From contig CP070697.1 of NCBI GenBank assembly GCA_020353555.1, positions 6,724,371 through 6,788,370 on the forward strand: a DNA stretch of 64,000 nucleotides, given 5' to 3'. This document shows positions 1 to 64,000 of the stretch, one piece after another. How positions within the stretch are numbered: the stretch's first letter is position 1; every line of letters begins with the position of its first letter. The position numbers were made by a program, and so were the translations under genes. The notes below the pieces were generated by a model. That model saw only the letters and a list, made by a program, of their open reading frames with translations. It had not been told where the DNA came from and ran no database searches. This stretch comes from Desulfobacterales bacterium (GTDB taxonomy: Bacteria > Desulfobacterota > Desulfobacteria > Desulfobacterales > G020353555).

Positions 1-1028
1 CCGGACTCCAGCACGCCTTTGATGATGCCCCGTGCCACGAGATCAACGCGGGTATTGCTGACCACATTCATAATCACGGCAATTTTCTCAACACCCGGTT
101 TGGAAAGAATCAGTTTGGTAAGTTCTTTTACTTTTAGAACGGAAGGATTTCCACCAATTTCACAGTAATTCGCAGGCTTTCCGCCGTGGGCTTTAACGGC
201 ATCGAATGCCGTCAATGAGGCCCCGCCGCCGCCGATTATCAAACCCATCGTGCCGTCGAACTCGATGACACGACCGGCCACCCCGCGGTGATCGAGATTG
301 TCGATTTTCATAGCCTCGCGTTCGAACTCAGAGGCGGTGCGTTCGGGCTGCACCCTGTTCTGATCTTTTTCGATCTCGCTCAGTTCCCTGTGCCTGAAGA
401 GGGCATCATCATCGACTTCGAGATGACAATCCAGCGCAACGAGTCGTCCCTGCTTTGTTAGTGCGAACGGATTGATTTCGGCCACAGTGGCGTCGTAATC
501 AAGGAAGATACGGGCCAGTTTGGATAATATGGCCGTGAGTGCCAGCAAACGCTTGCCGGTGACACCCGTCTCGGAAATTATTTCCTTGGCGCGATAATGA
601 GGCAATCGATGCCGCGCCGAAAATGTTTCATATCTTACTTTCCCCGGATCACGGGCGGCGAGAATCTCGATGTCCACCCCACCTTGGGACGAAAAAATCG
701 CCATCGGCGCCTTGGCCACCGAATCATAGGTAATTGCCATAAAAAATTCCTGGTCGATATCAAGCTTTTCTTCCACCAAGAGTTTCATGACATTGTAGCC
801 TCTGATTTTCTTACCCAGCAGGGTCTTTATCCCGGCCTGGCATTGCTCCAAAGAATCGGCCGCAATCACGCCGCCGGCCTTGCCGCGTCCCCCAATAGGA
901 ACCTGGGCTTTTAGCATGACCGGGGCGGTGAAATTAAAGCCATCCACGGCCGACACAACCTGGCCGGCAGGTAATTCAATCCCGTATTTTTTCAATATTT
1001 CTTTGGCTTCAAATTCAAGTAGGCGCAT
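1..1028 (-). CDS. Succinate--CoA ligase (ADP-forming) beta-subunit-like ATP-grasp protein, N-terminal ~342 codons only (C-terminus runs off the window start)
   Basis: Absent from the ORF track because it has no stop in the window. My reverse-strand translation from ATG (1028-1026, GGAGGA upstream) reads MRLLEFEAKEILKKYGIELPAG..VMLKAQVPIGGRGKAGGV..VAEINPF..GLIIGGGGASLTAFDAVKAHGGKPANYCEIGGNP. These are classic SucC-family motifs, and the frame stays open to position 1. Confidence 0.8.
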   Translation of the reverse strand, partial: MRLLEFEAKEILKKYGIELPAGQVVSAVDGFNFTAPVMLKAQVPIGGRGKAGGVIAADSLEQCQAGIKTLLGKKIRGYNVMKLLVEEKLDIDQEFFMAITYDSVAKAPMAIFSSQGGVDIEILAARDPGKVRYETFSARHRLPHYRAKEIISETGVTGKRLLALTAILSKLARIFLDYDATVAEINPFALTKQGRLVALDCHLEVDDDALFRHRELSEIEKDQNRVQPERTASEFEREAMKIDNLDHRGVAGRVIEFDGTMGLIIGGGGASLTAFDAVKAHGGKPANYCEIGGNPSVLKVKELTKLILSKPGVEKIAVIMNVVSNTRVDLVARGIIKGVLES

Positions 1029-1218
1029 CCTCTTTTCCTCCAGATTTGTCAAAAAAGAGCAATGAAAAACAATAAACGTCGAGATTGTTTACGATCGATA
1101 TCCAGCCGCAGTTGCGTTCCATCCTTAACATCTGGTCCGTCTAGGCAGACATAAGCCCGCCTGCAACGCCAACTGCTCATATCATATAAAATAACCGACA
1201 ATGTCTTGTCGATAGTCG

Positions 1219-1247
1219 ACCATAAACGACTAACTATTTTCTGTCAA
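1219..1247 (-). promoter_or_regulatory. Candidate sigma70 promoter for the SucC-like gene (TTGACA-N17-TATGGT)
   Basis: The reverse strand reads TTGACA (1247-1242), a 17-nt spacer, then TATGGT (1224-1219). The -35 lies inside the left arm of the 19-bp inverted repeat. Confidence 0.4.
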
Positions 1248-1297
1248 GCGATAAAATTCGTTTGCAAATGAGTTTTTTCGCTTGACAGAAAATAGTT
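1232..1297. promoter_or_regulatory. Perfect 19-bp inverted repeat (AACTATTTTCTGTCAAGCG / CGCTTGACAGAAAATAGTT), probable operator in a divergent control region
   Basis: Arms lie at 1232-1250 and 1279-1297, and each contains a TTGACA on the outward-reading strand. Flanking GTCGAC-core palindromes lie at about 1215, 1323 and 1347. The direct repeat TGTTTATATT occurs twice at 1298-1318. Confidence 0.6.
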
Positions 1298-1428
1298 GTT
1301 TATATTGTTGTTTATATTACGGTCGACTCTATCTTTTGAATATGGTCGACTTTACGACAATAATTGCATGTGTTACCGCTATGGCTACCTGATAGACGCA
1401 TTCAAAAACTTCAATCAAGGAGGCAGAA

Positions 1429-2613
1429 ATGAAACGAAAGAAATCTTTTTGGGGATGCCTGGCCATTGTTGGTGTTGGGGCGGTGATTGCATTTTCGGGC
1501 GCAGCCATCGCGGCCGGGTTCGATGAACTACCGCAAGATATCCGCGAGCAGAATTATCCAGAGGATATGATGGATCCGATGCAGCCCTTGGGGCCAAGCG
1601 TGTACCGTGATTGGAAGGCCCCGAAGAAGCCGCCATGGACGATCGGCTATGCCAGTTCATATGCGGGCAACACTTGGCGCGCCGGGGTTATGGATCGTCT
1701 GCAAAACACTATCATCCCCAAGTGGAAGAAGCTTGGGCTGCTCAAAGAAGTGATCATCACGCAATCGAACTTGAAGGATTCCGTTCAGATCCAGCAGATG
1801 AGGCAACTCGTCGACCGGGGGGTGGACGCGCTATTGGTGTGTTGCGGAAATCCGACGGCACTGAACCAGACGATAAAATATGCCTATGATCGGGGGGTGC
1901 CGACTTTCTCATTCGTGGGCTACGTCACGTCACCCTACGCAATAAGCTCGTCGGCGAACTTCGTGGTCGGCGGCTATAAACTCGGTATTTGGATGGCCGA
2001 AGAGCTCAAGGGGAAGGGCAATGTGCTCGTCGTTGAAGGCATTCCAGGCACGTCGGCGTCGGACTCCCAGGATCGCGGTATCAAGCTCGCCCTGGAAAAA
2101 TATCCCGACATTAAAATCGTCGGTGAGGTTGCGGGCATGTGGACCGACCAAGTCGCCCAGGCGGAAATCCAGAAATGGCTCGCAACACATCCGGGGAAAT
2201 TGGACGGCATCATCATACAATCAGCCTCCGAGCTAGGCGCAATTCGAGCCCTGAAACAATCCGGCCGACCGAGGGTTCCGATTACCATTGGTGGAGAGTT
2301 GGGCGCACTGTGCTACTGGCGCAAGAACCCTGATTATGTCAGCGGTGCCTACCATGCGTGGCCCCCCGGTGACGGTTTTGAGCTGGGCTGGAACATCATG
2401 ATGCGGACCTTGCAGGGGCAGGGACCCAAAATTCAGTCGATCTTGGCATCATCCGTCTATTTTGACTTCAACGATCTGAAAGAAAGCGTGGGAGAGGATT
2501 GCAGCGAAGACTCGGATCAATGGCTGAACGTCGGGATAGATCGGTGGGCGCCTAAGGAATTTCTCGATCACTTTTTCGTCCGGCCGGCTGACCCCGAACA
2601 ATATAAACCCTAA
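1429..2613 (+). CDS. ABC transporter periplasmic sugar-binding protein (type I PBP, RbsB-like)
   Basis: 394-aa ORF with AAGGAGG 7 nt upstream and an N-terminal signal/TM segment. The body (WTIGYASSYAGNTWR..VDALLVCCGNPTAL..) is typical of CUT2 sugar-binding proteins. Confidence 0.85.
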   Translation: MKRKKSFWGCLAIVGVGAVIAFSGAAIAAGFDELPQDIREQNYPEDMMDPMQPLGPSVYRDWKAPKKPPWTIGYASSYAGNTWRAGVMDRLQNTIIPKWKKLGLLKEVIITQSNLKDSVQIQQMRQLVDRGVDALLVCCGNPTALNQTIKYAYDRGVPTFSFVGYVTSPYAISSSANFVVGGYKLGIWMAEELKGKGNVLVVEGIPGTSASDSQDRGIKLALEKYPDIKIVGEVAGMWTDQVAQAEIQKWLATHPGKLDGIIIQSASELGAIRALKQSGRPRVPITIGGELGALCYWRKNPDYVSGAYHAWPPGDGFELGWNIMMRTLQGQGPKIQSILASSVYFDFNDLKESVGEDCSEDSDQWLNVGIDRWAPKEFLDHFFVRPADPEQYKP

Positions 2614-2730
2614 TCCGCGGTTACTGTTTAATTCAAATCGTTGCCGACTCAACGAACTGTGTCTTGCGCTAGGCTTGGGAGAGTGGCGCTCGCAACCTGG
2701 CCTACCGAGTCCAGGGGACAGTTGGTAAAC

Positions 2731-4902
2731 ATGCTTTCTGGCGAATCCACATATTCTGAGACCGCAGCGGTAACGCCCCCTACGGTGATGGGTGGTATTT
2801 CAATCGTCGGCGTGCGTAAGGCCTTCGGAGTCACCAAGGCCTTGGACGGGGTTAATTTTCACGCTTCGGTCGGCGAGATCCATGCGGTCGTTGGCGGTAA
2901 CGGGTCCGGGAAAAGCACCTTAGCGAAGGTGATGTCGGGGGTTCTGCCGCCGGATGCCGGTCAGGTATCGGTCCTCGGGCACTCGCCGTCTTCACCCCAA
3001 GAGGCGCGCGCGATCGGTATCGGCACGGTATTTCAGGAAGTGTTGGTCGCAGAGGAATGTTCGGTCGTCGACAATCTCTTTCTCGGTTCGGACCGTCTGT
3101 TCGCCAAATCAATGCCGTTCAAAAACAAGGTAGCGGCGGCAGAGGCGTTGATGTTGGATTTGACCGGTCACGAAGTTGATGCAGGAACATTGGTTGGGAG
3201 TCTGCCCCTGGGCATCAAGCAGTGGATCACCATCGGCCGCGCATTGTTGTGGCAGCCTAAAGTTCTCATTCTGGATGAATCGTCGGCCGCTCTTGATCTG
3301 GATTCCACCGAAAGGCTTTTTGCCAAGATCCGCCAGTTACGGGATCAGGGGGTTATCATCATTATCATCACCCACCGCATCGCCGAACTCATGCTTGTCT
3401 CCGATAAGGCGACGGTACTCCGCGACGGCCGCGATGTAGGTGTGCTGGAAAAGAAGGACATCACAGAGAAAAATCTGCTCCGACTGATGACGGGTAAGAC
3501 CCCGTCGTCCGCGCTATCTCGATCTTCAACCCCGGAAGATCGTACGGGCGAAGTTTTGCTGAGGACCGACCGGTTGAGAATCTGGCCCCGAAGCCCAGAA
3601 ATAACTTTTGGCCTTCATCGGGGAGAGATTGTCGGAGTTGCCGGACTCGATGGGCAAGGCCAGAGTGACTTCGTTCGCATCCTGGCTGGCGTCCAAAAAG
3701 CGGATCAATCGCATCCGACGGTTGCAAATCCTGCCGGCGGCTATGCTGAAATCAGGGGCTTGGCCGACGCGGCCACCTGCGGCGTGTCCTGTGTTTCAGG
3801 TGACCGAGCCCGCGAAGGTATTTTCGCCAATCTCAGTATCTACGAAAACCTTTTGTTGCCGATGTACCGGCGCAGGTCAAAAGCGGGAAAACTCAAGCTT
3901 ATCCACTGGGGAGAGTTAACAGGCGCATTCGATTGGGAGGTGGAGCGGCTTTCCATAAAAATGGGCGAACGTACGGACAGGATTACCTCGCTTTCCGGGG
4001 GCAATCAGCAGAAAGTCATGGTGGGTCGAGCGTTCGCTGTGAATCCAAACATCCTGATTCTCAACGATCCCGCGCGCGGGATCGATATTACCGCCAAGAG
4101 CGATCTCTACGGACACCTCGTGAACTTCGCGGCGTTAGGCAAGTCGGTCGTTTACATGTCGAGCGAAATCGAGGAATTGATCGGCCTTTGCTCACGGGTT
4201 ATCGTATTTCGAAACGGCGGCATCTTTGACGAGTTCACCGGCAATTCGATCAATCCTGCCAACATTCTGCATGCCATGTTCGGTCAGGCCAGAGGCACCT
4301 ATCAGGATGAACCCGCCGAGATAGCGCACGAAGTCGATGTTGCGGATAACGTGGCGCGCGGGGAACGCGATAGGGAAATCGAGGGCAATTTCACGTTGAA
4401 ATCCGCGGCCTTTGCCGATGGTGCCAGAATTCCGGATAGGTATGCAGAAAATAACAAAGTCTCGCCACCGCTGGAATGGGAAAATCCGCCCAAGGGAACC
4501 AAGAGCTTTGCCCTGTCCGTGACGGATCCTGATTTACCGGCCGAGTTCAATTTTCCAAGAGCTTTTGCGCATTGGTTGCTCTTTGACATACCGGGCTCCG
4601 CCCGCCGTCTTCCCGAAGGTGCCAGCCCTGGGGGAGAGCTCCCGCGCGGGGCCAAGGAGCTAAATAGTGACTTTGTCACGTTTCAGATACCGGGATTTGG
4701 TAAAGGCTATGGCGGGCCGTGGCCTCCGGATGCCGCCCATCGATATGTCTTCACGCTCTATGCCCTCAAGGCGGAAAGTTTGGATATTGCCGAAACGGCA
4801 GACTACGCTAAGTTCGTGAGTGCCGTGCTGCCGGTCACCATCACGACGGCAACCCTGATAGGCACCTACGGGCCTGCGCGCCGTCCACTGCCCGGGCAAT
4901 GA
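2731..4902 (+). CDS. CUT2-type tandem ABC ATPase (RbsA-like) fused to a C-terminal PEBP/YbhB-YbcL (Raf-kinase-inhibitor-like) domain
   Basis: Walker A GGNGSGKST, a second-half signature LSGGNQQK and two NBD halves are present. The C-terminal ~170 aa (FTLKSAAFADGARIPDRY..PPLEW..HWLLFDIP..GYGGPWPPD..HRYVFTLYAL) match the bacterial PEBP family. I prefer the ATG at 2731 to the ORF-track TTG at 2641. Confidence 0.8.
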   Translation: MLSGESTYSETAAVTPPTVMGGISIVGVRKAFGVTKALDGVNFHASVGEIHAVVGGNGSGKSTLAKVMSGVLPPDAGQVSVLGHSPSSPQEARAIGIGTVFQEVLVAEECSVVDNLFLGSDRLFAKSMPFKNKVAAAEALMLDLTGHEVDAGTLVGSLPLGIKQWITIGRALLWQPKVLILDESSAALDLDSTERLFAKIRQLRDQGVIIIIITHRIAELMLVSDKATVLRDGRDVGVLEKKDITEKNLLRLMTGKTPSSALSRSSTPEDRTGEVLLRTDRLRIWPRSPEITFGLHRGEIVGVAGLDGQGQSDFVRILAGVQKADQSHPTVANPAGGYAEIRGLADAATCGVSCVSGDRAREGIFANLSIYENLLLPMYRRRSKAGKLKLIHWGELTGAFDWEVERLSIKMGERTDRITSLSGGNQQKVMVGRAFAVNPNILILNDPARGIDITAKSDLYGHLVNFAALGKSVVYMSSEIEELIGLCSRVIVFRNGGIFDEFTGNSINPANILHAMFGQARGTYQDEPAEIAHEVDVADNVARGERDREIEGNFTLKSAAFADGARIPDRYAENNKVSPPLEWENPPKGTKSFALSVTDPDLPAEFNFPRAFAHWLLFDIPGSARRLPEGASPGGELPRGAKELNSDFVTFQIPGFGKGYGGPWPPDAAHRYVFTLYALKAESLDIAETADYAKFVSAVLPVTITTATLIGTYGPARRPLPGQ

Positions 4903-4963
4903 CCCTTTTGTCATCAACGCCTTTTGGGAATTTATTTAATCATCTAAACAGAAGGATAAGACT

Positions 4964-5368
4964 ATGGCTCGGTACAGTTCAGCGGCTCAACTCGACATGG
5001 AATGGGTTGAAGATTGGGCCAGGAGAGTAAATGAAGATAGAGTTCTGCGCGTGATCGGTCGGTTTTTTACGGCGAATTTTGTTATCGGAATTGATAACAG
5101 GGACTACCTGATCGTCGTGCGAGAGGGCAAAATTCAAAAGATAACAGATGGCTTGACTCCCAGCATGATGGGATGGCAGTTCGCCCTGAGAGCGCCGAGT
5201 ACGAGTTGGAGTAAATTCGCTCAACCGATCCCGCCGCCCATGTTCAACGACATCTGGGCAATGGCGCACCCGCTTCATGGCAAGTTGAAGATCGAAGGCG
5301 ATACAAAACCTTTCTGGCAAAACTTGCGTGCATTAAGTTGGATGCTCGCGCTCATGCGCGAAGTTTAG
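4964..5368 (+). CDS. SCP2 sterol-carrier-like domain protein
   Basis: 134 aa; the C-terminal GKLKIEGDTKPFWQNL pattern and overall layout resemble SCP2 lipid-binding domains. Confidence 0.6.
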   Translation: MARYSSAAQLDMEWVEDWARRVNEDRVLRVIGRFFTANFVIGIDNRDYLIVVREGKIQKITDGLTPSMMGWQFALRAPSTSWSKFAQPIPPPMFNDIWAMAHPLHGKLKIEGDTKPFWQNLRALSWMLALMREV

Positions 5369-5408
5369 CTGGTAACAGATAATAAATAACCGTAGGAGAC
5401 CAAGGGCT

Positions 5409-6419
5409 ATGGCTAAATTCGATCCAATAGAGGGACGTTACGTCTATGTCGATTGTGAGGGTAAAACCTACCGCACCTATTTCGAAGAAAACGGGGAGGG
5501 CATCCCTCTTGTCTGTTTGCATACGGCCGGCACGGACGGGCGCGAGTGGCGGCATCAACTCTGCGACCGCGACATCACGAATAATTTCCGCGTCATCGCT
5601 TTCGATCTGCCGCGACACGGCAAGTCAATACCACCAGGGGATTTTTACAGGGCAGAAGACGAATACAAGCTGACATCGAAGTTTTATTCCGAGTTCACCA
5701 TGGCGTTCTGTCATGCCTTAGAGTTGGATAAGCCGGTCATCATGGGCTCTTCGATGGGCGGCAATATTTGCCTACCTCTGGCGCTGCGTTATGACAATGA
5801 ATTGAGCGCTCTTATCGCCATTGAGGCGTGCGACTACTCGCCCGGTTGGTGGCTCGACCCGCTGGCGCATCCCCACATTCACGGCGGTGAGGCCTGCGCG
5901 ACGTCGGTGTTTGGCTTGATGGCGCCCCAGAGTCCGGAGGAGTACCGCTGGGAGACCTGGTGGTACTATGCGCGAGGCGGTCCGGGCATTTTCAAGGGGG
6001 ACTTGTATTTCTACAGCGTGGACCACGATTTCCGGGATTTGTGTCACAAAATATCCGGGCGGGTACCGATTTATCTGATGACAGGTGTTTATGACTTCGC
6101 CTGTAGGCCCGAAATGACCCAAGAGACGGCCGACAAGATAAAGAATGCGGAATGCATAATTATGGAAGGCATTGGCCATTTCCCCATGTCCGAAAACCCG
6201 GAAGTGTTCAAAGAATACCTGATGCCGGTTCTGAAGAAAATCATCCAATCCGATCGAGGCGAACGCGAATTCAGCCGGTCTTCACATGGGGCGAGGTCCC
6301 GCCGCACAGATTCCTACGCCGGCCAAAGCAGGGTCATCGATTTTGACAATCGAAGCTCTCAACAGCGATACGGGAAGTCGGAAAAAGATAGCGGTTCCGT
6401 GCGGATCGTAGAGTTTTAA
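5409..6419 (+). CDS. Alpha/beta-fold hydrolase with a ~60-aa low-complexity C-terminal tail
   Basis: HTAG oxyanion region, the nucleophile elbow GSSMGG and a C-terminal GHFP histidine motif are present. The tail is Ser/Arg-rich. Confidence 0.8.
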   Translation: MAKFDPIEGRYVYVDCEGKTYRTYFEENGEGIPLVCLHTAGTDGREWRHQLCDRDITNNFRVIAFDLPRHGKSIPPGDFYRAEDEYKLTSKFYSEFTMAFCHALELDKPVIMGSSMGGNICLPLALRYDNELSALIAIEACDYSPGWWLDPLAHPHIHGGEACATSVFGLMAPQSPEEYRWETWWYYARGGPGIFKGDLYFYSVDHDFRDLCHKISGRVPIYLMTGVYDFACRPEMTQETADKIKNAECIIMEGIGHFPMSENPEVFKEYLMPVLKKIIQSDRGEREFSRSSHGARSRRTDSYAGQSRVIDFDNRSSQQRYGKSEKDSGSVRIVEF

Positions 6420-6442
6420 TCGATGTCGGTCTATCCCCTGAC

Positions 6443-7831
6443 ATGAAATTAAACGCCTCATCCCCGTCGGGCAGCACCTATCTGTTGGTCCCTATTCTGT
6501 TGCTGTTCGCGCTACTGATCGTAGCCGTGATCAGGAGCCCGAGCCTTATCTCGGGCACAGGGATCGGCAGTGCGCTGATCGTTGCGGCTCCTCTGGTATT
6601 GGCCACCTACGCCCTGATGGTCGTTGCGATTGCCGGCCGCGGGACGGTCGATCTGTCCGTGGGGCCTTTGCTGGGTTTTATCAACGTCACGCTGGTGCAA
6701 TTGCATGGCGCAGATTTGGTGTCGTCGCCGCTGGCGGTGTTCGCGTATGTGATCGCCGCCGGTGTTGCCTACCAATTGGTCATGGGACTCATCATCATCT
6801 ATGTGCGCGTCCAGCCCATCATTGTCGCTCTCAGCGGGTATTTGGCGTTGTCGGGCATCAACCTGGTTATCATGCCCCGGCCAAGCGGAACCGCGCCCGA
6901 TTGGATGATGTCGTGGGGAGCGGGCACCTCGATTTTCTCGCCGGTGCTCGTCATTGTGGTGCTGAGCACGGCGGCTTGGCTTGTATTTGCGCGAAGCGCC
7001 TTCTGCGGGCACCTGCGGATGATGGGATTTGATGAGCGGGCGGCCTACACAAGCGGCGTCCGCATCAATGCGGTTCGTCTGGGAGCACATTGCATCGCGG
7101 GGGTTTTCTCCGGGCTGGCGGCCTTGACCGTGACTTCTCTGATCGGTTCAGGCGATCCGACCCAGGGCACCACCTACACGCTGATCGCCGTCACGGCCCT
7201 GGTCCTGGGTGGAACGAGTTTGGCGGGCGGGCGCGGGGGCGCGATTGGCTCGCTGATCGGTGCACTGAATCTTTTTCTGATTGGATATGTGCTCGCGACC
7301 TTTAATTTTGGCGGGATCCAAGGGTTCGTCACCGAAATGGCCTATGGCCTCATCCTGGTGCTGTCTTTCTTGTTGAGCGTGGCGCTGCCTTATCTTCAAA
7401 GACACATCCGCCACGTGTCGCCTTTTTTAGTGTTTGTCGCGCTGTCCATGCTCTTCACCGCGGTGATGCTTCACGCCAAGTACGACTACGGTCAGCCGGC
7501 GAACGTGCAGGAATCAACCGCTTCATTTCCTGCGGATGAACGCGCTTCGAGCGCTTTCTTCTTCGAGCTGGGGGAATCCGCTTCGGACTTCGCCATGTCC
7601 GCTAACCAAAAATCCATGGCCCTGGCAGCCTTGCTGCTGGTTTCGGTGGTCTTTATCCTGCGCGTGTCGGTCGCCGAAGCCAAAACCCGGTTGATGACAC
7701 CATTTATGTATGTAAGCCTGCTAATCATCATTCTGGTCGTGATATGGCTGTTGGCGACCTCGAACGGCCATGCCGCCCAATCCTTCGCGAGCGCTAAGAA
7801 GCAGGCCTGGATGATCGCAGTGGGAGCCTGA
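6443..7831 (+). CDS. ABC sugar permease (RbsC/BPD_transp_2 family) with ~130-aa extra C-terminal membrane extension
   Basis: Multi-TM protein with TVDLSVGPLLG, the IDLSVG motif of CUT2 permeases. Additional TM segments follow residue ~330. Confidence 0.8.
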   Translation: MKLNASSPSGSTYLLVPILLLFALLIVAVIRSPSLISGTGIGSALIVAAPLVLATYALMVVAIAGRGTVDLSVGPLLGFINVTLVQLHGADLVSSPLAVFAYVIAAGVAYQLVMGLIIIYVRVQPIIVALSGYLALSGINLVIMPRPSGTAPDWMMSWGAGTSIFSPVLVIVVLSTAAWLVFARSAFCGHLRMMGFDERAAYTSGVRINAVRLGAHCIAGVFSGLAALTVTSLIGSGDPTQGTTYTLIAVTALVLGGTSLAGGRGGAIGSLIGALNLFLIGYVLATFNFGGIQGFVTEMAYGLILVLSFLLSVALPYLQRHIRHVSPFLVFVALSMLFTAVMLHAKYDYGQPANVQESTASFPADERASSAFFFELGESASDFAMSANQKSMALAALLLVSVVFILRVSVAEAKTRLMTPFMYVSLLIIILVVIWLLATSNGHAAQSFASAKKQAWMIAVGA

Positions 7832-7833
7832 GC

Positions 7834-9219
7834 GTGCAAAGGACATTGTCGCCATTTCCCATGTGGGTAGGTCTGGTGATCGCGGCGCTGATTGCCGGTC
7901 TGGGCACAGGTCTGGGGTTCTGGCAGGGTCTACCCGCCCAAAATGTGATCTTGTACACGGCGGCCACGTTTGCGCTGGTGCTGTGGCTCTGGCAACACGT
8001 TGTCGCTGTGGGCTCGTCTGGCACTGCCGCGGATTCCGCGTCGACCGCCCCGGGTGAAGCGCACCCGAGCGCGCGGGCCGCATTCAGGAAATTCTTGACC
8101 GGCAATAGAGGGCTGCTGCTGGCTTTGCTGCTGTTGCTCGGGGCGTTTTTGATCGCATCCGTGACGGTCAGCGGGTTCTTCACAGGTTTGAATGTAATTG
8201 CCTTGCTGATCTTGATTGTACTGCTCGTCTTTGCCGTACGGGTGAGCAAATTCTTCATCAACAATCGCAGCGCATTCATCGGGTTGACGGTCCTCGCCGG
8301 GTTGTTTGCCATCAGCTCCTTCACCATCGAAGGATTCGCATCGGCTGCCAACATCAAGAGCATGCTGGTTTTTGCGTCCTTCTTGGGGCTCGCCTGTGTG
8401 GGTCAGACTTTCGTGGCGTTACTCGGAGGTTTGGATTTGTCGATTCCGTTCGTGATCGGATCGTCGAACGTGGGCCTCCTCTACCTGATAAAATTAGGCG
8501 TACCATCGTGGATTGCGGTGATCGTGGTATTGCTTCTCGGAACCTTCATCGGATTTATTAATGGCATCCTCAGTCTGCGTGTGCAAGGCCAGGCGCTCAT
8601 CTTGACGCTGGGCGTTGGCTTTGCCGTCTCGGGTCTGACCCAAATAATGACTAGCATCGGCTCCGCCCAGATGGGCAACGTCTACGGCAAAGTGCCGGAT
8701 TGGCTCAGAAATCTTGCGGCGATGAATGGCAAGACGTTTGGGCTCAGCGTGCCTCCGATCATCTTGATCTGGGCCGGCATGGCGGTGCTTCTGATCTATG
8801 GCCTCAAAAATACCGTTTACGGGCGTTATCTTTACGCGCTGGGGGGCAACCGTATTTGCGCGGGACAACTGATGTTTTCCGAGGGCCGCTACTGGGTCGG
8901 CACTTTCATGGTAAGCGGCATTTTTTCGGCGATCACCGGTTCGTTGCTGTTGGGCTGGAGTGGCGGGGGGTTCATCGGCGTCGGGCAGCCTTATTTGTTC
9001 ATGACCTTGGCGGCGGTGGTGATCGGCGGCACCTCGTTGCTCGGAGGCTATGGTGGCTATGGATTTACGGTGATTGGTGTTCTCGTCCTGCAGGTGCTTA
9101 CATCGTTCCTCGTTGGCATCGGTCTGACGTTTGAGTGGCAGCAGTTTATTTTTGGTCTTTTGATATTACCAATGGTGGCCCTGTACGCTCGATCAGCCCA
9201 CATTCGTACTCAGGTCTAA
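7834..9219 (+). CDS. ABC sugar permease (RbsC family) with ~125-aa extra N-terminal membrane extension
   Basis: Carries the GGLDLSIPFVIGSS motif and about 10 TM segments. It starts 2 nt after the stop codon of the previous permease gene (GTG start, or ATG at 7861). Confidence 0.8.
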   Translation: MQRTLSPFPMWVGLVIAALIAGLGTGLGFWQGLPAQNVILYTAATFALVLWLWQHVVAVGSSGTAADSASTAPGEAHPSARAAFRKFLTGNRGLLLALLLLLGAFLIASVTVSGFFTGLNVIALLILIVLLVFAVRVSKFFINNRSAFIGLTVLAGLFAISSFTIEGFASAANIKSMLVFASFLGLACVGQTFVALLGGLDLSIPFVIGSSNVGLLYLIKLGVPSWIAVIVVLLLGTFIGFINGILSLRVQGQALILTLGVGFAVSGLTQIMTSIGSAQMGNVYGKVPDWLRNLAAMNGKTFGLSVPPIILIWAGMAVLLIYGLKNTVYGRYLYALGGNRICAGQLMFSEGRYWVGTFMVSGIFSAITGSLLLGWSGGGFIGVGQPYLFMTLAAVVIGGTSLLGGYGGYGFTVIGVLVLQVLTSFLVGIGLTFEWQQFIFGLLILPMVALYARSAHIRTQV

Positions 9220-9236
9220 AGTGAAAAGGGATCGGT

Positions 9237-9935
9237 ATGGTGAACAAATTAATTGGGGTGCAAGACATCGCCAGCGGGACATTCGCACTGATTATGGTCG
9301 CTACCCTCGCAACGACCGTGTTGTTGCTTGCAGGTACCGCATGGGTGCCGCGGAGATGGAAGCTACCCCTCGCGCTATCGGGTATTGTGACGCTGGCTTC
9401 AGCGGCCCACTATCTGATTGCCACCAACGTGTGGCTTGCCACTGCTCAGATGACGATGATCTACCGCTATATCGGATGGTTCCTAACCGTTCCCCTGCAA
9501 GTGGTGACACTGTATTTCTTCGTTGGAGCGGTCGGCCCGGTGCCCGTCGGCGTATTTTGGCGTCTCCTGGTGGCCGCGGTGTTGATGGTGCTCTCCCGCT
9601 TCATGGGCGAGGCCGATCTAATGCATTCAGCGCTTGGCTTCTTAATCGGTCTTGTGACTTGGCTCTACATTCTCGGTGAGGCTTTCTTTGGTTGGATGAG
9701 CAAAAGAGTATTGCAGGCTGGCAGCGATCCTGTGCGCAAGGGGTTTTTCTGGTTGCGTCTGATAATAACGATAGGCTCGGGGATCTATCCCCTTTGCTAC
9801 TTCATTGCGAGTTTTACCGGCGACGTGGAAATCAGATATCTGATGGTTACTTACAACCTAGCCGATTTTGTTAACCAAATCGCTTTTGGGTTGATTATTT
9901 TGGCGGTAGGGATGAAGGAGAGCGTTTCCTTATGA
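9237..9935 (+). CDS. Type-1 (proteorhodopsin/xanthorhodopsin-clade) rhodopsin homologue lacking the retinal-binding lysine
   Basis: 7TM protein. Helix C is YRYIGWFLTVPLQ, helix D MVLSRFMGE, helix F GSGIYPLCY and helix G YNLADFVNQIAFGLII. Gln replaces the Schiff-base Lys (CAA 9876-9878) and Gly replaces the counterion Asp (GGA 9474-9476). Confidence 0.75.
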   Translation: MVNKLIGVQDIASGTFALIMVATLATTVLLLAGTAWVPRRWKLPLALSGIVTLASAAHYLIATNVWLATAQMTMIYRYIGWFLTVPLQVVTLYFFVGAVGPVPVGVFWRLLVAAVLMVLSRFMGEADLMHSALGFLIGLVTWLYILGEAFFGWMSKRVLQAGSDPVRKGFFWLRLIITIGSGIYPLCYFIASFTGDVEIRYLMVTYNLADFVNQIAFGLIILAVGMKESVSL

Positions 9936-10056
9936 TATGACGGTTACACACCGTCAGTGCTTCGACCCTGACAATCCTGTCGACGGCCGCAGCAAATGGG
10001 CGACGTGTCCGCCGAATACAAACATGGAATGTTTAATTTAATGGGAGGCCCGGACC

Positions 10057-11712
10057 ATGATTGGCGCAGACATCATTTCAATTATTATCTTGGTGGCGAT
10101 CATTATCGCAATCGTCGTTTACCTTTTGCACTGGTTGTATCGCCATTCGTCAAAGGATCTTTCATTCGTCCGCACCGGCTTGGGTGGAGAGAAGGTTGTC
10201 ATGGGCGGAGGAGCATTGGTGTTGCCCATCGTCCATGAGATTACCGAAGTCAGCATGAAGACCCTGCGCATCGAAATTCGGCGGGCAATGGAGAAATCGC
10301 TCATCACCAAAAATCGTATGCGCATCGAGGTGATTGTGGAGTTCTTCGTCCGCGTTATGCCAACGGCGGAAGCCGTTTCAGCCGCGGCGCGAACTGTGGG
10401 CAACCGCACGCTGGATCCCGAGGGGCTGAAGGAATTGGTTGAAGGCCGGTTTGTCGATGCCATGGGCGCGGTCGCGGCACGCATGACGATGGAGGAAATC
10501 CATGAAAACCGCAGCGAATACGTCACGGGCGTGAAGGATCTGGTTGCCGACACGCTTACTGCAAACGGTCTTGAACTCGAGGCGGTTTCACTGACCCGGC
10601 TCGACCAGGCGGATATCAAGCTGTTTAATCCGTCCAACGCCTTCGATGCCGAAGGTCTGACTCGGCTGACAGAGGAAATCCAAAGCCGCAAGAAAAAGCG
10701 CAATGCCATCGAGCAAGATACCGACATCGCGATCCGATCAAAGAATCTGGATTCGGAGAAGCTGGCGCTAAAGATCGGCCAGGACAGCGAATACGCCCGT
10801 TTGGACCAAGAGCGCGAAATTGCCATGCGCCGCGCACAACAACGGGCGGAAATCGAGCGGGAAAAGACTGATCGCGAGCGGGAAATCCAGGAGGCCCAGA
10901 TAACGTCCCAAGAGCAGATCGAAAAGGCGCGCTTCCAGCTCGAGCGTCTGGTCGACGCCGAACGCATCCGGCGACAGCAGGAATCCGAAAGTCTTGAAAT
11001 CAGGCGGCGCGAAAGACTGGAGTTAGAGGAACAAGAACGCGCCATCGCCGTCGCGCTCAAGTCAAAGGAAAAGTCGGAGGCACAAACGGCGGCCGAAGAA
11101 GCGCGCAGCGCGACCGTTAAAGCTCAGGAAAAGGTAATTACTTTGCGCGAAACGGAAATTGCCGAACGTCGAAAGCATATCGAACTGGTAGAAGCTTCAC
11201 AGCAGGCGGAACGCGAAGCCATCAAGATCAAAACGAGGGCGGCGGCGGAGTTGGTCGCTGCCGGCGATCGGGCCCAAGCCGAAATTACGGCCGCCAATGC
11301 TTCTCAGCATCGCTATGCAATCGACGCTGAAGGCAGACGCAAGCTGAACGATGCGGAGAATATGCGTTCCGATGCCAGTCGACGCAGCGCTTTGCAGGAG
11401 GAGCTCCTTAACCGCATACCGTCAATCGTTCGTGAGAGTGTGAAACCGATGGAAAATATTGAGTCCATCAAGATCCTTCAGGTCGATGGCTTGCCGGGGT
11501 TAAGCGGCATGTCCACCGGCGGTAACGGCAACGAAAACAATGGCAAGTCCGAGGGTGGCGGCCCGCGCTCCGGCAGCTTGGCAGACAACGTGGTGAACTC
11601 AGCACTTCGCTATCGCACCCAGATCCCCTTCGTCGAAGGACTCCTGCGCGAGATCGGCATGCCCATTAGTCCCTCGAGTGGCGGGGGGGCTAACGATCTT
11701 TCCCGTCGGTGA
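10057..11712 (+). CDS. Flotillin-like SPFH/band-7 protein (YqiK family)
   Basis: N-terminal TM segment, an SPFH core (FVRTGLGGEKVV..LRIEI..RIEVIVEFFVRV) and a long Glu/Arg/Ala-rich coiled coil. Confidence 0.85.
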   Translation: MIGADIISIIILVAIIIAIVVYLLHWLYRHSSKDLSFVRTGLGGEKVVMGGGALVLPIVHEITEVSMKTLRIEIRRAMEKSLITKNRMRIEVIVEFFVRVMPTAEAVSAAARTVGNRTLDPEGLKELVEGRFVDAMGAVAARMTMEEIHENRSEYVTGVKDLVADTLTANGLELEAVSLTRLDQADIKLFNPSNAFDAEGLTRLTEEIQSRKKKRNAIEQDTDIAIRSKNLDSEKLALKIGQDSEYARLDQEREIAMRRAQQRAEIEREKTDREREIQEAQITSQEQIEKARFQLERLVDAERIRRQQESESLEIRRRERLELEEQERAIAVALKSKEKSEAQTAAEEARSATVKAQEKVITLRETEIAERRKHIELVEASQQAEREAIKIKTRAAAELVAAGDRAQAEITAANASQHRYAIDAEGRRKLNDAENMRSDASRRSALQEELLNRIPSIVRESVKPMENIESIKILQVDGLPGLSGMSTGGNGNENNGKSEGGGPRSGSLADNVVNSALRYRTQIPFVEGLLREIGMPISPSSGGGANDLSRR

Positions 11713-11775
11713 AGACGCTCTGCCAACGGTCTCCGACAAATCCGAATCATCTAAAGATAGGAAGAACCGTCGCAA

Positions 11776-12186
11776 ATGAACGCATCCCATCAGAGCGAGC
11801 ATAAACTAGCGGTTACGACGGACTGGGCGTTCTTCGGCTCCTTCGGACTGTGCTTTGTTTTGTCCGGGTTCAACACCGGGAATCTGGCCCCGGGCTTATT
11901 CGGGTTCACATTGGTGATCTTTGGTTTTGTTGCCCACGTCATCATCAATCACGTCTTCGACACGCGTTTCTCGGACGGTCAAGTCGCCTTGGGATTTGGT
12001 GTGTACGCGGTTTCATTGCTGATTTTTGTCGTGCGTTGGATTGTGGTGCCGCATTTCAGTTTCGTCAATATCACTATCGGACTATGCGGCTTCACAGCGC
12101 TTTTTGCGTGCTTCGTCTTCTACATGGTCGCGACCCATGGGGTGCGGGGGTCGATCGAGCTGTTGGACGTGCTTCGTAAGCTCTAA
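11776..12186 (+). CDS. Small integral membrane protein (about 4 TM), unknown function
   Basis: 136-aa hydrophobic ORF in operon position between the flotillin and the symporter. No motif recognised. Confidence 0.5.
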   Translation: MNASHQSEHKLAVTTDWAFFGSFGLCFVLSGFNTGNLAPGLFGFTLVIFGFVAHVIINHVFDTRFSDGQVALGFGVYAVSLLIFVVRWIVVPHFSFVNITIGLCGFTALFACFVFYMVATHGVRGSIELLDVLRKL

Positions 12187-12247
12187 GCCTATGAAGCGCC
12201 GGTGAGCCGAAATTGCACTGGCGGAACTATCAACAGGAGAAAACGTT

Positions 12248-14224
12248 TTGCCTGATCGCATGACGTGGTTGTATGCCTTTCTCGCCTTCTATGCCGTCTA
12301 TTGCCTTTATTGGGGTGTTACGAGTAGCCGTGGATCGAAGACGGCCGACGACTTTTTCCTCGCTAACCGACAGATCCCCGCGTGGGTCTTCGTATTGACG
12401 GGCACCGCCCTCTCTTTGAGCGGGTGGATTTTCATGGGCCACCCGTCGATGGTATTTCTGGATGGATTTCAATACGCTCAATGTGCCTTAGGTGCCGTGG
12501 TCATCCCTCTGGGGGGGATTCTGTTTCTGAAGCGGCAGTGGCTGCTGGGAAAACGTTTTGGTTATGTGACGCCCGGCCAGATGCTTGCCGCCTATTTTTC
12601 CGGCGAGTCAATTCGCATTGTGGTGGTGTTGATCGCCTTGATGTTCGCAATTCCTTTTGTTGGAATACAGCTTGCGGCTTCCGGCCAACTCATCGCCAGC
12701 TTGACCGACGGCAGGGTCGATCGTCACGCCGCGATGTGGATTCTGAGCTTCAGCGTATTTCTTTATGCCTGCATTGGTGGCATGCGTGCGGTGACCAGTG
12801 TCGGCGCGCTCCAGTCCATGCTGATGGTCGGGGGCATGGTTGCCGTCAGTTGCGTCGCCTACATCGAGCTGGGTGGTTTCGGCGCTCTCAACGAGGCGCT
12901 AGCTAACCTTGGCACGTCACTGAACGTCTCTGCAACGAATTTCTTCGTTATTCCTGGGGTGATTCAATTTACGGAAGGTCTCGGCAAAGAGATGCCCGTC
13001 GGCGGCATCTGGACGGCTTCGATGATTCTCACCTATGGTTTCGCCCTGATGGGGATGCAAACGTCACCTGCATTTAGTATGCTGGGGTTCGGCTGCCGTG
13101 ACCCCAAAGGCTTTGCCGCGCAACAAGTCTGGGTCTTAGGGGGCGTGATCGGCATGGTTCTGCTTTTTTTCGCGGCGATCCAGGGCATAGGGGCGCACTT
13201 CTTGGGCGCCTCTAAGGAAATCACCGAGGCTGGACTGGCGCTGTCCGCTGTGTTGCCTGAGCAGGAGGCTGGAAAATACACGAATCTGACGGTGAGCTAC
13301 ATCAAGTTAGTCGCTGCGGAAAACCCTTGGTTCATGGCGCTGTTCGCAATATGCGCGCTATCGGCAATCCAGGTCGCCGCCGCCGCCTTTGCATCGACAA
13401 CCGCAACCATCTTTTCCGTAGATATCTACAAGCGCTTCATGCACCCAACGGCCGATGATCGGATGCTGAAGCTTTGCGCAAGGATCACGCTGATGTTGAT
13501 CTTCTTGATTGCGCTGCTTTTGGCCACCTTCACCCCCGTGGCCCAGGCCCATCTCGGTATGCTCGCTCCCGCCTTCGCCGTGCAGTTATGGCCCTCCCTT
13601 GCAGGGGTTTGCTGGTTTCCTTGGATTACTCGGCAGGGGGCCACGCTGGGTTTGATCGCGGGTTTGGTGGCAGTCATGCTCGTGGATCCCGTCGGCGGCT
13701 CAATCACCCGATTCCTTGGTTTGGATCTGCCTTGGGGGTACTGGCCCTGGACGATCTACTCCGCGGGGTGGGGCATCTTGTGCAACGTTCTGGTCTGCGC
13801 AGTGGTTTCTTTGGCCACCCGCGGCGGAGAGGATCGTCAGCACCGCGCGAACTATCACCGGTTCCTCCAAGAACACGCCGGGCTCACAGCGGAAAAGCAC
13901 ATCATGCGACCCGCTGTGTGGGCCTTGACCCTGGCATGGCTGTTTTTTGCAATTGGTCCGGGCGCAATTATTGGCAACGATTTTTTCGGTGCTCCGAATG
14001 GGGGCCTCTCGGCTTGGAAACTGGGAATGCCCTCGCTATGGGGATGGCAGATTATTTGGTGGGCCTTGGGTATTTTGGTGATCTGGTGGCTGGCCTACCG
14101 AATGGAGTTGTCCACGCTGCCTCGGACGCAGGTTGCGGAAGGAGGCCCAGCGTTAAGCACTGGGCGCAGGGTGGGGAGAAAAACGCCGCTTTGGATCAAG
14201 AATTTTTTGAGACGTGTCTCTTGA
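12248..14224 (+). CDS. Sodium:solute symporter (SSS) family transporter
   Basis: 658 aa with about 13-14 TM segments. The N-terminal pattern YWGV..ADDFFLANRQIPAWV is typical of SSS. The TTG start lies 7 nt after GGAGA; an alternative ATG is at 12260. Confidence 0.85.
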   Translation: MPDRMTWLYAFLAFYAVYCLYWGVTSSRGSKTADDFFLANRQIPAWVFVLTGTALSLSGWIFMGHPSMVFLDGFQYAQCALGAVVIPLGGILFLKRQWLLGKRFGYVTPGQMLAAYFSGESIRIVVVLIALMFAIPFVGIQLAASGQLIASLTDGRVDRHAAMWILSFSVFLYACIGGMRAVTSVGALQSMLMVGGMVAVSCVAYIELGGFGALNEALANLGTSLNVSATNFFVIPGVIQFTEGLGKEMPVGGIWTASMILTYGFALMGMQTSPAFSMLGFGCRDPKGFAAQQVWVLGGVIGMVLLFFAAIQGIGAHFLGASKEITEAGLALSAVLPEQEAGKYTNLTVSYIKLVAAENPWFMALFAICALSAIQVAAAAFASTTATIFSVDIYKRFMHPTADDRMLKLCARITLMLIFLIALLLATFTPVAQAHLGMLAPAFAVQLWPSLAGVCWFPWITRQGATLGLIAGLVAVMLVDPVGGSITRFLGLDLPWGYWPWTIYSAGWGILCNVLVCAVVSLATRGGEDRQHRANYHRFLQEHAGLTAEKHIMRPAVWALTLAWLFFAIGPGAIIGNDFFGAPNGGLSAWKLGMPSLWGWQIIWWALGILVIWWLAYRMELSTLPRTQVAEGGPALSTGRRVGRKTPLWIKNFLRRVS

Positions 14225-14324
14225 TGTCACCCCTCTTTCGCGCTCAGCCTCGCGGCCAATGGGCTCCGTTTTTCTTGGGGCGAAACGGTTGACTGCCTGG
14301 CCGGGCCGGCGGCGTAGAGGCCCT

Positions 14325-16139
14325 ATGACCGTGATCCCCCTCATGGCGGTTTTGGCCTTCATGCAAAGAAGAGGCTTCATCAGGATCAGACAGGAAGTGC
14401 TGGCGGCGCTTTTTTTCTGGGCGCTGGTCTCCGATGCGACCTCTCAGCCACCGCAGAAACAGGTGGACGAATACAACGCCCAAACCCCCAAGACGGTCAT
14501 CGAACTACAGCAGTTTCGGAAAACCTCCTCTATAGCCATCCGCAAAAGCACAGGCCCGGAGGGTACGGGCACCCTCATAAACCTGAACCCGAGGATAAAT
14601 ACCTGGTATCTCCTCCTCCTCCAGTGGCGAGAAAGCGATGGAGTGGAGGCCTACCATCTGGAAAATCCGGCGCCCGCAACTCAAACGCTCCTCCTCGACC
14701 CCGACTATCCCGCGGGGATCGTGATTCATTCCCCCAAAGAGACCCACCGCTGTGACCTGTGGTCTGTCTCCTCCGGGTCCGACCTGGCCGGGGCCGCCGA
14801 CTCGGGTCGGACCTATGCCCCCCTTTGCGGGGAAAGGCTGTTGCTCCGCAACAAGACCGAGGGGCACAAGACGACACTGGAGAAGGTGACCGATCTGCTC
14901 CGGAACCATGTTTGGCAAGGGGAGAAAATCACGACCTTCGTGAGGGAAAAATTCTACCAGGACGCTTTTCTCAATACCTCTGAGAATATCGAGGCCCCCA
15001 AACCTTCGACCGGGGCGCGGCCGTGCCCCCCCGGTGCCCCTGCGCGCCCGCTGACCGGCGCACGCTATGCCTATCACTTCCTGCTCGCCCAGGAATTGGG
15101 CATCGATCTTGAATCGGATACGGGGGAAAAGGTTCTGGTCGGCCGCTGGTATAGCGCCAGAGGGCTCCCCGGTGTCTTCGTGAGCGTGATCAAACCCAGC
15201 CTCGTGGCTGAGGAGATTGTCGAGCGCCAGAAAAAGCAGGTCAACCCCCTCGATGAGGTTGAATCCAATGCCCTGGTATACATGGTCGCCTTCGACCTTG
15301 ACATGGTGGATCTGGGGTTCGAGATGGGCACGGAGCATCCCCGGGTGGATTGGTCGGCTCGGGTTCTGGATCAGACGCGTGACAAGACCCTCCCCGGACC
15401 GGACGGGATCGGGACCCTGGAGCCCCTCGTCATGACCGGGCTGCTGAGTCCCGCCCGCCGGGAGCGGATCGCCGCGACCTTTGTAGGAGGATTCAAGCGT
15501 TATCCCGGGGCCTTTCGGTGGTCTGGTCTGGCCCTCAAGAACCATGGAAGCCATTACGGGTTCATCGAGCACGGGACGGTTCTCAGCAAGCTTCAACCGG
15601 GGCTGGCCACCGTTGCAGTTTTTGAGGACGGGACCATCGATCTCAAAACGTGGACCGAAAGGGACAATGCCGACCTCGCAAAGATTCGCCATGCCCGCCA
15701 GAATGGGGTCCCCATTATTGAATACGATCCAGGGAGCGAAAATTCCAGGGTGGGGGTCATGGTGCCCCGCTGGGGTCAGGGGAACTGGTCGGGTTCCGCA
15801 GACAAGCGGTTTCGCACCTTAAGAGCCGGCCTGGGCCTGCAGACGTACGAGGACCGCCGGTTTTTGATCTACGGCTATTTCTCCGCCGCCACGCCCTCGG
15901 CCATGGCCCGGGTCTTCCAGGCCTACCAATGCCGGTATGCCCTGCTCCTGGATATCAATGCCCTGGAACACACCTACCTGGCGGTTTACAGGCACCAGGA
16001 TTCGGAATTGTCCACCCGACACCTGATCAAGGGGATGAGCGTGCTGGACAAGACCAAAGGGGGCCAGGTGATCCCGCGTTTCGTCGGTTACCCGGACAAC
16101 CGCGATTTCTTCTACCTTGTGAGAAAGGCTAATCCATGA
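14325..16139 (+). CDS. Secreted/membrane-anchored hypothetical protein (~604 aa)
   Basis: Long ORF with coding-like composition and a hydrophobic N-terminus after the ATG at 14325. It is translationally coupled (ATGA overlap) to the next gene. The C-terminal region faintly resembles phosphodiester-glycosidase-like domains, but this is not secure. Confidence 0.5.
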   Translation: MTVIPLMAVLAFMQRRGFIRIRQEVLAALFFWALVSDATSQPPQKQVDEYNAQTPKTVIELQQFRKTSSIAIRKSTGPEGTGTLINLNPRINTWYLLLLQWRESDGVEAYHLENPAPATQTLLLDPDYPAGIVIHSPKETHRCDLWSVSSGSDLAGAADSGRTYAPLCGERLLLRNKTEGHKTTLEKVTDLLRNHVWQGEKITTFVREKFYQDAFLNTSENIEAPKPSTGARPCPPGAPARPLTGARYAYHFLLAQELGIDLESDTGEKVLVGRWYSARGLPGVFVSVIKPSLVAEEIVERQKKQVNPLDEVESNALVYMVAFDLDMVDLGFEMGTEHPRVDWSARVLDQTRDKTLPGPDGIGTLEPLVMTGLLSPARRERIAATFVGGFKRYPGAFRWSGLALKNHGSHYGFIEHGTVLSKLQPGLATVAVFEDGTIDLKTWTERDNADLAKIRHARQNGVPIIEYDPGSENSRVGVMVPRWGQGNWSGSADKRFRTLRAGLGLQTYEDRRFLIYGYFSAATPSAMARVFQAYQCRYALLLDINALEHTYLAVYRHQDSELSTRHLIKGMSVLDKTKGGQVIPRFVGYPDNRDFFYLVRKANP

Positions 16140-17170
16140 AGCCCTGTTTTGTCGCACTTCAACTCATTATCCTCCTGGCTATCTTGGCCGGGCAGGCCTC
16201 CTCCCAGGATCTCAACGCCCTGGCCCGGCAAAACGAGGTCCTTTTTCGTCAACTCCAGGCCGCTCGCAATTTGACGGAAGCACAGATGATTAGGGTCCGC
16301 GCCATCTTCGCCGGATCGGGCTATATGGGTCAGGGGAATCCTGCCATCACCAAACATCCCGTCACGGCGGCGCAGTGTGAAGAAAAAATTGCAGGAGAAA
16401 GCCTCCACGATGGAAACCCCTTCTTCGAAAGCATATGCGGGGCCAAATACATGGCGCCCCTCTACAATCCTGCGGCGGAAAAGCCGGACGAGGCCGGCGC
16501 CTGTATCGATCAGTTCGAGTTCCCCGACATCCCCTGCGCCTATCCGGTCGTCTGGGTGCGGGCCCGGGAAGCGGCGGAGCTCTGTGAAGCGGTAGGCAAG
16601 CGCCTATGCGATGCCCATGAATGGGAGGGGGCCTGCGCCGGCGTCCTCGAGGAACCGGACTACCGGTTTGACCTGGCGGTAGGGAGAAGCCCCGCGGCGG
16701 CGATCCGCCTCATGCAGCAGGCACACAATCAAAATTACCGCGCGAGCAAGTCCTGGAGCTACGGCGACGCTTACCGCGAGGGCATTTGCGCCGGTGCCAG
16801 TTCCAAGACCTCCGGATGCACCGGAGGCAGCTGGTCGGGTTGCGGATCCAACACCTTACCGGCGGGCTTCTTTCCCCAGTGCCGCAGTCCGCTGATGGTC
16901 TACGACCTCCATGGCAATGCCGCCGAGCACATGAACCTGCCCCTCAATGAAAACCAAATGGCCAGCCGGGGCCACCGGGAGTACGGGTATACCGAGATGA
17001 AGGGCAGCTGGTTTATCTTCGATAGTTACAGGGCGCATGAAGATTGGTGCCGGTGGCGCGCGCCCTTCTGGCACGGAAGCCGGGTGATGGACAAAAAGAG
17101 TCACCACAACTACCATCTCGGCTTTCGTTGTTGCAAGAGCCTAGCGCGGGGGAACCCCCAATCGCGGTAA
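16136..17170 (+). CDS. FGE-sulfatase (SUMF1/formylglycine-generating-enzyme-like) domain protein, secreted
   Basis: Signal peptide present. It carries YDLHGNAAEH (cf. the D-x-HGN-x-EW motif) and the terminal HLGFRCC, which is typical of the FGE-sulfatase fold. Confidence 0.75.
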   Translation: MKPCFVALQLIILLAILAGQASSQDLNALARQNEVLFRQLQAARNLTEAQMIRVRAIFAGSGYMGQGNPAITKHPVTAAQCEEKIAGESLHDGNPFFESICGAKYMAPLYNPAAEKPDEAGACIDQFEFPDIPCAYPVVWVRAREAAELCEAVGKRLCDAHEWEGACAGVLEEPDYRFDLAVGRSPAAAIRLMQQAHNQNYRASKSWSYGDAYREGICAGASSKTSGCTGGSWSGCGSNTLPAGFFPQCRSPLMVYDLHGNAAEHMNLPLNENQMASRGHREYGYTEMKGSWFIFDSYRAHEDWCRWRAPFWHGSRVMDKKSHHNYHLGFRCCKSLARGNPQSR

Positions 17171-17361
17171 ATGGATATCTTCGGCCGAGCTATACCGGGA
17201 GGGCCGCCGTCCTACTTTCGACGCAGCATCCTGCGCGGCCTTGCGATGTGGCCTTCATGGGTGAGAACGGGGGCGCAGCGGGGGTCCTGGAGGATTTCCA
17301 GGATCGAACGGGGTTCCCCGTTGATCCAGACCGTGTTGTAGATCAGGCGCACGCCGTGGCT

Positions 17362-18129
17362 TTAATCCGCATAACGCTCCCCGTGCACGGTACTGAGCGG
17401 CTGGATGGGTGCCCCATTTTTCCGGTGCCACCCGTAAATAGCAATTCGGCCGGGCTTCGCATTCAGGCGGTTGGTGAGAACGATGTCCTTCTTGTGGCCG
17501 GCCACGAGTTCCCCGAGGGCGCAACCCGCCTCTTTTCGTTGGGCCCGAATCATTTCCCGGTGTTTCAGGTAATATTCGCTCGACCGCATCTTCGGACCGG
17601 GGGGCAAGGGGTCCGGTTCCAGATGGCAGGTGGCCTGTTTATAGATGGCGTCCACCATTTTGCGGGTAGGCAGGACGCAATCGAAGGCTTGGGCCGCCGC
17701 CACCGCCGAGGGATAAGACAGGGGAATCCGCAGGAAATCTTCGTCCGACCCAATGGCCAAATAGTCCGGCGTGACCCAGATGAGGGCCGTGATCGTTTTG
17801 CCCTGGGGCGACCTGTAGGACAGGTGGACAGGCTTGAGCTTTCTTAGAAAGTCAGGAACATTTCCGCGGAGAAGCTCATCTAACGCCCTCGTCTGCCGTT
17901 CTCGGCCGGTCATACCGGTGGTTTGCCTGCCGAATTGGACGCCCGTGATCGCGTCCCGGGGACGTTGCGGGATGTTTTGGAGAAACAGCGATTCGGGCAG
18001 CGATCGAGCCGCAGGTTCTGTCGCGCCGGCGGGGGACAACAAACCCTGCAAGCAACAGATCAGGTACACAAGGCGGCGGATCGCTGAAGAGACCGAAAAG
18101 ATATCAGAGGATCGCTTAGGCATTGCCAA
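17362..18129 (-). CDS. Secreted hypothetical protein. The ORF ends at an in-frame TAA, and the same frame continues coding-like for 49 more codons to 17212
   Basis: 255-aa ORF with a signal-like N-terminus. Downstream of TAA (17364-17362) the same frame reads SHGVRLIYNTVWINGEPRSILEILQDPRCAPVLTHEGHIARPRRMLRRK and stops at 17214-17212. Confidence 0.6.
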   Translation of the reverse strand: MAMPKRSSDIFSVSSAIRRLVYLICCLQGLLSPAGATEPAARSLPESLFLQNIPQRPRDAITGVQFGRQTTGMTGRERQTRALDELLRGNVPDFLRKLKPVHLSYRSPQGKTITALIWVTPDYLAIGSDEDFLRIPLSYPSAVAAAQAFDCVLPTRKMVDAIYKQATCHLEPDPLPPGPKMRSSEYYLKHREMIRAQRKEAGCALGELVAGHKKDIVLTNRLNAKPGRIAIYGWHRKNGAPIQPLSTVHGERYAD

Positions 18130-18248
18130 CGCCGTTCATGCATGCACTTCCGCTAAAATAAAAGGGCTCAGACCTCTCCCGCACCATTTTGGATCTCACC
18201 GGTATTTCGCGCTGCGCCTCGCGGCGAATCGGCCCCATTTTTTTCGCG

Positions 18249-18743
18249 TTAGGCAACCTCCACAAAATCGGTTGCATCCACGCCACAAAAAGGGCATTTC
18301 GCCGGTGGCTGGCCAAACTCGATATTTCCGCACACCGGACAGACATAATAGCAACCACCCTCATCGGCATCAGGATTGCCGATGGCGCTGCTGATAAACC
18401 GGGTGATAACCGGTCCGATGGACATGCCATATTCCAGACTGTGCCGGGCCTCGAGCGCAGCGTCCGCCACCGCGTCCTGAATCATGGAAGGATATCCATT
18501 CTTGCAGTCATAGGTTTCCTCTTCCAACGCCTGTTTGAGATTCTCCGTCGTCGAGTCCACAAAATTGGCGGCCCTGAAATGCGAAAGGGCATGGAACATC
18601 TTGGCTGTGGCAATCGCCCTGAAAATCTTGGCCGCGTTGGAATGACCTTCTTTATCCGCGGCTTCGGCAAATACCCTATACCGGATGCTGGATTCCGATC
18701 CACTCGTAAACATCTTCATCAAATTGTCCACCGTCTTTGGCAT
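18249..18743 (-). CDS. rbr: Rubrerythrin (ferritin-like diiron domain plus C-terminal rubredoxin-like CxxC..CxxC)
   Basis: 164 aa with diiron E..EXXH-type helices and C-terminal CPVCG..CPFCG. AAGGAGGG RBS. Confidence 0.9.
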   Translation of the reverse strand: MPKTVDNLMKMFTSGSESSIRYRVFAEAADKEGHSNAAKIFRAIATAKMFHALSHFRAANFVDSTTENLKQALEEETYDCKNGYPSMIQDAVADAALEARHSLEYGMSIGPVITRFISSAIGNPDADEGGCYYVCPVCGNIEFGQPPAKCPFCGVDATDFVEVA

Positions 18744-18820
18744 TCTCCGCCCTCCTTTGTATCAATTTAGTACGCAAATAAAGTTTTCATGCATTGTGGT
18801 GGCCCGAAGGGCCATGAATG

Positions 18821-18847
18821 TTTAGCTGTATGAAAAATATCCCGGCC
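18821..18847 (-). repeat. Copy 1 of the conserved intergenic motif (distal part). The proximal part GTATCAATTTAG lies at 18759-18770, separated by a ~50-nt hairpin-bearing insert
   Basis: TTTAGCTGTATGAAAAATATCCCGGCC matches the copies at 30075-30106 and 54237-54270. Confidence 0.5.
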
Positions 18848-18943
18848 TAAACTTCCCATAATATAACCGGCCGCTTTAATCAAGTTCGTGATGTCCCCTA
18901 ATCTGCCCTGGTATGGAAGCGATCTGATCCTTCTGATGCGGCG

Positions 18944-20155
18944 TCAGGTTTCAAGGCGCAAGTCCAAAACCACCTTGATGGCACCGCTGCGTTTGTCCTT
19001 GGCCGTCCGAACGGCCGTGCGCCATTGCGCCAGCGGAAAGCGGTGGGTGATCAATCCTTCGATGAAAAGTTTCTTTTTCAGCAGCAAGTCGGCCGTGAGA
19101 TCATAGGTGGATTGCCGCCTCCCGTTCCATTCCTCCGTGCCGTGAGCGTAGACGCCGATCAGGTCGACCTCCTGATACCAGATCGGGGTCAAATCCACGT
19201 GCATGGGTTTCAAGTTGACACCGGCCAGCACCACGGTGCCGCCGGCCCGGGCCCAGCGAAGACTGTCCGACACCGTTCTTTCCGAACCCACGCAATCATA
19301 GACCACGTCGAAGCCCCCCAGGATCATACGGTTTTTGAATTGGCCGGTATAAAGTTTTCCGGCGGTAATGCGGGCGGACGCTCGATAGGGGTCTTCCCGC
19401 ACGATGATTTCATCGGCGCCCAGTTTACGGGCCATCGCCACTTGTTGGGGGTAGCGGGCCATCGCCGCAATGCGACAGTCCGGTGAAAGCACGCGCAGGG
19501 CCGCGATTACCGCAAGGCCGATCATACCGCTGCCGACCACCAGAACGCGCTGCTGCGGGTCGGGCAAGCAGCGCAGAGCCGTGCGCACCCCCACCGCGAG
19601 CGGCTCGATCATCATGGCCGTCTCGTCATCCAGCCCATGCGGCACTTGATAGACCCCGGTCTCATGGGCCGTGAAGCCGTCCCCCCAGCCGCCGCCCATC
19701 CCTTCGAGATTCTGACCCAGAGAAGCGTTTTCGCAAAGCATGCGATGGCCTTCGCGGCAGGGGCGACAAATGGGCTCGATCTCCTGGCTGAGACAGTTGG
19801 CTTCCGGGGAGTCCAGAATCACGCGGTCGCCCTTCTTCAGCGTGGTCACACCCGCCCCCACCTCAGTCACTTCGCTGAGCACCTCGTGACCCAGGTATAT
19901 GCGTTCGGTGCCCGGCAGAGCGGCGGGACTTACCCGGGGATCGGCATCGACGAAGAGCAAGTGCAAGTGACTGGCGCAGATGCCGCACAACCGATTGCGC
20001 ATTCTCACCCAGCGGGGCCCGGGCAAGGGTTTCTCAGGCACATCCACGAAGCGCGTCGGAGATAACCGCGAATAAACCACCGCCGGCCAAATCGGCTGCA
20101 GCGCTTTGGTCAGCAACATTTTGGGAATCCTCTTCTCGAAATAGATCGTACGCAT
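18944..20155 (-). CDS. Zinc-dependent alcohol dehydrogenase (MDR superfamily)
   Basis: Catalytic Zn motif CGICASHLH..GHEVLSEV, a structural-Zn Cys cluster (CRPCREGHRMLC) and a Rossmann VVGSGMIGL segment. Confidence 0.8.
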   Translation of the reverse strand: MRTIYFEKRIPKMLLTKALQPIWPAVVYSRLSPTRFVDVPEKPLPGPRWVRMRNRLCGICASHLHLLFVDADPRVSPAALPGTERIYLGHEVLSEVTEVGAGVTTLKKGDRVILDSPEANCLSQEIEPICRPCREGHRMLCENASLGQNLEGMGGGWGDGFTAHETGVYQVPHGLDDETAMMIEPLAVGVRTALRCLPDPQQRVLVVGSGMIGLAVIAALRVLSPDCRIAAMARYPQQVAMARKLGADEIIVREDPYRASARITAGKLYTGQFKNRMILGGFDVVYDCVGSERTVSDSLRWARAGGTVVLAGVNLKPMHVDLTPIWYQEVDLIGVYAHGTEEWNGRRQSTYDLTADLLLKKKLFIEGLITHRFPLAQWRTAVRTAKDKRSGAIKVVLDLRLET

Positions 20156-20464
20156 CCGTCATTCTCCTTTTTCTCCAAAACCCATCCGTTCAATCGGTAC
20201 GCAAGCGCATTGCCGGTCTCCGAGCGAAATAAAGTCCGCGGGGCTTCACAAATGCCGACCCCCTATCGCTGCCTCAACCGTGCGTATCTTGCCCGATTTC
20301 CCCTCCAAATACACTGTGGCGACATGGCGGACAACAGCCAATCCGGGATTTGCATTCATAAATCGCGTGTGCTAATCTCTCGCACAAGAAAATTTAAAAC
20401 GGCCGATAGCGCCAGTGCTGACGATTTTTTTTAACCCCGGCATTCAAACCCTTTCGAGATCGGC

Positions 20465-21892
20465 ATGCAACCCTGGATAAAAAAAACGTTACTCGCCCTG
20501 GGGGTGGTCTTGCTGGGCGGTTTGATCGCCGCCGGATGGTACCTGAGCAACACACTGCCCATTGGAACCGGACACGTCGCCAAAACCATCTGTTCCAATG
20601 CGTTTATCGCCCAACGCCCTCCTGCAGCCGTTTTCGAGGAAGACATCGCCCCGGTACACTTTCTTTTTGCCATTACCGGATATGATTTGGATGAACGGCA
20701 AAAATCAGTCACCGCGACATCATTCGGTTTCGCCCGGACGAAGGCCATTTTTCGCGAGGGCTGTGGCTGTACGGTGGTCAAGGGGACGACGGAGGCCGAA
20801 CTTCGTCGGCAAACGTTCATGCAAGTTCCCCAGCAACAAGCCGATGCCGCAAGCAAAACAGACGCGCCCTGGCCGGCGGGTGATCAGCGGCCACCGGACC
20901 CCTTGCCCGCCGGTGTGGATGTGAAAAGACTGAACGCCGCGCTGGAGGCGGCCTTTGCGGAACCGGCGGCCGATCATCCCCGCAAGACGCGGGCGGTGGT
21001 TGTCGTGTATGCCGGGAAGCTGATTGCCGAGCGCTATGCGCCGGGGGTCAGTCCCACGATGCCGTTGCTGGGCTGGTCGATGAGCAAGAGTGTCACCAAC
21101 GCGCTGGTCGGGGTGTTGGTCCGCCAAGGAAAGTTGCACATCAGCCGTCCGGCTCCGGTGCCGGCGTGGCAGAAAGAAGGTGATCCCCGCCGCACTATCA
21201 CGATCGATCAGCTCCTGCGGATGAGCAGCGGCCTGGAGTTTGATGAAACCTATGCACCGTTTGCGGATGCCGTCTCCATGTTTTACGCCAGTTACGATTT
21301 TGCCGCCTACGCCTCACAAAAACCGCTCGAGGCAAAACCGGACACGACCTGGCATTATTCCAGCGGCACCGCCAACATCATCGCCCGGATTGTCCGCCGG
21401 GCGGCCGAAGAAGAATATCGCAGCTATTACACCTTCATTCATCGGGAGCTATTCGATAGGATCGGCATGCACAGTGCGGTGTTCGAACCGGACCCCTCCG
21501 GCACGTTTGTCGGTTCATCCTATGTGTTTGCCACGGCCCGGGACTGGGCGCGGTTTGGCCTCCTGTACCTCCAGGATGGGGTTTGGGAAGGCGAACGCCT
21601 GCTTCCCGAAGGCTGGGTCACGTACTCCACGACCCCGACACCGCCAGCCCCCCGGGGAGAATACGGCGCCCTGTTCTGGCTGAATGCCGGATCGGCTTCG
21701 AATCCGGCGAATCGCCGCTGGCCGTCGATCCCCCGTGATGCTTATTCGGCCGAGGGATTCCAGGAACAGCGGGTCATCATTATCCCCTCCCGCAAATTGG
21801 TGCTGGTCAGGCTCGGCCATTGCGCGCGTCGCGACGCCTGGGATGATGAAAAGTTTATTGCGGATGTGCTGGCGGCCTTGCCCGCCAACTGA
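20465..21892 (+). CDS. Serine hydrolase / beta-lactamase-family (class C-like) protein with N-terminal anchor
   Basis: SxxK motif SMSKSV and a YSSG (YxN-like) region. 475 aa with an N-terminal TM segment. Confidence 0.8.
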   Translation: MQPWIKKTLLALGVVLLGGLIAAGWYLSNTLPIGTGHVAKTICSNAFIAQRPPAAVFEEDIAPVHFLFAITGYDLDERQKSVTATSFGFARTKAIFREGCGCTVVKGTTEAELRRQTFMQVPQQQADAASKTDAPWPAGDQRPPDPLPAGVDVKRLNAALEAAFAEPAADHPRKTRAVVVVYAGKLIAERYAPGVSPTMPLLGWSMSKSVTNALVGVLVRQGKLHISRPAPVPAWQKEGDPRRTITIDQLLRMSSGLEFDETYAPFADAVSMFYASYDFAAYASQKPLEAKPDTTWHYSSGTANIIARIVRRAAEEEYRSYYTFIHRELFDRIGMHSAVFEPDPSGTFVGSSYVFATARDWARFGLLYLQDGVWEGERLLPEGWVTYSTTPTPPAPRGEYGALFWLNAGSASNPANRRWPSIPRDAYSAEGFQEQRVIIIPSRKLVLVRLGHCARRDAWDDEKFIADVLAALPAN

Positions 21893-21924
21893 CGTCAACC
21901 GCCGGCAATCGAGCAAACCAACTT

Positions 21925-22704
21925 TCATTCAACCGCCAAGCCGGCCTTTATCCCGGACACTAACGCCCGGCAGTTTTGACGGATGAATTCCGCAGGGTTT
22001 GCGAAAAACAGCAGAGCACCTCTCTGCCGCGCCTCGGACATATGCGCGGGGTCAAGACTTGCCCCCACACCCAAGGCCATCCCGGCCGCGTGGCATACCT
22101 TCATCACTCGATCCACTGCCGATTGGACCTCTTTGTGTCCGGGATTCCCGGGATAGCCCATGGATCCTGATAAATCAGCGGGTCCGATCACAACTGCATC
22201 GATATCCTGGACCTTGACGATTGCTTCGATATTTTCGACCCCGGCCGCGGTTTCGATTTGAATGATCGTCAGGATATTCGCATTGGCCGCGCTTATATAT
22301 TCAGCGGGGTTGACATCGCCCCACTCGGAAGCAACTACTTTCCAATTGATTCCCCGGTTGCCATGGGGACGATATTTCGTGCTCAGGGCGGCCTGCTGCG
22401 CCTGTTCCTTTGTTTCGATTTGGGGAATCATGACCCCCAGGCAACCCGCATCGAGGGCCCCCAAAACCAATTTTGCATTGTTTTCCCGCACCCGGGCCAG
22501 AGGGACGAGTTTCTTTAATTTCGCGGCCCGCACTAAGTCTTCCAATGTTTCTTCCGACATCGTGCTGTGTTCCATATCGAAAATAATAAACTCGAATCCG
22601 GCTAATCCAAAAATCTCCGTTAATTGGGTGGAAGCCAGATTGCTGATCACTCCAACGGACGGTTCGCCTTTTCTAATCTTTTCTTTAACTGAATTGTCCA
22701 ACAT
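21925..22704 (-). CDS. HpcH/HpaI-family aldolase (class II 2-keto-3-deoxy-acid / citrate-lyase-beta-like fold)
   Basis: 259 aa. The sequence G..SVGV..TEIFGLAGFEFIIFDMEH..ARVREN is typical of HpcH/HpaI aldolases. Confidence 0.8.
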   Translation of the reverse strand: MLDNSVKEKIRKGEPSVGVISNLASTQLTEIFGLAGFEFIIFDMEHSTMSEETLEDLVRAAKLKKLVPLARVRENNAKLVLGALDAGCLGVMIPQIETKEQAQQAALSTKYRPHGNRGINWKVVASEWGDVNPAEYISAANANILTIIQIETAAGVENIEAIVKVQDIDAVVIGPADLSGSMGYPGNPGHKEVQSAVDRVMKVCHAAGMALGVGASLDPAHMSEARQRGALLFFANPAEFIRQNCRALVSGIKAGLAVE

Positions 22705-22851
22705 CGTTTTGCCTCAGCCGTTTCTCGATAAAACCGCTTCACGTTGCCAAAGAAGAGGGGTTCCGGCTACGCAAACCAATCCAAGCCGGCGAAAGACCCC
22801 CAGCCATCCAATGCCACCCCGTTTCACACTGACCGAGCTCCTTTCTCCGAA

Positions 22852-23550
22852 TCATTTGAAAAGTTGACCGCCGTCGGCCACTTTTTCCGGCACCCCGGCC
22901 AGTTGCAGAAGTTTCCACATTGTGGCGGTATTGCTCGAAATTACGGGCTTGCCCAAATCTTGCTCAAGTTGGGCGATAACTTCAAGAGAGCGGAAATTGG
23001 TGCAGCTGATGAGGATTCCATCGGCCTCGCGGCGATTGGCGTCCTTGGCCACCATGTAGGCACTCGCCGGGGGCAAGAAGGCCGGGCAGTCGACGTTCAG
23101 CCCTTTCTGCGATACAACTGCATATCCGGCATGAACAAGAAACTCGGCCAAGCGTTCGTTGATCCAATCCGGATACGGCGTTGCGATCGCCACTGATTTC
23201 AGATTCAAATAGTCCAAGGCTTCAATGATCGCGGTCGACGTGGTCGTCGTCGCGATTCTTGTGGCATCTTCAATTTTGTCGATGATTTCCTGATCAATAC
23301 CTTCTCTCAAAAAACTCGCCCCCGTGCAGCCGAAACATATGGCGTTGACCTTGGCGTGTGCCAGTAAAAGTGCGGCCTCAGGACCCATTTCGGCCGTGTG
23401 CAGTAAGGATTCCTCGGAATCATCGGTGTGTGCGATCCGCGAAGAATGAATTGAAACGCCCGCAGGCGCCATGCGGCAGCATTCGTATTCCATGGTGGTG
23501 TTCCATGAAGGAATTATCAAACCTAATTTATAATTCCAGTCCGTGCCCAT
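22852..23550 (-). CDS. Maleate cis-trans isomerase-like protein (Asp/Glu racemase superfamily)
   Basis: LGLIIPSWNTTMEYE plus two catalytic-Cys contexts, FGCTGASF and ISCTNFRS, as in MaiA/NicE-type isomerases. Confidence 0.7.
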   Translation of the reverse strand: MGTDWNYKLGLIIPSWNTTMEYECCRMAPAGVSIHSSRIAHTDDSEESLLHTAEMGPEAALLLAHAKVNAICFGCTGASFLREGIDQEIIDKIEDATRIATTTTSTAIIEALDYLNLKSVAIATPYPDWINERLAEFLVHAGYAVVSQKGLNVDCPAFLPPASAYMVAKDANRREADGILISCTNFRSLEVIAQLEQDLGKPVISSNTATMWKLLQLAGVPEKVADGGQLFK

Positions 23551-23590
23551 AAGTTTACCTCCCTGAGAACTCGTTCGAATTTTGAAGTCT

Positions 23591-24097
23591 TCATCTTTTG
23601 GCTTGAAATTGCAGATCGCCGAATTTCCTTATATAGGGTATCAACCCGCCTTCTTCCAGAATTTGCAACATGACAGGGGGCAATTGGGCAAAATTGAGCT
23701 TTGCCCCGCTGGAAAGGTTGTCCAAAGTTCCTGAGGCGAGATCGATTTCAAGCTCATTTCCATCGTCAATGCCCTGCGTGGCGGCGATTATTACCGGAAG
23801 ACCGATGTTGATGGCATTGCGAAAAAAAATCCGACCGACGGATTCGGCGATAACGGCGCCGATACCGCTCATTTTAATAATGAGCGGAGCATGCTCTCTG
23901 CTCGAGCCAAGCCCGAAATTTTTCCCGGCAACAATGAAGTCCCCCGCTTTGACCTTGGCTACAAAATCAGGATCGGCGTCTTCCAACGCGTGTTTGGCGA
24001 GTTCCGGCAGATTGTTTCTCAAATGCATGTACCGGCCGGGGGCAATGAGATCCGTGGAAATGTCATTTCCCAATTTGATTGCTCTACCTTTCAGCAT
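23591..24097 (-). CDS. Aconitase-superfamily dehydratase small subunit (LeuD-like)
   Basis: 168 aa with DISTD.I.P and GKNFG.GSSREHAP motifs. Confidence 0.8.
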   Translation of the reverse strand: MLKGRAIKLGNDISTDLIAPGRYMHLRNNLPELAKHALEDADPDFVAKVKAGDFIVAGKNFGLGSSREHAPLIIKMSGIGAVIAESVGRIFFRNAINIGLPVIIAATQGIDDGNELEIDLASGTLDNLSSGAKLNFAQLPPVMLQILEEGGLIPYIRKFGDLQFQAKR

Positions 24098-24130
24098 GGC
24101 CGCACCTCTTTGCGGATCGTTAGTTTAGTC

Positions 24131-25390
24131 TCATCCCGCCGCGAATCGCGGCGGGCTGGTAATCGTCCCCCGAATGGCGGAAGCCGCTGCGGTTGCCGGG
24201 CTGGCAAGATACACCCGCGAATCCGGGTTTCCCATACGCCCTTTGAAATTGCGGTTGCTCGTGGACAGACAGACCTCATCTTCCGCCAGCACGCCCTGGT
24301 GAACCCCGGCGCAAACCGCACAGCCGGGATTCACGATCGCGGCGCCGGCATTCATAAAGGTCTTGAGATACCCTTGGGCCATGGCTTCCAGGTAGACGCT
24401 GCGCGAGGCCGGGGCCACAATCAGCCGCGTCCGAGGGTTTATGCTTTTCCCCGCCAGGATCCCGGCGGCTTCGGCCAGATCTTCAAGACGCCCATTGGTG
24501 CATGAGCCAATAAAAACCTGGTCGATGCGGGTTCCCTCAACTTCGCTCACCGGCACCACCTGATCGACGGCGTGGGGTCGGGCAACCACCGGCACCAGCT
24601 TTTCCGCGTCGATTTCGACAACCCGCTCATACACCGCATCCGGATCAGGGCCAAGCGGCTGAAAACACTTTCCTCTTCCAAGGCGCTCGAGGTAGCTGCG
24701 GGTGACCTCATCGGAGGGGAAAAGACCCGTTTTGGCGCCGGCCTCTACCGCCATATTGGCAACCGTCAGACGCTGGGACATCGTCATGGTCTTGAGGCTT
24801 TCGCCGCCGAATTCCAGCGCCTTATAGGTGGCACCCTCAGCCGTCAGCAGCCCAATCACGTGCAGGATCAAATCTTTAGCGCCCACCCCGGCCGGGAATC
24901 GGCCGGAAATTCTAATCAAAAAGCTTTCCGGTACCCTCAGCCAGTTTTTGCCCAACCCCATGGCAATGGCGATATCGGTCGACCCCATGCCGGTCGCAAA
25001 CGCCCCCAGTCCGCCCATGGTACAGGTGTGGGAGTCACCCCCCACGATTACGTCTCCGGGCTTGGCCCATTGCTCGACCACGAGCTGATGGCAAATTCCG
25101 TCTCCGACCTGGTAAAGGGGACAGCCGTTCTCGGAGGCAAAGGCTCTGACGAGCTTCTGGTCGTTTGCCAGCTCCCGGCGCGGGGCAGGTACACAGTGAT
25201 CGAGAAAGAACGGGGTCGACTCGGGGTGGGCCAGTCGATCCAGGCCGCTTTGGCGGAACTGCTGAATGGTGAGGGGACCGCCGACATCGTGCGCAAATAC
25301 CAGGTCCATCGGAGCGATGACCACATCACCGGCCTGGGCATCGACTCCCGATTTGGCGCTCAGAATCTTTTCTGCCAGTGTTTTGCCCAT
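24131..25390 (-). CDS. Aconitase-superfamily dehydratase large subunit (LeuC/homoaconitase/maleate-hydratase type)
   Basis: 419 aa with GGDSHT, GSCTNGR and Fe-S cluster Cys contexts. Confidence 0.85.
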   Translation of the reverse strand: MGKTLAEKILSAKSGVDAQAGDVVIAPMDLVFAHDVGGPLTIQQFRQSGLDRLAHPESTPFFLDHCVPAPRRELANDQKLVRAFASENGCPLYQVGDGICHQLVVEQWAKPGDVIVGGDSHTCTMGGLGAFATGMGSTDIAIAMGLGKNWLRVPESFLIRISGRFPAGVGAKDLILHVIGLLTAEGATYKALEFGGESLKTMTMSQRLTVANMAVEAGAKTGLFPSDEVTRSYLERLGRGKCFQPLGPDPDAVYERVVEIDAEKLVPVVARPHAVDQVVPVSEVEGTRIDQVFIGSCTNGRLEDLAEAAGILAGKSINPRTRLIVAPASRSVYLEAMAQGYLKTFMNAGAAIVNPGCAVCAGVHQGVLAEDEVCLSTSNRNFKGRMGNPDSRVYLASPATAAASAIRGTITSPPRFAAG

Positions 25391-25479
25391 CTAATTCCTC
25401 CTTCTCCACTGCACCCATCTTCCCGGTCTTGTCTCCCGAATCCCGCCCAAGGAAAAGGGCCTTGAAGTTGAAATTCTAA

Positions 25480-25767
25480 TTCTACTTTGTCATATTTTAA
25501 CTATGTTCCCCATTAGGCGCTACATGGATGATCAGATTTGAAACCGCGTAAAACTCGTGCCTGAGGGCTCGTAAAGAAAGCCCCGAGGACGCGCGCAATA
25601 AGAAATATCCTCGCATCAGCATTTTTTGCAGGTTTTTGAAGGAAGCGGTGCCACAGCGCGGTTCTTTCTTAACGATCCCTAAGGCGCTCAGACAGTTACA
25701 CGATTTCAAATCTGACCATCCATTCCCCTCGTCTCCGCAAGGCTTTCGGTAATGTGACCAAGTAGAA
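25480..25767. mobile_element. MITE-like palindromic element, full copy (288 bp)
   Basis: Terminal inverted repeats are TTCTACTTTGTCATATT (25480-25496) and AATGTGACCAAGTAGAA (25751-25767). The internal arms are mutually complementary (e.g. TCAGATTTGAAA / TTTCAAATCTGA). It is flanked on both sides by CTAA. It has no coding capacity and sits between two genes of one operon. Confidence 0.5.
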
Positions 25768-27150
25768 CTAAGCAGTCAATTGGATCACTTCGCCGACATC
25801 GGCAATCTCTTCCAGGCGGTTCAGCAGGCGCAACAGCCTCTCGATCTTCTGTTCGGCAATGGGTATGGCGGACTGCATCACGCACTCCCGGAACTTGTTG
25901 GCGAAATCCCGTTCATTCATGGGATTCTGCAGGTGCCCCCTGGCCAGTTCCACTCGCGTTGCAAGCTCCCGACCGTCGCTCATCTTCACCTTCACCTTGA
26001 CCGGGCCCACCACCGACCGGCTTCCCCTGAACTCGGGGTCCAGCACCACTTTAACCTTGGCCGCCAACGCGGCCAACGCGGGCGTCCTGATCGCCTCTTC
26101 CTTGAAATCAGCGAGGGTCACCTTCCTTTTGCTCAGCGCCACGGCAACGACATAAGGAATGCTGAATTTGGCGTCGACTTCCGGGTCGGTTCGGATGGCA
26201 AAGGGCTTGCCGGCGGTATCAAGCACCCGTTCATTCGTGCCGACGATGACTTCCATCACCTTCTCCGGATTCAGGTCGTGCTTGGCGGCGAGCTCCAGGG
26301 CGCCGTCGATGGGAGCGTGGGCACAGCGCACACAGGGGTAGGGTTTGGCGGATAGATTGACGCCTTCAAACCGCGTTCCCAGTCCATCCCTCAATAATGC
26401 GGCCCACTGATCCGGTTCATATTTGCGACGATAATCACGGTAGAGACGGAACAGTCCCCACTGCCCCTGAATCACGTTCCTGGCGCCGGTGACCCCCCGC
26501 TGCGCAAGCAGTGCCGCCACCACGCCGGCGCGGGTGGCAAAGGCCGGCTGCAAGCGTTTGGTCATGGCGCCATCTTCCCGCCCCTGGCGATTTCCGGCGG
26601 CTTGACTGTACGCAATTCCCAGAGCGTTTACCATCTGGATGCGGTCTAAACCCAGGGTCTTTCCGGCCGCCGCCGCCGCCCCGAAAATCCCGACCGTCGA
26701 TGTGTTATGCCAGCCGTGAAACAGGTTGGAAGCCAGAGCCAACCGGCAGGTCAAGTCGACGCCGAGCGCCACGGCGGTGATGACGGCCTTGCCGTCGCAG
26801 TGCAGCTTTTCGGCCAGTGCCAAAGCGGCAGGGAGGGCACAAACGTTCGTGTGCGTGGCGGTCCGATCATCGGTGTCGTCATAGTCCGCGCTGTGAATGA
26901 GTAGGCTATTGGCGAAGGCGGCCTCGGGCGCCGGCAGCCGAATGCCGTGCACGAATACCGTGCTTTCCGGTTGGCCTCCCCACTCGTGGAGCAATTCTAT
27001 GATCGCGTTGTTTCCCGCCGAACCGGAGCCGGCGATCCCCACCCCAATCGTGTCGACGATGAACTCTCTGGCAATCTTGACGGCTTGTCGCGGAAGGTTT
27101 TCGTAGCGGGTCGTAACGATGCTTTCGGCTAGATCAGAGATGACATCCAC
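25768..27150 (-). CDS. MmgE/PrpD-family protein, paralogue 1
   Basis: 460 aa. The N-terminal pattern (L..A...I.DT.GV..AGS) and domain length are typical of 2-methylcitrate-dehydratase-family proteins. Confidence 0.85.
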   Translation of the reverse strand: MDVISDLAESIVTTRYENLPRQAVKIAREFIVDTIGVGIAGSGSAGNNAIIELLHEWGGQPESTVFVHGIRLPAPEAAFANSLLIHSADYDDTDDRTATHTNVCALPAALALAEKLHCDGKAVITAVALGVDLTCRLALASNLFHGWHNTSTVGIFGAAAAAGKTLGLDRIQMVNALGIAYSQAAGNRQGREDGAMTKRLQPAFATRAGVVAALLAQRGVTGARNVIQGQWGLFRLYRDYRRKYEPDQWAALLRDGLGTRFEGVNLSAKPYPCVRCAHAPIDGALELAAKHDLNPEKVMEVIVGTNERVLDTAGKPFAIRTDPEVDAKFSIPYVVAVALSKRKVTLADFKEEAIRTPALAALAAKVKVVLDPEFRGSRSVVGPVKVKVKMSDGRELATRVELARGHLQNPMNERDFANKFRECVMQSAIPIAEQKIERLLRLLNRLEEIADVGEVIQLTA

Positions 27151-27177
27151 TGCGTGTAACCGCCTTCGGTCTATTTT

Positions 27178-28548
27178 CTAAGTTGCAAGCATTTTGGCCA
27201 ACGCTTTGATATCCGCAACCGCTTCAAGGTTAAATACCGTGTCGCTGAGTTCTGCCGCCCCCTTGGGCGATAGGACTTTCCCCGCCAATAATCTGTATTT
27301 GTGAAGTACTTGCTCCGGAGCCAGCGGCCTTTTTTCACTCCCTTTAGCGGTATCCACGCGCTCACGATAGGTTTTTCCGTCTTTCGTCCTTATCTCCGCG
27401 ATGGCGGTGTGACGGAATTCCGGTCCCAGTTTATCCAGTTCGGGGTCCGGTACGACGTCCACTTTACGGCTATACGCGATGATCTCACGATCGTTGATTT
27501 TCTCTTCTGTGAACTGGTCGATGAAGATTTCGCCCTCGAGCGCCGTCACGGCGACGACGTATTGCATGTTCATCTGCGCTGCCGTGACGCCTTTGGGTTG
27601 GTACTCCCAGCTGGTATGATGAAAAGTGGCGGTTGTGGCCTTGATGGTGATTCTATCGATGGCCTGCGCCGCGAGGCCATTTTGGGTCATGAGGGACTTG
27701 ACGGCTTCGTGCGCGGTGTGGGTACTTCCTCCGGCGGCATAGGGCTTGAATCCCACTTTAGCCGTCTCATAAGTTCGGCCGAGTCCGGCAGTGAGAACAT
27801 TCAGGTCACCGGCGTCGGTCATCACCTTGCAGTACCCGCCATAATCGGCTTCCAGGATATCGGTGATGCCGGTGAAGCCCTTCTGCGCCAGGAGAGCGCC
27901 GTAGATGCCGCTTTGCGCCGCTCGACCGGCATGCAACCTTTTTACCATGCCCGCGCACTGCGCCGCCATAAGGCCCGCCCCTTGGGTACCGGAAATGCCC
28001 AGGTCGTGCGTCATTTTTTGGGAATCCAATCGGATGATCCTCCCTGCGGCGGCTCCGGCACCAAAAGCCCCGTTGGTTCCCGTCGGGTGGAAACCGCGTT
28101 GCAGATGTGAGGTGCCCACACTCATCCCCACGCGGATGGCCACTTCATAGCCGGCCACCACGGCCGTCAGAAATTCTTGGCCGTCACAGCCCCCCATGTG
28201 CTCCGCCATGGCCAATGCGGGGGGAATTGCGATCGCACCGGGATGCACGATCGAAACCTTATGCAAATCGTCAAGTTCGAACGAATGGACGGCCGTTCCA
28301 TTGGCCAGCGCGGCATTCGCAGCCGACACTTTAAAATCCCGACCCCAGATCGTGGCTTCCTGCTTTCCTCCGAGATCTTGGGCGAACTCGGCGACAATCT
28401 TCGCCCACGGCAGTGTGGAGCCAAAAAGCGCGCAGCCCAAGGTGTCGAGAATGCAAAGCTTCACGCGTTCAATGACCGCCGATGGGATTTTTGCATAGGT
28501 CAAGTCGGATACGAACTGGGCCAATGCTTGCGTTGATACCTGCTTCAT
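27178..28548 (-). CDS. MmgE/PrpD-family protein, paralogue 2
   Basis: 456 aa with the same family architecture (ILDTLGCALFGS..HSFELDD..HP). Confidence 0.85.
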   Translation of the reverse strand: MKQVSTQALAQFVSDLTYAKIPSAVIERVKLCILDTLGCALFGSTLPWAKIVAEFAQDLGGKQEATIWGRDFKVSAANAALANGTAVHSFELDDLHKVSIVHPGAIAIPPALAMAEHMGGCDGQEFLTAVVAGYEVAIRVGMSVGTSHLQRGFHPTGTNGAFGAGAAAGRIIRLDSQKMTHDLGISGTQGAGLMAAQCAGMVKRLHAGRAAQSGIYGALLAQKGFTGITDILEADYGGYCKVMTDAGDLNVLTAGLGRTYETAKVGFKPYAAGGSTHTAHEAVKSLMTQNGLAAQAIDRITIKATTATFHHTSWEYQPKGVTAAQMNMQYVVAVTALEGEIFIDQFTEEKINDREIIAYSRKVDVVPDPELDKLGPEFRHTAIAEIRTKDGKTYRERVDTAKGSEKRPLAPEQVLHKYRLLAGKVLSPKGAAELSDTVFNLEAVADIKALAKMLAT

Positions 28549-28673
28549 CGCCGCGTGCCGCCGATCGGTCCCTTGTCCCGAGGGCCGTTATGGTTTCAGC
28601 GCCGGCGTTTGGGCCGGGCCGGCCGGCAGAGAGTGCCGACGGTGGTCTAGAATTATGGCCGGATCAACCATTT

Positions 28674-30008
28674 TCAATAGAGAAGTCTACTCAATTGTGA
28701 GATATCTTCGAGCTCCGCGAGGTTGTCGGCCAGCGCGCTGACCTGCTCGATCTTGCCCGGGGAGAGCACCGGCGAGGCCAGCGCGCGAAACTTGGCCTTA
28801 TGCTCCGCATCGGTCATGGGGTTTTCCCGGGAGCCTTTAGCGTAGTCCACTCGAGCTTCGTAAGTTCGACCGTTCGCCGTAACAATCTTCATGGCGCAGG
28901 ATACGCCGCGAGGCAGTGAGGCGTCCGGGATAATTCTGACCTTGCGGGCGAGCTGGAGCACCTGAGGCGCCGTGAGCTTTGCGTCGGTGTATTGCGCAAC
29001 AGTCGCCTTGCCCTCCATCAGAGCGATGGCTACGGAATAGGGCAAGCTCACCTGGGCTTCATGGTAGTTGTGGGGTTGCGCAATGGTGTGATAATCAGCC
29101 CAAGCGGGATGACGGCGCACCACTATTTCCTGAATAGCGGCAAGATCCATCGGATACGCCGTCACGAGCTCCAGCGCGCAATCGATGGCGTTATGGATGG
29201 GTCGGGCACACGCATAGGGTTTGTACTCGATAAAGATGGGAAAATCCCTACCCAGATTCGCCGTGAGCATGTGCAGATCGCTAACGCCGGCGAACGCCCG
29301 GCAGAATCCTCTGTCGCCCTCGAAAATGTTCTCGGCACCGGTAAACCCCCTCTGGGCGAGAACAGCGGCCACGACGCCCCCGCGCGCTGCCGGCCCGGGG
29401 TTAATCCGCTTTTGCATGGATGAACCATACATCTCCATCAAGCCTGAAGCATGCGCCCCGGCCAAACCCAAGGCGCTTGCCTGTTGTTGCGCGTCCAGCC
29501 CCAGGATTTTGCCGGCCGCCGCCGCCGCCCCGAAAACCCCACAGGTCGGTGTGGTATGAAATCCACGGTCTCTCAAGGCCGGGTTGGTCACACGCGAGAG
29601 CCGTGCCACGACGTCGCATCCGGCCACAACGGCCGTCAGAAACGCTTGGCCTGTTGCCTGTCTGCTCTCTGCCATTGCCAGGGCGGCTGAAAACGTCGGA
29701 GGGCTGAAGTGCAAAAAGGCTAGATGGTCGGTATCATCCAGCTCGATACTGTGGGACAGGATGGCATTGCAGAATGCAGCCGTAGCGCATGAAACGCGGA
29801 AACCATAGCCGATGATGGTCGCTTCGCCCCTCTCGTTTAAATCGCGGGAAAACTCGGCCGCAATGCGTCCGCTTTCCGTTCGAACTCCCCCCAGGGCCAC
29901 ACCCAGGTAATCCAGCATGAGTGTCTGCATGTCCTTCAACGTTGCAGGTGGAATCCCGTCGTAAGAAAGATGCGCGATATGCGTTGCGATCGCCTGGGTT
30001 GCATTCAT
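28674..30008 (-). CDS. MmgE/PrpD-family protein, paralogue 3
   Basis: Same family (MLDYLGVALGG..HSIELDD). I prefer the ATG at 30008, preceded by a G-rich SD, to the TTG at 30026. Confidence 0.85.
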   Translation of the reverse strand: MNATQAIATHIAHLSYDGIPPATLKDMQTLMLDYLGVALGGVRTESGRIAAEFSRDLNERGEATIIGYGFRVSCATAAFCNAILSHSIELDDTDHLAFLHFSPPTFSAALAMAESRQATGQAFLTAVVAGCDVVARLSRVTNPALRDRGFHTTPTCGVFGAAAAAGKILGLDAQQQASALGLAGAHASGLMEMYGSSMQKRINPGPAARGGVVAAVLAQRGFTGAENIFEGDRGFCRAFAGVSDLHMLTANLGRDFPIFIEYKPYACARPIHNAIDCALELVTAYPMDLAAIQEIVVRRHPAWADYHTIAQPHNYHEAQVSLPYSVAIALMEGKATVAQYTDAKLTAPQVLQLARKVRIIPDASLPRGVSCAMKIVTANGRTYEARVDYAKGSRENPMTDAEHKAKFRALASPVLSPGKIEQVSALADNLAELEDISQLSRLLY

Positions 30009-30074
30009 ACCACCCACCCCGCTCAATGTTGGCCCTGCAGTTTGTTGGTTGCCGCTTCCGAACTTGGTTCTTTC

Positions 30075-30106
30075 GTATCAATTTAGCTCTATGAAAAATA
30101 TCCCGG
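30075..30106 (-). repeat. Copy 2 of the conserved intergenic motif
   Basis: GTATCAATTTAGCTCTATGAAAAATATCCCGG, about 70 nt upstream of the PrpD paralogue 3 start. Confidence 0.5.
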
Positions 30107-30113
30107 TTGCAGG

Positions 30114-31079
30114 TCAGACATTGAGTAAAGCGGCGGGGTTTTTGACAGCCATCCGCTCGATTTCACGTTCGTTAAATCCGGCAGCCGTCAACTGCGTTAA
30201 ATAATCCATCATCGCCGTTACCGGGTGCTGATTGGTGGCCTGGCCGAAATCGGTGCCCAAGACCGTGGACTCGACCCCCACCGCACGGATATTTTTCACG
30301 ATTGTTTCAAGCGGCAGGAACCCTCCAATCGTTTTGGTGGCCTCGGTCGTAAATACAAAGCAGCGCTCGAAGAACACCCCCTTGCGGGCCAAGCGAATCT
30401 GGTCCTCGGCCCCCATGGGCGCCATGTATTCGGGATGCGTAACGAGTAGGCGTTTGACCCCCACCTTTTGCGCCGCTTCGATCAATGCGAATGTCTCGGG
30501 TATCGATAGATGACCGGTGCTGAGAATCGCCTCGCTGGCAGCCAAGATTTCAAGGATATCCAAGACTTCGTCCACCAGTTTGTTTTTTTCGTCCAAAATG
30601 GAAATACCGCGTCCCTGCCGTGTCCAGGGCCAATGTTCGCCCGTACCGGATTTTTCTCTCCCTCCGCCCGACGCGCCGCCATGGGCCTTATTGAAAGCGA
30701 CCCGGTCTTCGACCGCAACGTGCCCCTTCATGTAGGTGACCATATAATCAGCCGATAAAGACGGCATCCAGACCTCCCTGGCACCCAGACGCACGTAATA
30801 GTCCACGGCATTGGGGTTGAGTCCCCCCACCGGGTAGTTGAGCACCAATCCGCCAAAAACACGAATATTACCGACGGCCTTTTGCACCAGATAGGCGCGC
30901 TCGACGGTGGATCCCTGATGCGCTTTTAACACAAGCCCTCCCATACCGGCCTTGGCCGCCGCCGTGGCCAGTTCGATATCATCCGTTTTGCGGGGTGCGT
31001 TGTCGGGATGGCTGTGGACATGCATGTCAAAAACTCCGTGAATTAGGCTGTTTCCCATCAATTCGCTCCTTTTTGCCAT
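30114..31079 (-). CDS. Amidohydrolase-superfamily (TIM-barrel metal-dependent hydrolase)-like protein
   Basis: 321 aa with an N-terminal DMHVHSHPD (HxH metal motif). The rest is compatible with a TIM barrel; the subfamily is unknown. Confidence 0.55.
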   Translation of the reverse strand: MAKRSELMGNSLIHGVFDMHVHSHPDNAPRKTDDIELATAAAKAGMGGLVLKAHQGSTVERAYLVQKAVGNIRVFGGLVLNYPVGGLNPNAVDYYVRLGAREVWMPSLSADYMVTYMKGHVAVEDRVAFNKAHGGASGGGREKSGTGEHWPWTRQGRGISILDEKNKLVDEVLDILEILAASEAILSTGHLSIPETFALIEAAQKVGVKRLLVTHPEYMAPMGAEDQIRLARKGVFFERCFVFTTEATKTIGGFLPLETIVKNIRAVGVESTVLGTDFGQATNQHPVTAMMDYLTQLTAAGFNEREIERMAVKNPAALLNV

Positions 31080-31210
31080 GTCGTGCGCGGATTATCCCCC
31101 CAATAGGGGTGAAACCAGGGTCCCTCGGAAACCGCAAGGGCGCGTTCCGGTCATTCCCGCAGCGGCCCAACTGGGGTCCCGGAATACATTTTGGCCGGCT
31201 TTGAACATCG

Positions 31211-32512
31211 CTATTTCATCAGATCGGGCAGAAATGTGGCGATTGATGGAACCGCCAGTAGGAGACCCAAGGTAAGGATATCCATGACCAAAAACCAGCT
31301 GATTCCCTTAAAAATATCTTCAAGGGAGACCTGCGGGACGGCGCTCTTGAGGGCGTAGACGTTCATTCCGACCGGCGGCGTGATGACGCCGATTTCGATG
31401 GTCTTCGCAATCAAAATGCCAAACCAAATGGGGTTAAACCCCAAGGCTGTTATAACAGGGAATATAATGGGGAGCGTGATGAACATCATCCCCAACGGCT
31501 CCATGAAAGTGCCAAGAATAATGTAAAGCCCCATCACACCGAGGAGAATGACATGCGGCGACACCTGGAAGTGCAGAACCCAATTCACCAACGCATAAGG
31601 GAGACGGCTGAAAGTGAGCAGGCGGGCAAACATCAGGGCCCCAGCAATAATGATAAAGATCTGCGCCGTCATGGTGGCGGTATCCATGAGCGACATCCAA
31701 AACTTGGCAAGATTCATTCTGCGGGAGGCCACACCGAGCAGCAATGCGCCCATCGCCCCGGCGGCACCTGCCTCCGTGGGCGAAAAAAGGCCTGTGTAAA
31801 TGCCCCCCAACACCAGAAAAGCCAGAATAACAATGCCCCAAACTCCTTTGAGGGCTATCAGCCGTTCCTTCCAGCCACCCCGGGTGGTCGACGGCGACAT
31901 TCCAGGATTCCAACGGGCGATTACAAAAATACCGCTCATGTAGATCAAAGCGGATATGATTCCCGGAATGATTCCGGCAATCAGGATCTTGGCAATGGAT
32001 TGCTCCGTAATAATTCCGTAGAGTATCAAAATGATGCTTGGGGGAATCATCGCCGCCAGAGTGCCGGAGGCGGCCACTGTGCCGGCCGCGAAACGCTTAT
32101 CGTATCCATGCCGGAGCATCTCGGGGACAATCACCTTGCCCATCACGGCGGCTGAGGCTAGACTTGACCCGGAACAGAAGGCGAAGCAGGTGCACCCGAT
32201 CACACTGGTCATGGCCAACCCGCCGGGAAACCTTCCGGCCCAGCGCCGGGCCGCCTCAAAAATATCTTTAGTCTGCTCTCCATAGAAAGTGAAAAAACCC
32301 ATCAGGGCAAACATCGGAATCGTGCTGAGGGTGTAGTGGGCCAGCCCGCCGAAAGGCTCGGTCGAAATCGTGGAAAGCACGGCTTTTGTGGGTATGATCA
32401 AAAACATTCCGGCCACACCCACGGCAAACATGGCAAAGCCGATATGCATCCCCAAGAACATGAGTACCAACAATACGACGATCGCTAAAATTCCCACGGT
32501 TTGGGCGTCCAT
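31211..32512 (-). CDS. dctM: TRAP transporter large permease
   Basis: 433 aa with about 12 TM segments and typical DctM sequence. Confidence 0.9.
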   Translation of the reverse strand: MDAQTVGILAIVVLLVLMFLGMHIGFAMFAVGVAGMFLIIPTKAVLSTISTEPFGGLAHYTLSTIPMFALMGFFTFYGEQTKDIFEAARRWAGRFPGGLAMTSVIGCTCFAFCSGSSLASAAVMGKVIVPEMLRHGYDKRFAAGTVAASGTLAAMIPPSIILILYGIITEQSIAKILIAGIIPGIISALIYMSGIFVIARWNPGMSPSTTRGGWKERLIALKGVWGIVILAFLVLGGIYTGLFSPTEAGAAGAMGALLLGVASRRMNLAKFWMSLMDTATMTAQIFIIIAGALMFARLLTFSRLPYALVNWVLHFQVSPHVILLGVMGLYIILGTFMEPLGMMFITLPIIFPVITALGFNPIWFGILIAKTIEIGVITPPVGMNVYALKSAVPQVSLEDIFKGISWFLVMDILTLGLLLAVPSIATFLPDLMK

Positions 32513-32523
32513 ATGCCCTCTCG

Positions 32524-33087
32524 CTAGCTATCCCCTGAATTCTTTCCCGGCGGCCCTATGAGGTTATAAATACACTCGCCAATTTGAATAAGAAGTCTTA
32601 TCGACAGGAAGAACAGTCCAATGGTAATAACTCCTCTCGCCGCCCAAATCGGAAGTTCGGCAGGGAGGAAAGTGGTCTCTCGGATCAACCAGGAGGCCCA
32701 CGCCTTCTTTCCCGTCATATAAACGGCGAGGCTGAAAAATGCCAACGACAGGAGCATGGTGAAAGCCTCCAAGGCTTGCCTGACCTTGAACGGAACATTG
32801 GAAAGCAGGATTTCAACGCGCACATTTTTTCCCAAATACTGCACACGGGCGAGTCCCAGGTAGACAATAATCACCAACATCAATTCGACCGCCTCGAAAA
32901 CACCCTCGATCGAATAGCCCAGGATCTTGCGCAAAGTGATTTCAATCACGGTTAGCAGCATCATCGCCAAAGCAAAAACAGCGCCTCCATGGGCGAGTAC
33001 TTGTTCCACTTTTATCATCCAACGATTCGCCGCCCACACGGTTCTATCGCTGCTAGCATCCTGGCTCAAGACGCGCCTCCCAATCAT
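32524..33087 (-). CDS. dctQ: TRAP transporter small permease
   Basis: 4-TM protein directly upstream of dctM. The true start may be the internal ATG at 33018. Confidence 0.8.
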   Translation of the reverse strand: MIGRRVLSQDASSDRTVWAANRWMIKVEQVLAHGGAVFALAMMLLTVIEITLRKILGYSIEGVFEAVELMLVIIVYLGLARVQYLGKNVRVEILLSNVPFKVRQALEAFTMLLSLAFFSLAVYMTGKKAWASWLIRETTFLPAELPIWAARGVITIGLFFLSIRLLIQIGECIYNLIGPPGKNSGDS

Positions 33088-33386
33088 ATTGTTCGAATTG
33101 GCGGGTCACGGTATTTTTCTCGCCTCGACCGCGAAAGGGGCCGGGGCGCCCACTGATAAGGCCTGGCAAACCCGGAGATTGACGCGCTCCCGGGGGCCGC
33201 CGGCCATGACTAAACGGGCTTAGGACCCAACCACGCAAGCGGGCATTCAGGTTTACGGGATCGAAATCTTCGGGATTCCCGCCTGCGCAGCCATGCGGGT
33301 GCCTTATCGCAGAAACCTTTCGGAAGCCTTATAATTTGGCGATGTCCACACGTTGAGGCAACTTCCCGTGTGAACGCCGCGGATTG

Positions 33387-33454
33387 AAAAAACGCGATCT
33401 CTTCCTCAGCTTCAAAAGACAAATCAGTCAACCCAACCAGAGGGAAGCGATCGC
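33387..33454 (-). terminator. Terminator/attenuator-like hairpin plus T6 immediately after dctP
   Basis: On the minus strand, GCGATCGCTTCCCTC (33454-33440) pairs imperfectly with GAGGAAGAGATCGCG (33407-33393). This is followed by TTTTTT (33392-33387). The structure begins 8 nt after the dctP stop. Confidence 0.45.
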
Positions 33455-33461
33455 CTCGGGA

Positions 33462-34529
33462 TCATTTTTTGAACGGGTCCTGCTTCTCATATTCCTTGAC
33501 CTTTTCGATCATTGTATCCATCACCATGCGCGCGTCCGGCCTTCCCTCCGCCGTCTGCTTCTCAACCCAACGATCCCAGATCTTCGCAGCCACCTGGACC
33601 ATTTGGTCCCGCTCATCCTTGGAAAGATAGTTTATTTCAATGCCTTTGGCCTTGATTTTGGCCAAGGCGGGTTCCGCTAAAGAGTTGCTGATTTCAACAT
33701 TCTTATCAACCGCCTGCCTTGCCAATTTTGTCATTATCTCCTGGTTTTCGGGAGAGATTTTATTCCAGGTGTCCATATTGATGCACAAGGGCGCAACAAT
33801 ATATCCGAACCCCCCGAGCACGAGCGCCGATTGGGATAACTCGTAGACGCCGTAGTTCACGAAAAAATCAGGCCACGGCAAAATCGCCGCATCCACGACC
33901 CCCCGCTGCATGTTCTCATAGATTTCGTTGGCGGCAATGGAGACGCTTTGGGCTTCAAAATGCCCCAACACCTCCGCAAACATCCCATATGCCCGAATTT
34001 TCAAGCCCTTCAAATCGGCAAGATTCTTGACCGGATTCCTCGACATGATTTCAAAAGACGTCGGCATGATAGGGATCATCACCTTCATGTTCCATTGCTC
34101 GATTTCCTTTTTGAGGACCGGAATGTCTTTCATATCCCACAAGGCCCTGCCAAAAGCCCACATCGAATTGGAGAGAAAAGGTACCTCAAAGGCCGTCCAG
34201 AGTGGAAGTTTCGAAGGCGAATAGGTCGGAATTATCATTGCCATATCAAAAACACCGTTGGAGACGTTATCCAACGCCTCCCTGAAACCGCCCAGTGGAC
34301 CACCCCACAAGATCTCAAAAGTCACTTCACCCTTGGTCTCCTTTTCCACCTCCTGCGCCCACCACTCCCAGGCCTTGGTGTATCCGCGTGACATGGCGGG
34401 ATCGTGAATAACGATATGAACCTTGCCTTTGGCGGCCACCGTGCTGAGGCCCACAAGCGCCGAACCGGCGATGACCCAAATAATCACACTCACCATCATC
34501 AACACTGTGCGGATTTTGATTCCTTTCAT
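33462..34529 (-). CDS. dctP: TRAP transporter substrate-binding protein
   Basis: 355 aa with a signal peptide and DctP-family sequence. Strong AAGGAGG RBS. Confidence 0.9.
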   Translation of the reverse strand: MKGIKIRTVLMMVSVIIWVIAGSALVGLSTVAAKGKVHIVIHDPAMSRGYTKAWEWWAQEVEKETKGEVTFEILWGGPLGGFREALDNVSNGVFDMAMIIPTYSPSKLPLWTAFEVPFLSNSMWAFGRALWDMKDIPVLKKEIEQWNMKVMIPIMPTSFEIMSRNPVKNLADLKGLKIRAYGMFAEVLGHFEAQSVSIAANEIYENMQRGVVDAAILPWPDFFVNYGVYELSQSALVLGGFGYIVAPLCINMDTWNKISPENQEIMTKLARQAVDKNVEISNSLAEPALAKIKAKGIEINYLSKDERDQMVQVAAKIWDRWVEKQTAEGRPDARMVMDTMIEKVKEYEKQDPFKK

Positions 34530-35038
34530 CGTGACACCTCCTTTTTTGAGGATTTATCGATCGGCACGAGCTCCCTAATACGAGCCTTTTGCGGCTAATC
34601 GTCACCTCCCTTTCAGAAGCTAGAACAACTGACGCGTGTCCGTTCAAAAATCAGACAGTTTTTGCCCGTTCAGGGAGAGCGCAAATTCCAACCATAAGGA
34701 ATACACGGAGTATTTTGAGGATTGATCCCGCCCGGCGGCAGAGCCCGGCGCCGATAGCGGGACAAAAAGCCGTTTCTGAATGGACACGACCTAAGTTCGC
34801 TCAAGCAATCAGTGTCGAAAATGCTAGCCTTGAGTAATTCGGAAGCCCCCCAAAGATATGGACGCTTCTATTAGATTGCAGAAAAAACCGTCGCGGCAAA
34901 CCTGGGATAGAACCCTTCCCCCCGCTGTCAATCGAAGATGAATCGAGCCGGCCGCGTTTTCCCCCCGCAAAAAATACCGCCGTGCACTCCACCGGACGCG
35001 GACTGTTTGCCTTCGACTGCGCCCTTCCCTCAGAAAAG

Positions 35039-35054
35039 AGCAAAATTGGTGCCA
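35039..35054 (-). promoter_or_regulatory. Sigma54 (-24/-12) promoter candidate reading toward the TRAP/PrpD/LeuCD operon
   Basis: The minus strand reads TGGCAC-CAATT-TTGCT, a full match to TGGCAC-N5-TTGCW, about 510 nt upstream of the dctP start. Confidence 0.6.
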
Positions 35055-35129
35055 AATAGCGGAGCCCCTCCTGACATCCGGCGTTCTTTCTTGCGACCGG
35101 CCCCTTGCTTACCGGGAAATTCTTATACA

Positions 35130-35142
35130 TATCAATGAATTA
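35130..35142. promoter_or_regulatory. IHF-like site (TATCAATGAATTA)
   Basis: Matches WATCAANNNNTTR and lies about 80 nt upstream of the minus-strand sigma54 candidate, in an AT-rich patch. Confidence 0.3.
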
Positions 35143-35861
35143 GAGCAAAAAGCGCGGCAACGCCCCCTAAAACATGTAAATTTAAGAATATCAGTATATT
35201 AGAACTCTTTGGGCCGGATTCAGGCGTTAGAAACAAAATGGGCCGCTAGATCCCACGGAAAATGCAATACCAGATTCTGTTTAAAACTTGCAACAACGGT
35301 ATTTTGTAGGTCGAACTTCAAATCCGAATTCCATCCGGATCGACCCCGCTTAACTGAGGTGGAAAAAATTGGCTTTGCTCTGACCCTGAGAATTTCCTGT
35401 CAAGACCCAACAGCCAAGCGACCTGATGGTCCGTTGCCTGATTTCGGCACCCGGGCAAAGTCGCGATCCACCCCAGCGCAACATCTAAACCGTCGCATTT
35501 TTTCATCCGAAACCAGCGGAATGCCGCGGCACCATCGCGGCCGGACCCATTTCCAAGGCATCCCTTCGTCATGGGCTTTAGCCCCTGCCGACGGCCCCGA
35601 CCCGGGTGCCCGCCGCCGGCAGACGCGCCAGCTGGAAAAAAAACGCCTCGCGTTTCATTTGCGTTTCACATAATTAACTGCGGCCGATACAATATGACCC
35701 CGTCCCAGGCGCTGACGTGTGAAACATCATCTAAAATTCAGCGGTCCCCCCCTGGCGCCAGACATGATTATAGCTCATTGTTATTTTTGAAATTTCAGCC
35801 TAAGCCGGCCGGGGTCAGGCCCGCACAATCGCATGCGACCCGCGCCCGAAACATTTCCATT

Positions 35862-35876
35862 TGGCATGATATTTGG
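35862..35876 (+). promoter_or_regulatory. Sigma54-like promoter candidate for the SDH-like/prpF operon
   Basis: TGGCAT-GATAT-TTGG. The first 14 nt are identical to the 45191 promoter candidate, but the -12 element is GG instead of GC. It lies about 105 nt upstream of the ATG at 35983. Confidence 0.45.
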
Positions 35877-35982
35877 ATAGGGGTTCAACACAAATATCCA
35901 GCCGGTTTCCGGCGGAATCGAGCGGATGGATTCGCATCGGAGGAAGTTTTCTTAATTGCAATCACACATGAGGCGGTCCTAG

Positions 35983-37719
35983 ATGACTCTCCAAGTGGAT
36001 CAAGTTTATACGACCGACGTCTTGGTCGTCGGCGGCGGTGCGGCGGCTTCCATGGCCGCTATCAGCGCAACCAATGAGGGCGCCGACGTACTGGTCCTGG
36101 ATAAAGGGCAGTTGGGCAAAAGCGGCTGCTCACCGAATGCTCACGGCGGCATGGCTTTATACCCGAAACACGAAAATGATAGCTGGAAAATTCATTTCGA
36201 AGATACGCTCATGAGCGGAGGGTTTCTCAACAATCAACAAGTGGTCAGGGTTCTGTGCCAAAAGGGTTTTCGATTTGTGAGTCTGTTGGAGCAGTTTGGA
36301 TCGCTTTTTGACCGCGACGCAGACGGAACGTACAGTGTTAGGCAGTTTGGCGGCCATCGCTACAAACGCTCTGTGTTTAGTGGCGATGAAACCGGCCACG
36401 AAATGATGAATGGTCTGCGAAGGGAGATCGCCAGACTCGGCGTCAAGACCCGGGATGAAGTGATGGTCCTGCGCCTGCTGACGACCGACGGCGAAATTTG
36501 TGGGGCTTTGGCTTTGGATATTGCCAAAGGCGCATTCATTGAAGTCAGGGCCAAAGCGGTCGTCCTGGCCACGGCCGACGGCAGCGGAATTTGGCCGGCG
36601 GCCGCCGAAAGGCAGCGCGGAGACGGTTATTGTATGGCGTTGGAAGCGGGGGCGGAGTTGGCGGATATGGAGTTTATCCAATACCATCCTACCCATGCCT
36701 GGTGGCCTTATGGAGTTCGGGGAAGCGTCAGCGAAAGCTTCAGGGCGGAAGGCGGGTATTTGCTCAACAGCGAAGGTGAGCGCTTCATGCTGCATTACGA
36801 TCCCGAACAAAAGGAATTGGCGACCCGCGATAAAGTATCCGTTTGTATCTATCGCGAAATATTGGCGGGTCGCGGCGCGCGGCACGGCGGCATCTATGCT
36901 TCGGTCACCCATCTCCCCCCCGACCACATCGAAAAGAGGTTGCGCGTAATCTTTCGGAAGTACATGAGTTACGGTTTCGACATTCGCAAACAGCCGATCG
37001 AAATCAGACCCAGACCCCACTACCTGTGCGGCGGAGTGGTGGCCAATGATCGCGCTGAAACGCGTGTGCCCGGTCTGTATGCGGCCGGGGCGGTTACCGC
37101 CGGAGTGCACGGCGCGAATCGACTCGGCAGCAACGCCTTGGTTGATATTCTCGTTTTCGGGGACATCGCCGGCAGAAACGCCGCCCACCGCGCTGGCAAC
37201 GTAGACCACAAAAGGATGAACGCCAAGACCCAGGTGGAAAAGGAAATAAAACGGGTTGCCGACCTGGTTGCCAAATCCGCGATTGAACCCGTATGGACGC
37301 CGATTCTTCGACGCAGGCATTTTGAAATGATGGATCGATATGTCGGCGTACTTCGGACGGATGAAGGCCTGCGGCACATGCTGGCAGAAATCGAAAGGAC
37401 CCAAAAGGAGGATCTTCCGAATCTCAGCATCCGCGATAAAAGCCGCCGTTACAATTTCGAATTGCGCGACGCCCTGGAAATGCAGTTGCGGTTGATGGTT
37501 GAAGAAATGTCGACGCGCGCGGCTGTGACGAGAACCGAATCCCGCGGATCTCACTTCCGAGACGATTATCCCAAACGCGATGATCGGCAGTGGTTGAAAA
37601 ACATTGTGTTCTTCAAGAAAGATGATCAACTGGTTTGCGAATGCCGCGCGGTGGAAATGAGCGTGATGGACATCAGCGAACTACCTGCCTATGCGGCGCT
37701 GGATTCCCCCTGGCATTGA
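35983..37719 (+). CDS. Succinate dehydrogenase/fumarate reductase-type flavoprotein subunit (SdhA/FrdA-like)
   Basis: N-terminal DVLVVGGGAAA FAD motif, the His region HPT, and C-terminal RTESRGSHFRDDYP. Confidence 0.85.
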   Translation: MTLQVDQVYTTDVLVVGGGAAASMAAISATNEGADVLVLDKGQLGKSGCSPNAHGGMALYPKHENDSWKIHFEDTLMSGGFLNNQQVVRVLCQKGFRFVSLLEQFGSLFDRDADGTYSVRQFGGHRYKRSVFSGDETGHEMMNGLRREIARLGVKTRDEVMVLRLLTTDGEICGALALDIAKGAFIEVRAKAVVLATADGSGIWPAAAERQRGDGYCMALEAGAELADMEFIQYHPTHAWWPYGVRGSVSESFRAEGGYLLNSEGERFMLHYDPEQKELATRDKVSVCIYREILAGRGARHGGIYASVTHLPPDHIEKRLRVIFRKYMSYGFDIRKQPIEIRPRPHYLCGGVVANDRAETRVPGLYAAGAVTAGVHGANRLGSNALVDILVFGDIAGRNAAHRAGNVDHKRMNAKTQVEKEIKRVADLVAKSAIEPVWTPILRRRHFEMMDRYVGVLRTDEGLRHMLAEIERTQKEDLPNLSIRDKSRRYNFELRDALEMQLRLMVEEMSTRAAVTRTESRGSHFRDDYPKRDDRQWLKNIVFFKKDDQLVCECRAVEMSVMDISELPAYAALDSPWH

Positions 37720-37733
37720 AGGAGTGACCCGTC

Positions 37734-38486
37734 GTGACATGTTATCTATTACCTATCGAAAACCCTGAAGCTCGCTATACACTGCACGTCTTGCGATTCA
37801 ACCCGGAAACCGACGAAAAGCCTTATTGGCGTTCCTATCAAGTGCCTTTTGTGAGCACGATGACCGTCATCGAGGCCCTTGAGTACCTTTGGGATCAAGG
37901 CGAGTACATCGCTTTCCGTACGAATTGCCGTGAATTTACCTGTGGTTCATGCGCAATGCTGATCAATGGTAAACCCCAGTTGGCCTGCGATACGATCCTG
38001 CAGGACGACATGCGACTGGAACCCCTTTCGCGATATGGCGTCTTGCGCGATTTGGTCGTCGACACGGAAGCCATCAAAAAAAAGCTCAAAGATGTGAAAT
38101 ATTGGCCGGTAAGCGCCAACCGGGAGAAGAATTTCACGGTGCCCCCCCAGGTGATCGACGCTTACGGTCAGATTTACTCCCGCTGCATCGAATGCGCATG
38201 CTGCCTCGAAGCCTGTCCGGCGTCTTTCAACGAGGCCTCGCGGTTCGACGGTCCGATGTATGCACTGCTTCTCGCCCGGGCCGCCAATCACCCGTTGGAC
38301 GCCATGAACAGAATCCAGCAGGCCTCCGAACGGGGCATCTGGGCTTGCGTCAGCTGTTTTGAATGCGCCGATGTCTGTCCGCTGGATTTGAGCCCGGCAA
38401 AAGAAGTGGCCAAGTTCCGCCGGAAAGCGATCACTCAATCCCTCAAGCGGCCTTTCACTTTCAGGAAGGATAAACGGTATGAATGA
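37734..38486 (+). CDS. SDH/FRD iron-sulfur subunit (SdhB/FrdB-like)
   Basis: 2Fe-2S motif CREFTCGSCAM..C, and clusters CIECACCLEACP and CVSCFECADVCP. Confidence 0.85.
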   Translation: MTCYLLPIENPEARYTLHVLRFNPETDEKPYWRSYQVPFVSTMTVIEALEYLWDQGEYIAFRTNCREFTCGSCAMLINGKPQLACDTILQDDMRLEPLSRYGVLRDLVVDTEAIKKKLKDVKYWPVSANREKNFTVPPQVIDAYGQIYSRCIECACCLEACPASFNEASRFDGPMYALLLARAANHPLDAMNRIQQASERGIWACVSCFECADVCPLDLSPAKEVAKFRRKAITQSLKRPFTFRKDKRYE

Positions 38487-38877
38487 AGCCCCCCAATACC
38501 CGAAGCGGCCGGGCGTGATAAACCGCTTTTTTCGGCGGACCCTGTGGGGTGAAAAAATGAACCTCGGAGCGTACATGTGGGGACTGCAACGCGTCACGGG
38601 CCTGATCTTATTGGTCTACTTGCTCCTGCACCTGTACATTTTGTCATCGATTTTTGGGGGTGCGCGCACTTTTGACCAGACCGTGGCGGCCGTGGATCAC
38701 CCCCTGATCAAGCTTTTGGAACTCGGCTTATTGGGGACGGTGGTTTTTCATGCACTCAACGGACTCAGGCTCATTTTGATGACTCTTTTTGTTGAACTGG
38801 ATCAGAAGATCTTAGCCTACGGGCTGGGGTGTGCCACCCTTATTTTTGTCGTCGTCAGCATACCATTTGTCTGGTGA
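38479..38877 (+). CDS. SDH/FRD membrane anchor subunit (SdhC-like, 3 TM)
   Basis: 132-aa hydrophobic protein overlapping the SdhB-like stop. It contains His residues in TM segments. Confidence 0.55.
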   Translation: MNEAPQYPKRPGVINRFFRRTLWGEKMNLGAYMWGLQRVTGLILLVYLLLHLYILSSIFGGARTFDQTVAAVDHPLIKLLELGLLGTVVFHALNGLRLILMTLFVELDQKILAYGLGCATLIFVVVSIPFVW

Positions 38878-38891
38878 GAAAAGGAAGCACG

Positions 38892-39299
38892 ATGGAAAAC
38901 GTTAAAGAAAACGGAGCCATGATCAGTTCTTCCCGCAACGCCCAACCCGGCGAAAGAATAGGACTGGTGGGTTGGTTGAGTCTTTACGTGAGCGGCGCTT
39001 TGACTTTTTTCTTTATCCTCACCCATATCCTAGCCATCCATTTTGTTTCCGGCGAGGTCACCACGGCCGCGAAAGTCTACCGGGATCTGAATTCCCCCTT
39101 TCTGTCTTTTATCAGCCTCGGCCTCCTGTTCCTGGGCATCTTTCACGGGCTGATTGGGTTAAGAAGAGTCCTGCTTGATTTAGAAATCTTCGGCAAAAGA
39201 GGTGATCGCTCACTGGTGGCGGCCCTCGTGGTCATCGGGTTGGGCCTTGCGCTCTTTGGAATTAAAATTTTTAGTCAATTCAAAGCGTTAATTCAATAG
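38892..39299 (+). CDS. SDH/FRD membrane anchor subunit (SdhD-like, 3 TM)
   Basis: Hydrophobic ORF. I prefer the ATG at 38892 with an AAGGAAG RBS to the ORF-track start at 38829. Confidence 0.5.
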   Translation: MENVKENGAMISSSRNAQPGERIGLVGWLSLYVSGALTFFFILTHILAIHFVSGEVTTAAKVYRDLNSPFLSFISLGLLFLGIFHGLIGLRRVLLDLEIFGKRGDRSLVAALVVIGLGLALFGIKIFSQFKALIQ

Positions 39300-39377
39300 G
39301 AGGCTCCTCCGCCCTCCGGCCGAAGGTGTTGTCGCGCCTGACGCCGTCCAATTTTCCGCCAAGAAAGGATACAGGCC

Positions 39378-40535
39378 ATGCACGTTAAAATTCCCGCCGT
39401 GTATATGCGAGGAGGTACCAGCAAGGGTCTTTTTTTTCACGACGAGCATTTGCCCCGGGACCCCAAGATCAGGGATCGGGTGCTCCTGGCCGCTTACGGC
39501 AGTCCCGACCCCAATAAACGGCAGATCGACGGTGTCGGCGGCGCCGTTTCCACCACGAACAAAGTCTGTATTATCAGTCCCTCTGCAGACCCGGAGTATG
39601 ATGTTAACTACAACTTCGGGCAGGTGAGCATCGACAGACCGATTGTCGATTATCAGGGGAACTGCGGAAATATGTCTTCCGGCGTTGGGCCATATGCCAT
39701 TCATGAGGGACTCGTGGCCGCGGAGGAACCGGTATGTCAAGTCAGGATATATCAAGTTAATACCAGGAAAAAAATCGTCGCCGAAGTTCCCATCAAGGAG
39801 GGGCTCTACTCCGAGGAAGGGGACTTTGCCATCGACGGTGTCCCGGGAACCGGCGGCAAAATCACCCTTCACTTCTTTCATCCGGAAGCCTCGGTCACCG
39901 CCGCCTTGTTGCCGACCGGCAACGTGACCGATCAGATTGACTCTCCGCAGTTGGGCCGCGTGACCGTCTCCATCGTCGATGCCGGGAACCCCTTGGTGTT
40001 CGTCCGAGCGCGGGATCTGGGTCTGAAAGGTACCGAAATCCACGAGATTGACTCCCGTGCCGACATACGCGAAAAATTGGAGAGCATTCGCGCCCAAGCC
40101 GCCGTCATGATCGGTCTCGCCGCCTCACCCGAGCAAGCCAGCCAGAAGAGCCAGGCCGTCCCCAAAATCGCCTTTGTCAGCGAGGCGCAAGACTATCAAA
40201 CGGTCGGCGGCCGTTCAATTCAAAAGCAGGCAATCGATCTCGTGGGTCGTATCATGTCCATGGGCACGCTTCACAAGGCCTATGCCGTAACCGGAGCGAT
40301 CTGCACGGCCGGTGCAGCCAGGATCGAAGGGACGGTCGTCAATGAGATGATGGGAGACAGCGCGACAGCGGAATGGATTCAGCTGGGGCATCCGGGGGGT
40401 ATCATTCCGATTGGCGTCCATATGCGGAAAAAAGAAAATACCTATGTGTATGAAGAAGCCGTCCTTTACCGAACCGCTCGGAGATTGATGGAAGGCTACG
40501 TTTGCGTTCCCGAAAAATACTTTTCAGCGGGGTAA
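39378..40535 (+). CDS. prpF: PrpF-family protein (2-methylaconitate/aconitate cis-trans isomerase fold)
   Basis: N-terminal IPAVYMRGGTSKGLFF and an overall length of 385 aa, typical of PrpF. Confidence 0.85.
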   Translation: MHVKIPAVYMRGGTSKGLFFHDEHLPRDPKIRDRVLLAAYGSPDPNKRQIDGVGGAVSTTNKVCIISPSADPEYDVNYNFGQVSIDRPIVDYQGNCGNMSSGVGPYAIHEGLVAAEEPVCQVRIYQVNTRKKIVAEVPIKEGLYSEEGDFAIDGVPGTGGKITLHFFHPEASVTAALLPTGNVTDQIDSPQLGRVTVSIVDAGNPLVFVRARDLGLKGTEIHEIDSRADIREKLESIRAQAAVMIGLAASPEQASQKSQAVPKIAFVSEAQDYQTVGGRSIQKQAIDLVGRIMSMGTLHKAYAVTGAICTAGAARIEGTVVNEMMGDSATAEWIQLGHPGGIIPIGVHMRKKENTYVYEEAVLYRTARRLMEGYVCVPEKYFSAG

Positions 40536-40542
40536 AACCGTT

Positions 40543-41412
40543 ATGCAATATGCCCAGCAGCTTCGAAATATCCTCTCCCAAAACAAAACCCTTCTCGTAC
40601 CGGGCGCCTACGACGCGTTCAGCGCCAAGATTCTGAAACAGGCCGGATTCGAAGTTATTTATATGACCGGTTCAGGCGTAACGGCCTGTCTCACCGGTAT
40701 GCCGGATGTGGGTCTGTTGACCATGACGGAAATGGTTACGCATGCCCGTTACATCGTCAACGCGATTGACATGCCTCTGATCTGCGACGCGGACAACGGA
40801 TACGGCAACCCTATCAACGTTATCCGCACGGTGAAAGAGTACGAACGGGTTGGAGTCGCAGGGATCCACATCGAAGATCAGGTCGCCCCCAAAAAGTGCG
40901 GCCATTTCGAGGGCAAGCAGGTTCTACCCCCCCCGGAGATGCTAAGCAAGATCAAGGCCGCCCTCTATGCGCGCGAGGACGAGGCTTTTCTCGTGATCGC
41001 CCGCACCGACGCGCGATCGGTCCTCGGTTTGGACGAGGCCCTTCGCCGGGCGCATATGTACTTCGAAGCGGGGGCGGACATGATCTTTATTGAATCGCCG
41101 CAATCACGTGAAGAACTGAAGCTTATCGGTAATGAACTCAAGAACGTGCCGCTGCTGGTGAACATGGTCGAAGGCGGCAAGACCCCGGTTTTGCCCTTCG
41201 ATGATCTCACCGCAATGGGTTTCAAGATTGTTCTTTACCCCACTTGCGGTATCCGTGCGGTCGCCAAAACTCTCCAGGAACTGGCTTCTCATCTGCACAA
41301 ACATGCAAACACCCTTGACTTCGAGGATCGGCTGGTAAGCTTTGAGGGCCGCAATCTAATCACCGGTCTGGCGCACATTACGGAATTGGAAAAACGCTTT
41401 GTCAAGTTCTAA
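40543..41412 (+). CDS. Isocitrate lyase/PEP mutase-family lyase (2-methylisocitrate lyase PrpB-like)
   Basis: 289 aa with PGAYDAFSAK, D.DNGYGN, IEDQ..PKKCGH and ARTDA motifs. Confidence 0.85.
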   Translation: MQYAQQLRNILSQNKTLLVPGAYDAFSAKILKQAGFEVIYMTGSGVTACLTGMPDVGLLTMTEMVTHARYIVNAIDMPLICDADNGYGNPINVIRTVKEYERVGVAGIHIEDQVAPKKCGHFEGKQVLPPPEMLSKIKAALYAREDEAFLVIARTDARSVLGLDEALRRAHMYFEAGADMIFIESPQSREELKLIGNELKNVPLLVNMVEGGKTPVLPFDDLTAMGFKIVLYPTCGIRAVAKTLQELASHLHKHANTLDFEDRLVSFEGRNLITGLAHITELEKRFVKF

Positions 41413-41456
41413 GCGGAAGCCGGCGCCACAAGAACATTTGGCGGACCAATACGCCC

Positions 41457-42851
41457 ATGACGACGTTAGCGGAACAGATTGTATCCGAAGCCTGTAAGGT
41501 TCCTTTTGCCCAGATACCTCAGGCTACGGTTGCGCGGGCCAAGCTTTTTCTTTTGGACACCGTCGGGGTGGCCCTTGCCGGGCGGTATGCGACCGGCGCG
41601 GAAAGTGTCATCGACCTGGCGGTTGAGATGGGCGGCAGGGCTGAGGCGACGATCCTGGGTACGGCCCACAAGGTTTCGGTTCCGTTCGCGGCCTTGGCCA
41701 ATTCCTTTATGGCGCATGCACGTGAGTTCGATGAATTGCACGAGCGTGGCGGCGCGCACGTGAATGTCTGCGTGATTCCCGCCGCGCTGGCTGCGGCGGA
41801 AAAAAAGGGCCGCGTTTCGGGCAGGATTTTTTTGGCGGCGATGATCAAAGGCGTCGACTTGGTCTGCCGTCTGGGAATCGCCATCTCTTTGCATCCTGGA
41901 TGGCACACTTCCAGTGTCTTCGGGGGTTTCGGGGCCGCATTGGCTTCGGGGCTGATCTTAGGAATGGAACCGGACGTTCTGGTCAACGCCTTGGGGTTGG
42001 CGTACAGTCAGGCGGCGGGGACGCGGCAGGGGCGCTTGGAAGGAAAACTGGCCAAGCGGCTGCAGCCTGCGTTGGCCTGTAAGTCCGGCGTTATGGCTTC
42101 GCTTCTCGCCCACAAAGGCATTACCGGTCCTAAGGAGTGGCTTGAGGGCTTGTGGGGAATCGCACGGGTCTACGGTTGTTCCCCTGAAGCGATTGACGTT
42201 GATGCCATCGCTGCAATAAAATCGCATCTTAGCCAAGTATTCTTGGGCGATGACCTGAGTTTCAAACTTTATCCATGCTGCAAGGTTACCCATACATCGA
42301 TCGAGGCGGCTCTCCTCCTAACGCGCGAGAACGCGTTGAATGCCGATGAGATCGAGGCGGTGAAGGTCAGAGTGTCGCGCGGCGCCTACAGCACCGTCGG
42401 CCATCCTTTTGAACCCGGGACCAATCCGCAGGTTGACGCTCAATTCAGTATTCCCTACACGGTTGCCCTGGCTCTGACACGCGGTCGCGTGACGTTGGAT
42501 GGTTTTGAAGACGCGGCCATCCGTGACCCTCAAATCAGACGCCTGGCCGCCAAAATTCAGGTCGAAGTCGACCCCGAGATGAAGGATGCGTCGGCGAATA
42601 TGGTTAATCTGGCAACCGCACTGACCATTTACACGCAACGTGGTATTTTTTTCAAGAAATTGGCCACCTGCAAAGGGCATCCCGCCAACCCGGCCCGGGA
42701 AGAAGAGCTTTGCCAGAAATTCCGGGATTGTGCCCATTTCGGCCAAACGCTGTCACAGGCACAGATCGAGCAAACCCTGCAGCTGATATGCAATTTAGAG
42801 GACGTCGAGGATATTCAGGAACTTTTGGTGCACCTTCGAACCCCCGCGTAA
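41457..42851 (+). CDS. MmgE/PrpD-family protein, paralogue 4
   Basis: 464 aa with the same family signature (LLDTVGVALAG..HAREFDELH). Confidence 0.85.
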   Translation: MTTLAEQIVSEACKVPFAQIPQATVARAKLFLLDTVGVALAGRYATGAESVIDLAVEMGGRAEATILGTAHKVSVPFAALANSFMAHAREFDELHERGGAHVNVCVIPAALAAAEKKGRVSGRIFLAAMIKGVDLVCRLGIAISLHPGWHTSSVFGGFGAALASGLILGMEPDVLVNALGLAYSQAAGTRQGRLEGKLAKRLQPALACKSGVMASLLAHKGITGPKEWLEGLWGIARVYGCSPEAIDVDAIAAIKSHLSQVFLGDDLSFKLYPCCKVTHTSIEAALLLTRENALNADEIEAVKVRVSRGAYSTVGHPFEPGTNPQVDAQFSIPYTVALALTRGRVTLDGFEDAAIRDPQIRRLAAKIQVEVDPEMKDASANMVNLATALTIYTQRGIFFKKLATCKGHPANPAREEELCQKFRDCAHFGQTLSQAQIEQTLQLICNLEDVEDIQELLVHLRTPA

Positions 42852-42965
42852 AGTCGAATAGCGACGAAGAAGGGGGCCTTTTTGCGGCGGCCGTTTCCGG
42901 TTGCCGCGACGCCAAGGCTTAACCCCTCCAGCCCATGAGCGCACCCACCCAGCTGCCGGCCGGAA

Positions 42966-44909
42966 TCATGTGATTCCCGCATTCTTTAATCTTCGCCAAA
43001 GCGTTGTTCGGCTGATTCCCAAAATTTTAGCCGTTTCGCTTTTGCAGAATCGGGCCTGCTTCAAAGCCACCAAAAGCAGTCGCGTTTCATTGTCTTTTTC
43101 CTCCTGCTGAATCTCTTCCTTGAGCCTGAGCAGGTCCGTCTTATCGCCGGTATTTTTTTTACTCGGAGCTTCCGCTATCAGGTCCGCGCTCAACAACTCG
43201 AAAGTTCCCGGGTTAAACTTCGAACCACAGAGAAGAACCAGCTGTTCAATAAAGCTCTTGAGTTGTCTGACATTTCCCGGCCACGCATACTCCATCAGTT
43301 TGGCAGCATAATTTGGCGGAATGCAAAGCGGTTGGATCTGATATTTCTCGGAAACCTGCTTGACGAAAGAATCCACTAAAAGGGGGATATCGCTGATTCT
43401 ATCGCGCAAAGGGGGGATATGGATGCGAAGTACATTCAGACGGAAGAAAAGATCCTTGCGGAAGCGGCCACTCAGGACTTCTTCCGTCAAATCCTGGTTG
43501 GCGGCGGCAAGCACCCGCACATCGACCGGTATTAAGCGGTCGGCGCCAATCCTCCTGACTTCGCCCTCCTCGAGGACCCTGAGCAAACTGGTTTGAACGT
43601 TGTGAGAAGTGGTGGCGACTTCATCCAGAAAAATGGTCCCTTTATGGGCGATTTCAAAAAGACCCTGCTTGCCTTCTTTGTTGGCCCCGGTAAACGCACC
43701 TTGGTCATAGCCGAAAAGTTCACTCTCGATCAGTTGATCGGGCAGCGAGGCACAGTTGATACTGACAAATGGGGCTTTCTGCCTCGGGCTCAGGTTATGG
43801 ATGCTCTGCGCCAGGATTTCTTTACCGGTCCCGGTTTCGCCGGTTATGATGATCGTGCAATCCGAACGCGCAAATTGTTTCGCTTTTTCCGCCACGTCTT
43901 TCATGATTGGACTTGCGTGAATAAGGTTCCCAATCACGTACTTGGCCACCAAACCTTTGGTCAGGGATCGTCGCAGGGCCTTTTCCGCTTTCATCACGTT
44001 CGCCAGATCCTTAAACGTCGAGACGACACCGATCGCCTCGGTTCCCATGAGGATTGGTAAATGGCTGAAGACATACTTGCTGTTGTTGATCATTTCAATT
44101 CGGTTCAGAATCGGTCGCCGGGCCTCCATGACCTTGGCGATTTTGTGCGCGGGGATATATTTGGAAACAAGTTGGCTGGTCTTGTCCTCGTCAAAAAACT
44201 TAACGACGTCCTTGGCGACCTTGTTGATTGTTGTAATCTTACCCTTGCGGTCAAATGCAATAATCCCATCGGACACACTATCGATAATCTGCCGGTACCT
44301 CTGAGCATTCTCCTGATCGTTCCGATTCGACAAGGCCACGGACTTTGCGTTTTCGATGGTACTGCAAATTTCGTCCTCCGAGACTTCAATTTCAACCGCT
44401 TGAAAATTGTGTTGGGCTGCCAGGCGTTTGGTGACACCGCCCCCGACCACCACTTCACAGCCCCGCGCAAAAGCATCGAGCAGCAAATTCTCAAGACTTT
44501 TACTGTCATAGTAGATACCCTGAATCAGCTCGATGCCCAGGAGTTCCTCGATAACTTGCGTGCCGTCCATTTTATTCCGAAACACGGGAAACAATACCTT
44601 GCGCCCCAAGGCCGATGCCCGCCGGACGCTATGGATGATATCCAAGGAGCTGAGCGGGAAAGAAATAACAGGAATGCGCAGGTTCTCCCGCAGCAAGAAA
44701 GCCGTTCCCCGACGACTGACGATCACCTCAACCCCGGCTTTCTCCATGGCTTTTCCCACGGTTGTGGCCGCTTCCAGGCCCTCATTGGAGATCTCGATTT
44801 CAGCGTCTTCAAATCTTTCGGCCTGCAGGTTTTGCAGACACTGCAACGAGAACGTGCTGGACGTGAAAACCCCTAATTTGAATGCCCTTTGCATAAACTT
44901 CATCCCCAT
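42966..44909 (-). CDS. Sigma54-dependent transcriptional activator, PrpR-like (PrpR_N sensor + PAS + AAA+ + Fis-type HTH)
   Basis: The N-terminal domain resembles the propionate-catabolism activator sensor. The central AAA+ domain carries GETGTGKE, GAFTGA and the ESELFGY region. A C-terminal HTH is present. The ORF track extends to 44951, but an internal ATG at 44909 or 44903 is the likely start. Confidence 0.85.
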   Translation of the reverse strand: MGMKFMQRAFKLGVFTSSTFSLQCLQNLQAERFEDAEIEISNEGLEAATTVGKAMEKAGVEVIVSRRGTAFLLRENLRIPVISFPLSSLDIIHSVRRASALGRKVLFPVFRNKMDGTQVIEELLGIELIQGIYYDSKSLENLLLDAFARGCEVVVGGGVTKRLAAQHNFQAVEIEVSEDEICSTIENAKSVALSNRNDQENAQRYRQIIDSVSDGIIAFDRKGKITTINKVAKDVVKFFDEDKTSQLVSKYIPAHKIAKVMEARRPILNRIEMINNSKYVFSHLPILMGTEAIGVVSTFKDLANVMKAEKALRRSLTKGLVAKYVIGNLIHASPIMKDVAEKAKQFARSDCTIIITGETGTGKEILAQSIHNLSPRQKAPFVSINCASLPDQLIESELFGYDQGAFTGANKEGKQGLFEIAHKGTIFLDEVATTSHNVQTSLLRVLEEGEVRRIGADRLIPVDVRVLAAANQDLTEEVLSGRFRKDLFFRLNVLRIHIPPLRDRISDIPLLVDSFVKQVSEKYQIQPLCIPPNYAAKLMEYAWPGNVRQLKSFIEQLVLLCGSKFNPGTFELLSADLIAEAPSKKNTGDKTDLLRLKEEIQQEEKDNETRLLLVALKQARFCKSETAKILGISRTTLWRRLKNAGIT

Positions 44910-45190
44910 TGCACGCCTTCGATGTCCGGGAGTCGTCCATCTGCATTTCACAGATTGAACCTTTTGTCAAATATATTGAACAAGGCCGTTTCAGGGCCAC
45001 TTGACTCCTTGTTTGGAATTCCAGTTGCTTATCCTAAAAAGCGGACAAAGACACCCACAGTCAACAGTGTGTTGCTTTCGTTTAACGCGATGTTGCAAGG
45101 GGTAAGGTGCACCGTTTACGCCGATGACGGCACAGCTCTTGGAATCCTATACATTTCAGTTGGTTGGACTCTTGGCTGTTATCTGGCACT

Positions 45191-45206
45191 TGGCATGATA
45201 TTTGCT
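45191..45206 (+). promoter_or_regulatory. Sigma54 (-24/-12) promoter candidate for the AOR/TRAP operon
   Basis: TGGCAT-GATAT-TTGCT with correct GG/GC spacing, about 385 nt upstream of the AOR start. Confidence 0.65.
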
Positions 45207-45591
45207 GTTTACTATAATGATGAACGCTACTTTTTGACCTTCAAAACGCGATTCATTTCAGATTGTCCCATCGCTAGGAACAGGCCACGCATGTCCCGGA
45301 ATTGTTTTTTTAACTGTGTCGCAGCACCGGTGATGGTTCCCAACATGACCCATTCTCGCGATAGGCAGGCATACCGGACGACATAAATCATCGCGCATAC
45401 ATACCCAGCGTTTTGCATCTTTGGCCCTATACGGCAGTTTTGAAACCAACGATTCAAAGGGTGAATACGCAATCTATTATGACGCTGGGTATGACGTAAT
45501 CCCAAAAACCTAATGAAAACCGCAGGCTTGGTTCAGGGGTATTTGAAAAACGACTAGAAACTCGGTTACAACACGAAGGGAGGAATTTAGG

Positions 45592-47448
45592 ATGACTGCT
45601 GGATATGCAGGCAAAATTCTATACGTCGATCTAACCGAAAATAAAATCGGTGAAGATTCATTGCCGGACGAGGAGGTGCTGAGGTCGTGGCTGGGTTGCT
45701 TTGGGCTGGGCTTAAAAATGCTTTACGACATGCTGCCCCCGGGGGTCAGCGCCCAAGATCCGGAAAATCCGATGATCTTCTGGACGGGACCATTGACGGG
45801 CGCAAAGGTGCCGGGGGCTACCAATTTGTCCCTGGCCACTAAAAACTTCAATAATAACTTGACTGCCGGACGCTCCCATACGCACGGCGAGCTCGGCCGC
45901 AACCTCAAAAAGGCCGGCTTTGATGGATTGGTAATCACGGGCTGCTCGGAAAAACCGGTGTACCTCTTTATCCATGATGACGGGGTTGAAATAAGGGATG
46001 CGGCCCAACTATGGGGAAAGGATACGCATCAGACGGAAGACATTCTGCAAGATTTACTGGGGAAGGAGGTGAGTGTCGGTGCGATTGGTCCGGTCGGCGA
46101 GAACATGGGTTCAGGCGGAGCGATCTTCAACGATCGCAACCATAATATGTGTCACTCGGGCGTAGGCTCCGTCATGGGCTCCAAGAAGCTCAAGGCAATT
46201 GTCACCCAAGGCAGCAAGAGCTTCCCGATCGCAAACCCGGAAAAGATGGTTGAGATTCACAAGCGCTGGGTGCAGCTGGTAAAACAGGGACACCGCTACG
46301 GCCGCTCCAGCAAAGGGAAATTATTTACAAACGAATTCAGGTACCTGGCGAAACTGATCGGATTTGTTGGCAAGAACTTTCAAATTAATCAGTTCAATGA
46401 GTTCGGTATAGGACTCTCAAGACATAAAATAACTCCCAAGCCTTGCCGCGGTTGTCCTCATGCTTGTCCCGTCGATGTCGAGCTCGTTTCGGGTCCCCAT
46501 AAGGGATTCGTTGCCTCAATTGCCGGTGGAGGAGAGGGGCCCGAAGGGGCCGGGTCCATCTTGGGAATTGCCGACCCCGACCACTTCGTCTACATCTTGG
46601 ATCGGTACGATCGACTCGGTGTGGAGTCAAGTGCCATTGGATGCACAATCGCGATGGCCATTGAAGCTTACGAAAAAGGGCTGATTACGAAAAAAGACAC
46701 CGATGGCCTGGAGCTGCGGTGGGGAGACGCCGAACTGGTGGAAGAATTGGCCCGGAAGTATGCCTACAAAGAAGGCTTTGGCGCTGTTCTCGCTTTAGGG
46801 CCTCTTGAAGCCGCGCGTGCCATCGGAGGCAATGCCACCGATTTTGCCGTGCACATTAAGGGTGCGCCAATGAACCTGCATGACTGGCGCTCCACGTGGG
46901 GAATGTTTCTGAGCCACATTGTCAGCGGCGGTTCCGGGTGGCCCGGGACCGCCGCCGACAGCATTGGCGAGGAGCCGGATGCCGGCTATCCGCAGTTTAC
47001 GGAGCCCTTTGATTATAGTGCCAAACCGTTGGAAGCGCGCAAGGCCGGCATCTTGAAGTATATGCGGGACGCCAACGGGACCTGCGGATTTATGACCTGG
47101 AATATCGGCGGCTCCACCGAGATTGTGCGCGAGGCGATCAACGCCGTCACGGGTTGGGATATGACGACGGAGGAGCTCGTCGATGTCGGCGAACGCATGA
47201 TGCAGCTCGAGCGGGCCTTCAATATCAGGCAAGGCCTGACCCCCGAAGATGACTCCAACCTATCCCCTCGCCTCTTGGAGGCACCTAAGGATGGCGTGGC
47301 CGCGGGCAAATCGATTAAACCTTATCTGCAGGGCATGCTGGACGAATACTATCGCCTGATGGGGTGGGATAAAAAGACAGGGAAGCCTTGGCGATCGACG
47401 CTCAAACGCTTCGGACTGGATTATGTGGCCGATGACATCTGGCGTTAG
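45592..47448 (+). CDS. aor: Aldehyde:ferredoxin oxidoreductase family (tungstopterin) enzyme
   Basis: 618 aa. The N-terminal GKILYVDLT.. segment and the overall AOR_N/AOR_C pattern are present. GGGAGG RBS. Confidence 0.9.
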   Translation: MTAGYAGKILYVDLTENKIGEDSLPDEEVLRSWLGCFGLGLKMLYDMLPPGVSAQDPENPMIFWTGPLTGAKVPGATNLSLATKNFNNNLTAGRSHTHGELGRNLKKAGFDGLVITGCSEKPVYLFIHDDGVEIRDAAQLWGKDTHQTEDILQDLLGKEVSVGAIGPVGENMGSGGAIFNDRNHNMCHSGVGSVMGSKKLKAIVTQGSKSFPIANPEKMVEIHKRWVQLVKQGHRYGRSSKGKLFTNEFRYLAKLIGFVGKNFQINQFNEFGIGLSRHKITPKPCRGCPHACPVDVELVSGPHKGFVASIAGGGEGPEGAGSILGIADPDHFVYILDRYDRLGVESSAIGCTIAMAIEAYEKGLITKKDTDGLELRWGDAELVEELARKYAYKEGFGAVLALGPLEAARAIGGNATDFAVHIKGAPMNLHDWRSTWGMFLSHIVSGGSGWPGTAADSIGEEPDAGYPQFTEPFDYSAKPLEARKAGILKYMRDANGTCGFMTWNIGGSTEIVREAINAVTGWDMTTEELVDVGERMMQLERAFNIRQGLTPEDDSNLSPRLLEAPKDGVAAGKSIKPYLQGMLDEYYRLMGWDKKTGKPWRSTLKRFGLDYVADDIWR

Positions 47449-47457
47449 GACGATTGC

Positions 47458-47485
47458 GACGATCCCTTCCGATCGTCACGGTTTT
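47458..47485 (+). terminator. Weak hairpin plus T4 after the AOR gene
   Basis: GACGATC-CCTTCC-GATCGTC, followed 4 nt later by TTTT. Confidence 0.3.
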
Positions 47486-47643
47486 AGCGCCGGGGTTCAG
47501 TCGGTCACAGCTGTTGTTGTTTACAACTGATCCTCCTGAAGGACGCGTGTGCGCTTTCCTTGCAATGTGCTCCCCGTCAATTTTGGAAAGAGACAATGCG
47601 GCGTATGAAAACGGTAACCAACATCACCACAAAGGAGGGGCCC

Positions 47644-48669
47644 ATGATGTTAAAAAGGTTTCGATGGACCGGAATCGTCTTGCACATCGGCTTGATGTTA
47701 GCCTGCATCTTATCCGCAGACGCCTCGGCCGAAGTCATAAAATTGCAAATGGCTTTGGGACCTCACGTGCCGGGCAGTGTTTATCAACTGTATCAGGAAA
47801 AAATAATCCCGCAACGGATTGTCGAGACCGTCAAGGGGGTGACGGGGCAGGAGTTGGAAGTCATCACCCACACAGGTCTTGTCAATGCGGCCGACGTGCT
47901 TGACGCCGTGCGCGATGGACGCGTCGACATGGGCGTGCAGGGTGCCATGTACCGCGGTGACATGACGTTACTCAACGCGCTTGCATTCCCAGCGATACTG
48001 CCTTTTGAAGTGTGTCCCCGGCTTCATCTCAAACTTGAGCCCCTTTACCAGGAAGTTTTGCGTGACCAGTTCCAAGTCGAAATGCTGGGTATGGGCTATT
48101 GGCCCAGACAGCTGCTCATTTCCAAACGACCTGCTGCGACTTTCGCCGATTTGAAAGGTCTTAAATTCAGAACCCATTCCTATGATCTTTTGCAGCTCAT
48201 GCTCAAAGCCGGCGGGGCTCCCGTCCAAATGTCATATGGGGAAGTCTACTTGGCTTTACAAAGGGGAGCCATCGATGGTGCCGTCTCCTCACTCAGCGGA
48301 ATCGCGGGACAGAAATGGTACGAGGTAGCCAAGCATGTGGACTGGTGGCCGATGGGCACGGTCACCTACTTTTTCGTTATGAATAAAAAGACGTGGGATA
48401 AGCTTCCTGAAGACGTGCAAAGGGTCTTGCGTGACGTCGTCTCCAAGGCCGGTCTTGAAACTTGGGTCGCCTCGGACGTCGAAGACAAAAAAACCAAGGA
48501 AATCTATACTACTCAATACGGATGCACCCACCATTACCCGCCGGAGGATGAAATTCGGCAACTTAAAGAATTTGTGGGCCCCATCATCGACGATTGGAAA
48601 AAGCGCGCTGGGAATCGCGCCGAGGAAGTGATCACGATTTTCAATAACGAGTTAGGCACAAATTATTAG
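47644..48669 (+). CDS. dctP: TRAP transporter substrate-binding protein (second system)
   Basis: DctP-family sequence with a signal peptide. I prefer the ATG at 47644 after AAGGAGGGG. Confidence 0.85.
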   Translation: MMLKRFRWTGIVLHIGLMLACILSADASAEVIKLQMALGPHVPGSVYQLYQEKIIPQRIVETVKGVTGQELEVITHTGLVNAADVLDAVRDGRVDMGVQGAMYRGDMTLLNALAFPAILPFEVCPRLHLKLEPLYQEVLRDQFQVEMLGMGYWPRQLLISKRPAATFADLKGLKFRTHSYDLLQLMLKAGGAPVQMSYGEVYLALQRGAIDGAVSSLSGIAGQKWYEVAKHVDWWPMGTVTYFFVMNKKTWDKLPEDVQRVLRDVVSKAGLETWVASDVEDKKTKEIYTTQYGCTHHYPPEDEIRQLKEFVGPIIDDWKKRAGNRAEEVITIFNNELGTNY

Positions 48670-48732
48670 CTCTCCGATCACCGGCATGACCCGCTTCGCC
48701 GGGATGCTTTGAGTGCGCTGATTTGGGGCAGC

Positions 48733-48753
48733 CCCCCCGCCGCCGGCGGGGGG
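48733..48753 (+). other. Very GC-rich 9-bp-stem hairpin between dctP and dctQ
   Basis: CCCCCCGCC-GCC-GGCGGGGGG. A second small hairpin plus TTTTT lies at about 48762-48779. Confidence 0.5.
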
Positions 48754-48901
48754 TAATCTAGCCCGCCACGGGGATTTTTGTTCGTCGGACCCCTGGGAGA
48801 GCGGCGTGGCAGGGAGGAGATGGTTGACGCCCAAAATCGGGGTTCAGCCCATTCGGAATGTAAAACTCCAGTTCGAATCTTAACCCCTCACCAAGCAACT
48901 T

Positions 48902-49405
48902 ATGAAAATAACCGGCGCCCCCCTTAGAAAGACCATCGAGTGGATCTCTTCTTTTTCCGGAAAAGTGGCTATGTGGTGCATTCTGGCCATGATGCTGCTC
49001 ATTTCCTATGATGTTTTTTCAAGATACCTGCTTAACAGCCCGGTCTTGTTCTCGGATGAGATCAGTGGTTACATGCTGGTTTTCATCGGTTTTATCGGAG
49101 CGGCCAGCGCTCTCAAAGACGGGAGGCATATATCCGTCGATATACTTGTCGCGCGCCTGAAACCCAAGGCGCAGGTCAGGCTGCAGGTCATTACCTCAAT
49201 TTTGAGTTTAGCCGTTCTCGTTATCTTTTGCTGGCATAGCTGGGTCATGGTTTACCGATCGTTTGAGAGAAATGTTCGCGTACCCTCCATCCTGCTGACC
49301 CCATTATGGATCCCGCAAATGCTCATCAGCATTGGAAGTGTCTTTCTGATCCTGCAACTACTAGTGGAAATGGCTAAAGCCCTCAGGGAGTTAAAGGAAA
49401 AATAG
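48902..49405 (+). CDS. dctQ: TRAP transporter small permease (second system)
   Basis: 167 aa, 4 TM, DctQ-like. Confidence 0.8.
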   Translation: MKITGAPLRKTIEWISSFSGKVAMWCILAMMLLISYDVFSRYLLNSPVLFSDEISGYMLVFIGFIGAASALKDGRHISVDILVARLKPKAQVRLQVITSILSLAVLVIFCWHSWVMVYRSFERNVRVPSILLTPLWIPQMLISIGSVFLILQLLVEMAKALRELKEK

Positions 49406-49481
49406 TTGCCGCAAAAAATTTTGTGCGCCTCCGCCGCGCGCAGGGTTGCCAAGACTTTTTCAAGATAGGAAGATATCCGCT

Positions 49482-50798
49482 ATGGAGCTCGCTCTGGGAC
49501 CTCTCATTCTGACATTGTTTATTTTGCTGCTTGTGTTTTTGCTTTCCGGAATGCAGATTGCTTTTGCGCTGATGGCCGTCGGCTTGGTAGGTCTTTATGT
49601 TTTCCTTCCTCATTGCGTCCCCGGCGATGCGGCGCGACAGGCATGGAACGCGGTAAATAGCTATCCGCTGACGGCTGTTGTGCTTTACATCTACATGGGG
49701 GAGTTGATCGTCCAGGGAGGAGTGAGCGAAGTAGTTTATGAATCCCTTGACAAGTGGCTGGGCGGGCTTCCCGGGGGCCTGCTTCACTCAGTGATTGGTT
49801 TTTGCGCCCTTTTTGCCGCCGTATCCGGCTCAAGCGTCGCTACGGCAGCCACCATCGGGACGGTGGCCATCCCACCGATGAAAAAACGAAATTACGATCC
49901 GAAATTGATGTCCGGCGCCATGGCGGCAGGCGGCGCTTTAGGCATTCTGATTCCTCCCAGTGTGATTATGATATTGTATGGAGCCTTGGCCGGAGTTTCC
50001 ATCGCCAAGTGCTTTTTTGGGGGAATAATCCCCGGTCTTATTCTGACGCTTTTATTCATGTCTTACATCGCCCTCCGGGCCATAAAATCGCCGAAACTAG
50101 CACCACTTTATCACGAGGAAATTTCGTGGCGGCAAAGATTCGCCGCCCTGCGAGGTATCGTTCCCGTCTTTTTTCTGGCCGTGATGATTTTGAGTGGCAT
50201 CTATCTCGGCATTTGGACACCGACGGAAGCTGCGGCCGTGGGTTGCCTGGGAACTTTTCTGATGATCATTGTCAGAAAGAAACTGAGCCGGTCTTTAATC
50301 TACCAATCTTTGAAGCGGACCCTGCAAACATCGAGTATGGTTTTAATGATCTTGGCGGGCGCCGGCTTGGTTTCATATGTAATGAATTATTTGCGGATTC
50401 CGATTCTACTCATCGAGTGGATTAATTCCGTCGGTCTTTCACCCTACGTTGTTCTGATTTTTGTCTGTATCATCTATTATATCCTGGGTTGTTTTATCGA
50501 GGGGATTTCCATTTGCATCATAACCGTTCCCATTATCTTCCCCGCGATGGTCGCCCTTGGCTTTGATCCCATCTGGTTCGGCATAATTCTAGCGATAAAC
50601 ATCGAGGTTTCATTAATCACCCCTCCTGTGGGTATGAATCTCTACGTATTAAAAGGGATCGATGCCGACAGCAAATTTGGCGATATCTTTGTCGGGGTTG
50701 TGCCCTTTGTGGGCATGATGTCACTCCTGATCTTGATCCTGACCATTTTCCCTGATATCGTGACCTGGCTTCCCAATTTGATATCCGAGGCCTATTGA
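49482..50798 (+). CDS. dctM: TRAP transporter large permease (second system)
   Basis: DctM-like multi-TM protein. I prefer the ATG at 49482 to the upstream non-ATG start at 49446. Confidence 0.9.
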   Translation: MELALGPLILTLFILLLVFLLSGMQIAFALMAVGLVGLYVFLPHCVPGDAARQAWNAVNSYPLTAVVLYIYMGELIVQGGVSEVVYESLDKWLGGLPGGLLHSVIGFCALFAAVSGSSVATAATIGTVAIPPMKKRNYDPKLMSGAMAAGGALGILIPPSVIMILYGALAGVSIAKCFFGGIIPGLILTLLFMSYIALRAIKSPKLAPLYHEEISWRQRFAALRGIVPVFFLAVMILSGIYLGIWTPTEAAAVGCLGTFLMIIVRKKLSRSLIYQSLKRTLQTSSMVLMILAGAGLVSYVMNYLRIPILLIEWINSVGLSPYVVLIFVCIIYYILGCFIEGISICIITVPIIFPAMVALGFDPIWFGIILAINIEVSLITPPVGMNLYVLKGIDADSKFGDIFVGVVPFVGMMSLLILILTIFPDIVTWLPNLISEAY

Positions 50799-50935
50799 CG
50801 GATCCTCCTCATTGGCGGTCGAGGCCCACGACGAAGCCGACTTGTCTCCCTTGCCAATCGCGCTGCCGTCTGGTGGTGACTTTGCGCATGCCCGGCGTCT
50901 GTCGAGCGAGGGTTCAACAGCAAGGGTGCACTTTA

Positions 50936-51011
50936 TTCTACTTTGTCACATGACCGCAGGCCTTGCCGGGACAAGCGCCATGGTGAACATGGTTAATGTA
51001 ACAAAGTAGAA
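50936..51011. mobile_element. MITE-like element, 76-bp mini copy
   Basis: TTCTACTTTGTCACA (50936-50950) and TGTAACAAAGTAGAA (50997-51011) are inverted repeats. The element is flanked by TTA on both sides. Confidence 0.45.
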
Positions 51012-51079
51012 TTAAAGCCCGCGTGCAAAACGCATCGAGATGCAAGGCGAGGGTTGCGATAGAATCAATTGAGGGCGCT

Positions 51080-52735
51080 ATGAGACCCAGTGACGTTCTG
51101 GTCATCGGCGGCGGAGGGGCGGGGATCACGGCCGCTATCGAAGCCAAAGAAATGGATGCGGATGTTACCCTGGTTTCCAAATCGCGGATAGGATACGGCA
51201 ATAATACCTTCATTTCCAAGGCCGCCATTTCGTCGGTGATCGCAAGCCCGGATGCGGGCGATAGTTCCGAGGCCTACGTGCATGATGCCACCGCGGCGGG
51301 ACGCTTCATCAACGATCCGCGACTTCTACAAAGAGTGGCCCAAGAAGGCCGCAGCCGGATTGCTTTCCTGGAAAAACGTGGGGTGGCGTTCGCCCAACGC
51401 CACGCAGCCCTTGGGGTCAGCCAAGCGCCGGGGCACAGTCTTCCGCGAACCGTAAGATCCGAAAATCAAATCGGAAGTGACTATTGCCTGCCCCTGCGAG
51501 AATATGCCCGGAAAATCGGGGTCCGCTTCGTTGAAAATGTATTTATCACGCGCATTTTCACCTCCAAAGACCGATTCGCAGCCGCCGCGGGAATCACCGC
51601 GCGGGGCAAGTTCTTGGCCTTTGCAGCCAGATGTTGCGTACTCGCCACCGGGGGTTTTGCTCAACTTTATCTCAGGAACAGCAACGCCGCACGGATTACC
51701 GGCGATGGACTCGTGCAAGCCTTTGAACTGGGAATCCCGCTTAAAGACGTGGAGTTTGTTCAGTTTTATCCAACCGCCACGGGTCCTCGGGGAAATCGCC
51801 TGCTGCTTTACGATGCCGTCGTGCTTCGCGCCGGCGGCGTGCTCCGGAATGCGACCGGCGAGGATATTATTGCCAAACACGGCCCGCGCGACCCGTTGGC
51901 GTTGACCAGGGATCGACTCACCCGTGCGATCATGCAGGAGATACTTGACGGCCGGGATGTGCAAGGGGGGGTCATCATGGATCTCAGCCATGTGCCCGAA
52001 CACTATCTGGCGCCATGGCTTCATCTTCTACCCGTCAACCGAACACCGTCGGCGAGGAAGTTCATTGTCTCTCCCACGGCCCACTATTGTATGGGAGGCA
52101 TTGTGACGGACAGCAATTGCGCGACCCGAATCCCAGGTCTTTACGCGGCCGGGGAAGCCTGCGCAGGGGTCCATGGGGCGAATCGCATTGCCGGCAATTC
52201 GCTGGCCGAGGTTTTTACCATGGGCGGTGTGGCCGGGAGAAACGCGGCGTCACAGGCCAAAGCGCTGGGGCCGCTTGACCTTCCCGCAAAGGAAATACAG
52301 ACTGAAAAAATCCGGATCGAATCGTTGCGGTCCAAAGGTCATCGGCCTCCGCGCGAGTATCGCCGGACCGTCAAAGAAATAATGTGGAACCGCGCAGGTA
52401 TCATCCGCGATCGAAGAGAACTGGAAGTGGGACTGGAACAAATCCAGGAGCTCGCAGCGACGCTTCCCAGGCTTCGCATCGACGACGGCCGGGAGCTTTT
52501 TAAAGCTCTGGAGCTGAAAAATATGCTAGTGCTCGCTGAAATGGTCTGTCGTGCTGCGCTGCTGCGAACGGAGAGCCGAGGCGCCCACTATCGCCGCGAC
52601 TACCCGGAAGAAGACAACGAAAACTGGCTCAAAAACATCGTCATCCGTAAATCGGGATCAGGGATGCGGCTACAGGTGGTTCCCGTCGCCTTCCCTGGTG
52701 GGGAAGGACCGCCCGACCCGTCAAGCGGGAGCTAA
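51080..52735 (+). CDS. FAD-dependent oxidoreductase of the FrdA/SdhA/NadB flavoprotein family (no adjacent Fe-S subunit)
   Basis: DVLVIGGGGAGITAA motif and C-terminal RTESRGAHYRRDYPEED. I prefer the ATG at 51080. Confidence 0.8.
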   Translation: MRPSDVLVIGGGGAGITAAIEAKEMDADVTLVSKSRIGYGNNTFISKAAISSVIASPDAGDSSEAYVHDATAAGRFINDPRLLQRVAQEGRSRIAFLEKRGVAFAQRHAALGVSQAPGHSLPRTVRSENQIGSDYCLPLREYARKIGVRFVENVFITRIFTSKDRFAAAAGITARGKFLAFAARCCVLATGGFAQLYLRNSNAARITGDGLVQAFELGIPLKDVEFVQFYPTATGPRGNRLLLYDAVVLRAGGVLRNATGEDIIAKHGPRDPLALTRDRLTRAIMQEILDGRDVQGGVIMDLSHVPEHYLAPWLHLLPVNRTPSARKFIVSPTAHYCMGGIVTDSNCATRIPGLYAAGEACAGVHGANRIAGNSLAEVFTMGGVAGRNAASQAKALGPLDLPAKEIQTEKIRIESLRSKGHRPPREYRRTVKEIMWNRAGIIRDRRELEVGLEQIQELAATLPRLRIDDGRELFKALELKNMLVLAEMVCRAALLRTESRGAHYRRDYPEEDNENWLKNIVIRKSGSGMRLQVVPVAFPGGEGPPDPSSGS

Positions 52736-52952
52736 AGCGAATTACGCCGGCCGGACAGGCAGCGGGCCGCCAGAATACGGTCATGTAAGCGCTTCCCGTT
52801 GCGTAAAACGCCGAATTCACGCCGCAGTTCGACCTTGATGGGTTGCTCCGAATCGCGATTGCGGGGCTGTCCGCACCTGGCTGCGGTTTTGCCATGCCGT
52901 CATCGGATGTCCCGTAAATCCCCTATCCGGGACCGTCCAACCGGCCGTGGCA

Positions 52953-54227
52953 TCAGCTCCGGCCGGCCGCGGGCGGATGATGAAAGCCAAACAGCGCATC
53001 CCATTGACGATCCAGCGTATTCAGGGCTTGGGGCAAGGGCACCGGATGAACGGCGCCACTTTCTATCTGAACCAGTTGCAGCCGTTTCAGCTTGTCCAGC
53101 GCGTCGCTGATCTCAAAGTCGATCCGTACGCCGGCCTTGTGCGCTAACCAGGCCTCCGCCGTCTGATCCAGCTGCTGCCGGGTCAGGGGTCGGTCTGCCG
53201 TCAACAGGCAAAAATAGGCCAGCCAGACCTCTTTGAACTCTTCTTCCTCGGCGTCGTCGATGAGGTGGTGAAAGACGCCGGCGTTGTTGTCCAGGTTTTT
53301 GAAGTAGAGATTTTCCGTCAGGGCCTGCATGAACCGCAGTTTGCGGTTTTTGAATTTGTTGAACTGTTTGAAAAGAAAACCGGCCAGGGTTCCCAGACCG
53401 GCCCCCAGAATCACCAGGTGCTTCTTCTCCACCTCCACCGGTGAGCTGGAGAAACCAAACCAGAAGGAGATCAGGGAGCCCAAGAGGATGAAGGTGGCAC
53501 CCAGTTTGGTGACCAGCATAATAATGCCGCTCACCGCCGCCGGTACGCCGATGATCAGCTTGTCGATGGTCTTCATGCGGATCCGGCTATTGGGAAACAG
53601 CATCTCCAGATCGGCCTTGGGCACGTTGTGGAAGAGTTTGATCAAAGTGGCGCCGGGCACGAAATTGAGCTGCTTGCGTTTGCTTTTGGCAAAATAATCC
53701 GCCTCCTTGAATTTGAGAAAAACCACCACCCGCGCGTAGTTGGTAAAGGCGATGGGCCGCTTGCGCAAGCCCCACAGGGTCAATAGGGTCTCCTGGCGGA
53801 TACTCGCTCCCCGCCGGAAGAAAAGAACCTCTTCAAAATCATCGAAATCCACCTCCAGCCGAATTTTGAACAGCGACTCTTCGGCCAGGGCCTCCCGCAG
53901 ATCGTGATCGGTGATGGCCTCGTAATTGGCGGCATCCAGCAGGGCGGTCAACTCGGAAACCAACGCTTTCTGGCAGCGTTCGCGTTCCTGCGCTGACAGC
54001 GGCACTTGCGACCGGGTGTCGGCATCCGGATCATAGGGCGCATAGCTTTCCTTGAGCCGTTCCAGGCGCTGCTGGAATTGATAATGCAGCAGCGCCTGGA
54101 GCAAATGCCCCAACTGCTGCAGGCGCTCTTGGTCGGCGGTGTTCAGGGCGGCATCGGCCAGGCACAGCGCGAGCACATCACGCTTGCGCAGTCGAATAAA
54201 ACGCTGGGTGCCGGTTGTCATCGACAT
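52953..54227 (-). CDS. DUF3754/TMEM143-like membrane protein
   Basis: 424 aa with two central TM helices flanked by charged helical regions. The resemblance to the DUF3754 family is from memory and has not been verified. Confidence 0.5.
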   Translation of the reverse strand: MSMTTGTQRFIRLRKRDVLALCLADAALNTADQERLQQLGHLLQALLHYQFQQRLERLKESYAPYDPDADTRSQVPLSAQERERCQKALVSELTALLDAANYEAITDHDLREALAEESLFKIRLEVDFDDFEEVLFFRRGASIRQETLLTLWGLRKRPIAFTNYARVVVFLKFKEADYFAKSKRKQLNFVPGATLIKLFHNVPKADLEMLFPNSRIRMKTIDKLIIGVPAAVSGIIMLVTKLGATFILLGSLISFWFGFSSSPVEVEKKHLVILGAGLGTLAGFLFKQFNKFKNRKLRFMQALTENLYFKNLDNNAGVFHHLIDDAEEEEFKEVWLAYFCLLTADRPLTRQQLDQTAEAWLAHKAGVRIDFEISDALDKLKRLQLVQIESGAVHPVPLPQALNTLDRQWDALFGFHHPPAAGRS

Positions 54228-54236
54228 AATTGGATG

Positions 54237-54270
54237 GTATCAACTTAGCTGTATGAAAAATATCCCGGCC
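54237..54270 (-). repeat. Copy 3 of the conserved intergenic motif
   Basis: GTATCAACTTAGCTGTATGAAAAATATCCCGGCC, ending 10 nt upstream of the start codon of the DUF3754-like gene, which has no SD. Confidence 0.5.
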
Positions 54271-54312
54271 GACCGCTCATCGGGCAAAATTCAAAATTGG
54301 CCAAGGCTTCCG

Positions 54313-55446
54313 TTAGCGCGAAGGGGGTTGGCCCCCAAACCGGATTTCGATGATTGTGACGTCATCCTGAAGCCGAATTTCGTTAGAGAACTTGAGTAAT
54401 TCCTCCTCAAGCTGGTCCATGCGGAGTTGAGTTTGGGGGTAATCGAGATTCTTGAGGATTTCAATGAAGCCATCGACGCCCAGCTGTTCACCCAAGGCAT
54501 TGTGAATCTCAAAGGCTCCATCACTGAACAAGAGCATTGCGTCGCCGGGTTCCAACCGGGCGGTCTGTTCTTGGTAGGGAACATCTTCCACGACCCCGAA
54601 GGCCACGCCGGAAGCTTTGAGCTTCTCAACCCTCCAATTGGCCCGTATGATAAGCGGGGGCGGACCCCCCGCCCCGGTAAACCGCAACGCTCCGTTACGG
54701 GCATCAAGGACCCCGCAAACTGCCGTGGCAAAGGAGGCATCGCGGCCGACAACCCCGCCAAGCTCTTTATTCACCTCGGCGGCGAACTCTGCCGGTTTGG
54801 TTAGAAGGCGGGAATGCAAGTTCCACAGGTTGCTCAAATGCATGGTGTACAGGCCGGCCGCCACGCCGTGGCCCTCCATATCAGCCAGGAAAAATCCGTA
54901 TCGATTTTCATCGAGCTGATTGATGGCATAATAGTCACCCCCCACGATATCATAAGGCATAAAGAAGGTAGAGACGCGTAAGCGCGGGTCGTCGGGCAGC
55001 TTATGTCTGAGCGTGCTGGCCTGGATCTCTTTGGCCCGCTCAAGATCCAACAGCATGGGTGACACATCGCGAAATGTCTCCACACCACCGATAACTTCCC
55101 CGGCCTCGTTGCGGATCGGTGCCGTGGTAACTTGCATGGGGATCTTTTGGCCATCCCGGCCCCGTGCAAAAACGATCAGTGGCACGCTTGTAATGACGCC
55201 GGTAACCATGGCGCGATGCAACGGGCAATGCTCTTCACCGCACAACCTGTGTCCGTCTTTGTCTTCGTGGCAAAGAACGTCCTCCAAACAGAGACGGCCC
55301 ACCACCTCCTCCGGCCGCCATCCCGTGATACGTTCGGCGGATTTGCTCCAGAAAACAACCCGTCGTTCGCGGTCACACACGTAAACGCCGTCGCTGAGGC
55401 TATTTAAAATTACTTCCGATGAACTTAAGAGATCATTCATAGCCAC
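54313..55446 (-). CDS. PAS-domain protein phosphatase 2C (SpoIIE/RsbU-like)
   Basis: N-terminal PAS domain (LSDGVYVCDRERRVVFWSKSAERITGW) and a C-terminal PP2C domain (GGDYY..D..GHGV..LFSDG). Confidence 0.85.
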   Translation of the reverse strand: MAMNDLLSSSEVILNSLSDGVYVCDRERRVVFWSKSAERITGWRPEEVVGRLCLEDVLCHEDKDGHRLCGEEHCPLHRAMVTGVITSVPLIVFARGRDGQKIPMQVTTAPIRNEAGEVIGGVETFRDVSPMLLDLERAKEIQASTLRHKLPDDPRLRVSTFFMPYDIVGGDYYAINQLDENRYGFFLADMEGHGVAAGLYTMHLSNLWNLHSRLLTKPAEFAAEVNKELGGVVGRDASFATAVCGVLDARNGALRFTGAGGPPPLIIRANWRVEKLKASGVAFGVVEDVPYQEQTARLEPGDAMLLFSDGAFEIHNALGEQLGVDGFIEILKNLDYPQTQLRMDQLEEELLKFSNEIRLQDDVTIIEIRFGGQPPSR

Positions 55447-55747
55447 TGGTTCCTCATCAAGCCGGGTGATTCGTATTGTTCCGTATAAGGGTTATGACCT
55501 GCTGATGCAGATTATGAAAAACTCAAATCACATATACCATTCACGCCGCCTTTTCTCAAGAGCAGATGATATCGGTTTCGGCACCGGGCCTCTTTTCAAG
55601 CACTGATTGCGCAGCGGACGCCCATCGCCCGCCGACTTGTCCCCCGTCGACGCGTCCCCAGGGCATTCCGGCTACGGCCGGAAGCCAGGAGTACCGGCAT
55701 TAGAATCGATGGCGTGGGCGCGGGGCCGGCTTGTTACAAATACTTAA

Positions 55748-55831
55748 TTCTACTTTGTCATATTACCGAAAGCTTCCGGGGACAGGCGCAACGGCTGGCC
55801 AGATTTGAAAGCGTGCACCTGTCTAAGCGCC
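55748..55831. mobile_element. MITE-like element, solo arm
   Basis: TTCTACTTTGTCATATTACCGAAAGC..CCAGATTTGAAAGCGTG..GTCTAAGCGCC aligns at roughly 75 % (by eye) to the reverse complement of the right arm of the 25480-25767 copy. Confidence 0.4.
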
Positions 55832-55976
55832 ATCCGATCGAGCTTGCCGATCACCGTTCGTTCAATCCGAAATCATGATCCTGCGTGATGAACTTATCCC
55901 TTACCGTCGGGTTTGCCGTTAGGACTCGTCTGGTTTTCAGCGCAAATGTCAAAAATTCACGGGCGTAAGACGTCCG

Positions 55977-56294
55977 CTACCTTAGCGTGCCCCGATAGGT
56001 GCCCGCGTGCTTTAAAGCCGCTTCCATCTCCTCAACGGTCAGGACCGTGGGGTCATAATATACCGTGTTGGTCTCTTTTGAGCCGCGGAAGCCTTTTTTC
56101 ACCCGTTGGACACCCTTCAGCCCCTCCAGGGCTGCCTGACCCACGTCATATCACCCCACATAAAAGACCACCGTGGAGATATCCGTTTTTTCGGCCTGCA
56201 AAACCGTGTATCCCGTCAATAGGCCCAGCGCGATCATGGCCGCGAAGACCAGAAATGCCGTGATCCGCGGTTTGAAGGTATTGAGATAGATCAT
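55977..56294 (-). CDS. Membrane-anchored HMA-like (ferredoxin-fold) small protein interrupted by an in-frame TGA at codon 48; candidate selenoprotein or pseudogene
   Basis: My translation is MIYLNTFKPRITAFLVFAAMIALGLLTGYTVLQAEKTDISTVVFYVG-TGA-YDVGQAALEGLKGVQRVKKGFRGSKETNTVYYDPTVLTVEEMEAALKHAGTYRGTLR. A GGAGGA RBS follows the stop of the upstream gene. A hairpin, CAGCCC-UGGAG-GGGCUG, begins 16 nt after the UGA. Confidence 0.45.
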
Positions 56295-56309
56295 CAGCCG
56301 TCCTCCTTG

Positions 56310-56972
56310 CTAGATTTTATCCAGTTCCAACCGGTGAACGTACTTCACCCAGTCCGATCCATAATAGCCCTCGGCGACGACACGCAGGGGAAAGCCATGT
56401 TTCAGCGGGAGGGTTTCCCCGTTCACGCCGTATGCCAGAAAGACCTTGTCGGTCAGGATGTCCTCGATGGGGAATCGTTCGGTTTTTTCATAGGCGCCTT
56501 CCGGCCCTGCAAAGATGCCATGGGTGACGTCCTTTTCCAGTTGCGCGCGTGTGAGCAGCTGGCCCATGGAAAGGCCTTTCCACCGACCGTGATTCGTGAA
56601 AACCCCCGGACAGATCAAGAGCACCTCCCTCTCAATGGAAGACAGGGTCAGAATTTGAGGATAGGTCAATCTGAGGGGCGTTTGAACACGGCCCGTAACC
56701 TCCAGACGCCAGGCATCGAGCTGCACCTCGTAATCCGAAATCCCCATGGTCCGAAAATCCTTCAGGGGTGTGAGCTCGAGATTCCGGGTATCCAATACGC
56801 CGGGATCTTTGTGGATCAGGCTTTCACGGTTGGTGTCCCGGGGGAGGACAATTTTAGGGGTTTTTCCGTTGCCGTAGACCGTACGGACGGCTTTGAAGAA
56901 AGGACTGAGCGAAAGGCCCATTCCGGTAAGAAATCCAAATGTGGTTTTGAGAAACTGCCGGCGTTTTTCCAT
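56310..56972 (-). CDS. Periplasmic molybdopterin-dependent oxidoreductase (sulfite-oxidase/YedY-MsrP fold) with Tat signal
   Basis: MEKRRQFLKTTF is a twin-arginine signal. The Oxidored_molyb-like core carries LICPG and GFPLRVV..GYYG..WVK. I prefer the ATG at 56972. Confidence 0.8.
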   Translation of the reverse strand: MEKRRQFLKTTFGFLTGMGLSLSPFFKAVRTVYGNGKTPKIVLPRDTNRESLIHKDPGVLDTRNLELTPLKDFRTMGISDYEVQLDAWRLEVTGRVQTPLRLTYPQILTLSSIEREVLLICPGVFTNHGRWKGLSMGQLLTRAQLEKDVTHGIFAGPEGAYEKTERFPIEDILTDKVFLAYGVNGETLPLKHGFPLRVVAEGYYGSDWVKYVHRLELDKI

Positions 56973-57121
56973 AATTTTTCTTCCTCTTCGATGATTCCAG
57001 GTTCCCGCGCTCGGGGTTTCAAACGAGCTTCCGACAAACTTTCCGTATGAGGTGCTGAGATCCGGATTTACTTCACGACCGCCAAACGGTGTCAATGCGT
57101 GCCGTCCAGAGGATTTGCCCA

Positions 57122-57811
57122 TCAATAAACCGCACGAAGCGTGATTTGGGACACCGGATAGCGCCAGTCCTGCCTGGCGGGCTCCACTTGCAGACCGTCT
57201 CCTTGCGGACCGACGCCATGGATACCAGCATGGACAAAGACATATCCCTCCGGTGGATTGTCGGCGTCATGCACGTTGGGATTATTGCAGGGTGGGCCGG
57301 GAATAAAAGCGCAGTCCTCCGAGTTGGCCTCGCTTCCCGCATCGTAGGCCGTCGCCGCCACAACCACTTTTCCTCGGGCAGGAACCTGAATACCCCGGGC
57401 GGCGAAAAAGGCGTCATTGCTCGTAACCAGCATGCCGGCCACGGAAATCAGTCTGAAAGCGCCCCGGATGGGGATCTCCACTGTCAGCGAATCGCCGGGC
57501 AGAATGAAATCGCCCACGGCCGTCTCAAAAACAGAATGCAGTTTGGCGACGGAATTGACCAGCGGCTCCGTAAGGCCGTCTTCCGCCAGGGCCGCAAGTT
57601 CCGGGCTAGCTTCTTGCCCCAATCTGAAGAGATCGAAATTCCGGGTATGACTGATCACGACCGGCGGGCTGAATACCTGGCCGCGGGTGAGATTGGTGAT
57701 GGTGATCTCATATTTTCTCCCATAGCGTTCTTGATCCGCAAAGGATACCCCGCTCGCCAAAACGAAAATCATGAGAAACGTCACTGTCAAAGCATATCTT
57801 TTGTGTCTCAT
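57122..57811 (-). CDS. Secreted spondin_N-domain protein
   Basis: Signal peptide present. ITITNLTRGQVFSPPVVISH and downstream beta-rich sequence resemble bacterial spondin N-terminal domain proteins. Strong AAGGAGG RBS. Confidence 0.6.
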   Translation of the reverse strand: MRHKRYALTVTFLMIFVLASGVSFADQERYGRKYEITITNLTRGQVFSPPVVISHTRNFDLFRLGQEASPELAALAEDGLTEPLVNSVAKLHSVFETAVGDFILPGDSLTVEIPIRGAFRLISVAGMLVTSNDAFFAARGIQVPARGKVVVAATAYDAGSEANSEDCAFIPGPPCNNPNVHDADNPPEGYVFVHAGIHGVGPQGDGLQVEPARQDWRYPVSQITLRAVY

Positions 57812-57971
57812 CTTAGTACCTCCTTTGATCTAAATGCTGCCGTTTGGATCTCAGCACGCCTCCCTCAAAACGACACCGCAACGTAACCGCCAACGTAACT
57901 TCAAAAATTCACGCGTTCATCACGAAACGCTAACGTTTCAGTCACATCAATCCGTGCAGGGCAGCAGCTCT

Positions 57972-59453
57972 TCAGACCCGGGAGGTGACAGGAAGTTGAA
58001 AGGTGAAGGTGGTACCCGCATCCAGGGCGCTGGCGACCTGGATGGACCGGCCGTGCAGTTCCAGGATTCTTTTGGTGATTGCCAGACCAAGCCCCGAATG
58101 GCCCAGCTCCGACTTGCGGCTCTTATCCAACTGATAAAACCGGTTGAAAATAGAGACAAGCTCCGCCTCCGGGATGCCGCACCCGGTATCGCTGATTTGG
58201 ACCACAATATCTTCCTTTTGCGGTGTCAGCACGAGACGGATGAACCCACTCGGGGGGGTATAGTGAATGGCATTTTCAATGAGGTTTTCCAGGACACGCT
58301 CGATCAACCCGATATCGGCACTCACGAAGGGGAGGTTTTCTTCGATATTGGTTGAGATTTCGATATTTTTTTCGCCGGCTTCCAGTTGAAATTTCTGGAC
58401 GACGTCCTGGACAAGCTCACTTAGGTTAAAGGGTTCCCGTTTCACACGGATGTCGTCCGAATCGAGTTTGGCCAGCTCCAAAAGCTCGCGCACCAATTTG
58501 CTCAGCCGCTCACAATGCCGAATGGCTGTTTCCAGATAGCGGCGTTTGTCCTCCGCTCGCAAGCTGTCTTCTTTCAGGAGCAGTGTTTCAATGTAGCCCT
58601 GCAAAGTCGCCAAAGGCGTACGCAAATCATGGGAAACATTGGCGATCAGTTCGCGACGGAGTGCATCGGACTTCTGCAATTTCCCCATCTGGTCTTCGAT
58701 GCGCTCCGCCATCTCGCGGAAGGTCAAACCCAGCCGGTCGATTTCATCTGCCCCATGTCTGCGCCGCTTGACCGGGAAGTCGATCTGCTTCGGAGCGGCG
58801 CCTCTTCTAAAGGCGTCCATGGCATTGGCGAGCCGCTTCAGCCTTCCGGTCAGCGACGCAAATAATACCAACCCGGCGATCAAGGCAAAAAAAAGGCTCG
58901 CGAAAATCATCCAGGCACTTAATTGGAGAATGTAGCTCCCCTTGATTTTCTGCACGACGTTGTCGTAAGTTTCGCCGCCTAAAATCACATAAAGATAGCC
59001 CTGCAAGGGACCTTGCTCAGGAATCCGCGCAACCGTGAAGACTTTTTTGCCCCGGGGGTTCCGGGGGTCATCCCCTCGGAGCTGAATGGTCGCATGCCCA
59101 GCGAGCCATTTCTCCAGCGGTCCCAAATTCACCCTTTTGCGCTTGATCTTGCCGGGGGCGGCTGAATACGCCAGAATGTTGCCCTCCGGGTCCAGGAGGT
59201 AGATCTCGATACTTGGATTGATCACCATGAGCATGTGGAAGATCTCCTCAAGGGCCTCCTCATTAACATGGTTTTGCTCCAGGAGAAGCTTTTCGGCGAC
59301 AATCTGCTCCGCCAATTTACTGTTGAGCCTTTGATTCACCTCCTGCTGGTACATCGCGGTGGAAAACAGGGTCACCACCACAAATGACAGCCCCACCAGG
59401 CAAAACAAGCCGGTCAACACGGCGGCCAATTTTGAATACAGGGAGCTAAACAT
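57972..59453 (-). CDS. Sensor histidine kinase (2 TM periplasmic sensor, HAMP, HisKA, HATPase_c)
   Basis: H-box SHDLRTPLATLQGY, plus N, G1 and G2 boxes (DTGCGI, GLGLAI). Confidence 0.9.
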   Translation of the reverse strand: MFSSLYSKLAAVLTGLFCLVGLSFVVVTLFSTAMYQQEVNQRLNSKLAEQIVAEKLLLEQNHVNEEALEEIFHMLMVINPSIEIYLLDPEGNILAYSAAPGKIKRKRVNLGPLEKWLAGHATIQLRGDDPRNPRGKKVFTVARIPEQGPLQGYLYVILGGETYDNVVQKIKGSYILQLSAWMIFASLFFALIAGLVLFASLTGRLKRLANAMDAFRRGAAPKQIDFPVKRRRHGADEIDRLGLTFREMAERIEDQMGKLQKSDALRRELIANVSHDLRTPLATLQGYIETLLLKEDSLRAEDKRRYLETAIRHCERLSKLVRELLELAKLDSDDIRVKREPFNLSELVQDVVQKFQLEAGEKNIEISTNIEENLPFVSADIGLIERVLENLIENAIHYTPPSGFIRLVLTPQKEDIVVQISDTGCGIPEAELVSIFNRFYQLDKSRKSELGHSGLGLAITKRILELHGRSIQVASALDAGTTFTFQLPVTSRV

Positions 59454-59468
59454 CTCGTTAGCGTTTTC

Positions 59469-60176
59469 CTAAGGCTCAAACTCCGCAAACTTATAGCCCA
59501 CACCCCAGACGGTAAGGATATAGCGTGGTTGCGCCGGGTTTTTTTCGATCTTGGCTCGCAGGCGGTTTATGTGTGAGTTCACGGTATGTTCATAGCCATC
59601 GTGTCCGTACCCCCACACCGCGTCCAACAGCTGGGCCCGCGTAAAAACCCGGCCGGCGTGTCGGGCGAAATACAGGAGCAAATCGAATTCTTTGGCCGTC
59701 AGATCGACGGCCGTGCCCGCGAGATCCACCGCGCGCCTGGCCGGATCGATGACCAGGTTCCCGGCACGTATCGGCGCCTGGGGATTGATTGGCTGGTCCG
59801 ACTTCAATTCATCGATGCGCCGGAAAATGGCTTTCACCCGCGCCATGAGTTCCCTGATACTGAACGGCTTGGTGACGTAGTCATCGGCTCCCATTTCAAG
59901 CCCCAGCACGCGATCCAATTCCGCCGATTTGGAGGTCAGCATCAGAATGGGCGTGTAGCCGGGTTGGGTGCGTATCCGGCGACAGATTTCCAGCCCGTCC
60001 AGGCCGGGCAGCATGAGGTCGAGAAGGATGAGGTCGTAATCTTTCGATTTGAATTTGGCAAAACCCTCATGGCCATCGAACGCCAAATCAACTTCATAGG
60101 AAAGATCGCGGAGATGAAGGTCCAAGAGCTGGGCCAGGTCCTTGTTGTCTTCGATAACCAGAATTTTCCGTGACAT
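59469..60176 (-). CDS. OmpR/PhoB-family response regulator
   Basis: The receiver starts at MSRKILVIEDN with ..DLILLDLMLPG, and a winged-helix C-terminus (TVWGVGYKF) is present. I prefer the ATG at 60176 to the ORF-track start at 60323. Confidence 0.9.
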   Translation of the reverse strand: MSRKILVIEDNKDLAQLLDLHLRDLSYEVDLAFDGHEGFAKFKSKDYDLILLDLMLPGLDGLEICRRIRTQPGYTPILMLTSKSAELDRVLGLEMGADDYVTKPFSIRELMARVKAIFRRIDELKSDQPINPQAPIRAGNLVIDPARRAVDLAGTAVDLTAKEFDLLLYFARHAGRVFTRAQLLDAVWGYGHDGYEHTVNSHINRLRAKIEKNPAQPRYILTVWGVGYKFAEFEP

Positions 60177-60300
60177 GCGGTCACACCTTGCGGGGCCGGT
60201 GTTTCTGTACCCCAATCGAGTCAAGCTCGGTTGGGATCGCCCGTTGTTCGTTGTCGGTTGTGGGTTGACCGCCGGAGGGAACGGATCGCATTTTACATTG

Positions 60301-60374
60301 AACCCAGCGTTGCCAATCCGCAAAACATTCGTTTATACGACCACGATCAACCGACGACGAGCCACAACCCATTG
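60301..60374 (+). repeat. 74-nt direct repeat, copy 1
   Basis: 59 of 74 positions are identical (ungapped) to 60717-60790. The shared blocks are AACCC.GCGTTG.CAATCCGCA.AACAT and ACAACCCATTG. Confidence 0.6.
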
Positions 60375-60716
60375 CGTTTTTTGGCTAAATCAAGATTATA
60401 CGCCAGTCAGGCGCCCTCGGATAAGGGTTGCAGGGGACATTCAGCTTCTCCAAGGTAGTCCGGGGTACCCTCGGGGACGCCGGTAACTATTCGTTTTAAT
60501 GCCATATTACACAACCTGTTTTGCCGAAGGCGTACCACAAACGGCCGCAAGTTGAAAGGGAAAATTGAAGACGACCCTCCGTGGGACAGTTGGTTGGCAC
60601 CTATCCTCGAAGCCTCCGCCCCGAGAACCTACGCCTGTGGGCGGCGGGTTTTGCGGCGCGGCCTTCGGAGAGTGTCCTTCACAACAATTTTGGGGCTTTA
60701 CACCATATTCGCACCA

Positions 60717-60790
60717 AACCCGGCGTTGTCAATCCGCACAACATCCTTTGGCAGCACCACGAGCAACCGCCGACAGGCGACAACCCATTG
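60717..60790 (+). repeat. 74-nt direct repeat, copy 2
   Basis: See copy 1. It lies about 90-160 nt upstream of the GntR start. Confidence 0.6.
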
Positions 60791-60879
60791 ATCGGCGTTC
60801 CCACAATTCCGTCCGGTCCGCTCTTCTTTCCGTTTTCAATCCCGAAAAAGACTTGACAACATGCATTTATGTCGACACT

Positions 60880-61539
60880 ATGGCAGACATGATTGGCGAA
60901 AATTTAACCTTGAAAGTCATGCAAGATCTGAAAGCTCAGATTTTCAATTTCAAGCTCTTACCCGGAGTTCGTATTTCAGATAAAGAAGTGGCCCAAAAAA
61001 TGGGCATGAGCCGTTCACCGGTGAGAGAAGCGCTGGTCCGCTTATCTGAGCAGGGTCTCGTTAAATCTCGGCATAATCGTGGCTTTACGGTCAGAGATTT
61101 TTCCGTACAGGAAGTTGAAGATCTTTATACCTTACGAGAGGCGATAGAAGTACTTGCCGTTCGCCTGGCGCTTCAACGCCTGGATAAGAAAAAAACGCAG
61201 AGCCTGCAACAACACCTGGATCGTTATCCTTTTCTGATGGAATCCAGCGGCCTCATGAAATTCAATGAGGTCGACGAAGAGTTCCATGACTTGATCGCAA
61301 CGTACAGTGGCAATGAATTGTTGACCCAGAATTGGAAGAGTCTACACGGCCAGATTCGCATTGTCCGCCGTTACGATTATCTCCGACCGAACAGCTTCCG
61401 TGAAACCTATGCCGATCACAGCCAAATATTCGAACATATGCGCCATGGCGAAACATCGAAAGCCCAAAAATGTATGTCGCGGCATATCATTAAATCAATG
61501 CGAATCATTATAAAAATGCTGAAAGATTGCGGATATTAG
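60880..61539 (+). CDS. GntR-family transcriptional regulator (FadR subfamily, FCD C-terminal domain)
   Basis: The wHTH segment LPGVRISDKEVAQKMGMSRSPVREALVRLSEQGLV is followed by an all-helical FCD-like domain. The ORF-track start at 60565 adds a non-coding-looking extension. Confidence 0.85.
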   Translation: MADMIGENLTLKVMQDLKAQIFNFKLLPGVRISDKEVAQKMGMSRSPVREALVRLSEQGLVKSRHNRGFTVRDFSVQEVEDLYTLREAIEVLAVRLALQRLDKKKTQSLQQHLDRYPFLMESSGLMKFNEVDEEFHDLIATYSGNELLTQNWKSLHGQIRIVRRYDYLRPNSFRETYADHSQIFEHMRHGETSKAQKCMSRHIIKSMRIIIKMLKDCGY

Positions 61540-61573
61540 TATCTAAAGCCGTTCTGAACATGACGAGCGAATT

Positions 61574-62734
61574 ATGAAAACAGTTAAGACACTGATGATC
61601 ACGCTTGTTTTTCCGCTCAGCCTCGGCCTTGCCTCCGCTTGTCATCACCCCCAGCCCCTGGACAACCTCAATCCGATCTCGGTCAGCCGCTCTGCGGCAC
61701 CCTGGCCGATGCGAGGATATGATATCAGGCATTCAGGCCGCTCCCCGCATCGGGGCCCTTCAACCTGTAAAATCCGGTGGACCGTGGCGACCGCTGCCGA
61801 AATTACGTCCTCTCCGGCGATTGGCGCTGACGGCACAATCTACATCGGATCGTGGGATACGCGATTGTACGCCATCAATCCCGCCGGCCGCATAAAATGG
61901 ACCGTCAAAACCGGTGATTTTGTCTCTTCTTCACCTGCCGTCGGACGGGATGGGACGATTTATATCGGCTCGTGGGATAAGAAGCTTTACGCGGTCACTC
62001 CCTCCGGACAGGTCAAGTGGACCCTGGAGACCAACGGCCGAATCACGTCATCACCCACGGTCGGATCCGACGCTAAAATATATTTCGGGTCCGAGGATGG
62101 GAAGCTATATGCCGTCACTGAGAACGGAGCCATCGCCTGGGACTTTCAAACCCAGGACTGGATATTGGCAACTCCGGCGATTGGAAAAGACGGGACAATT
62201 TACGTGGGGTCCAATGATAAAAACTTCTACGCCATCGGCCCGAAGGGTCGAAAGCGTTGGTCTGTGAAAACCGATGGACTGCCGTATTCATCTCCGGCCG
62301 TCTCAAGCGACGGCACGATTTACTTTGGATCCTATCACCGCAAATTTTATGCAATTAACCGCAATGGTTCCGTAAAGTGGATTTTGAGGCTGGGCGGTGA
62401 AATTACATCCTCCCCGGCGATTGGTGCGGACGGTACCATCTACGTGGGATGTTGGGACAGAAAGATTTATGCGATCAGTCCTATGGGAACCATTGTCTGG
62501 GCCTTTCCTTTGGCGCAACGTTTCATCTATTCTTCACCGTCGATTGACGCGGGAGGCTCGATCTTCGTCGGATCGTTAGACCACAATGTCTATGCACTAA
62601 ATCCGGAAGGGCGTCTGCAATGCCAGGTGTCGACCACCCATCGGATATATTCTTCGCCTGCCATCGCATCCAATGGCATGATCTATGTTGCAAGTTTCGA
62701 CGGAAAGATTTATGCCATCGGAAACCAGAAGTAA
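61574..62734 (+). CDS. PQQ-like beta-propeller repeat lipoprotein (BamB-like fold)
   Basis: The lipobox is LGLASAC. About eight repeats of SSPA.G.DGTIY.GS.D..LYA. are present. Confidence 0.85.
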   Translation: MKTVKTLMITLVFPLSLGLASACHHPQPLDNLNPISVSRSAAPWPMRGYDIRHSGRSPHRGPSTCKIRWTVATAAEITSSPAIGADGTIYIGSWDTRLYAINPAGRIKWTVKTGDFVSSSPAVGRDGTIYIGSWDKKLYAVTPSGQVKWTLETNGRITSSPTVGSDAKIYFGSEDGKLYAVTENGAIAWDFQTQDWILATPAIGKDGTIYVGSNDKNFYAIGPKGRKRWSVKTDGLPYSSPAVSSDGTIYFGSYHRKFYAINRNGSVKWILRLGGEITSSPAIGADGTIYVGCWDRKIYAISPMGTIVWAFPLAQRFIYSSPSIDAGGSIFVGSLDHNVYALNPEGRLQCQVSTTHRIYSSPAIASNGMIYVASFDGKIYAIGNQK

Positions 62735-62941
62735 CCATCAGAAATTGGAAGTTCCGGTTTTCCTTAAGTGCTGATCGATCGCACGGAGGGTCCGCAAAAA
62801 AATCAAAGGAAGGAGGTGTCAGGATTTTCGTTCCAACGGAGGGTCATGATGAAGGGCGAAAAAACAATGCAGGAAAAGCGGGTTGATCGCCTTCCATCGT
62901 TCAAGGTACTGGTAAACCTTATTAGAAAGGAGGATGTTACA

Positions 62942-64000
62942 ATGCTTAAAAAAAGACCTTTAGCGGTAATTCTCATCATCGTTGGCATTGGTATTTTCTC
63001 CATTTCGTGGGCCGCTGATCCGATCAAAATTGGAATGCCGGCGCCCTTGACCGGGCCATACGCACATGACGGACTGGTCTGCAAACAGTCCCTGGGGTTT
63101 GTGGTGGATGCCATCAACGCGGCGGGCGGCGTCCTGGGCCGACCGCTTGAAATCGTCCCCTATGATGTGGAGGACGTCATGCCCGAAAAAGTGATGGCGT
63201 CGGCTCAGGATCTCGTCATGGGCAAAAAAGTGGATATGGTCATCACCACCTGGGTTGACTACGGCGTTGATGTCAAGGCGTATGGCCGCTACGATGTCCC
63301 CTATTTTTCCGGCGCGGCGTCCAGCCTGTCCATCCAGGCCTACATGGAAGATCCGGAAAAATACTGGAACTTTTTTGAATTTGAACCATCGGAAGAGTGT
63401 TATGCGACATGGGATAAAATGATGGCGCTTCCCTACCAATACCCAAATAAAAAAGTATATATCATCAACGAGGATGACCACTGGTCCCACGTCATTGCCG
63501 ATGCCTACGAGAAACACGCCCAGGATGCGGGCTGGGAAGTCGTCGGCAAGGAAACCGTATCGGTCGGAAACGTCGAATGGGGAGGCAGCCTCACCAAAAT
63601 AAGAAGCACAGATCCGGCCATCATCATGATGATCACCCTCTCTCCCAAAGCAGAAGCGGCTTTTGTCAACCAATTTGCCACCAATCCGACCCAATCGCTG
63701 CTCCATTTTCCCTATACCCCGTCGGCCCCGGAATTCAAAGAAATGGCCGGCAAGAATGGCGAAGGCGTCATGTGGAATCAATGCGTGGCAATTATTCCAG
63801 GTCCCGAACAGGAAGAATTCAAGAAGAAGTACATTGCGCGTTACGGTGAACAATACTGGAGTATTACCTACCCGGCGGCCATGTGGGATATGGTGCACTT
63901 CTGGAAGGAAGCCGTCGAAGCCGTCGGCAAAGTCAATGACTATCGTGCGATCGCCAAATACATCAATACCCATACCTACAAAGGGTTGTGTGGTGTTTTC
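62942..64000 (+). CDS. ABC transporter substrate-binding protein (LivK/Peripla_BP_6-like), 3' end beyond the window
   Basis: Not in the ORF track because it has no stop. My translation is MLKKRPLAVILIIVGIGIFSISWAADPIKIGMPAPLTGPYAHDG..VDMVITTW.., with an AGGAGG RBS, and the frame is open to position 64000. The listed 62960-63973 minus ORF is its shadow. Confidence 0.8.
   Translation, partial: MLKKRPLAVILIIVGIGIFSISWAADPIKIGMPAPLTGPYAHDGLVCKQSLGFVVDAINAAGGVLGRPLEIVPYDVEDVMPEKVMASAQDLVMGKKVDMVITTWVDYGVDVKAYGRYDVPYFSGAASSLSIQAYMEDPEKYWNFFEFEPSEECYATWDKMMALPYQYPNKKVYIINEDDHWSHVIADAYEKHAQDAGWEVVGKETVSVGNVEWGGSLTKIRSTDPAIIMMITLSPKAEAAFVNQFATNPTQSLLHFPYTPSAPEFKEMAGKNGEGVMWNQCVAIIPGPEQEEFKKKYIARYGEQYWSITYPAAMWDMVHFWKEAVEAVGKVNDYRAIAKYINTHTYKGLCGVF

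Follow-up and report, generated by a model that had tools for sequence, protein, structure and literature searches.

The 64-kb stretch of bacterial DNA analysed here, referred to as the window in the following, encodes a rhodopsin that has lost the lysine needed for retinal binding and that is embedded between the genes of an ABC importer and a flotillin gene. Almost certainly, it belongs to the flotillin-associated rhodopsins (FArhodopsins, FARs), a paralogous clade of the proteorhodopsins, and within them to the lysine-less ('freshwater') branch. Given that FArhodopsins were described in 2023 and that their freshwater branch was already known to be without the lysine, we regard the protein as a further case of a type already known and not as a new kind. 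On balance, we favour the explanation that it acts as a retinal-free, light-independent partner of flotillin in the organization of transporters.

The rhodopsin gene and its conserved neighbourhood

The rhodopsin ORF begins with an ATG 17 nt past the stop codon of the second permease gene of the ABC importer and is followed by a flotillin gene, as the first-pass annotation had described; the flotillin gene lies on the same strand, 121 nt from the end of the ORF. Its assignment to the rhodopsin family, made at the same time, is borne out by the match to Pfam Bac_rhodopsin (E=9.8e-22, 78 bits), which lies far above the cut-off of 24.6. In the PDB, the best sequence matches found with phmmer are the two entries of the marine Pseudothioglobus FArhodopsin PsFAR (9r23, E=1.9e-47; 9r21, E=3.8e-47), followed by PsPR and Med12 BPR; the proteorhodopsin and FAR matches together span 1e-35 to 1e-47, and xanthorhodopsin is a weak match (E=2.9e-4). 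The gene cluster comprises the following genes:

1429..2613, + strand: substrate-binding protein of a sugar/CUT2-type ABC importer (Pfam Peripla_BP_4, E=1.4e-37)
2641..4902, + strand: ABC ATPase with two nucleotide-binding domains and a C-terminal PEBP domain (Pfam ABC_tran twice; PBP/PEBP, E=7e-32)
4964..5368, + strand: SCP2-like small soluble protein, 134 aa (no Pfam match; homologue in the SAR11 FAR cluster)
5409..6419, + strand: alpha/beta hydrolase (Pfam Abhydrolase_1)
6443..7831, + strand: ABC permease 1 (Pfam BPD_transp_2; upstream of the rhodopsin in related loci)
7834..9219, + strand: ABC permease 2 with an N-terminal extension (Pfam BPD_transp_2, E=1.7e-22)
9237..9935, + strand: lysine-less flotillin-associated rhodopsin, 232 aa (Pfam, PDB matches, AlphaFold)
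10057..11712, + strand: flotillin, SPFH/Band_7 and Flot domains, one N-terminal hydrophobic segment (Pfam Flot, E=1e-32; Band_7)
11776..12186, + strand: small hydrophobic protein, 136 aa, about 3-4 membrane segments (hydropathy scan; no Pfam or NCBIfam match)
12248..14224, + strand: SSF (sodium:solute symporter) transporter (Pfam SSF, E=5.7e-25)

Judging by their order and orientation, these ten genes would be co-transcribed. A promoter and terminator scan of the locus returned signals at background level, no credible Rfam riboswitch match was found upstream of the ABC operon, and the 121-nt spacer between rhodopsin and flotillin gave no sign of a regulatory structure, with a fold z-score of 0.0 and poor conservation. 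For the substrate-binding protein, NCBIfam yielded sugar-type matches only, all far below the equivalog cut-offs, and thus named no substrate for the importer.

Much of this cluster recurs in marine FAR clusters, for which ABC permeases, an SSF symporter, an SCP2-like protein and an alpha/beta hydrolase have been listed (Table S2, PMC10308929). In a tblastn comparison of these SAR11 FAR-cluster proteins with the window, the flotillin (56% identity, E=3e-97), the hydrolase (49%, E=1.7e-89) and the symporter (37%, E=1e-82) all found their counterparts, the 134-aa protein matched the one labelled 'SCP2 sterol-binding domain' (E=2.6e-19), and the N-terminus of permease 2 matched an ABC permease (1.6e-5); the lactonase and the Fe-ADH of the SAR11 cluster were not found in the window. 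The hydrolase also weakly resembles the enol-lactonase PcaD.

We further compared the neighbourhood across 37 lysine-less loci, 33 from GTDB and four others (L081-L084). Wherever the contig reaches, the order is the same: ABC importer, rhodopsin, flotillin, small membrane protein, SSF symporter. Permease 2 lies directly upstream of the rhodopsin in all 37, and a flotillin gene lies downstream in every locus whose contig extends there. The substrate-binding protein keeps its relative position (58-74% identity), as do the small hydrophobic protein between flotillin and symporter (30-63%) and the symporter itself, and the fusion of the PEBP domain to the ATPase is confined to one subclade (the window, L081, L001, L003, L012 and L013). 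By contrast, none of these cluster genes is present in 47 loci of canonical, lysine-bearing proteorhodopsins. The linkage to permease and flotillin, which the first-pass annotation had left to a comparison across genomes, is thus kept among the lysine-less relatives.

Loss of the lysine and partial conservation of the pocket

Codons read directly from the DNA specify Gly80 (GGA, 9474-9476), Arg121 (CGC, 9597-9599), Ser181 (TCG, 9777-9779) and Gln214 (CAA, 9876-9878); the codon for Gly147 lies at 9675-9677. A MAFFT alignment with green proteorhodopsin (GPR), PsFAR and PsPR, and also with bacteriorhodopsin, equates G80, T84, T91, S181, D210 and Q214 with D97, T101, E108, W197, D227 and K231 of GPR, respectively. 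The Schiff-base Lys231, the counterion Asp97 and the donor Glu108 of GPR are hence replaced by Gln214, Gly80 and Thr91, and the protein carries a G-T-T motif together with Gln214, not the marine DTT, DTL or DNI motif with a helix-G lysine. Codons and alignment thereby agree with the earlier placement of Gly80, Thr91, Ser181 and Gln214 at the sites of the counterion, the donor, the helix-F tryptophan and the lysine. Many residues of the former pocket are nevertheless kept, namely W81, M117, F135, W142, Y184, P185, Y206, D210 and N213.

The only lysines of the protein (K4, K42, K156, K168 and K227) all lie in loops or at helix ends, so that no alternative pocket lysine is available. A search for a pocket-facing lysine elsewhere on helix G likewise found none: K227, which is also found in proteorhodopsins, follows Q214 by 13 residues, lies at the edge of the membrane and is ruled out as a substitute.

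Among the 120 closest homologues, position 214 is never a lysine but Gln in 91, Val in 14, Leu in 11, Glu in 2 and Arg in 2, and the loss of the lysine is therefore not a sequencing error, as had been argued before from the number of altered pocket positions. The same argument does not extend to Ser181. The helix-F tryptophan is kept in 119/120 homologues and in 33/33 related loci, and the serine, found in this protein alone, could be a strain-specific change or a single-base error. Arg121, on the other hand, is invariant in all 120 homologues and in 34/34 loci. In a library of representatives at 50% identity, Arg121, the missing lysine and Gly147 occur together in 6/6 representatives, and the representatives with Gly at position 121 keep the lysine at 214, except for P0483 (Asp) and P0508 (Gly).

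The gene is under purifying selection: dN/dS is 0.10-0.11 against the relatives L081, L001 and L003 (71-82% identical) and 0.16-0.21 against more distant ones, and 34 alignment columns do not vary among 67 sequences.

Predicted structure

The AlphaFold model (pLDDT 88.5, pTM 0.86) has seven helices, and its best fold match in Foldseek is PsFAR, on which it superposes with a TM score of 0.92 and an rmsd of 1.4 Å. The predicted structure, one of the checks suggested by the first-pass annotation, thus agrees with a rhodopsin fold. Arg121 is the bulky residue at the position of Glu120 in PsFAR, in the β-ionone region, and its side chain probably points into the pocket, as suggested by the gap-free alignment and the close superposition.

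An aromatic residue that blocks the pocket at the His84 position of PsFAR has been reported as 'found in all FARs' (bioRxiv 10.1101/2025.04.29.651185). The window protein has Val85 there, as proteorhodopsins do, and the 34 lysine-less sequences have Met (25), Val (5), Leu (2) or Ala (2); a histidine occurs in the Shinella locus L084 and in the representatives P0402 and P0534. Going by these sequences, the aromatic block is a feature of the marine branch and not of the whole clade. With Val85 at this site and Ser181 in place of a bulky tryptophan, the cavity may be partly open rather than filled. Finally, the protein ends at residue 232 and lacks the cytoplasmic extension of helix G that has been proposed as a site of contact with flotillin in PsFAR.

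Relationship to FArhodopsins and other lysine-less rhodopsins

The FArhodopsin clade and the neighbouring flotillin from which it takes its name were described by Haro-Moreno et al. (2023, mSystems; PMC10308929), who also noted that freshwater members have Gln, Leu, Thr or Arg instead of the Schiff-base lysine. The lysine-less FArhodopsin itself is thus a rediscovery. The first-pass annotation knew of no published connection with flotillin or with a sugar-type ABC importer, but that paper describes the flotillin and lists ABC permeases, and the claim to novelty does not stand. Its reading of the protein as a retinal-free rhodopsin fold agrees with all results presented here and with the published work on the family, in which PsFAR was found experimentally to bind no retinal and to be pentameric (bioRxiv 10.1101/2025.04.29.651185). 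In term searches of the 2023 and 2025 FAR papers, we found no mention of an invariant Arg at the Glu120 position of PsFAR or of the complete, fixed ABC-importer module.

The freshwater FArhodopsins of PMC10308929 share with the window protein the sequence clade, the replacement of the lysine by Gln, Leu or Arg, the flotillin gene adjoining on the same strand and further FAR-cluster genes. They differ in their source, as they come from short lake-metagenome contigs of 'unknown taxon', whereas the window copy is carried on a 6.84-Mb contig. Our comparison with Table S4 of that paper, which covers N-termini and contig names, shows that the N-termini of the 'freshwater unknown taxon' entries match the lysine-less clade and that contig Tobar13m-C806 is identical with our locus L032. 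In a neighbour-joining tree, a sister grouping of the lysine-less clade and the marine FARs received a bootstrap value of 29%, too low to establish it. Shared features speak for this relationship: Gly147, which is common to marine FARs and replaced by Tyr, Phe or Trp in all 11 proteorhodopsins compared; Ser55 (S54 of PsFAR), which is common to marine FARs and not to proteorhodopsins; and the histidine at the His84 position in some lysine-less subclades.

PsFAR (PDB 9r21; double mutant 9r23; Kovalev et al., 2025 preprint) has in common with the window protein Gly147, Ser55, Gln88, a residue at position 120/121 that is both bulky and charged, and the neighbouring flotillin. Yet it retains Lys213 and Asp79, and its pocket is blocked by His84 plus Glu120, where the window protein has Gln214, Gly80, Val85 and Arg121 and no long helix-G tail; moreover, its host has a streamlined marine genome that also encodes a proton-pumping proteorhodopsin. 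Proton-pumping proteorhodopsins (GPR/BPR) are of the same family and fold (37% identity), and R77, W81, T84, Y184, P185 and D210 are kept, with Gln88 matching the blue-absorbing type. By contrast, their Asp97, Glu108 and Lys231 are all replaced in the window protein, Gly138 has become Arg, and the genomic context is entirely different.

Two further groups of rhodopsins without the lysine are known. Rh-noK of marine Betaproteobacteria is likewise a type-1 rhodopsin without the Schiff-base lysine but, as summarized in the literature, is related to xanthorhodopsin, and its gene forms a tandem with that of a functional rhodopsin pump; given the weak xanthorhodopsin match and the lack of a second rhodopsin within the 64 kb, we rule out that the window protein is an Rh-noK. 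In haloarchaeal and fungal opsin-related proteins (Becker et al., 2016; PMC4915679), the lysine is replaced by Arg or a hydrophobic residue, and it has been suggested that they act as sensors without retinal. These proteins differ in belonging to a clade related to sensory rhodopsins and in often adjoining HAMP/MCP transducers; neither flotillin nor Proteobacteria are mentioned in that study.

Possible functions and hosts

With Gln at position 214, no retinal Schiff base can form, and together with the clade-wide invariance of Arg121 this makes it most likely that the protein is independent of retinal and light, a conclusion drawn from sequence in which we place high confidence. The protein retains the fold of seven helices and a good part of the old pocket, and Arg121 lies at the site where, in PsFAR, Glu120 occupies the β-ionone space. 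PsFAR is a pentamer, and by analogy the window protein is probably pentameric as well. Associated as an oligomer with the flotillin scaffold in the membrane, it could help to arrange the ABC importer and the SSF symporter in a membrane microdomain; we propose this organizing role tentatively, and it may involve physical contacts of the rhodopsin with flotillin or the transporters. Counted against our explanation were the missing His84 blocker with the perhaps partly open cavity, the missing helix-G extension, the low bootstrap value in the tree and the background-level outcome of the promoter and terminator scan.

Alternatively, the former pocket could bind a small amphiphile non-covalently (for example a fatty acid, an isoprenoid acid or a lactone-derived acid), and the protein could gate or tune the importer or the symporter as a regulatory subunit in the manner of a chemoreceptor. 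The invariant Arg121, the pocket aromatics kept under purifying selection and the space offered by Val85 and Ser181 are compatible with such a ligand site. So are the genes for an AttM-type lactonase, an iron alcohol dehydrogenase and an IclR regulator in many related clusters, a set that, we presume, resembles the blc/attKLM lactone operon of Agrobacterium. In addition, a retinal-free proteoopsin structure contains decanoate (PDB 8cnk), and a GPCR-like role has been raised by Haro-Moreno et al. (PMC10308929). However, the cluster encodes no transducer or signalling domain, and the window's own cluster is without the lactonase and dehydrogenase genes, so we consider this explanation unlikely. 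In its most specific form, with a carboxylate lipid or a lactone-derived acid, for example, as the ligand, the protein would serve importer and symporter within a flotillin microdomain as a subunit for chemosensing or gating that needs no light. This is less probable still; if true, a type-1 rhodopsin would be put to a GPCR-like use in bacteria that are non-phototrophs, some of them plasmid-bearing and perhaps anaerobic.

Just as unlikely, in our estimate, is a role in lipid handling, in which the rhodopsin fold would scramble or order lipids in the flotillin microdomain independently of light. In E. coli, a proteorhodopsin has been found to scramble phospholipids and to bring benefits that do not depend on light, and the same work cites scramblase activity for bacteriorhodopsin and bovine opsin (PMC10730872). 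The SCP2-like protein and the PEBP domain of the ATPase would fit such a role, but the PEBP fusion is limited to one subclade, and the strict linkage to an importer that depends on a solute-binding protein would be left unexplained.

For marine FARs, it has been proposed that they form hetero-oligomers with a true proton-pumping proteorhodopsin encoded elsewhere and thereby tune the pump; the single-cell genomes carrying them always contain a bona fide proteorhodopsin too. For the freshwater lysine-less FARs, the coexistence with other rhodopsins could not be judged (PMC10308929). The 2025 preprint describes the producers of FARs as, without exception, uncultivated microbes of aquatic habitats (bioRxiv 10.1101/2025.04.29.651185). 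Yet we find lysine-less relatives in cultured Alpha- and Betaproteobacteria, among them rhizobia (Pararhizobium gei, Rhizobium aquaticum), Roseovarius litoreus, Tistlia consotensis, Martelella and Shinella. The carriers include isolates from roots, soil and lichens, and some copies reside on (conjugative) plasmids. Pfam searches of all large ORFs and tblastn detected neither a second rhodopsin nor retinal or carotenoid genes in the 64-kb window; no second rhodopsin was found in the lysine-less loci of about 20 kb each, and the 4.6-Mb replicon of Shinella sp. PSBB067 has a single rhodopsin match. Furthermore, the window's host is, tentatively, probably an anaerobe, as indicated by an aldehyde:ferredoxin oxidoreductase and a histidine kinase closest to Desulfobacterales sequences. 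For the lysine-less branch, a pump-accessory role is thus very improbable.

A decaying proteorhodopsin pseudogene or an error at the lysine codon could account for several catalytic positions being lost together and for the one-base singleton Ser181, but is rejected given the clade-wide loss of the lysine, a dN/dS of about 0.1, the invariant columns, the intact ORF and the confident AlphaFold model.

FArhodopsins are widespread and their structures have been solved, but they are still without an assigned function. Earlier studies relied on uncultured aquatic cells and heterologous expression, whereas the lysine-less branch can now be placed, together with the complete cluster of genes, in large genomes, including those of cultured, genetically tractable strains, in which knock-outs, localization and pull-downs are therefore feasible. 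Should whole genomes also show no proton-pumping rhodopsin, the pump-helper hypothesis would fail for this branch. What we add to the known protein is the fixed order of ABC-importer and SSF genes, Arg121, the low dN/dS, the cultured and plasmid hosts and the absence of a second rhodopsin from the window. As a minor observation on the window's origin, a LeuC-like protein carries a Chloroflexota signal, at odds with that of the histidine kinase.

Identity, residue assignments and fold

The rhodopsin gene lies exactly where the first-pass annotation had placed it, beginning 17 nt 3' of the stop codon of the second ABC permease, and a flotillin gene follows 121 nt further downstream.

9237-9935, + strand: rhodopsin, 232 aa, ATG start, Pfam Bac_rhodopsin

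The family profile is matched well above its cut-off (E=9.8e-22; 78 bits against 24.6). Residue equivalences were taken from an alignment of the window protein with green proteorhodopsin (GPR), the flotillin-associated rhodopsin (FAR) of a marine Pseudothioglobus (PsFAR) and the solved proteorhodopsin PsPR; a second alignment that included bacteriorhodopsin yielded the same pairs. The numbering of the GPR sequence used is consistent at D97, T101, E108 and K231. The pairs are G80=D97, T84=T101, T91=E108, S181=W197, D210=D227 and Q214=K231. Direct reading of the codons (GGA at 9474-9476 for Gly80, CAA at 9876-9878 for Gln214) and the alignment agree with the initial assignment of these two to the counterion and Schiff-base positions, and the alignment likewise upholds Thr at the donor position and Ser in helix F.

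No other lysine substitutes in the pocket: the five present (K4, K42, K156, K168 and K227) are confined to loops and the ends of helices. Many former pocket residues are retained in the alignment (W81, M117, F135, W142, Y184, P185, Y206, D210 and N213). An AlphaFold model based on 67 homologues (pLDDT 88.5, pTM 0.86) has seven helices, and among solved structures PsFAR is the top match both in sequence (PDB 9r21 and its double mutant 9r23, E=3.8e-47 and 1.9e-47) and in fold (TM 0.92, rmsd 1.4 A).

Relationship to the published FArhodopsins

In Haro-Moreno et al. (2023; PMC10308929), FArhodopsins are defined as a clade of proteorhodopsin paralogues with an always adjoining flotillin gene; the marine members keep the lysine, and most freshwater ones have Gln, Thr, Leu or Arg in its place. 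Table S2 of that paper assigns ABC permeases, a sodium/solute symporter, an SCP2-like protein and an alpha/beta hydrolase to the cluster. In the window, the flotillin (56% identity, E=3e-97), the hydrolase (49%, E=1.7e-89), the symporter (E=1e-82) and the SCP2-like protein (E=2.6e-19) all match homologues from a SAR11 FAR cluster. Furthermore, the 'freshwater unknown taxon' sequences of Table S4 match the lysine-less clade where their N-termini were compared, and the contig Tobar13m-C806 named there is one of the loci surveyed here (L032). The window protein therefore belongs to the lysine-less branch of FARs that was already in the literature.

The observation on the window protein is thereby confirmed, while the kind of protein has already been described. 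The first-pass annotation had known of no link between such a protein and flotillin or a sugar-type ABC importer, which is out of date, as the 2023 paper contains both the flotillin neighbour and the ABC permeases. Its interpretation is upheld in part: the retinal-free fold that it proposed is consistent with the loss of the lysine throughout the clade.

Residue changes across the clade

Among the 120 closest of 1412 homologues, the K231 position is occupied by Q (91), V (14), L (11), E (2) or R (2) and never by K, and the D97 position by G (61), D (29), A (24) or E (4). The L105 position is Q in 119 of the 120, and the G138 position, which corresponds to Glu120 of PsFAR and Arg121 of the window protein, is R in every one. 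Relative to its three closest relatives with available DNA (71-82% identical), the gene has a dN/dS of 0.10-0.11, at a dS of ~1.1 for the closest and near saturation for the other two. A sequencing error is excluded as the cause of the lysine loss by the absence of lysine from all 120 homologues, and a pseudogene by the clade-wide change together with the dN/dS values.

The early view that the pocket substitutions are not sequencing errors holds less well for Ser181. Trp is found at the W197 position in 119 of the 120 homologues and in 33/33 related lysine-less loci; Ser is confined to the window protein and is thus a singleton. Its codon (TCG, 9777-9779) is a single base away from TGG, and it may be either specific to this strain or an error in base calling.

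In a library of representatives at 50% identity, Arg121, the missing lysine and Gly147 co-occur in six of six cases, and the marine FARs are distinguished by Glu121 in combination with Lys and Gly147; Gly121 is paired with Lys except in two representatives, P0483 (Asp) and P0508 (Gly). Marine FARs and lysine-less proteins have Gly147 in common, where all 11 proteorhodopsins compared carry Y, F or W. Similarly, Ser55 of the window protein corresponds to PsFAR Ser54, where proteorhodopsins have Ala, and some lysine-less subclades (the Shinella type) have His at the PsFAR His84 position. A neighbour-joining tree did not resolve how the lysine-less clade relates to the marine FARs.

A conserved transporter-rhodopsin-flotillin module

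A survey of GTDB species representatives yielded 80 loci, 33 of which encode a lysine-less rhodopsin with Arg121. The second permease gene lies directly upstream in all 33, and, as far as the contigs extend, it is preceded by genes for a substrate-binding protein, an ATPase and the first permease, while flotillin, a small hydrophobic protein and an SSF symporter follow downstream, all on the same strand. None of the importer, flotillin, small-protein or SSF genes occurs in the 47 loci of canonical D-T-E/K proteorhodopsins, mostly from Pelagibacteraceae. The cluster is likewise conserved in three PLSDB replicons, and a metagenomic relative (L081, 82% identical) has all ten genes of the cluster in the window order. 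The SCP2-like and hydrolase genes move together, as a pair, to differing positions among lineages. The importer belongs to the sugar-type (CUT2) ABC systems, but no NCBIfam hit passed an equivalog threshold that would name its substrate. Its ATPase carries an additional domain:

2641-4902: ABC ATPase, two nucleotide-binding domains and a C-terminal phosphatidylethanolamine-binding protein domain (PEBP, PF01161)

This fusion is shared by L081 and confined to a subclade of the window, L081, L001, L003, L012 and L013. The TTG start at 2641 may lie too far upstream (753 aa here, 724 aa in L081).

Most alphaproteobacterial clusters (L014-L035) additionally contain an AttM-type lactonase and an iron alcohol dehydrogenase, which are absent from the window's cluster. 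Both share 52-66% identity with genes of the SAR11 FAR cluster, whereas the rhodopsin itself is far less conserved (~40%). IclR regulators lie near the cluster in both annotated plasmid examples, Pararhizobium gei plasmid p2 (L082) and a Hoeflea sp. IMCC20628 plasmid (L083). This set of N-acyl-homoserine lactonase, dehydrogenase and regulator resembles the Agrobacterium blc/attKLM lactone-catabolism operon.

Hosts

The window rhodopsin is encoded on a 6,839,688-bp contig, so its genome is not streamlined. The nearest named relatives of a histidine kinase (57972-59453) are Desulfobacterales/Thermodesulfobacteriota (72-76% identity), whereas those of a LeuC-like protein (24131-25390) are Chloroflexota (63-72%). 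The kinase and the following enzyme tentatively suggest a host that is probably anaerobic and Desulfobacterales-like.

45592-47448: tungsten-type aldehyde:ferredoxin oxidoreductase

Relatives of the rhodopsin occur in metagenome-assembled genomes of Methylibium, Rhizobacter, Rhodoferax, Polaromonas and Novosphingobium. A 2025 preprint describes every FAR producer as an uncultivated aquatic microbe (bioRxiv 10.1101/2025.04.29.651185). Cultured carriers of the lysine-less gene, named 'bacteriorhodopsin' in RefSeq, are Tistlia consotensis, Lichenifustis flavocetrariae, Rhizobium aquaticum, Rhizobium sp. LjRoot30, Pararhizobium antarcticum, Roseovarius litoreus, Pararhizobium gei (on a conjugative plasmid), Hoeflea sp. 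IMCC20628, Martelella spp. and Shinella sp. PSBB067. Within the library searched, no paper connects rhodopsin, flotillin and Rhizobium. The Shinella replicon (L084, NZ_CP069303.1) encodes a complete lysine-less FAR cluster, with Leu at the lysine position and His at that of PsFAR His84. It is listed in PLSDB as 'plasmid unnamed1' with 2 annotated features, yet is chromosome-sized (4.6 Mb), and the plasmid label is probably wrong.

What these findings still add is the occurrence in tractable hosts, the strict association between Arg121 and lysine loss and the fixed transporter-rhodopsin-flotillin module, for none of which term searches in the main texts of the two FAR papers found a mention.

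Possible function

PsFAR has been shown to be a pentamer that does not bind retinal, its pocket being filled by His84 and Glu120 (Kovalev et al., 2025; bioRxiv 10.1101/2025.04.29.651185). The window protein differs in lacking the long helix-G tail of PsFAR and in having the clade's invariant arginine at the Glu120 site. Its seven-helix FAR-like fold without the Schiff-base lysine, the purifying selection, the largely retained pocket, this arginine and the invariant gene order between ABC importer and flotillin form the basis of our proposal: the protein would be retinal-free, light-independent and, by analogy with PsFAR, pentameric, and would partner, within the membrane, the flotillin scaffold, organizing the adjacent transporters.

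Val85 and Ser181 may leave the cavity partly open, and a rival proposal is a ligand-binding regulatory subunit, for which there is a precedent in the decanoate bound by a retinal-free proteoopsin (PDB 8cnk). Another is a lipid scramblase, an activity known for a proteorhodopsin (PMC10730872). The published hypothesis of a helper for a proton-pumping paralogue is weakened by genomic context, since neither the 64-kb window nor any lysine-less locus encodes a second rhodopsin and the 4.6-Mb Shinella replicon has a single rhodopsin match; for freshwater FARs, the abstract of the 2023 paper states that it was not possible to assess whether they coexist with other rhodopsins (PMC10308929).

Other features of the window

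The ~1.4 kb that precede the gene for the substrate-binding protein (1-1428) contain no ORF of at least 200 aa (the longest overlapping one has 105 aa), nor does any Rfam family match there; the miRNA hits of an AT-rich hairpin at 1232-1297 did not rise above chance level. An antisense ORF within the flotillin gene (10119-11060, - strand, 313 aa) is Ser/Arg-rich, as the mirror of flotillin's Glu/Arg/Ala-rich coiled coil, and is almost certainly not a gene. Directly behind the SSF symporter lies a gene pair conserved in no other FAR locus:

14214-17170, same strand as the SSF symporter: ORF of 641 aa without Pfam match, overlapping by 4 nt with a 344-aa FGE-sulfatase-like protein

A further region is devoted to organic-acid catabolism and unusually rich in paralogues; it is flanked by two TRAP transporters and two SdhA-like flavoproteins.

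25768-30026 (- strand), 39378-42851 (+ strand) and 42966-44951 (- strand): four MmgE/PrpD paralogues with PrpF, a PEP-mutase/isocitrate-lyase-like enzyme and a sigma-54 PrpR-type activator

Follow-up and report, generated by a model that had tools for sequence, protein, structure and literature searches.

A conserved family of small proteins with a probable selenocysteine in an HMA-like domain and a possible link to envelope methionine repair

Introduction

Bacteria insert selenocysteine (Sec) by means of a SECIS hairpin, which brings SelB with Sec-tRNA(Sec) to the UGA. This mechanism is textbook knowledge, and with over 110 selenoprotein families of bacteria on record a further one adds to the list only incrementally. 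In several bacteria it is unsettled what donates electrons physiologically to the periplasmic methionine-sulfoxide reductases (Msr), and a selenoprotein family linked to periplasmic MsrAB and MsrP-like enzymes is a candidate, open to testing, for a component still missing from the picture of envelope methionine repair. Published criteria for the bacterial SECIS (bSECIS) are an apical loop of 3-9 nt, an upper stem of 4-16 bp, a G in the first two loop positions, a distance of 16-37 nt from the UGA to the loop, and a minimum free energy (MFE) of at most -7.5 kcal/mol (PMC13188914). MsrA, one of the closest described systems, exists in Sec and Cys forms (PMC13188914). The GOS "MerP" selenoprotein comprises two sequences and has no Cys homologues (PMC2398784). 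Here we describe a small gene with an in-frame TGA in a 64-kb window (the whole stretch of DNA analyzed, 64,000 nucleotides) and compare it with these systems.

Results

The gene and its local signals

Direct reading of the minus strand gives a frame of 47 codons, a TGA, and 57 further codons up to a TAG. The features of the gene are as follows.

55977-56294, minus strand: very probable selenoprotein gene, 105 codons including Sec48 (ATG 56294-56292, TAG 55979-55977)
56301-56306, minus strand: Shine-Dalgarno sequence GGAGGA, 6 nt 5' of the ATG, read directly in the sequence
56151-56153, minus strand: UGA codon 48, very probably read as Sec (homologue codon alignment)
56118-56134, minus strand: candidate SECIS hairpin (CAGCCC 56134-56129, loop UGGAG 56128-56124, GGGCUG 56123-56118)
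56193-56294, minus strand: residues 1-34, putative signal peptide or signal anchor (K8, R10, 17-residue hydrophobic core, VLQA/E)
55980-56192, minus strand: residues 35-105, predicted HMA-like domain bearing Sec48 (AlphaFold2, Foldseek, alignment)

The initial annotation had placed the start at 56294, the GGAGGA at 56306-56301, the in-frame TGA at 56153-56151 and the stem CAGCCC-UGGAG-GGGCUG 16 nt past the UGA, and all of these agree with the sequence. The ATG is located 15 nt from the TAG stop of an upstream molybdopterin oxidoreductase gene; an intrinsic terminator 3' of the small gene received no support (z +0.76). A scan of the window for other genes with one read-through TGA yielded spurious frames and true stops only. 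TGA is the commonest stop in the window, where it ends 18 of 39 long non-overlapping ORFs, and since it is an ordinary stop there, recoding at codon 48 would be site-specific.

Distribution of the family and the state of codon 48

The homologue sets comprised 36 sequences at E<=1e-13, 78 genomic loci, and 81 distinct DNA sequences for the codon alignment. At the aligned position, for which the initial annotation had named an alignment of homologues as a check, the 81 sequences have Sec (TGA, 69/81) or Cys (10/81: TGT in seven and TGC in three), with GGA and CGA once each and TGG never; the usage in the family is thus about 85% Sec and about 12% Cys. Seventeen further Cys-form clusters were found in a library of 1.84 billion proteins, and a Sec and a Cys paralogue can share a MAG (pairs L036/L056 and L063/L066).

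This conserved stand-alone family is found mainly in Nitrospirota and Desulfobacterota; the TGA form is carried by Nitrospirota, Desulfobacterota, Planctomycetota, Leptospirales and Sphingobacteriales. No fusions of the domain were seen in the best 150 of 222 clusters, and no true HMA domains or VPGUxxT proteins, sought as controls or fusions, were present in the genomic DNA of the homologues. Protein identity is 45-65% across several phyla, and in the alignments around the TGA it stays at 50-65%, in frame, on either side of the codon. The invariant columns are F44, V46, U48, G52, L56, G61, G68, E74, T77, V78, Y80, L94 and T99, with E74, T77, V78, Y80, L94 and T99 as invariant residues beyond the UGA in the family alignment.

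The family appears to be uncatalogued: as far as found, it is absent from the family list of a 2026 review (PMC13188914) and from the deep-Sep supplements. We considered whether the GOS "MerP" selenoprotein belongs to the same family, a comparison made by description only.

Among the related loci, five contain the established selenoprotein gene Sec-MsrA (GUFWG) and two contain Sec-YHS, each with a TGA of its own. Searches for SelA, SelB and SelD with E. coli queries (tblastn) gave no match in the window and 85 loci, an uninformative result at this scope, and no tRNA-Sec is present in the 64-kb window, in which ARAGORN found no tRNA. The Sec-decoding capacity of the source organism is assumed from its relatives.

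The hairpin downstream of the UGA

The hairpin in the window lies within all published bSECIS limits, with a 6-bp stem and a loop, UGGAG, separated from the UGA by 22 nt. The loop has the form N1-G-G-N-N2 with a U.G pair; the dG of the hairpin is -9.5 kcal/mol, and the MFE over nt 17-40 is -11.7. An MFE of -7.5 over nt 17-40 is reached by 58 of 69 Sec loci. A loop UGGNN is present in 68 of 69 Sec loci versus one of ten Cys loci, and the median hairpin dG is -7.4 versus +0.4, respectively.

Synonymous sites in the stem are frozen. In the Sec loci the stem codons are GCC in 97%, CTG in 97% and GGG in 91% of cases, compared with 32%, 25% and 13%, respectively, among the remaining Ala/Leu/Gly codons of these genes (Fisher P 1e-25 to 1e-37). 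The flanking synonymous sites of Sec loci are randomised, so that the freezing is confined to the stem, and in Cys loci the stem codons are relaxed (P 0.007 and 0.0002). The stem positions pair in 87% of cases, and in 55% when the stem is slid by one. In L070 and L074, compensatory double changes keep the pairing and turn a conserved Gly into Glu or Arg. Explicit pair counts gave changes on both sides in three pairs and 7 cells only; a stem of 4-6 bp that hardly varies leaves little room for classical covariation. RNAalifold applied to the 69 Sec sequences did not recover the hairpin and returned a weak, different 3-bp helix (-2.96 kcal/mol), and the 60-nt single-sequence fold of the window is unexceptional (z -1.57), and we relied on the explicit pair counts and the synonymous-site statistics. 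Rfam at gathering thresholds had no match in the whole window; we know of no bacterial SECIS model in Rfam.

An RNA structure is thus under selection beyond the protein constraint, specifically at TGA-bearing loci. The initial annotation had called the stem compatible with a SECIS, and the published bSECIS limits and the frozen synonymous stem sites bear this out. The element represents a clean case of an RNA signal within codons of conserved residues (A-L-x-G-L), its pairing maintained even where a conserved glycine is lost.

The conservation of TGA, frame and hairpin in 69 independent sequences goes well beyond chance. The conserved UGA, the Cys orthologues, the in-frame conservation past the UGA, the bSECIS hairpin and the selection at the nucleotide level together make us very confident that the TGA at 56153-56151 is a Sec codon and that the protein is a true selenoprotein; what had been proposed as a candidate is upheld by the comparative evidence (UGA conservation, Cys orthologues, hairpin).

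Predicted fold and export

AlphaFold2 modeled residues 40-105 with a block-mean pLDDT of 92-98 and predicted the elements H9-33, E40-46, H50-57, E62-70, E73-80, H87-97 and E100-104, with low pLDDT for the N-terminal helix 9-33. In the model, the TGA interrupts one beta-alpha-beta-beta-alpha-beta domain in the beta1-alpha1 loop, Sec48 being placed at the N-terminus of helix 1. The top 20 Foldseek hits are nearly all HMA domains (the metal-binding domain of ATP7B, MerP, CopZ; target TM 0.7-0.79, rmsd about 2 A). Both the single HMA pattern spanning the TGA and the position of the UGA in the loop where HMA domains carry their reactive Cys, proposed earlier from the sequence, agree with this model. 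Judging from the fold topology, the conserved polar residues Tyr49, Asp50, Glu74, Asn76, Thr99 and Tyr100 would lie in loops at the Sec end of the domain.

The hydrophobic segment is followed by an A-x-A-like site, VLQA/EK in the window and VHA/D, SFA/Q or AYA/D in homologues. Hence the N-terminal segment may be removed as a signal peptide instead of staying as an anchor, and these sequence features suggest that the protein is probably exported rather than membrane-anchored. The transmembrane anchor of the initial annotation therefore holds as a hydrophobic segment, which is probably an export signal, and not as a permanent anchor.

Gene neighborhood

Upstream of the small gene, the same strand carries the following genes.

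56310-57125, minus strand: molybdopterin oxidoreductase, single SUOX-fold domain, twin-arginine motif RRQFLK (PF00174, 2.2e-29)
57122-57811, minus strand: secreted spondin-domain protein (NF038123, 3.2e-41, passes the cutoff)
57972-59453, minus strand: periplasm-sensing histidine kinase (TIGR01386, 188 bits, cutoff 292)
59469-60323, minus strand: OmpR-type response regulator (no equivalog cutoff passed)

The true start of the molybdopterin oxidoreductase is probably the ATG at 56972. Its sole near-full-length NCBIfam match is MsrP (37.8 bits versus a cutoff of 207), and it is therefore MsrP-like and not an MsrP equivalog. At 16 Sec loci a member of its family immediately precedes the small gene, and the spondin-domain family recurs at five related loci; the spondin gene is the probable first gene of a three-gene unit ending with the selenoprotein gene. 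Two-component genes also recur near loci of the family. The only full-length match of the kinase is the CusS/HprS-type subfamily TIGR01386, below the cutoff, a subfamily which includes the HOCl-responsive HprS as well. The 13-mer CGTGAATTTTTGA is a candidate site for binding of the response regulator.

Among 57 well-flanked sites, 45 (79%) have a periplasmic MsrA/MsrB or an MsrP-like molybdopterin oxidoreductase within 4.5 kb, and at 33 of the 57 MsrA/MsrB or the molybdopterin oxidoreductase is adjacent on the same strand; nine of ten Cys forms are located about 20 nt upstream of msrAB. Secreted proteins rich in methionine (20-33% Met), to be compared with MrpX of the YedY/MrpX hypochlorite system (PMC4436054), are encoded at about 11 loci; YHS-domain (seleno)proteins are adjacent at 11 loci and a MerA-like flavoprotein at about ten. 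Transporter families for copper or mercury are not a recurrent part of the neighborhoods, nor are P1B-ATPases, RND efflux pumps or multicopper oxidases recurrent beside the gene, and no periplasmic reductant pathway (CcdA/DsbD, thioredoxin-like) recurs nearby.

Matches to protein families

The small protein passes no model threshold in Pfam or NCBIfam (June 2026). The Pfam scan of family members used alignment A3, free of the artefactual W at the Sec column that made alignment A1 uninformative. For the Pfam HMA model there was no match of the window protein at E<=1 and a match of two of 46 members at E<0.1, none past the cutoff. Eighteen of 46 members matched Pfam PMSR at E<0.1 (best E 3e-4), and the window protein scored 17.5-19.1 bits against PF01625, under its gathering threshold of 23.7. 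When the family was compared with MsrA by hhalign (probability 95%, P 2.9e-8), Sec48 was matched to the catalytic Cys of MsrA and Glu74 to its Glu, with YDP..I(T/S) aligned as well; the match ends at MsrA column 74 of 164. MsrA is ranked 47th in Foldseek.

Discussion

Proposed function and the metal-handling alternative

During translation, the mRNA 3' of the UGA would fold into the hairpin 56134-56118, which would recruit SelB and Sec-tRNA(Sec), so that Sec is inserted at position 48 and translation runs to the TAG at 55977. The product would be a 105-residue pre-protein with an export signal or anchor and a domain of about 70 residues facing the periplasm, its gene presumably co-transcribed with that of the TAT-exported MsrP-like molybdoenzyme. 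We suggest that the Sec protein may take part in envelope methionine-sulfoxide repair as a redox-active (seleno)thiol. It could be a minimal MsrA-like module that forms a selenenic-acid intermediate and reduces sulfoxide directly, or it could serve the adjacent reductase as redox partner or recycler. Taken as a whole, Sec48 recoding in an exported HMA-like domain with an Msr-linked redox role is the best explanation, and we hold it with good confidence.

The Msr-linked role in envelope methionine repair is by itself a tentative proposal with slightly less than an even chance. It is suggested by the MsrP-like and MsrA/MsrB neighbors and by the profile alignment that places Sec48 and Glu74 on the catalytic Cys and Glu of MsrA. 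Against it, fold and profile searches favor HMA over MsrA, a single Sec alone cannot complete a two-electron disulfide reduction, and the YHS-domain and MerA-like neighbors suit a metal role equally. We also considered the small protein as an electron donor of the molybdoenzyme in place of MsrQ, which is unlikely, as a lone selenol is not a one-electron carrier.

The alternative that fares best, though we think it rather unlikely, accepts a true selenoprotein and assigns it to metal handling: a periplasmic MerP/CopZ-like chaperone would bind Cu(I), Hg(II) or Ag(I) via the selenolate, probably in dimeric form or with help from a Cys or Met of a partner, and would be co-regulated with Msr genes since methionines of the envelope become oxidised under metal stress. 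The best matches, both in structure (ATP7B, MerP, CopZ) and in PDB profiles (MerP, E 0.0014), are HMA domains, all 46 members match the NCBIfam UxxU model weakly and 41 of 46 match CopZ, and JGI labels some Cys forms "copper chaperone CopZ". The YHS-domain (11 loci), Met-rich (about 11) and MerA-like (about 10) neighbors, together with a kinase whose only full-length match is a heavy-metal-sensor subfamily, point in the same direction, and, according to the 2026 review, about 70% of such interactions across selenoprotein families are predicted to involve metals or metal-derived compounds (PMC13188914). However, the kinase match is below the cutoff and the defining CxxC is missing: three residues before Sec/Cys, every member has Y, F, T, A or I and none has Cys. 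Moreover, the Pfam HMA model touches just two of 46 members, the residues conserved near Sec (Asp, Glu, Asn, Tyr) are hard and polar, which is not what a soft-metal site would have, and it is Msr-type genes that accompany the gene at 79% of well-flanked sites, not P1B-ATPases, RND pumps or multicopper oxidases.

Other readings of the TGA

The initial annotation had offered a fresh pseudogene as the alternative, that is, a recent TGC, TGT or TGG to TGA nonsense change in an ordinary HMA-like gene. One base change would suffice and the window contains no Sec machinery, but most homologues, 69 independent sequences spread over several phyla, have TGA, with frame and residue conservation intact downstream and a nucleotide constraint there that is specific to TGA loci. 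As TGA is both the majority (69/81) and the ancestral state and no homologue has TGG, we reject the nonsense mutation as very improbable.

The locus could also be read as a pair of small genes, the first for a membrane peptide of 47 residues and the second for a protein of 55 residues with a new start at GTG 56144. The ORF listing of the window splits the gene into precisely these two ORFs, the first ending at the TGA, and over 20 database clusters hold the downstream half as a predicted protein of its own. Nevertheless, the confident AlphaFold2 domain spans the TGA with beta1 before and alpha1 after it, so that neither half folds alone, Cys-form orthologues are one unbroken ORF, and the two halves stay in the same frame with zero spacing variation in the 69 sequences, which makes this reading highly unlikely as well.

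Public protein databases obscure the Sec codon. At the Sec column, 43 homologue entries have W and one has G. Five of five W entries traced to DNA are TGA, and code 11 does not reproduce the database sequences; the W is thus an artefact of translation with code 4, chosen by gene callers on short contigs (5/5 checked). Trp in homologues, which the initial annotation had named as evidence against Sec, is therefore no obstacle (TGG in 0/81). More than 20 database entries begin one codon-group past the TGA, the mark of mis-called selenoproteins, and the public labels of the family are "hypothetical", "CopZ", or a gene split in two. The code-4 artefact conceals the Sec/Cys pairs, and protein alignments alone would mislead selenoprotein tests. 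That TGA is a genome-wide sense codon (Trp in code 4 or Gly in code 25), as the 43 W entries and the G entry might suggest, is next to impossible: the checked W entries are TGA, the only G entry is a genuine GGA codon, and stop usage in the window (18 of 39 long ORFs terminating at TGA) refutes it. To our knowledge, no TGA reassignment occurs in Nitrospirota or Desulfobacterota.

Comparison with known systems

The gene neighborhood of the family resembles the YedY(MsrP)/MrpX and MsrPQ systems in its TAT-exported single-domain SUOX-fold molybdoenzyme, its secreted Met-rich proteins (about 11 loci) and a dedicated envelope regulator (PMC4436054, PMC12525009). It differs from MsrPQ in having no MsrQ-like haem partner beside the molybdoenzyme in the window. 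We know of no counterpart of the small Sec protein in either system.

The closest curated models are two selenoprotein families of the same kinds of anaerobes, NF041115, the UxxU metal-binding (seleno)protein (matched by 46/46 members, best E 1e-9, 27-29 bits versus a cutoff of 95), and NF041383, the VPGUxxT thioredoxin-like (seleno)protein, type 2 (46/46 members, best E 2.5e-10, 33-36 bits versus 275), the latter match being limited to model positions 139-204 of 287, within which positions 146-204 are the closest region. The family differs from NF041115 by its single U in place of a UxxU/CxxC pair, and from NF041383 by the lack of the VPGUxxT motif and of a thioredoxin domain.

Against MsrA (PF01625, including the Sec form GUFWG), Sec48 of the family aligns with the catalytic Cys at the N-terminal end of the helix, with an aromatic residue next to it. 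The differences are the motif, U-[YF]-D-V-G in the family versus C-F-W-G in MsrA, and the size, with a domain of about 67 residues compared to about 150; the missing parts are a 17-residue loop and the C-terminal half, which in MsrA carry the substrate-binding tyrosines and the resolving cysteines. It is conceivable, though on balance improbable, that the family represents an unrecognised component of extracytoplasmic methionine-sulfoxide repair in anaerobes, either a "mini-MsrA" of about 70 residues or a dedicated periplasmic redox partner. If so, it would be the smallest known sulfoxide reductase or a stand-in for the thioredoxin domain or MsrQ of the adjacent MsrAB and MsrP-like enzymes, and a bridge would exist between the HMA and the MsrA branch of the ferredoxin-like fold.

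The likeness to HMA domains (PF00403; MerP, CopZ/Atx1, the N-terminal domains of P1B-ATPases) extends to the fold, the size of about 70 residues, the reactive residue in the beta1-alpha1 loop at the helix N-terminus, and the landmarks L-x-G-V, V-x-Y-D and A-G-(T)-Y, which align. Like the family, MerP is also stand-alone and exported, with an N-terminal signal, and by ungapped extrapolation of the MerP alignment Sec48 would align with the second Cys of the HMA CxxC. In the family, however, one Sec/Cys replaces the GMxCxxC pair, and, judged from the fold topology, conserved polar residues (Asp, Glu, Asn, Tyr) would lie at the end of the domain that bears the site. The HMA-like fold of the initial annotation is thus retained with a single reactive residue instead of the CxxC pair, while metal trafficking gives way to genomic associations that lean to methionine-sulfoxide repair: the neighbors of the family are Msr enzymes and not metal transporters.

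Conservation of the in-frame TGA

The small gene on the minus strand follows a molybdopterin oxidoreductase gene (PF00174, 2.2e-29), with a gap of 15 nt between its start and the preceding stop. Its features, all read from the sequence, are:

56306-56301, minus strand: Shine-Dalgarno sequence GGAGGA
56294, minus strand: start codon ATG
56153-56151, minus strand: in-frame TGA, after 47 sense codons
56134-56129 and 56123-56118, minus strand: hairpin stem CAGCCC/GGGCUG with loop UGGAG, starting 16 nt past the UGA
55979-55977, minus strand: stop codon TAG, in the same frame after 57 further codons

The initial annotation had placed the gene, the GGAGGA, the TGA, the frame and the stem in the same way; the ORF listing breaks the gene into a 47-aa and a 55-aa ORF.

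Searching a protein database with the read-through protein gave 36 homologs of about 100 aa each; beneath the TGA, four of them have C, one has G and most have W. Five "W" proteins (P0001, P0004, P0010, P0021 and P0028) were checked in the DNA of their contigs (L numbers denote homologous loci from other genomes or contigs). All five have TGA (L001:1043-1045, L002:389-391 and the aligned TGA in L088, L089 and L090), and their translation with code 11 does not match the database sequence; hence the W is an artefact of gene callers that picked code 4 on short metagenomic contigs. The DNA of the C and G entries contains genuine TGC and GGA, respectively. Through this artefact Sec/Cys pairs go unnoticed, and other selenoprotein families may be affected too.

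A genomic scan with one genome per species yielded 78 loci. Among 81 distinct DNA sequences, the aligned codon is TGA in 69, TGT in seven, TGC in three, GGA in one and CGA in one; TGG is absent (0/81), so that Trp, which the initial annotation regarded as evidence against selenocysteine, is apparent in the proteins only, and Sec or Cys (TGA 69/81, TGT/TGC 10/81) occupies the position as that reading predicts. The carriers, among them the selenoprotein-rich Olavius Delta-1 symbiont, are chiefly Nitrospirota (Thermodesulfovibrionia) and Desulfobacterota, and one MAG each comes from Planctomycetota, Leptospirales and Sphingobacteriales. Sec and Cys paralogs coexist within single MAGs (L036/L056 on the same contig, DATJAP010000001.1; L063/L066 in the same MAG).

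A profile search run exhaustively over 1.84 billion representatives retrieved only 222 clusters of the family. Among the 150 best of them, all are at most 170 aa long with no domain fusions, and more than 20 start exactly past the Sec position, a typical mis-annotation of selenoproteins. The Sec column of full-length database entries contains W in 43, C in 17, G in one and V in one.

Several individual loci deviate from this pattern. The sense codons at L003:216-218 (GGA, Gly) and L031:6302-6304 (CGA, Arg) are one base from TGA and keep the hairpin (dG -9.5 and -4.7); either Sec was lost there recently or the sequences contain errors, and L031 additionally has Asp50 replaced by Gly. Two homologs are apparently damaged: L079:1112-1323 needs a frameshift to join both halves, and L080:10081-10255 diverges past "YYDP" and ends early. 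Several genomes have multiple paralogs, such as two Sec copies 8 kb apart (L063:1922 and L063:10124).

Codon 48 is very probably selenocysteine, which would make the gene a true selenoprotein gene. A fresh nonsense mutation from TGC, TGT or TGG, the alternative considered initially, is excluded by conservation of the TGA in 69 of the 81 sequences. Two separate small genes are rejected as well, since a confident structural domain predicted by AlphaFold2 runs across the TGA and the Cys orthologs are single uninterrupted ORFs, in line with the earlier view that both halves form one domain. Genome-wide reassignment is excluded because TGA ends 18 of the 39 long non-overlapping ORFs of the window.

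The window contains no detectable tRNA, and SelA, SelB and SelD have no match in it or in the related loci. In related loci, other established selenoproteins with an in-frame TGA, namely a cytoplasmic-type Sec-MsrA "ALG-U-FWG" (L012, minus strand, 3709; L032, minus, 15525; L040, plus, 12960; L051, minus, 13761; L059, minus, 19261) and a Sec-YHS protein "GGY-U-AY" (L026, plus, 10625; L076, plus, 1480), demonstrate that those genomes decode Sec.

The predicted SECIS hairpin

Since the hairpin overlies the codons of the conserved residues A-L-x-G-L, nucleotide constraint had to be assessed beyond the requirements of the protein, by comparison with codon usage for the same amino acid elsewhere in the same genes. 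In the 69 Sec sequences the stem codons are GCC in 97% (32% for Ala elsewhere), CTG in 97% (25% for Leu) and GGG in 91% (13% for Gly), with Fisher P from 1e-25 to 1e-37. The neighboring codons for Tyr, Asp, Val and Lys show complete randomization, so shared ancestry is not the cause of the frozen stem codons; GCC and CTG relax in the ten Cys loci (P 0.007 and 0.0002). The loop UGGNN is found in 68 of the 69 Sec loci versus one of the ten Cys loci, and the median hairpin dG is -7.4 versus +0.4.

The bacterial SECIS model (PMC13188914) has a loop of 3-9 nt with G in its first two positions, usually N1-G-[G|U]-N-N2, a stem of 4-16 bp, a UGA-to-loop distance of 16-37 nt and MFE of at most -7.5 kcal/mol. 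The window hairpin, with a 6-bp stem, loop U-G-G-A-G, spacing of 22 nt and dG of -9.5 alone (-11.7 for nt 17-40), lies within these limits, upholding the SECIS compatibility proposed initially; its single-sequence fold z-score of -1.57 is a weak point.

Classical covariation in the stem is sparse. The six pairs are 87% paired (91-100% for the inner four), but only 55% after a one-position shift of the register, and two double changes retain pairing while replacing the conserved Gly, by Glu in L070 (GCU...GAG) and by Arg in L074 (UUG...AGG). The stem is a short one that hardly varies, and RNAalifold did not recover the hairpin; both are weak points. The only TGA homolog without a hairpin at the conserved position is L076:985-1038 (AUC UUA GAA GGG CUC, loop UAGAA, dG +3.6), which may have an atypical SECIS or be a decaying copy.

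Protein fold and related families

In the AlphaFold2 model, built from a 37-sequence alignment, block-mean pLDDT is 92-98 for residues 40-105, which form beta1 (40-46), alpha1 (50-57), beta2 (62-70), beta3 (73-80), alpha2 (87-97) and beta4 (100-104). This is the HMA-like order recognized in the initial annotation, with Sec48 in the beta1-alpha1 loop at the N-terminus of the helix. Residues 1-34 begin with a basic n-region, followed by a hydrophobic core of 17 residues and then an A-x-A-like site. The hydrophobic segment earlier described as a membrane anchor is present, but these features point to probable export to the periplasm with likely cleavage.

Foldseek against PDB ranked HMA domains first (ATP7B MBD, MerP, CopZ, CCS; target TM 0.7-0.79), with MsrA at rank 47. 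The profile of the mature domain, from the alignment free of the artefactual W, matches MerP (E 0.0014), ATP7A and CopA, and more weakly MsrA (0.39). When the MerP alignment is extended without gaps, Sec falls on MerP Cys17, the second Cys of CxxC, whose first position is Cys in no family member. The family shares its overall fold with HMA proteins (MerP/CopZ/ATP7B) and differs by the missing CxxC. Profile-profile comparison by hhalign, which covered MsrA domains from the same loci, gave 95% probability (P 2.9e-8); it placed Sec over the catalytic Cys, Glu74 over the MsrA Glu and "YDP..IT" over "YDP..IS", with a 17-residue deletion. No HMA domains that could serve as a matched control were found in the fetched locus DNA.

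Two models, NF041383 (at positions 146-204 only) and NF041115 (UxxU metal-binding selenoprotein), are touched by each of the 46 diverse members; other touches are CopZ (41), MerP (16) and MsrB/A (13) in the curated library and PMSR (18) and HMA (2) in Pfam, none approaching the curated NCBIfam or Pfam cutoffs. Judged from sequence and predicted structure, the family appears to be a minimal ferredoxin-like module that belongs to the HMA-like superfamily and has a single nucleophile in an MsrA-like layout.

A 2026 review (PMC13188914) gives models for more than 110 prokaryotic selenoprotein families, and BSepDB has 111. None of the models of NCBIfam release 20 or Pfam was reached by the family, the deep-Sep supplements lack its motifs, and its members are publicly named "hypothetical protein" or "copper chaperone CopZ". 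The GOS survey (PMC2398784) reports a selenoprotein named "MerP", described there by its name and by counts of two sequences and zero Cys homologs. Apparently, this is an uncatalogued family using the standard mechanism, and its interest lies mainly in its Msr linkage and the annotation artefact.

Genomic neighborhood

ORFs within 4.5 kb of each of the 81 sites were clustered.

Recurrent neighbors at the 81 sites
MsrA/MsrB (PF01625 + PF01641), directly downstream or upstream: 42
Mo-oxidoreductase, directly upstream, as in the window: 24
YHS-domain (seleno)proteins, NF041384 cutoff passed: 11
Secreted proteins with 20-33% Met: about 11
VTT-domain protein and MerA/RclA-like flavoprotein pair: about 10
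Spondin-domain protein: 5

For the 57 sites flanked by 2.5 kb or more on each side, an Msr-type gene is nearby in 45 (79%) and directly adjacent on the same strand in 33 (58%). Nine of the ten Cys forms have msrAB about 20 nt downstream. The periplasmic MsrA copies that adjoin the family have Cys ("GGCFWC"). No recurrent metal transporter, multicopper oxidase, CcdA/DsbD or thioredoxin family was found within 4.5 kb of the 81 sites.

In the Cys subclade "CYDEGK...ETDTVYYDP" msrAB always follows. The Met-rich proteins (repeats such as MMKDGEMMM; for example L027:10920-11381, L039:10927-11388, L018, L036, L059, L061 and L063) have no Pfam match. The VTT/DedA-like membrane protein is followed by a MerA/RclA-like pyridine-nucleotide-disulfide oxidoreductase in L012, L013, L014, L020, L039, L041, L042, L077 and others, the pair passing no NCBIfam equivalog cutoff.

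Downstream of the selenoprotein gene, the window has:

54313-55446, minus strand: PAS-SpoIIE (PP2C-type) phosphatase
52953-54227, minus strand: DUF3754 membrane protein

The window regulators are a generic OmpR-type pair, the only full-length match of the kinase being a CusS/HprS-type subfamily below cutoff. An exact 13-mer, CGTGAATTTTTGA, occurs twice on the minus strand (0.1 expected by chance) and brackets the unit of spondin-domain, Mo-oxidoreductase and selenoprotein genes: one copy (55949-55961) lies just past the selenoprotein gene, the other (57901-57913) between the kinase and spondin genes, overlapping a terminator-like hairpin. The 13-mer may serve as a terminator tail or bind a regulator.

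Possible function

The recoding signals, their conservation, the fold and the genomic linkage are what the analysis shows directly. We infer that Sec would be inserted at codon 48 in a SelB-dependent manner and that, after export, the selenol would have a redox role in envelope methionine-sulfoxide repair, either by direct sulfoxide reduction via a selenenic acid or by exchange with a neighboring reductase. Such an Msr-linked role is possible, but we propose it tentatively. The main rival, a MerP/CopZ-like metal chaperone, agrees with the overall fold and some of the neighbors but is somewhat less likely: the family lacks CxxC, its conserved residues are polar and it has no metal-transport neighbors, all of which speak against such a role.

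Among known systems, the neighborhood theme accompanying the proposed Msr-linked role matches periplasmic defences against methionine oxidation: the YedY/MrpX hypochlorite-scavenging system (PMC4436054), whose Met-rich peptide MrpX the Met-rich secreted neighbors resemble, and likewise MsrPQ (PMC12525009) and periplasmic MsrAB (PMC9404787).
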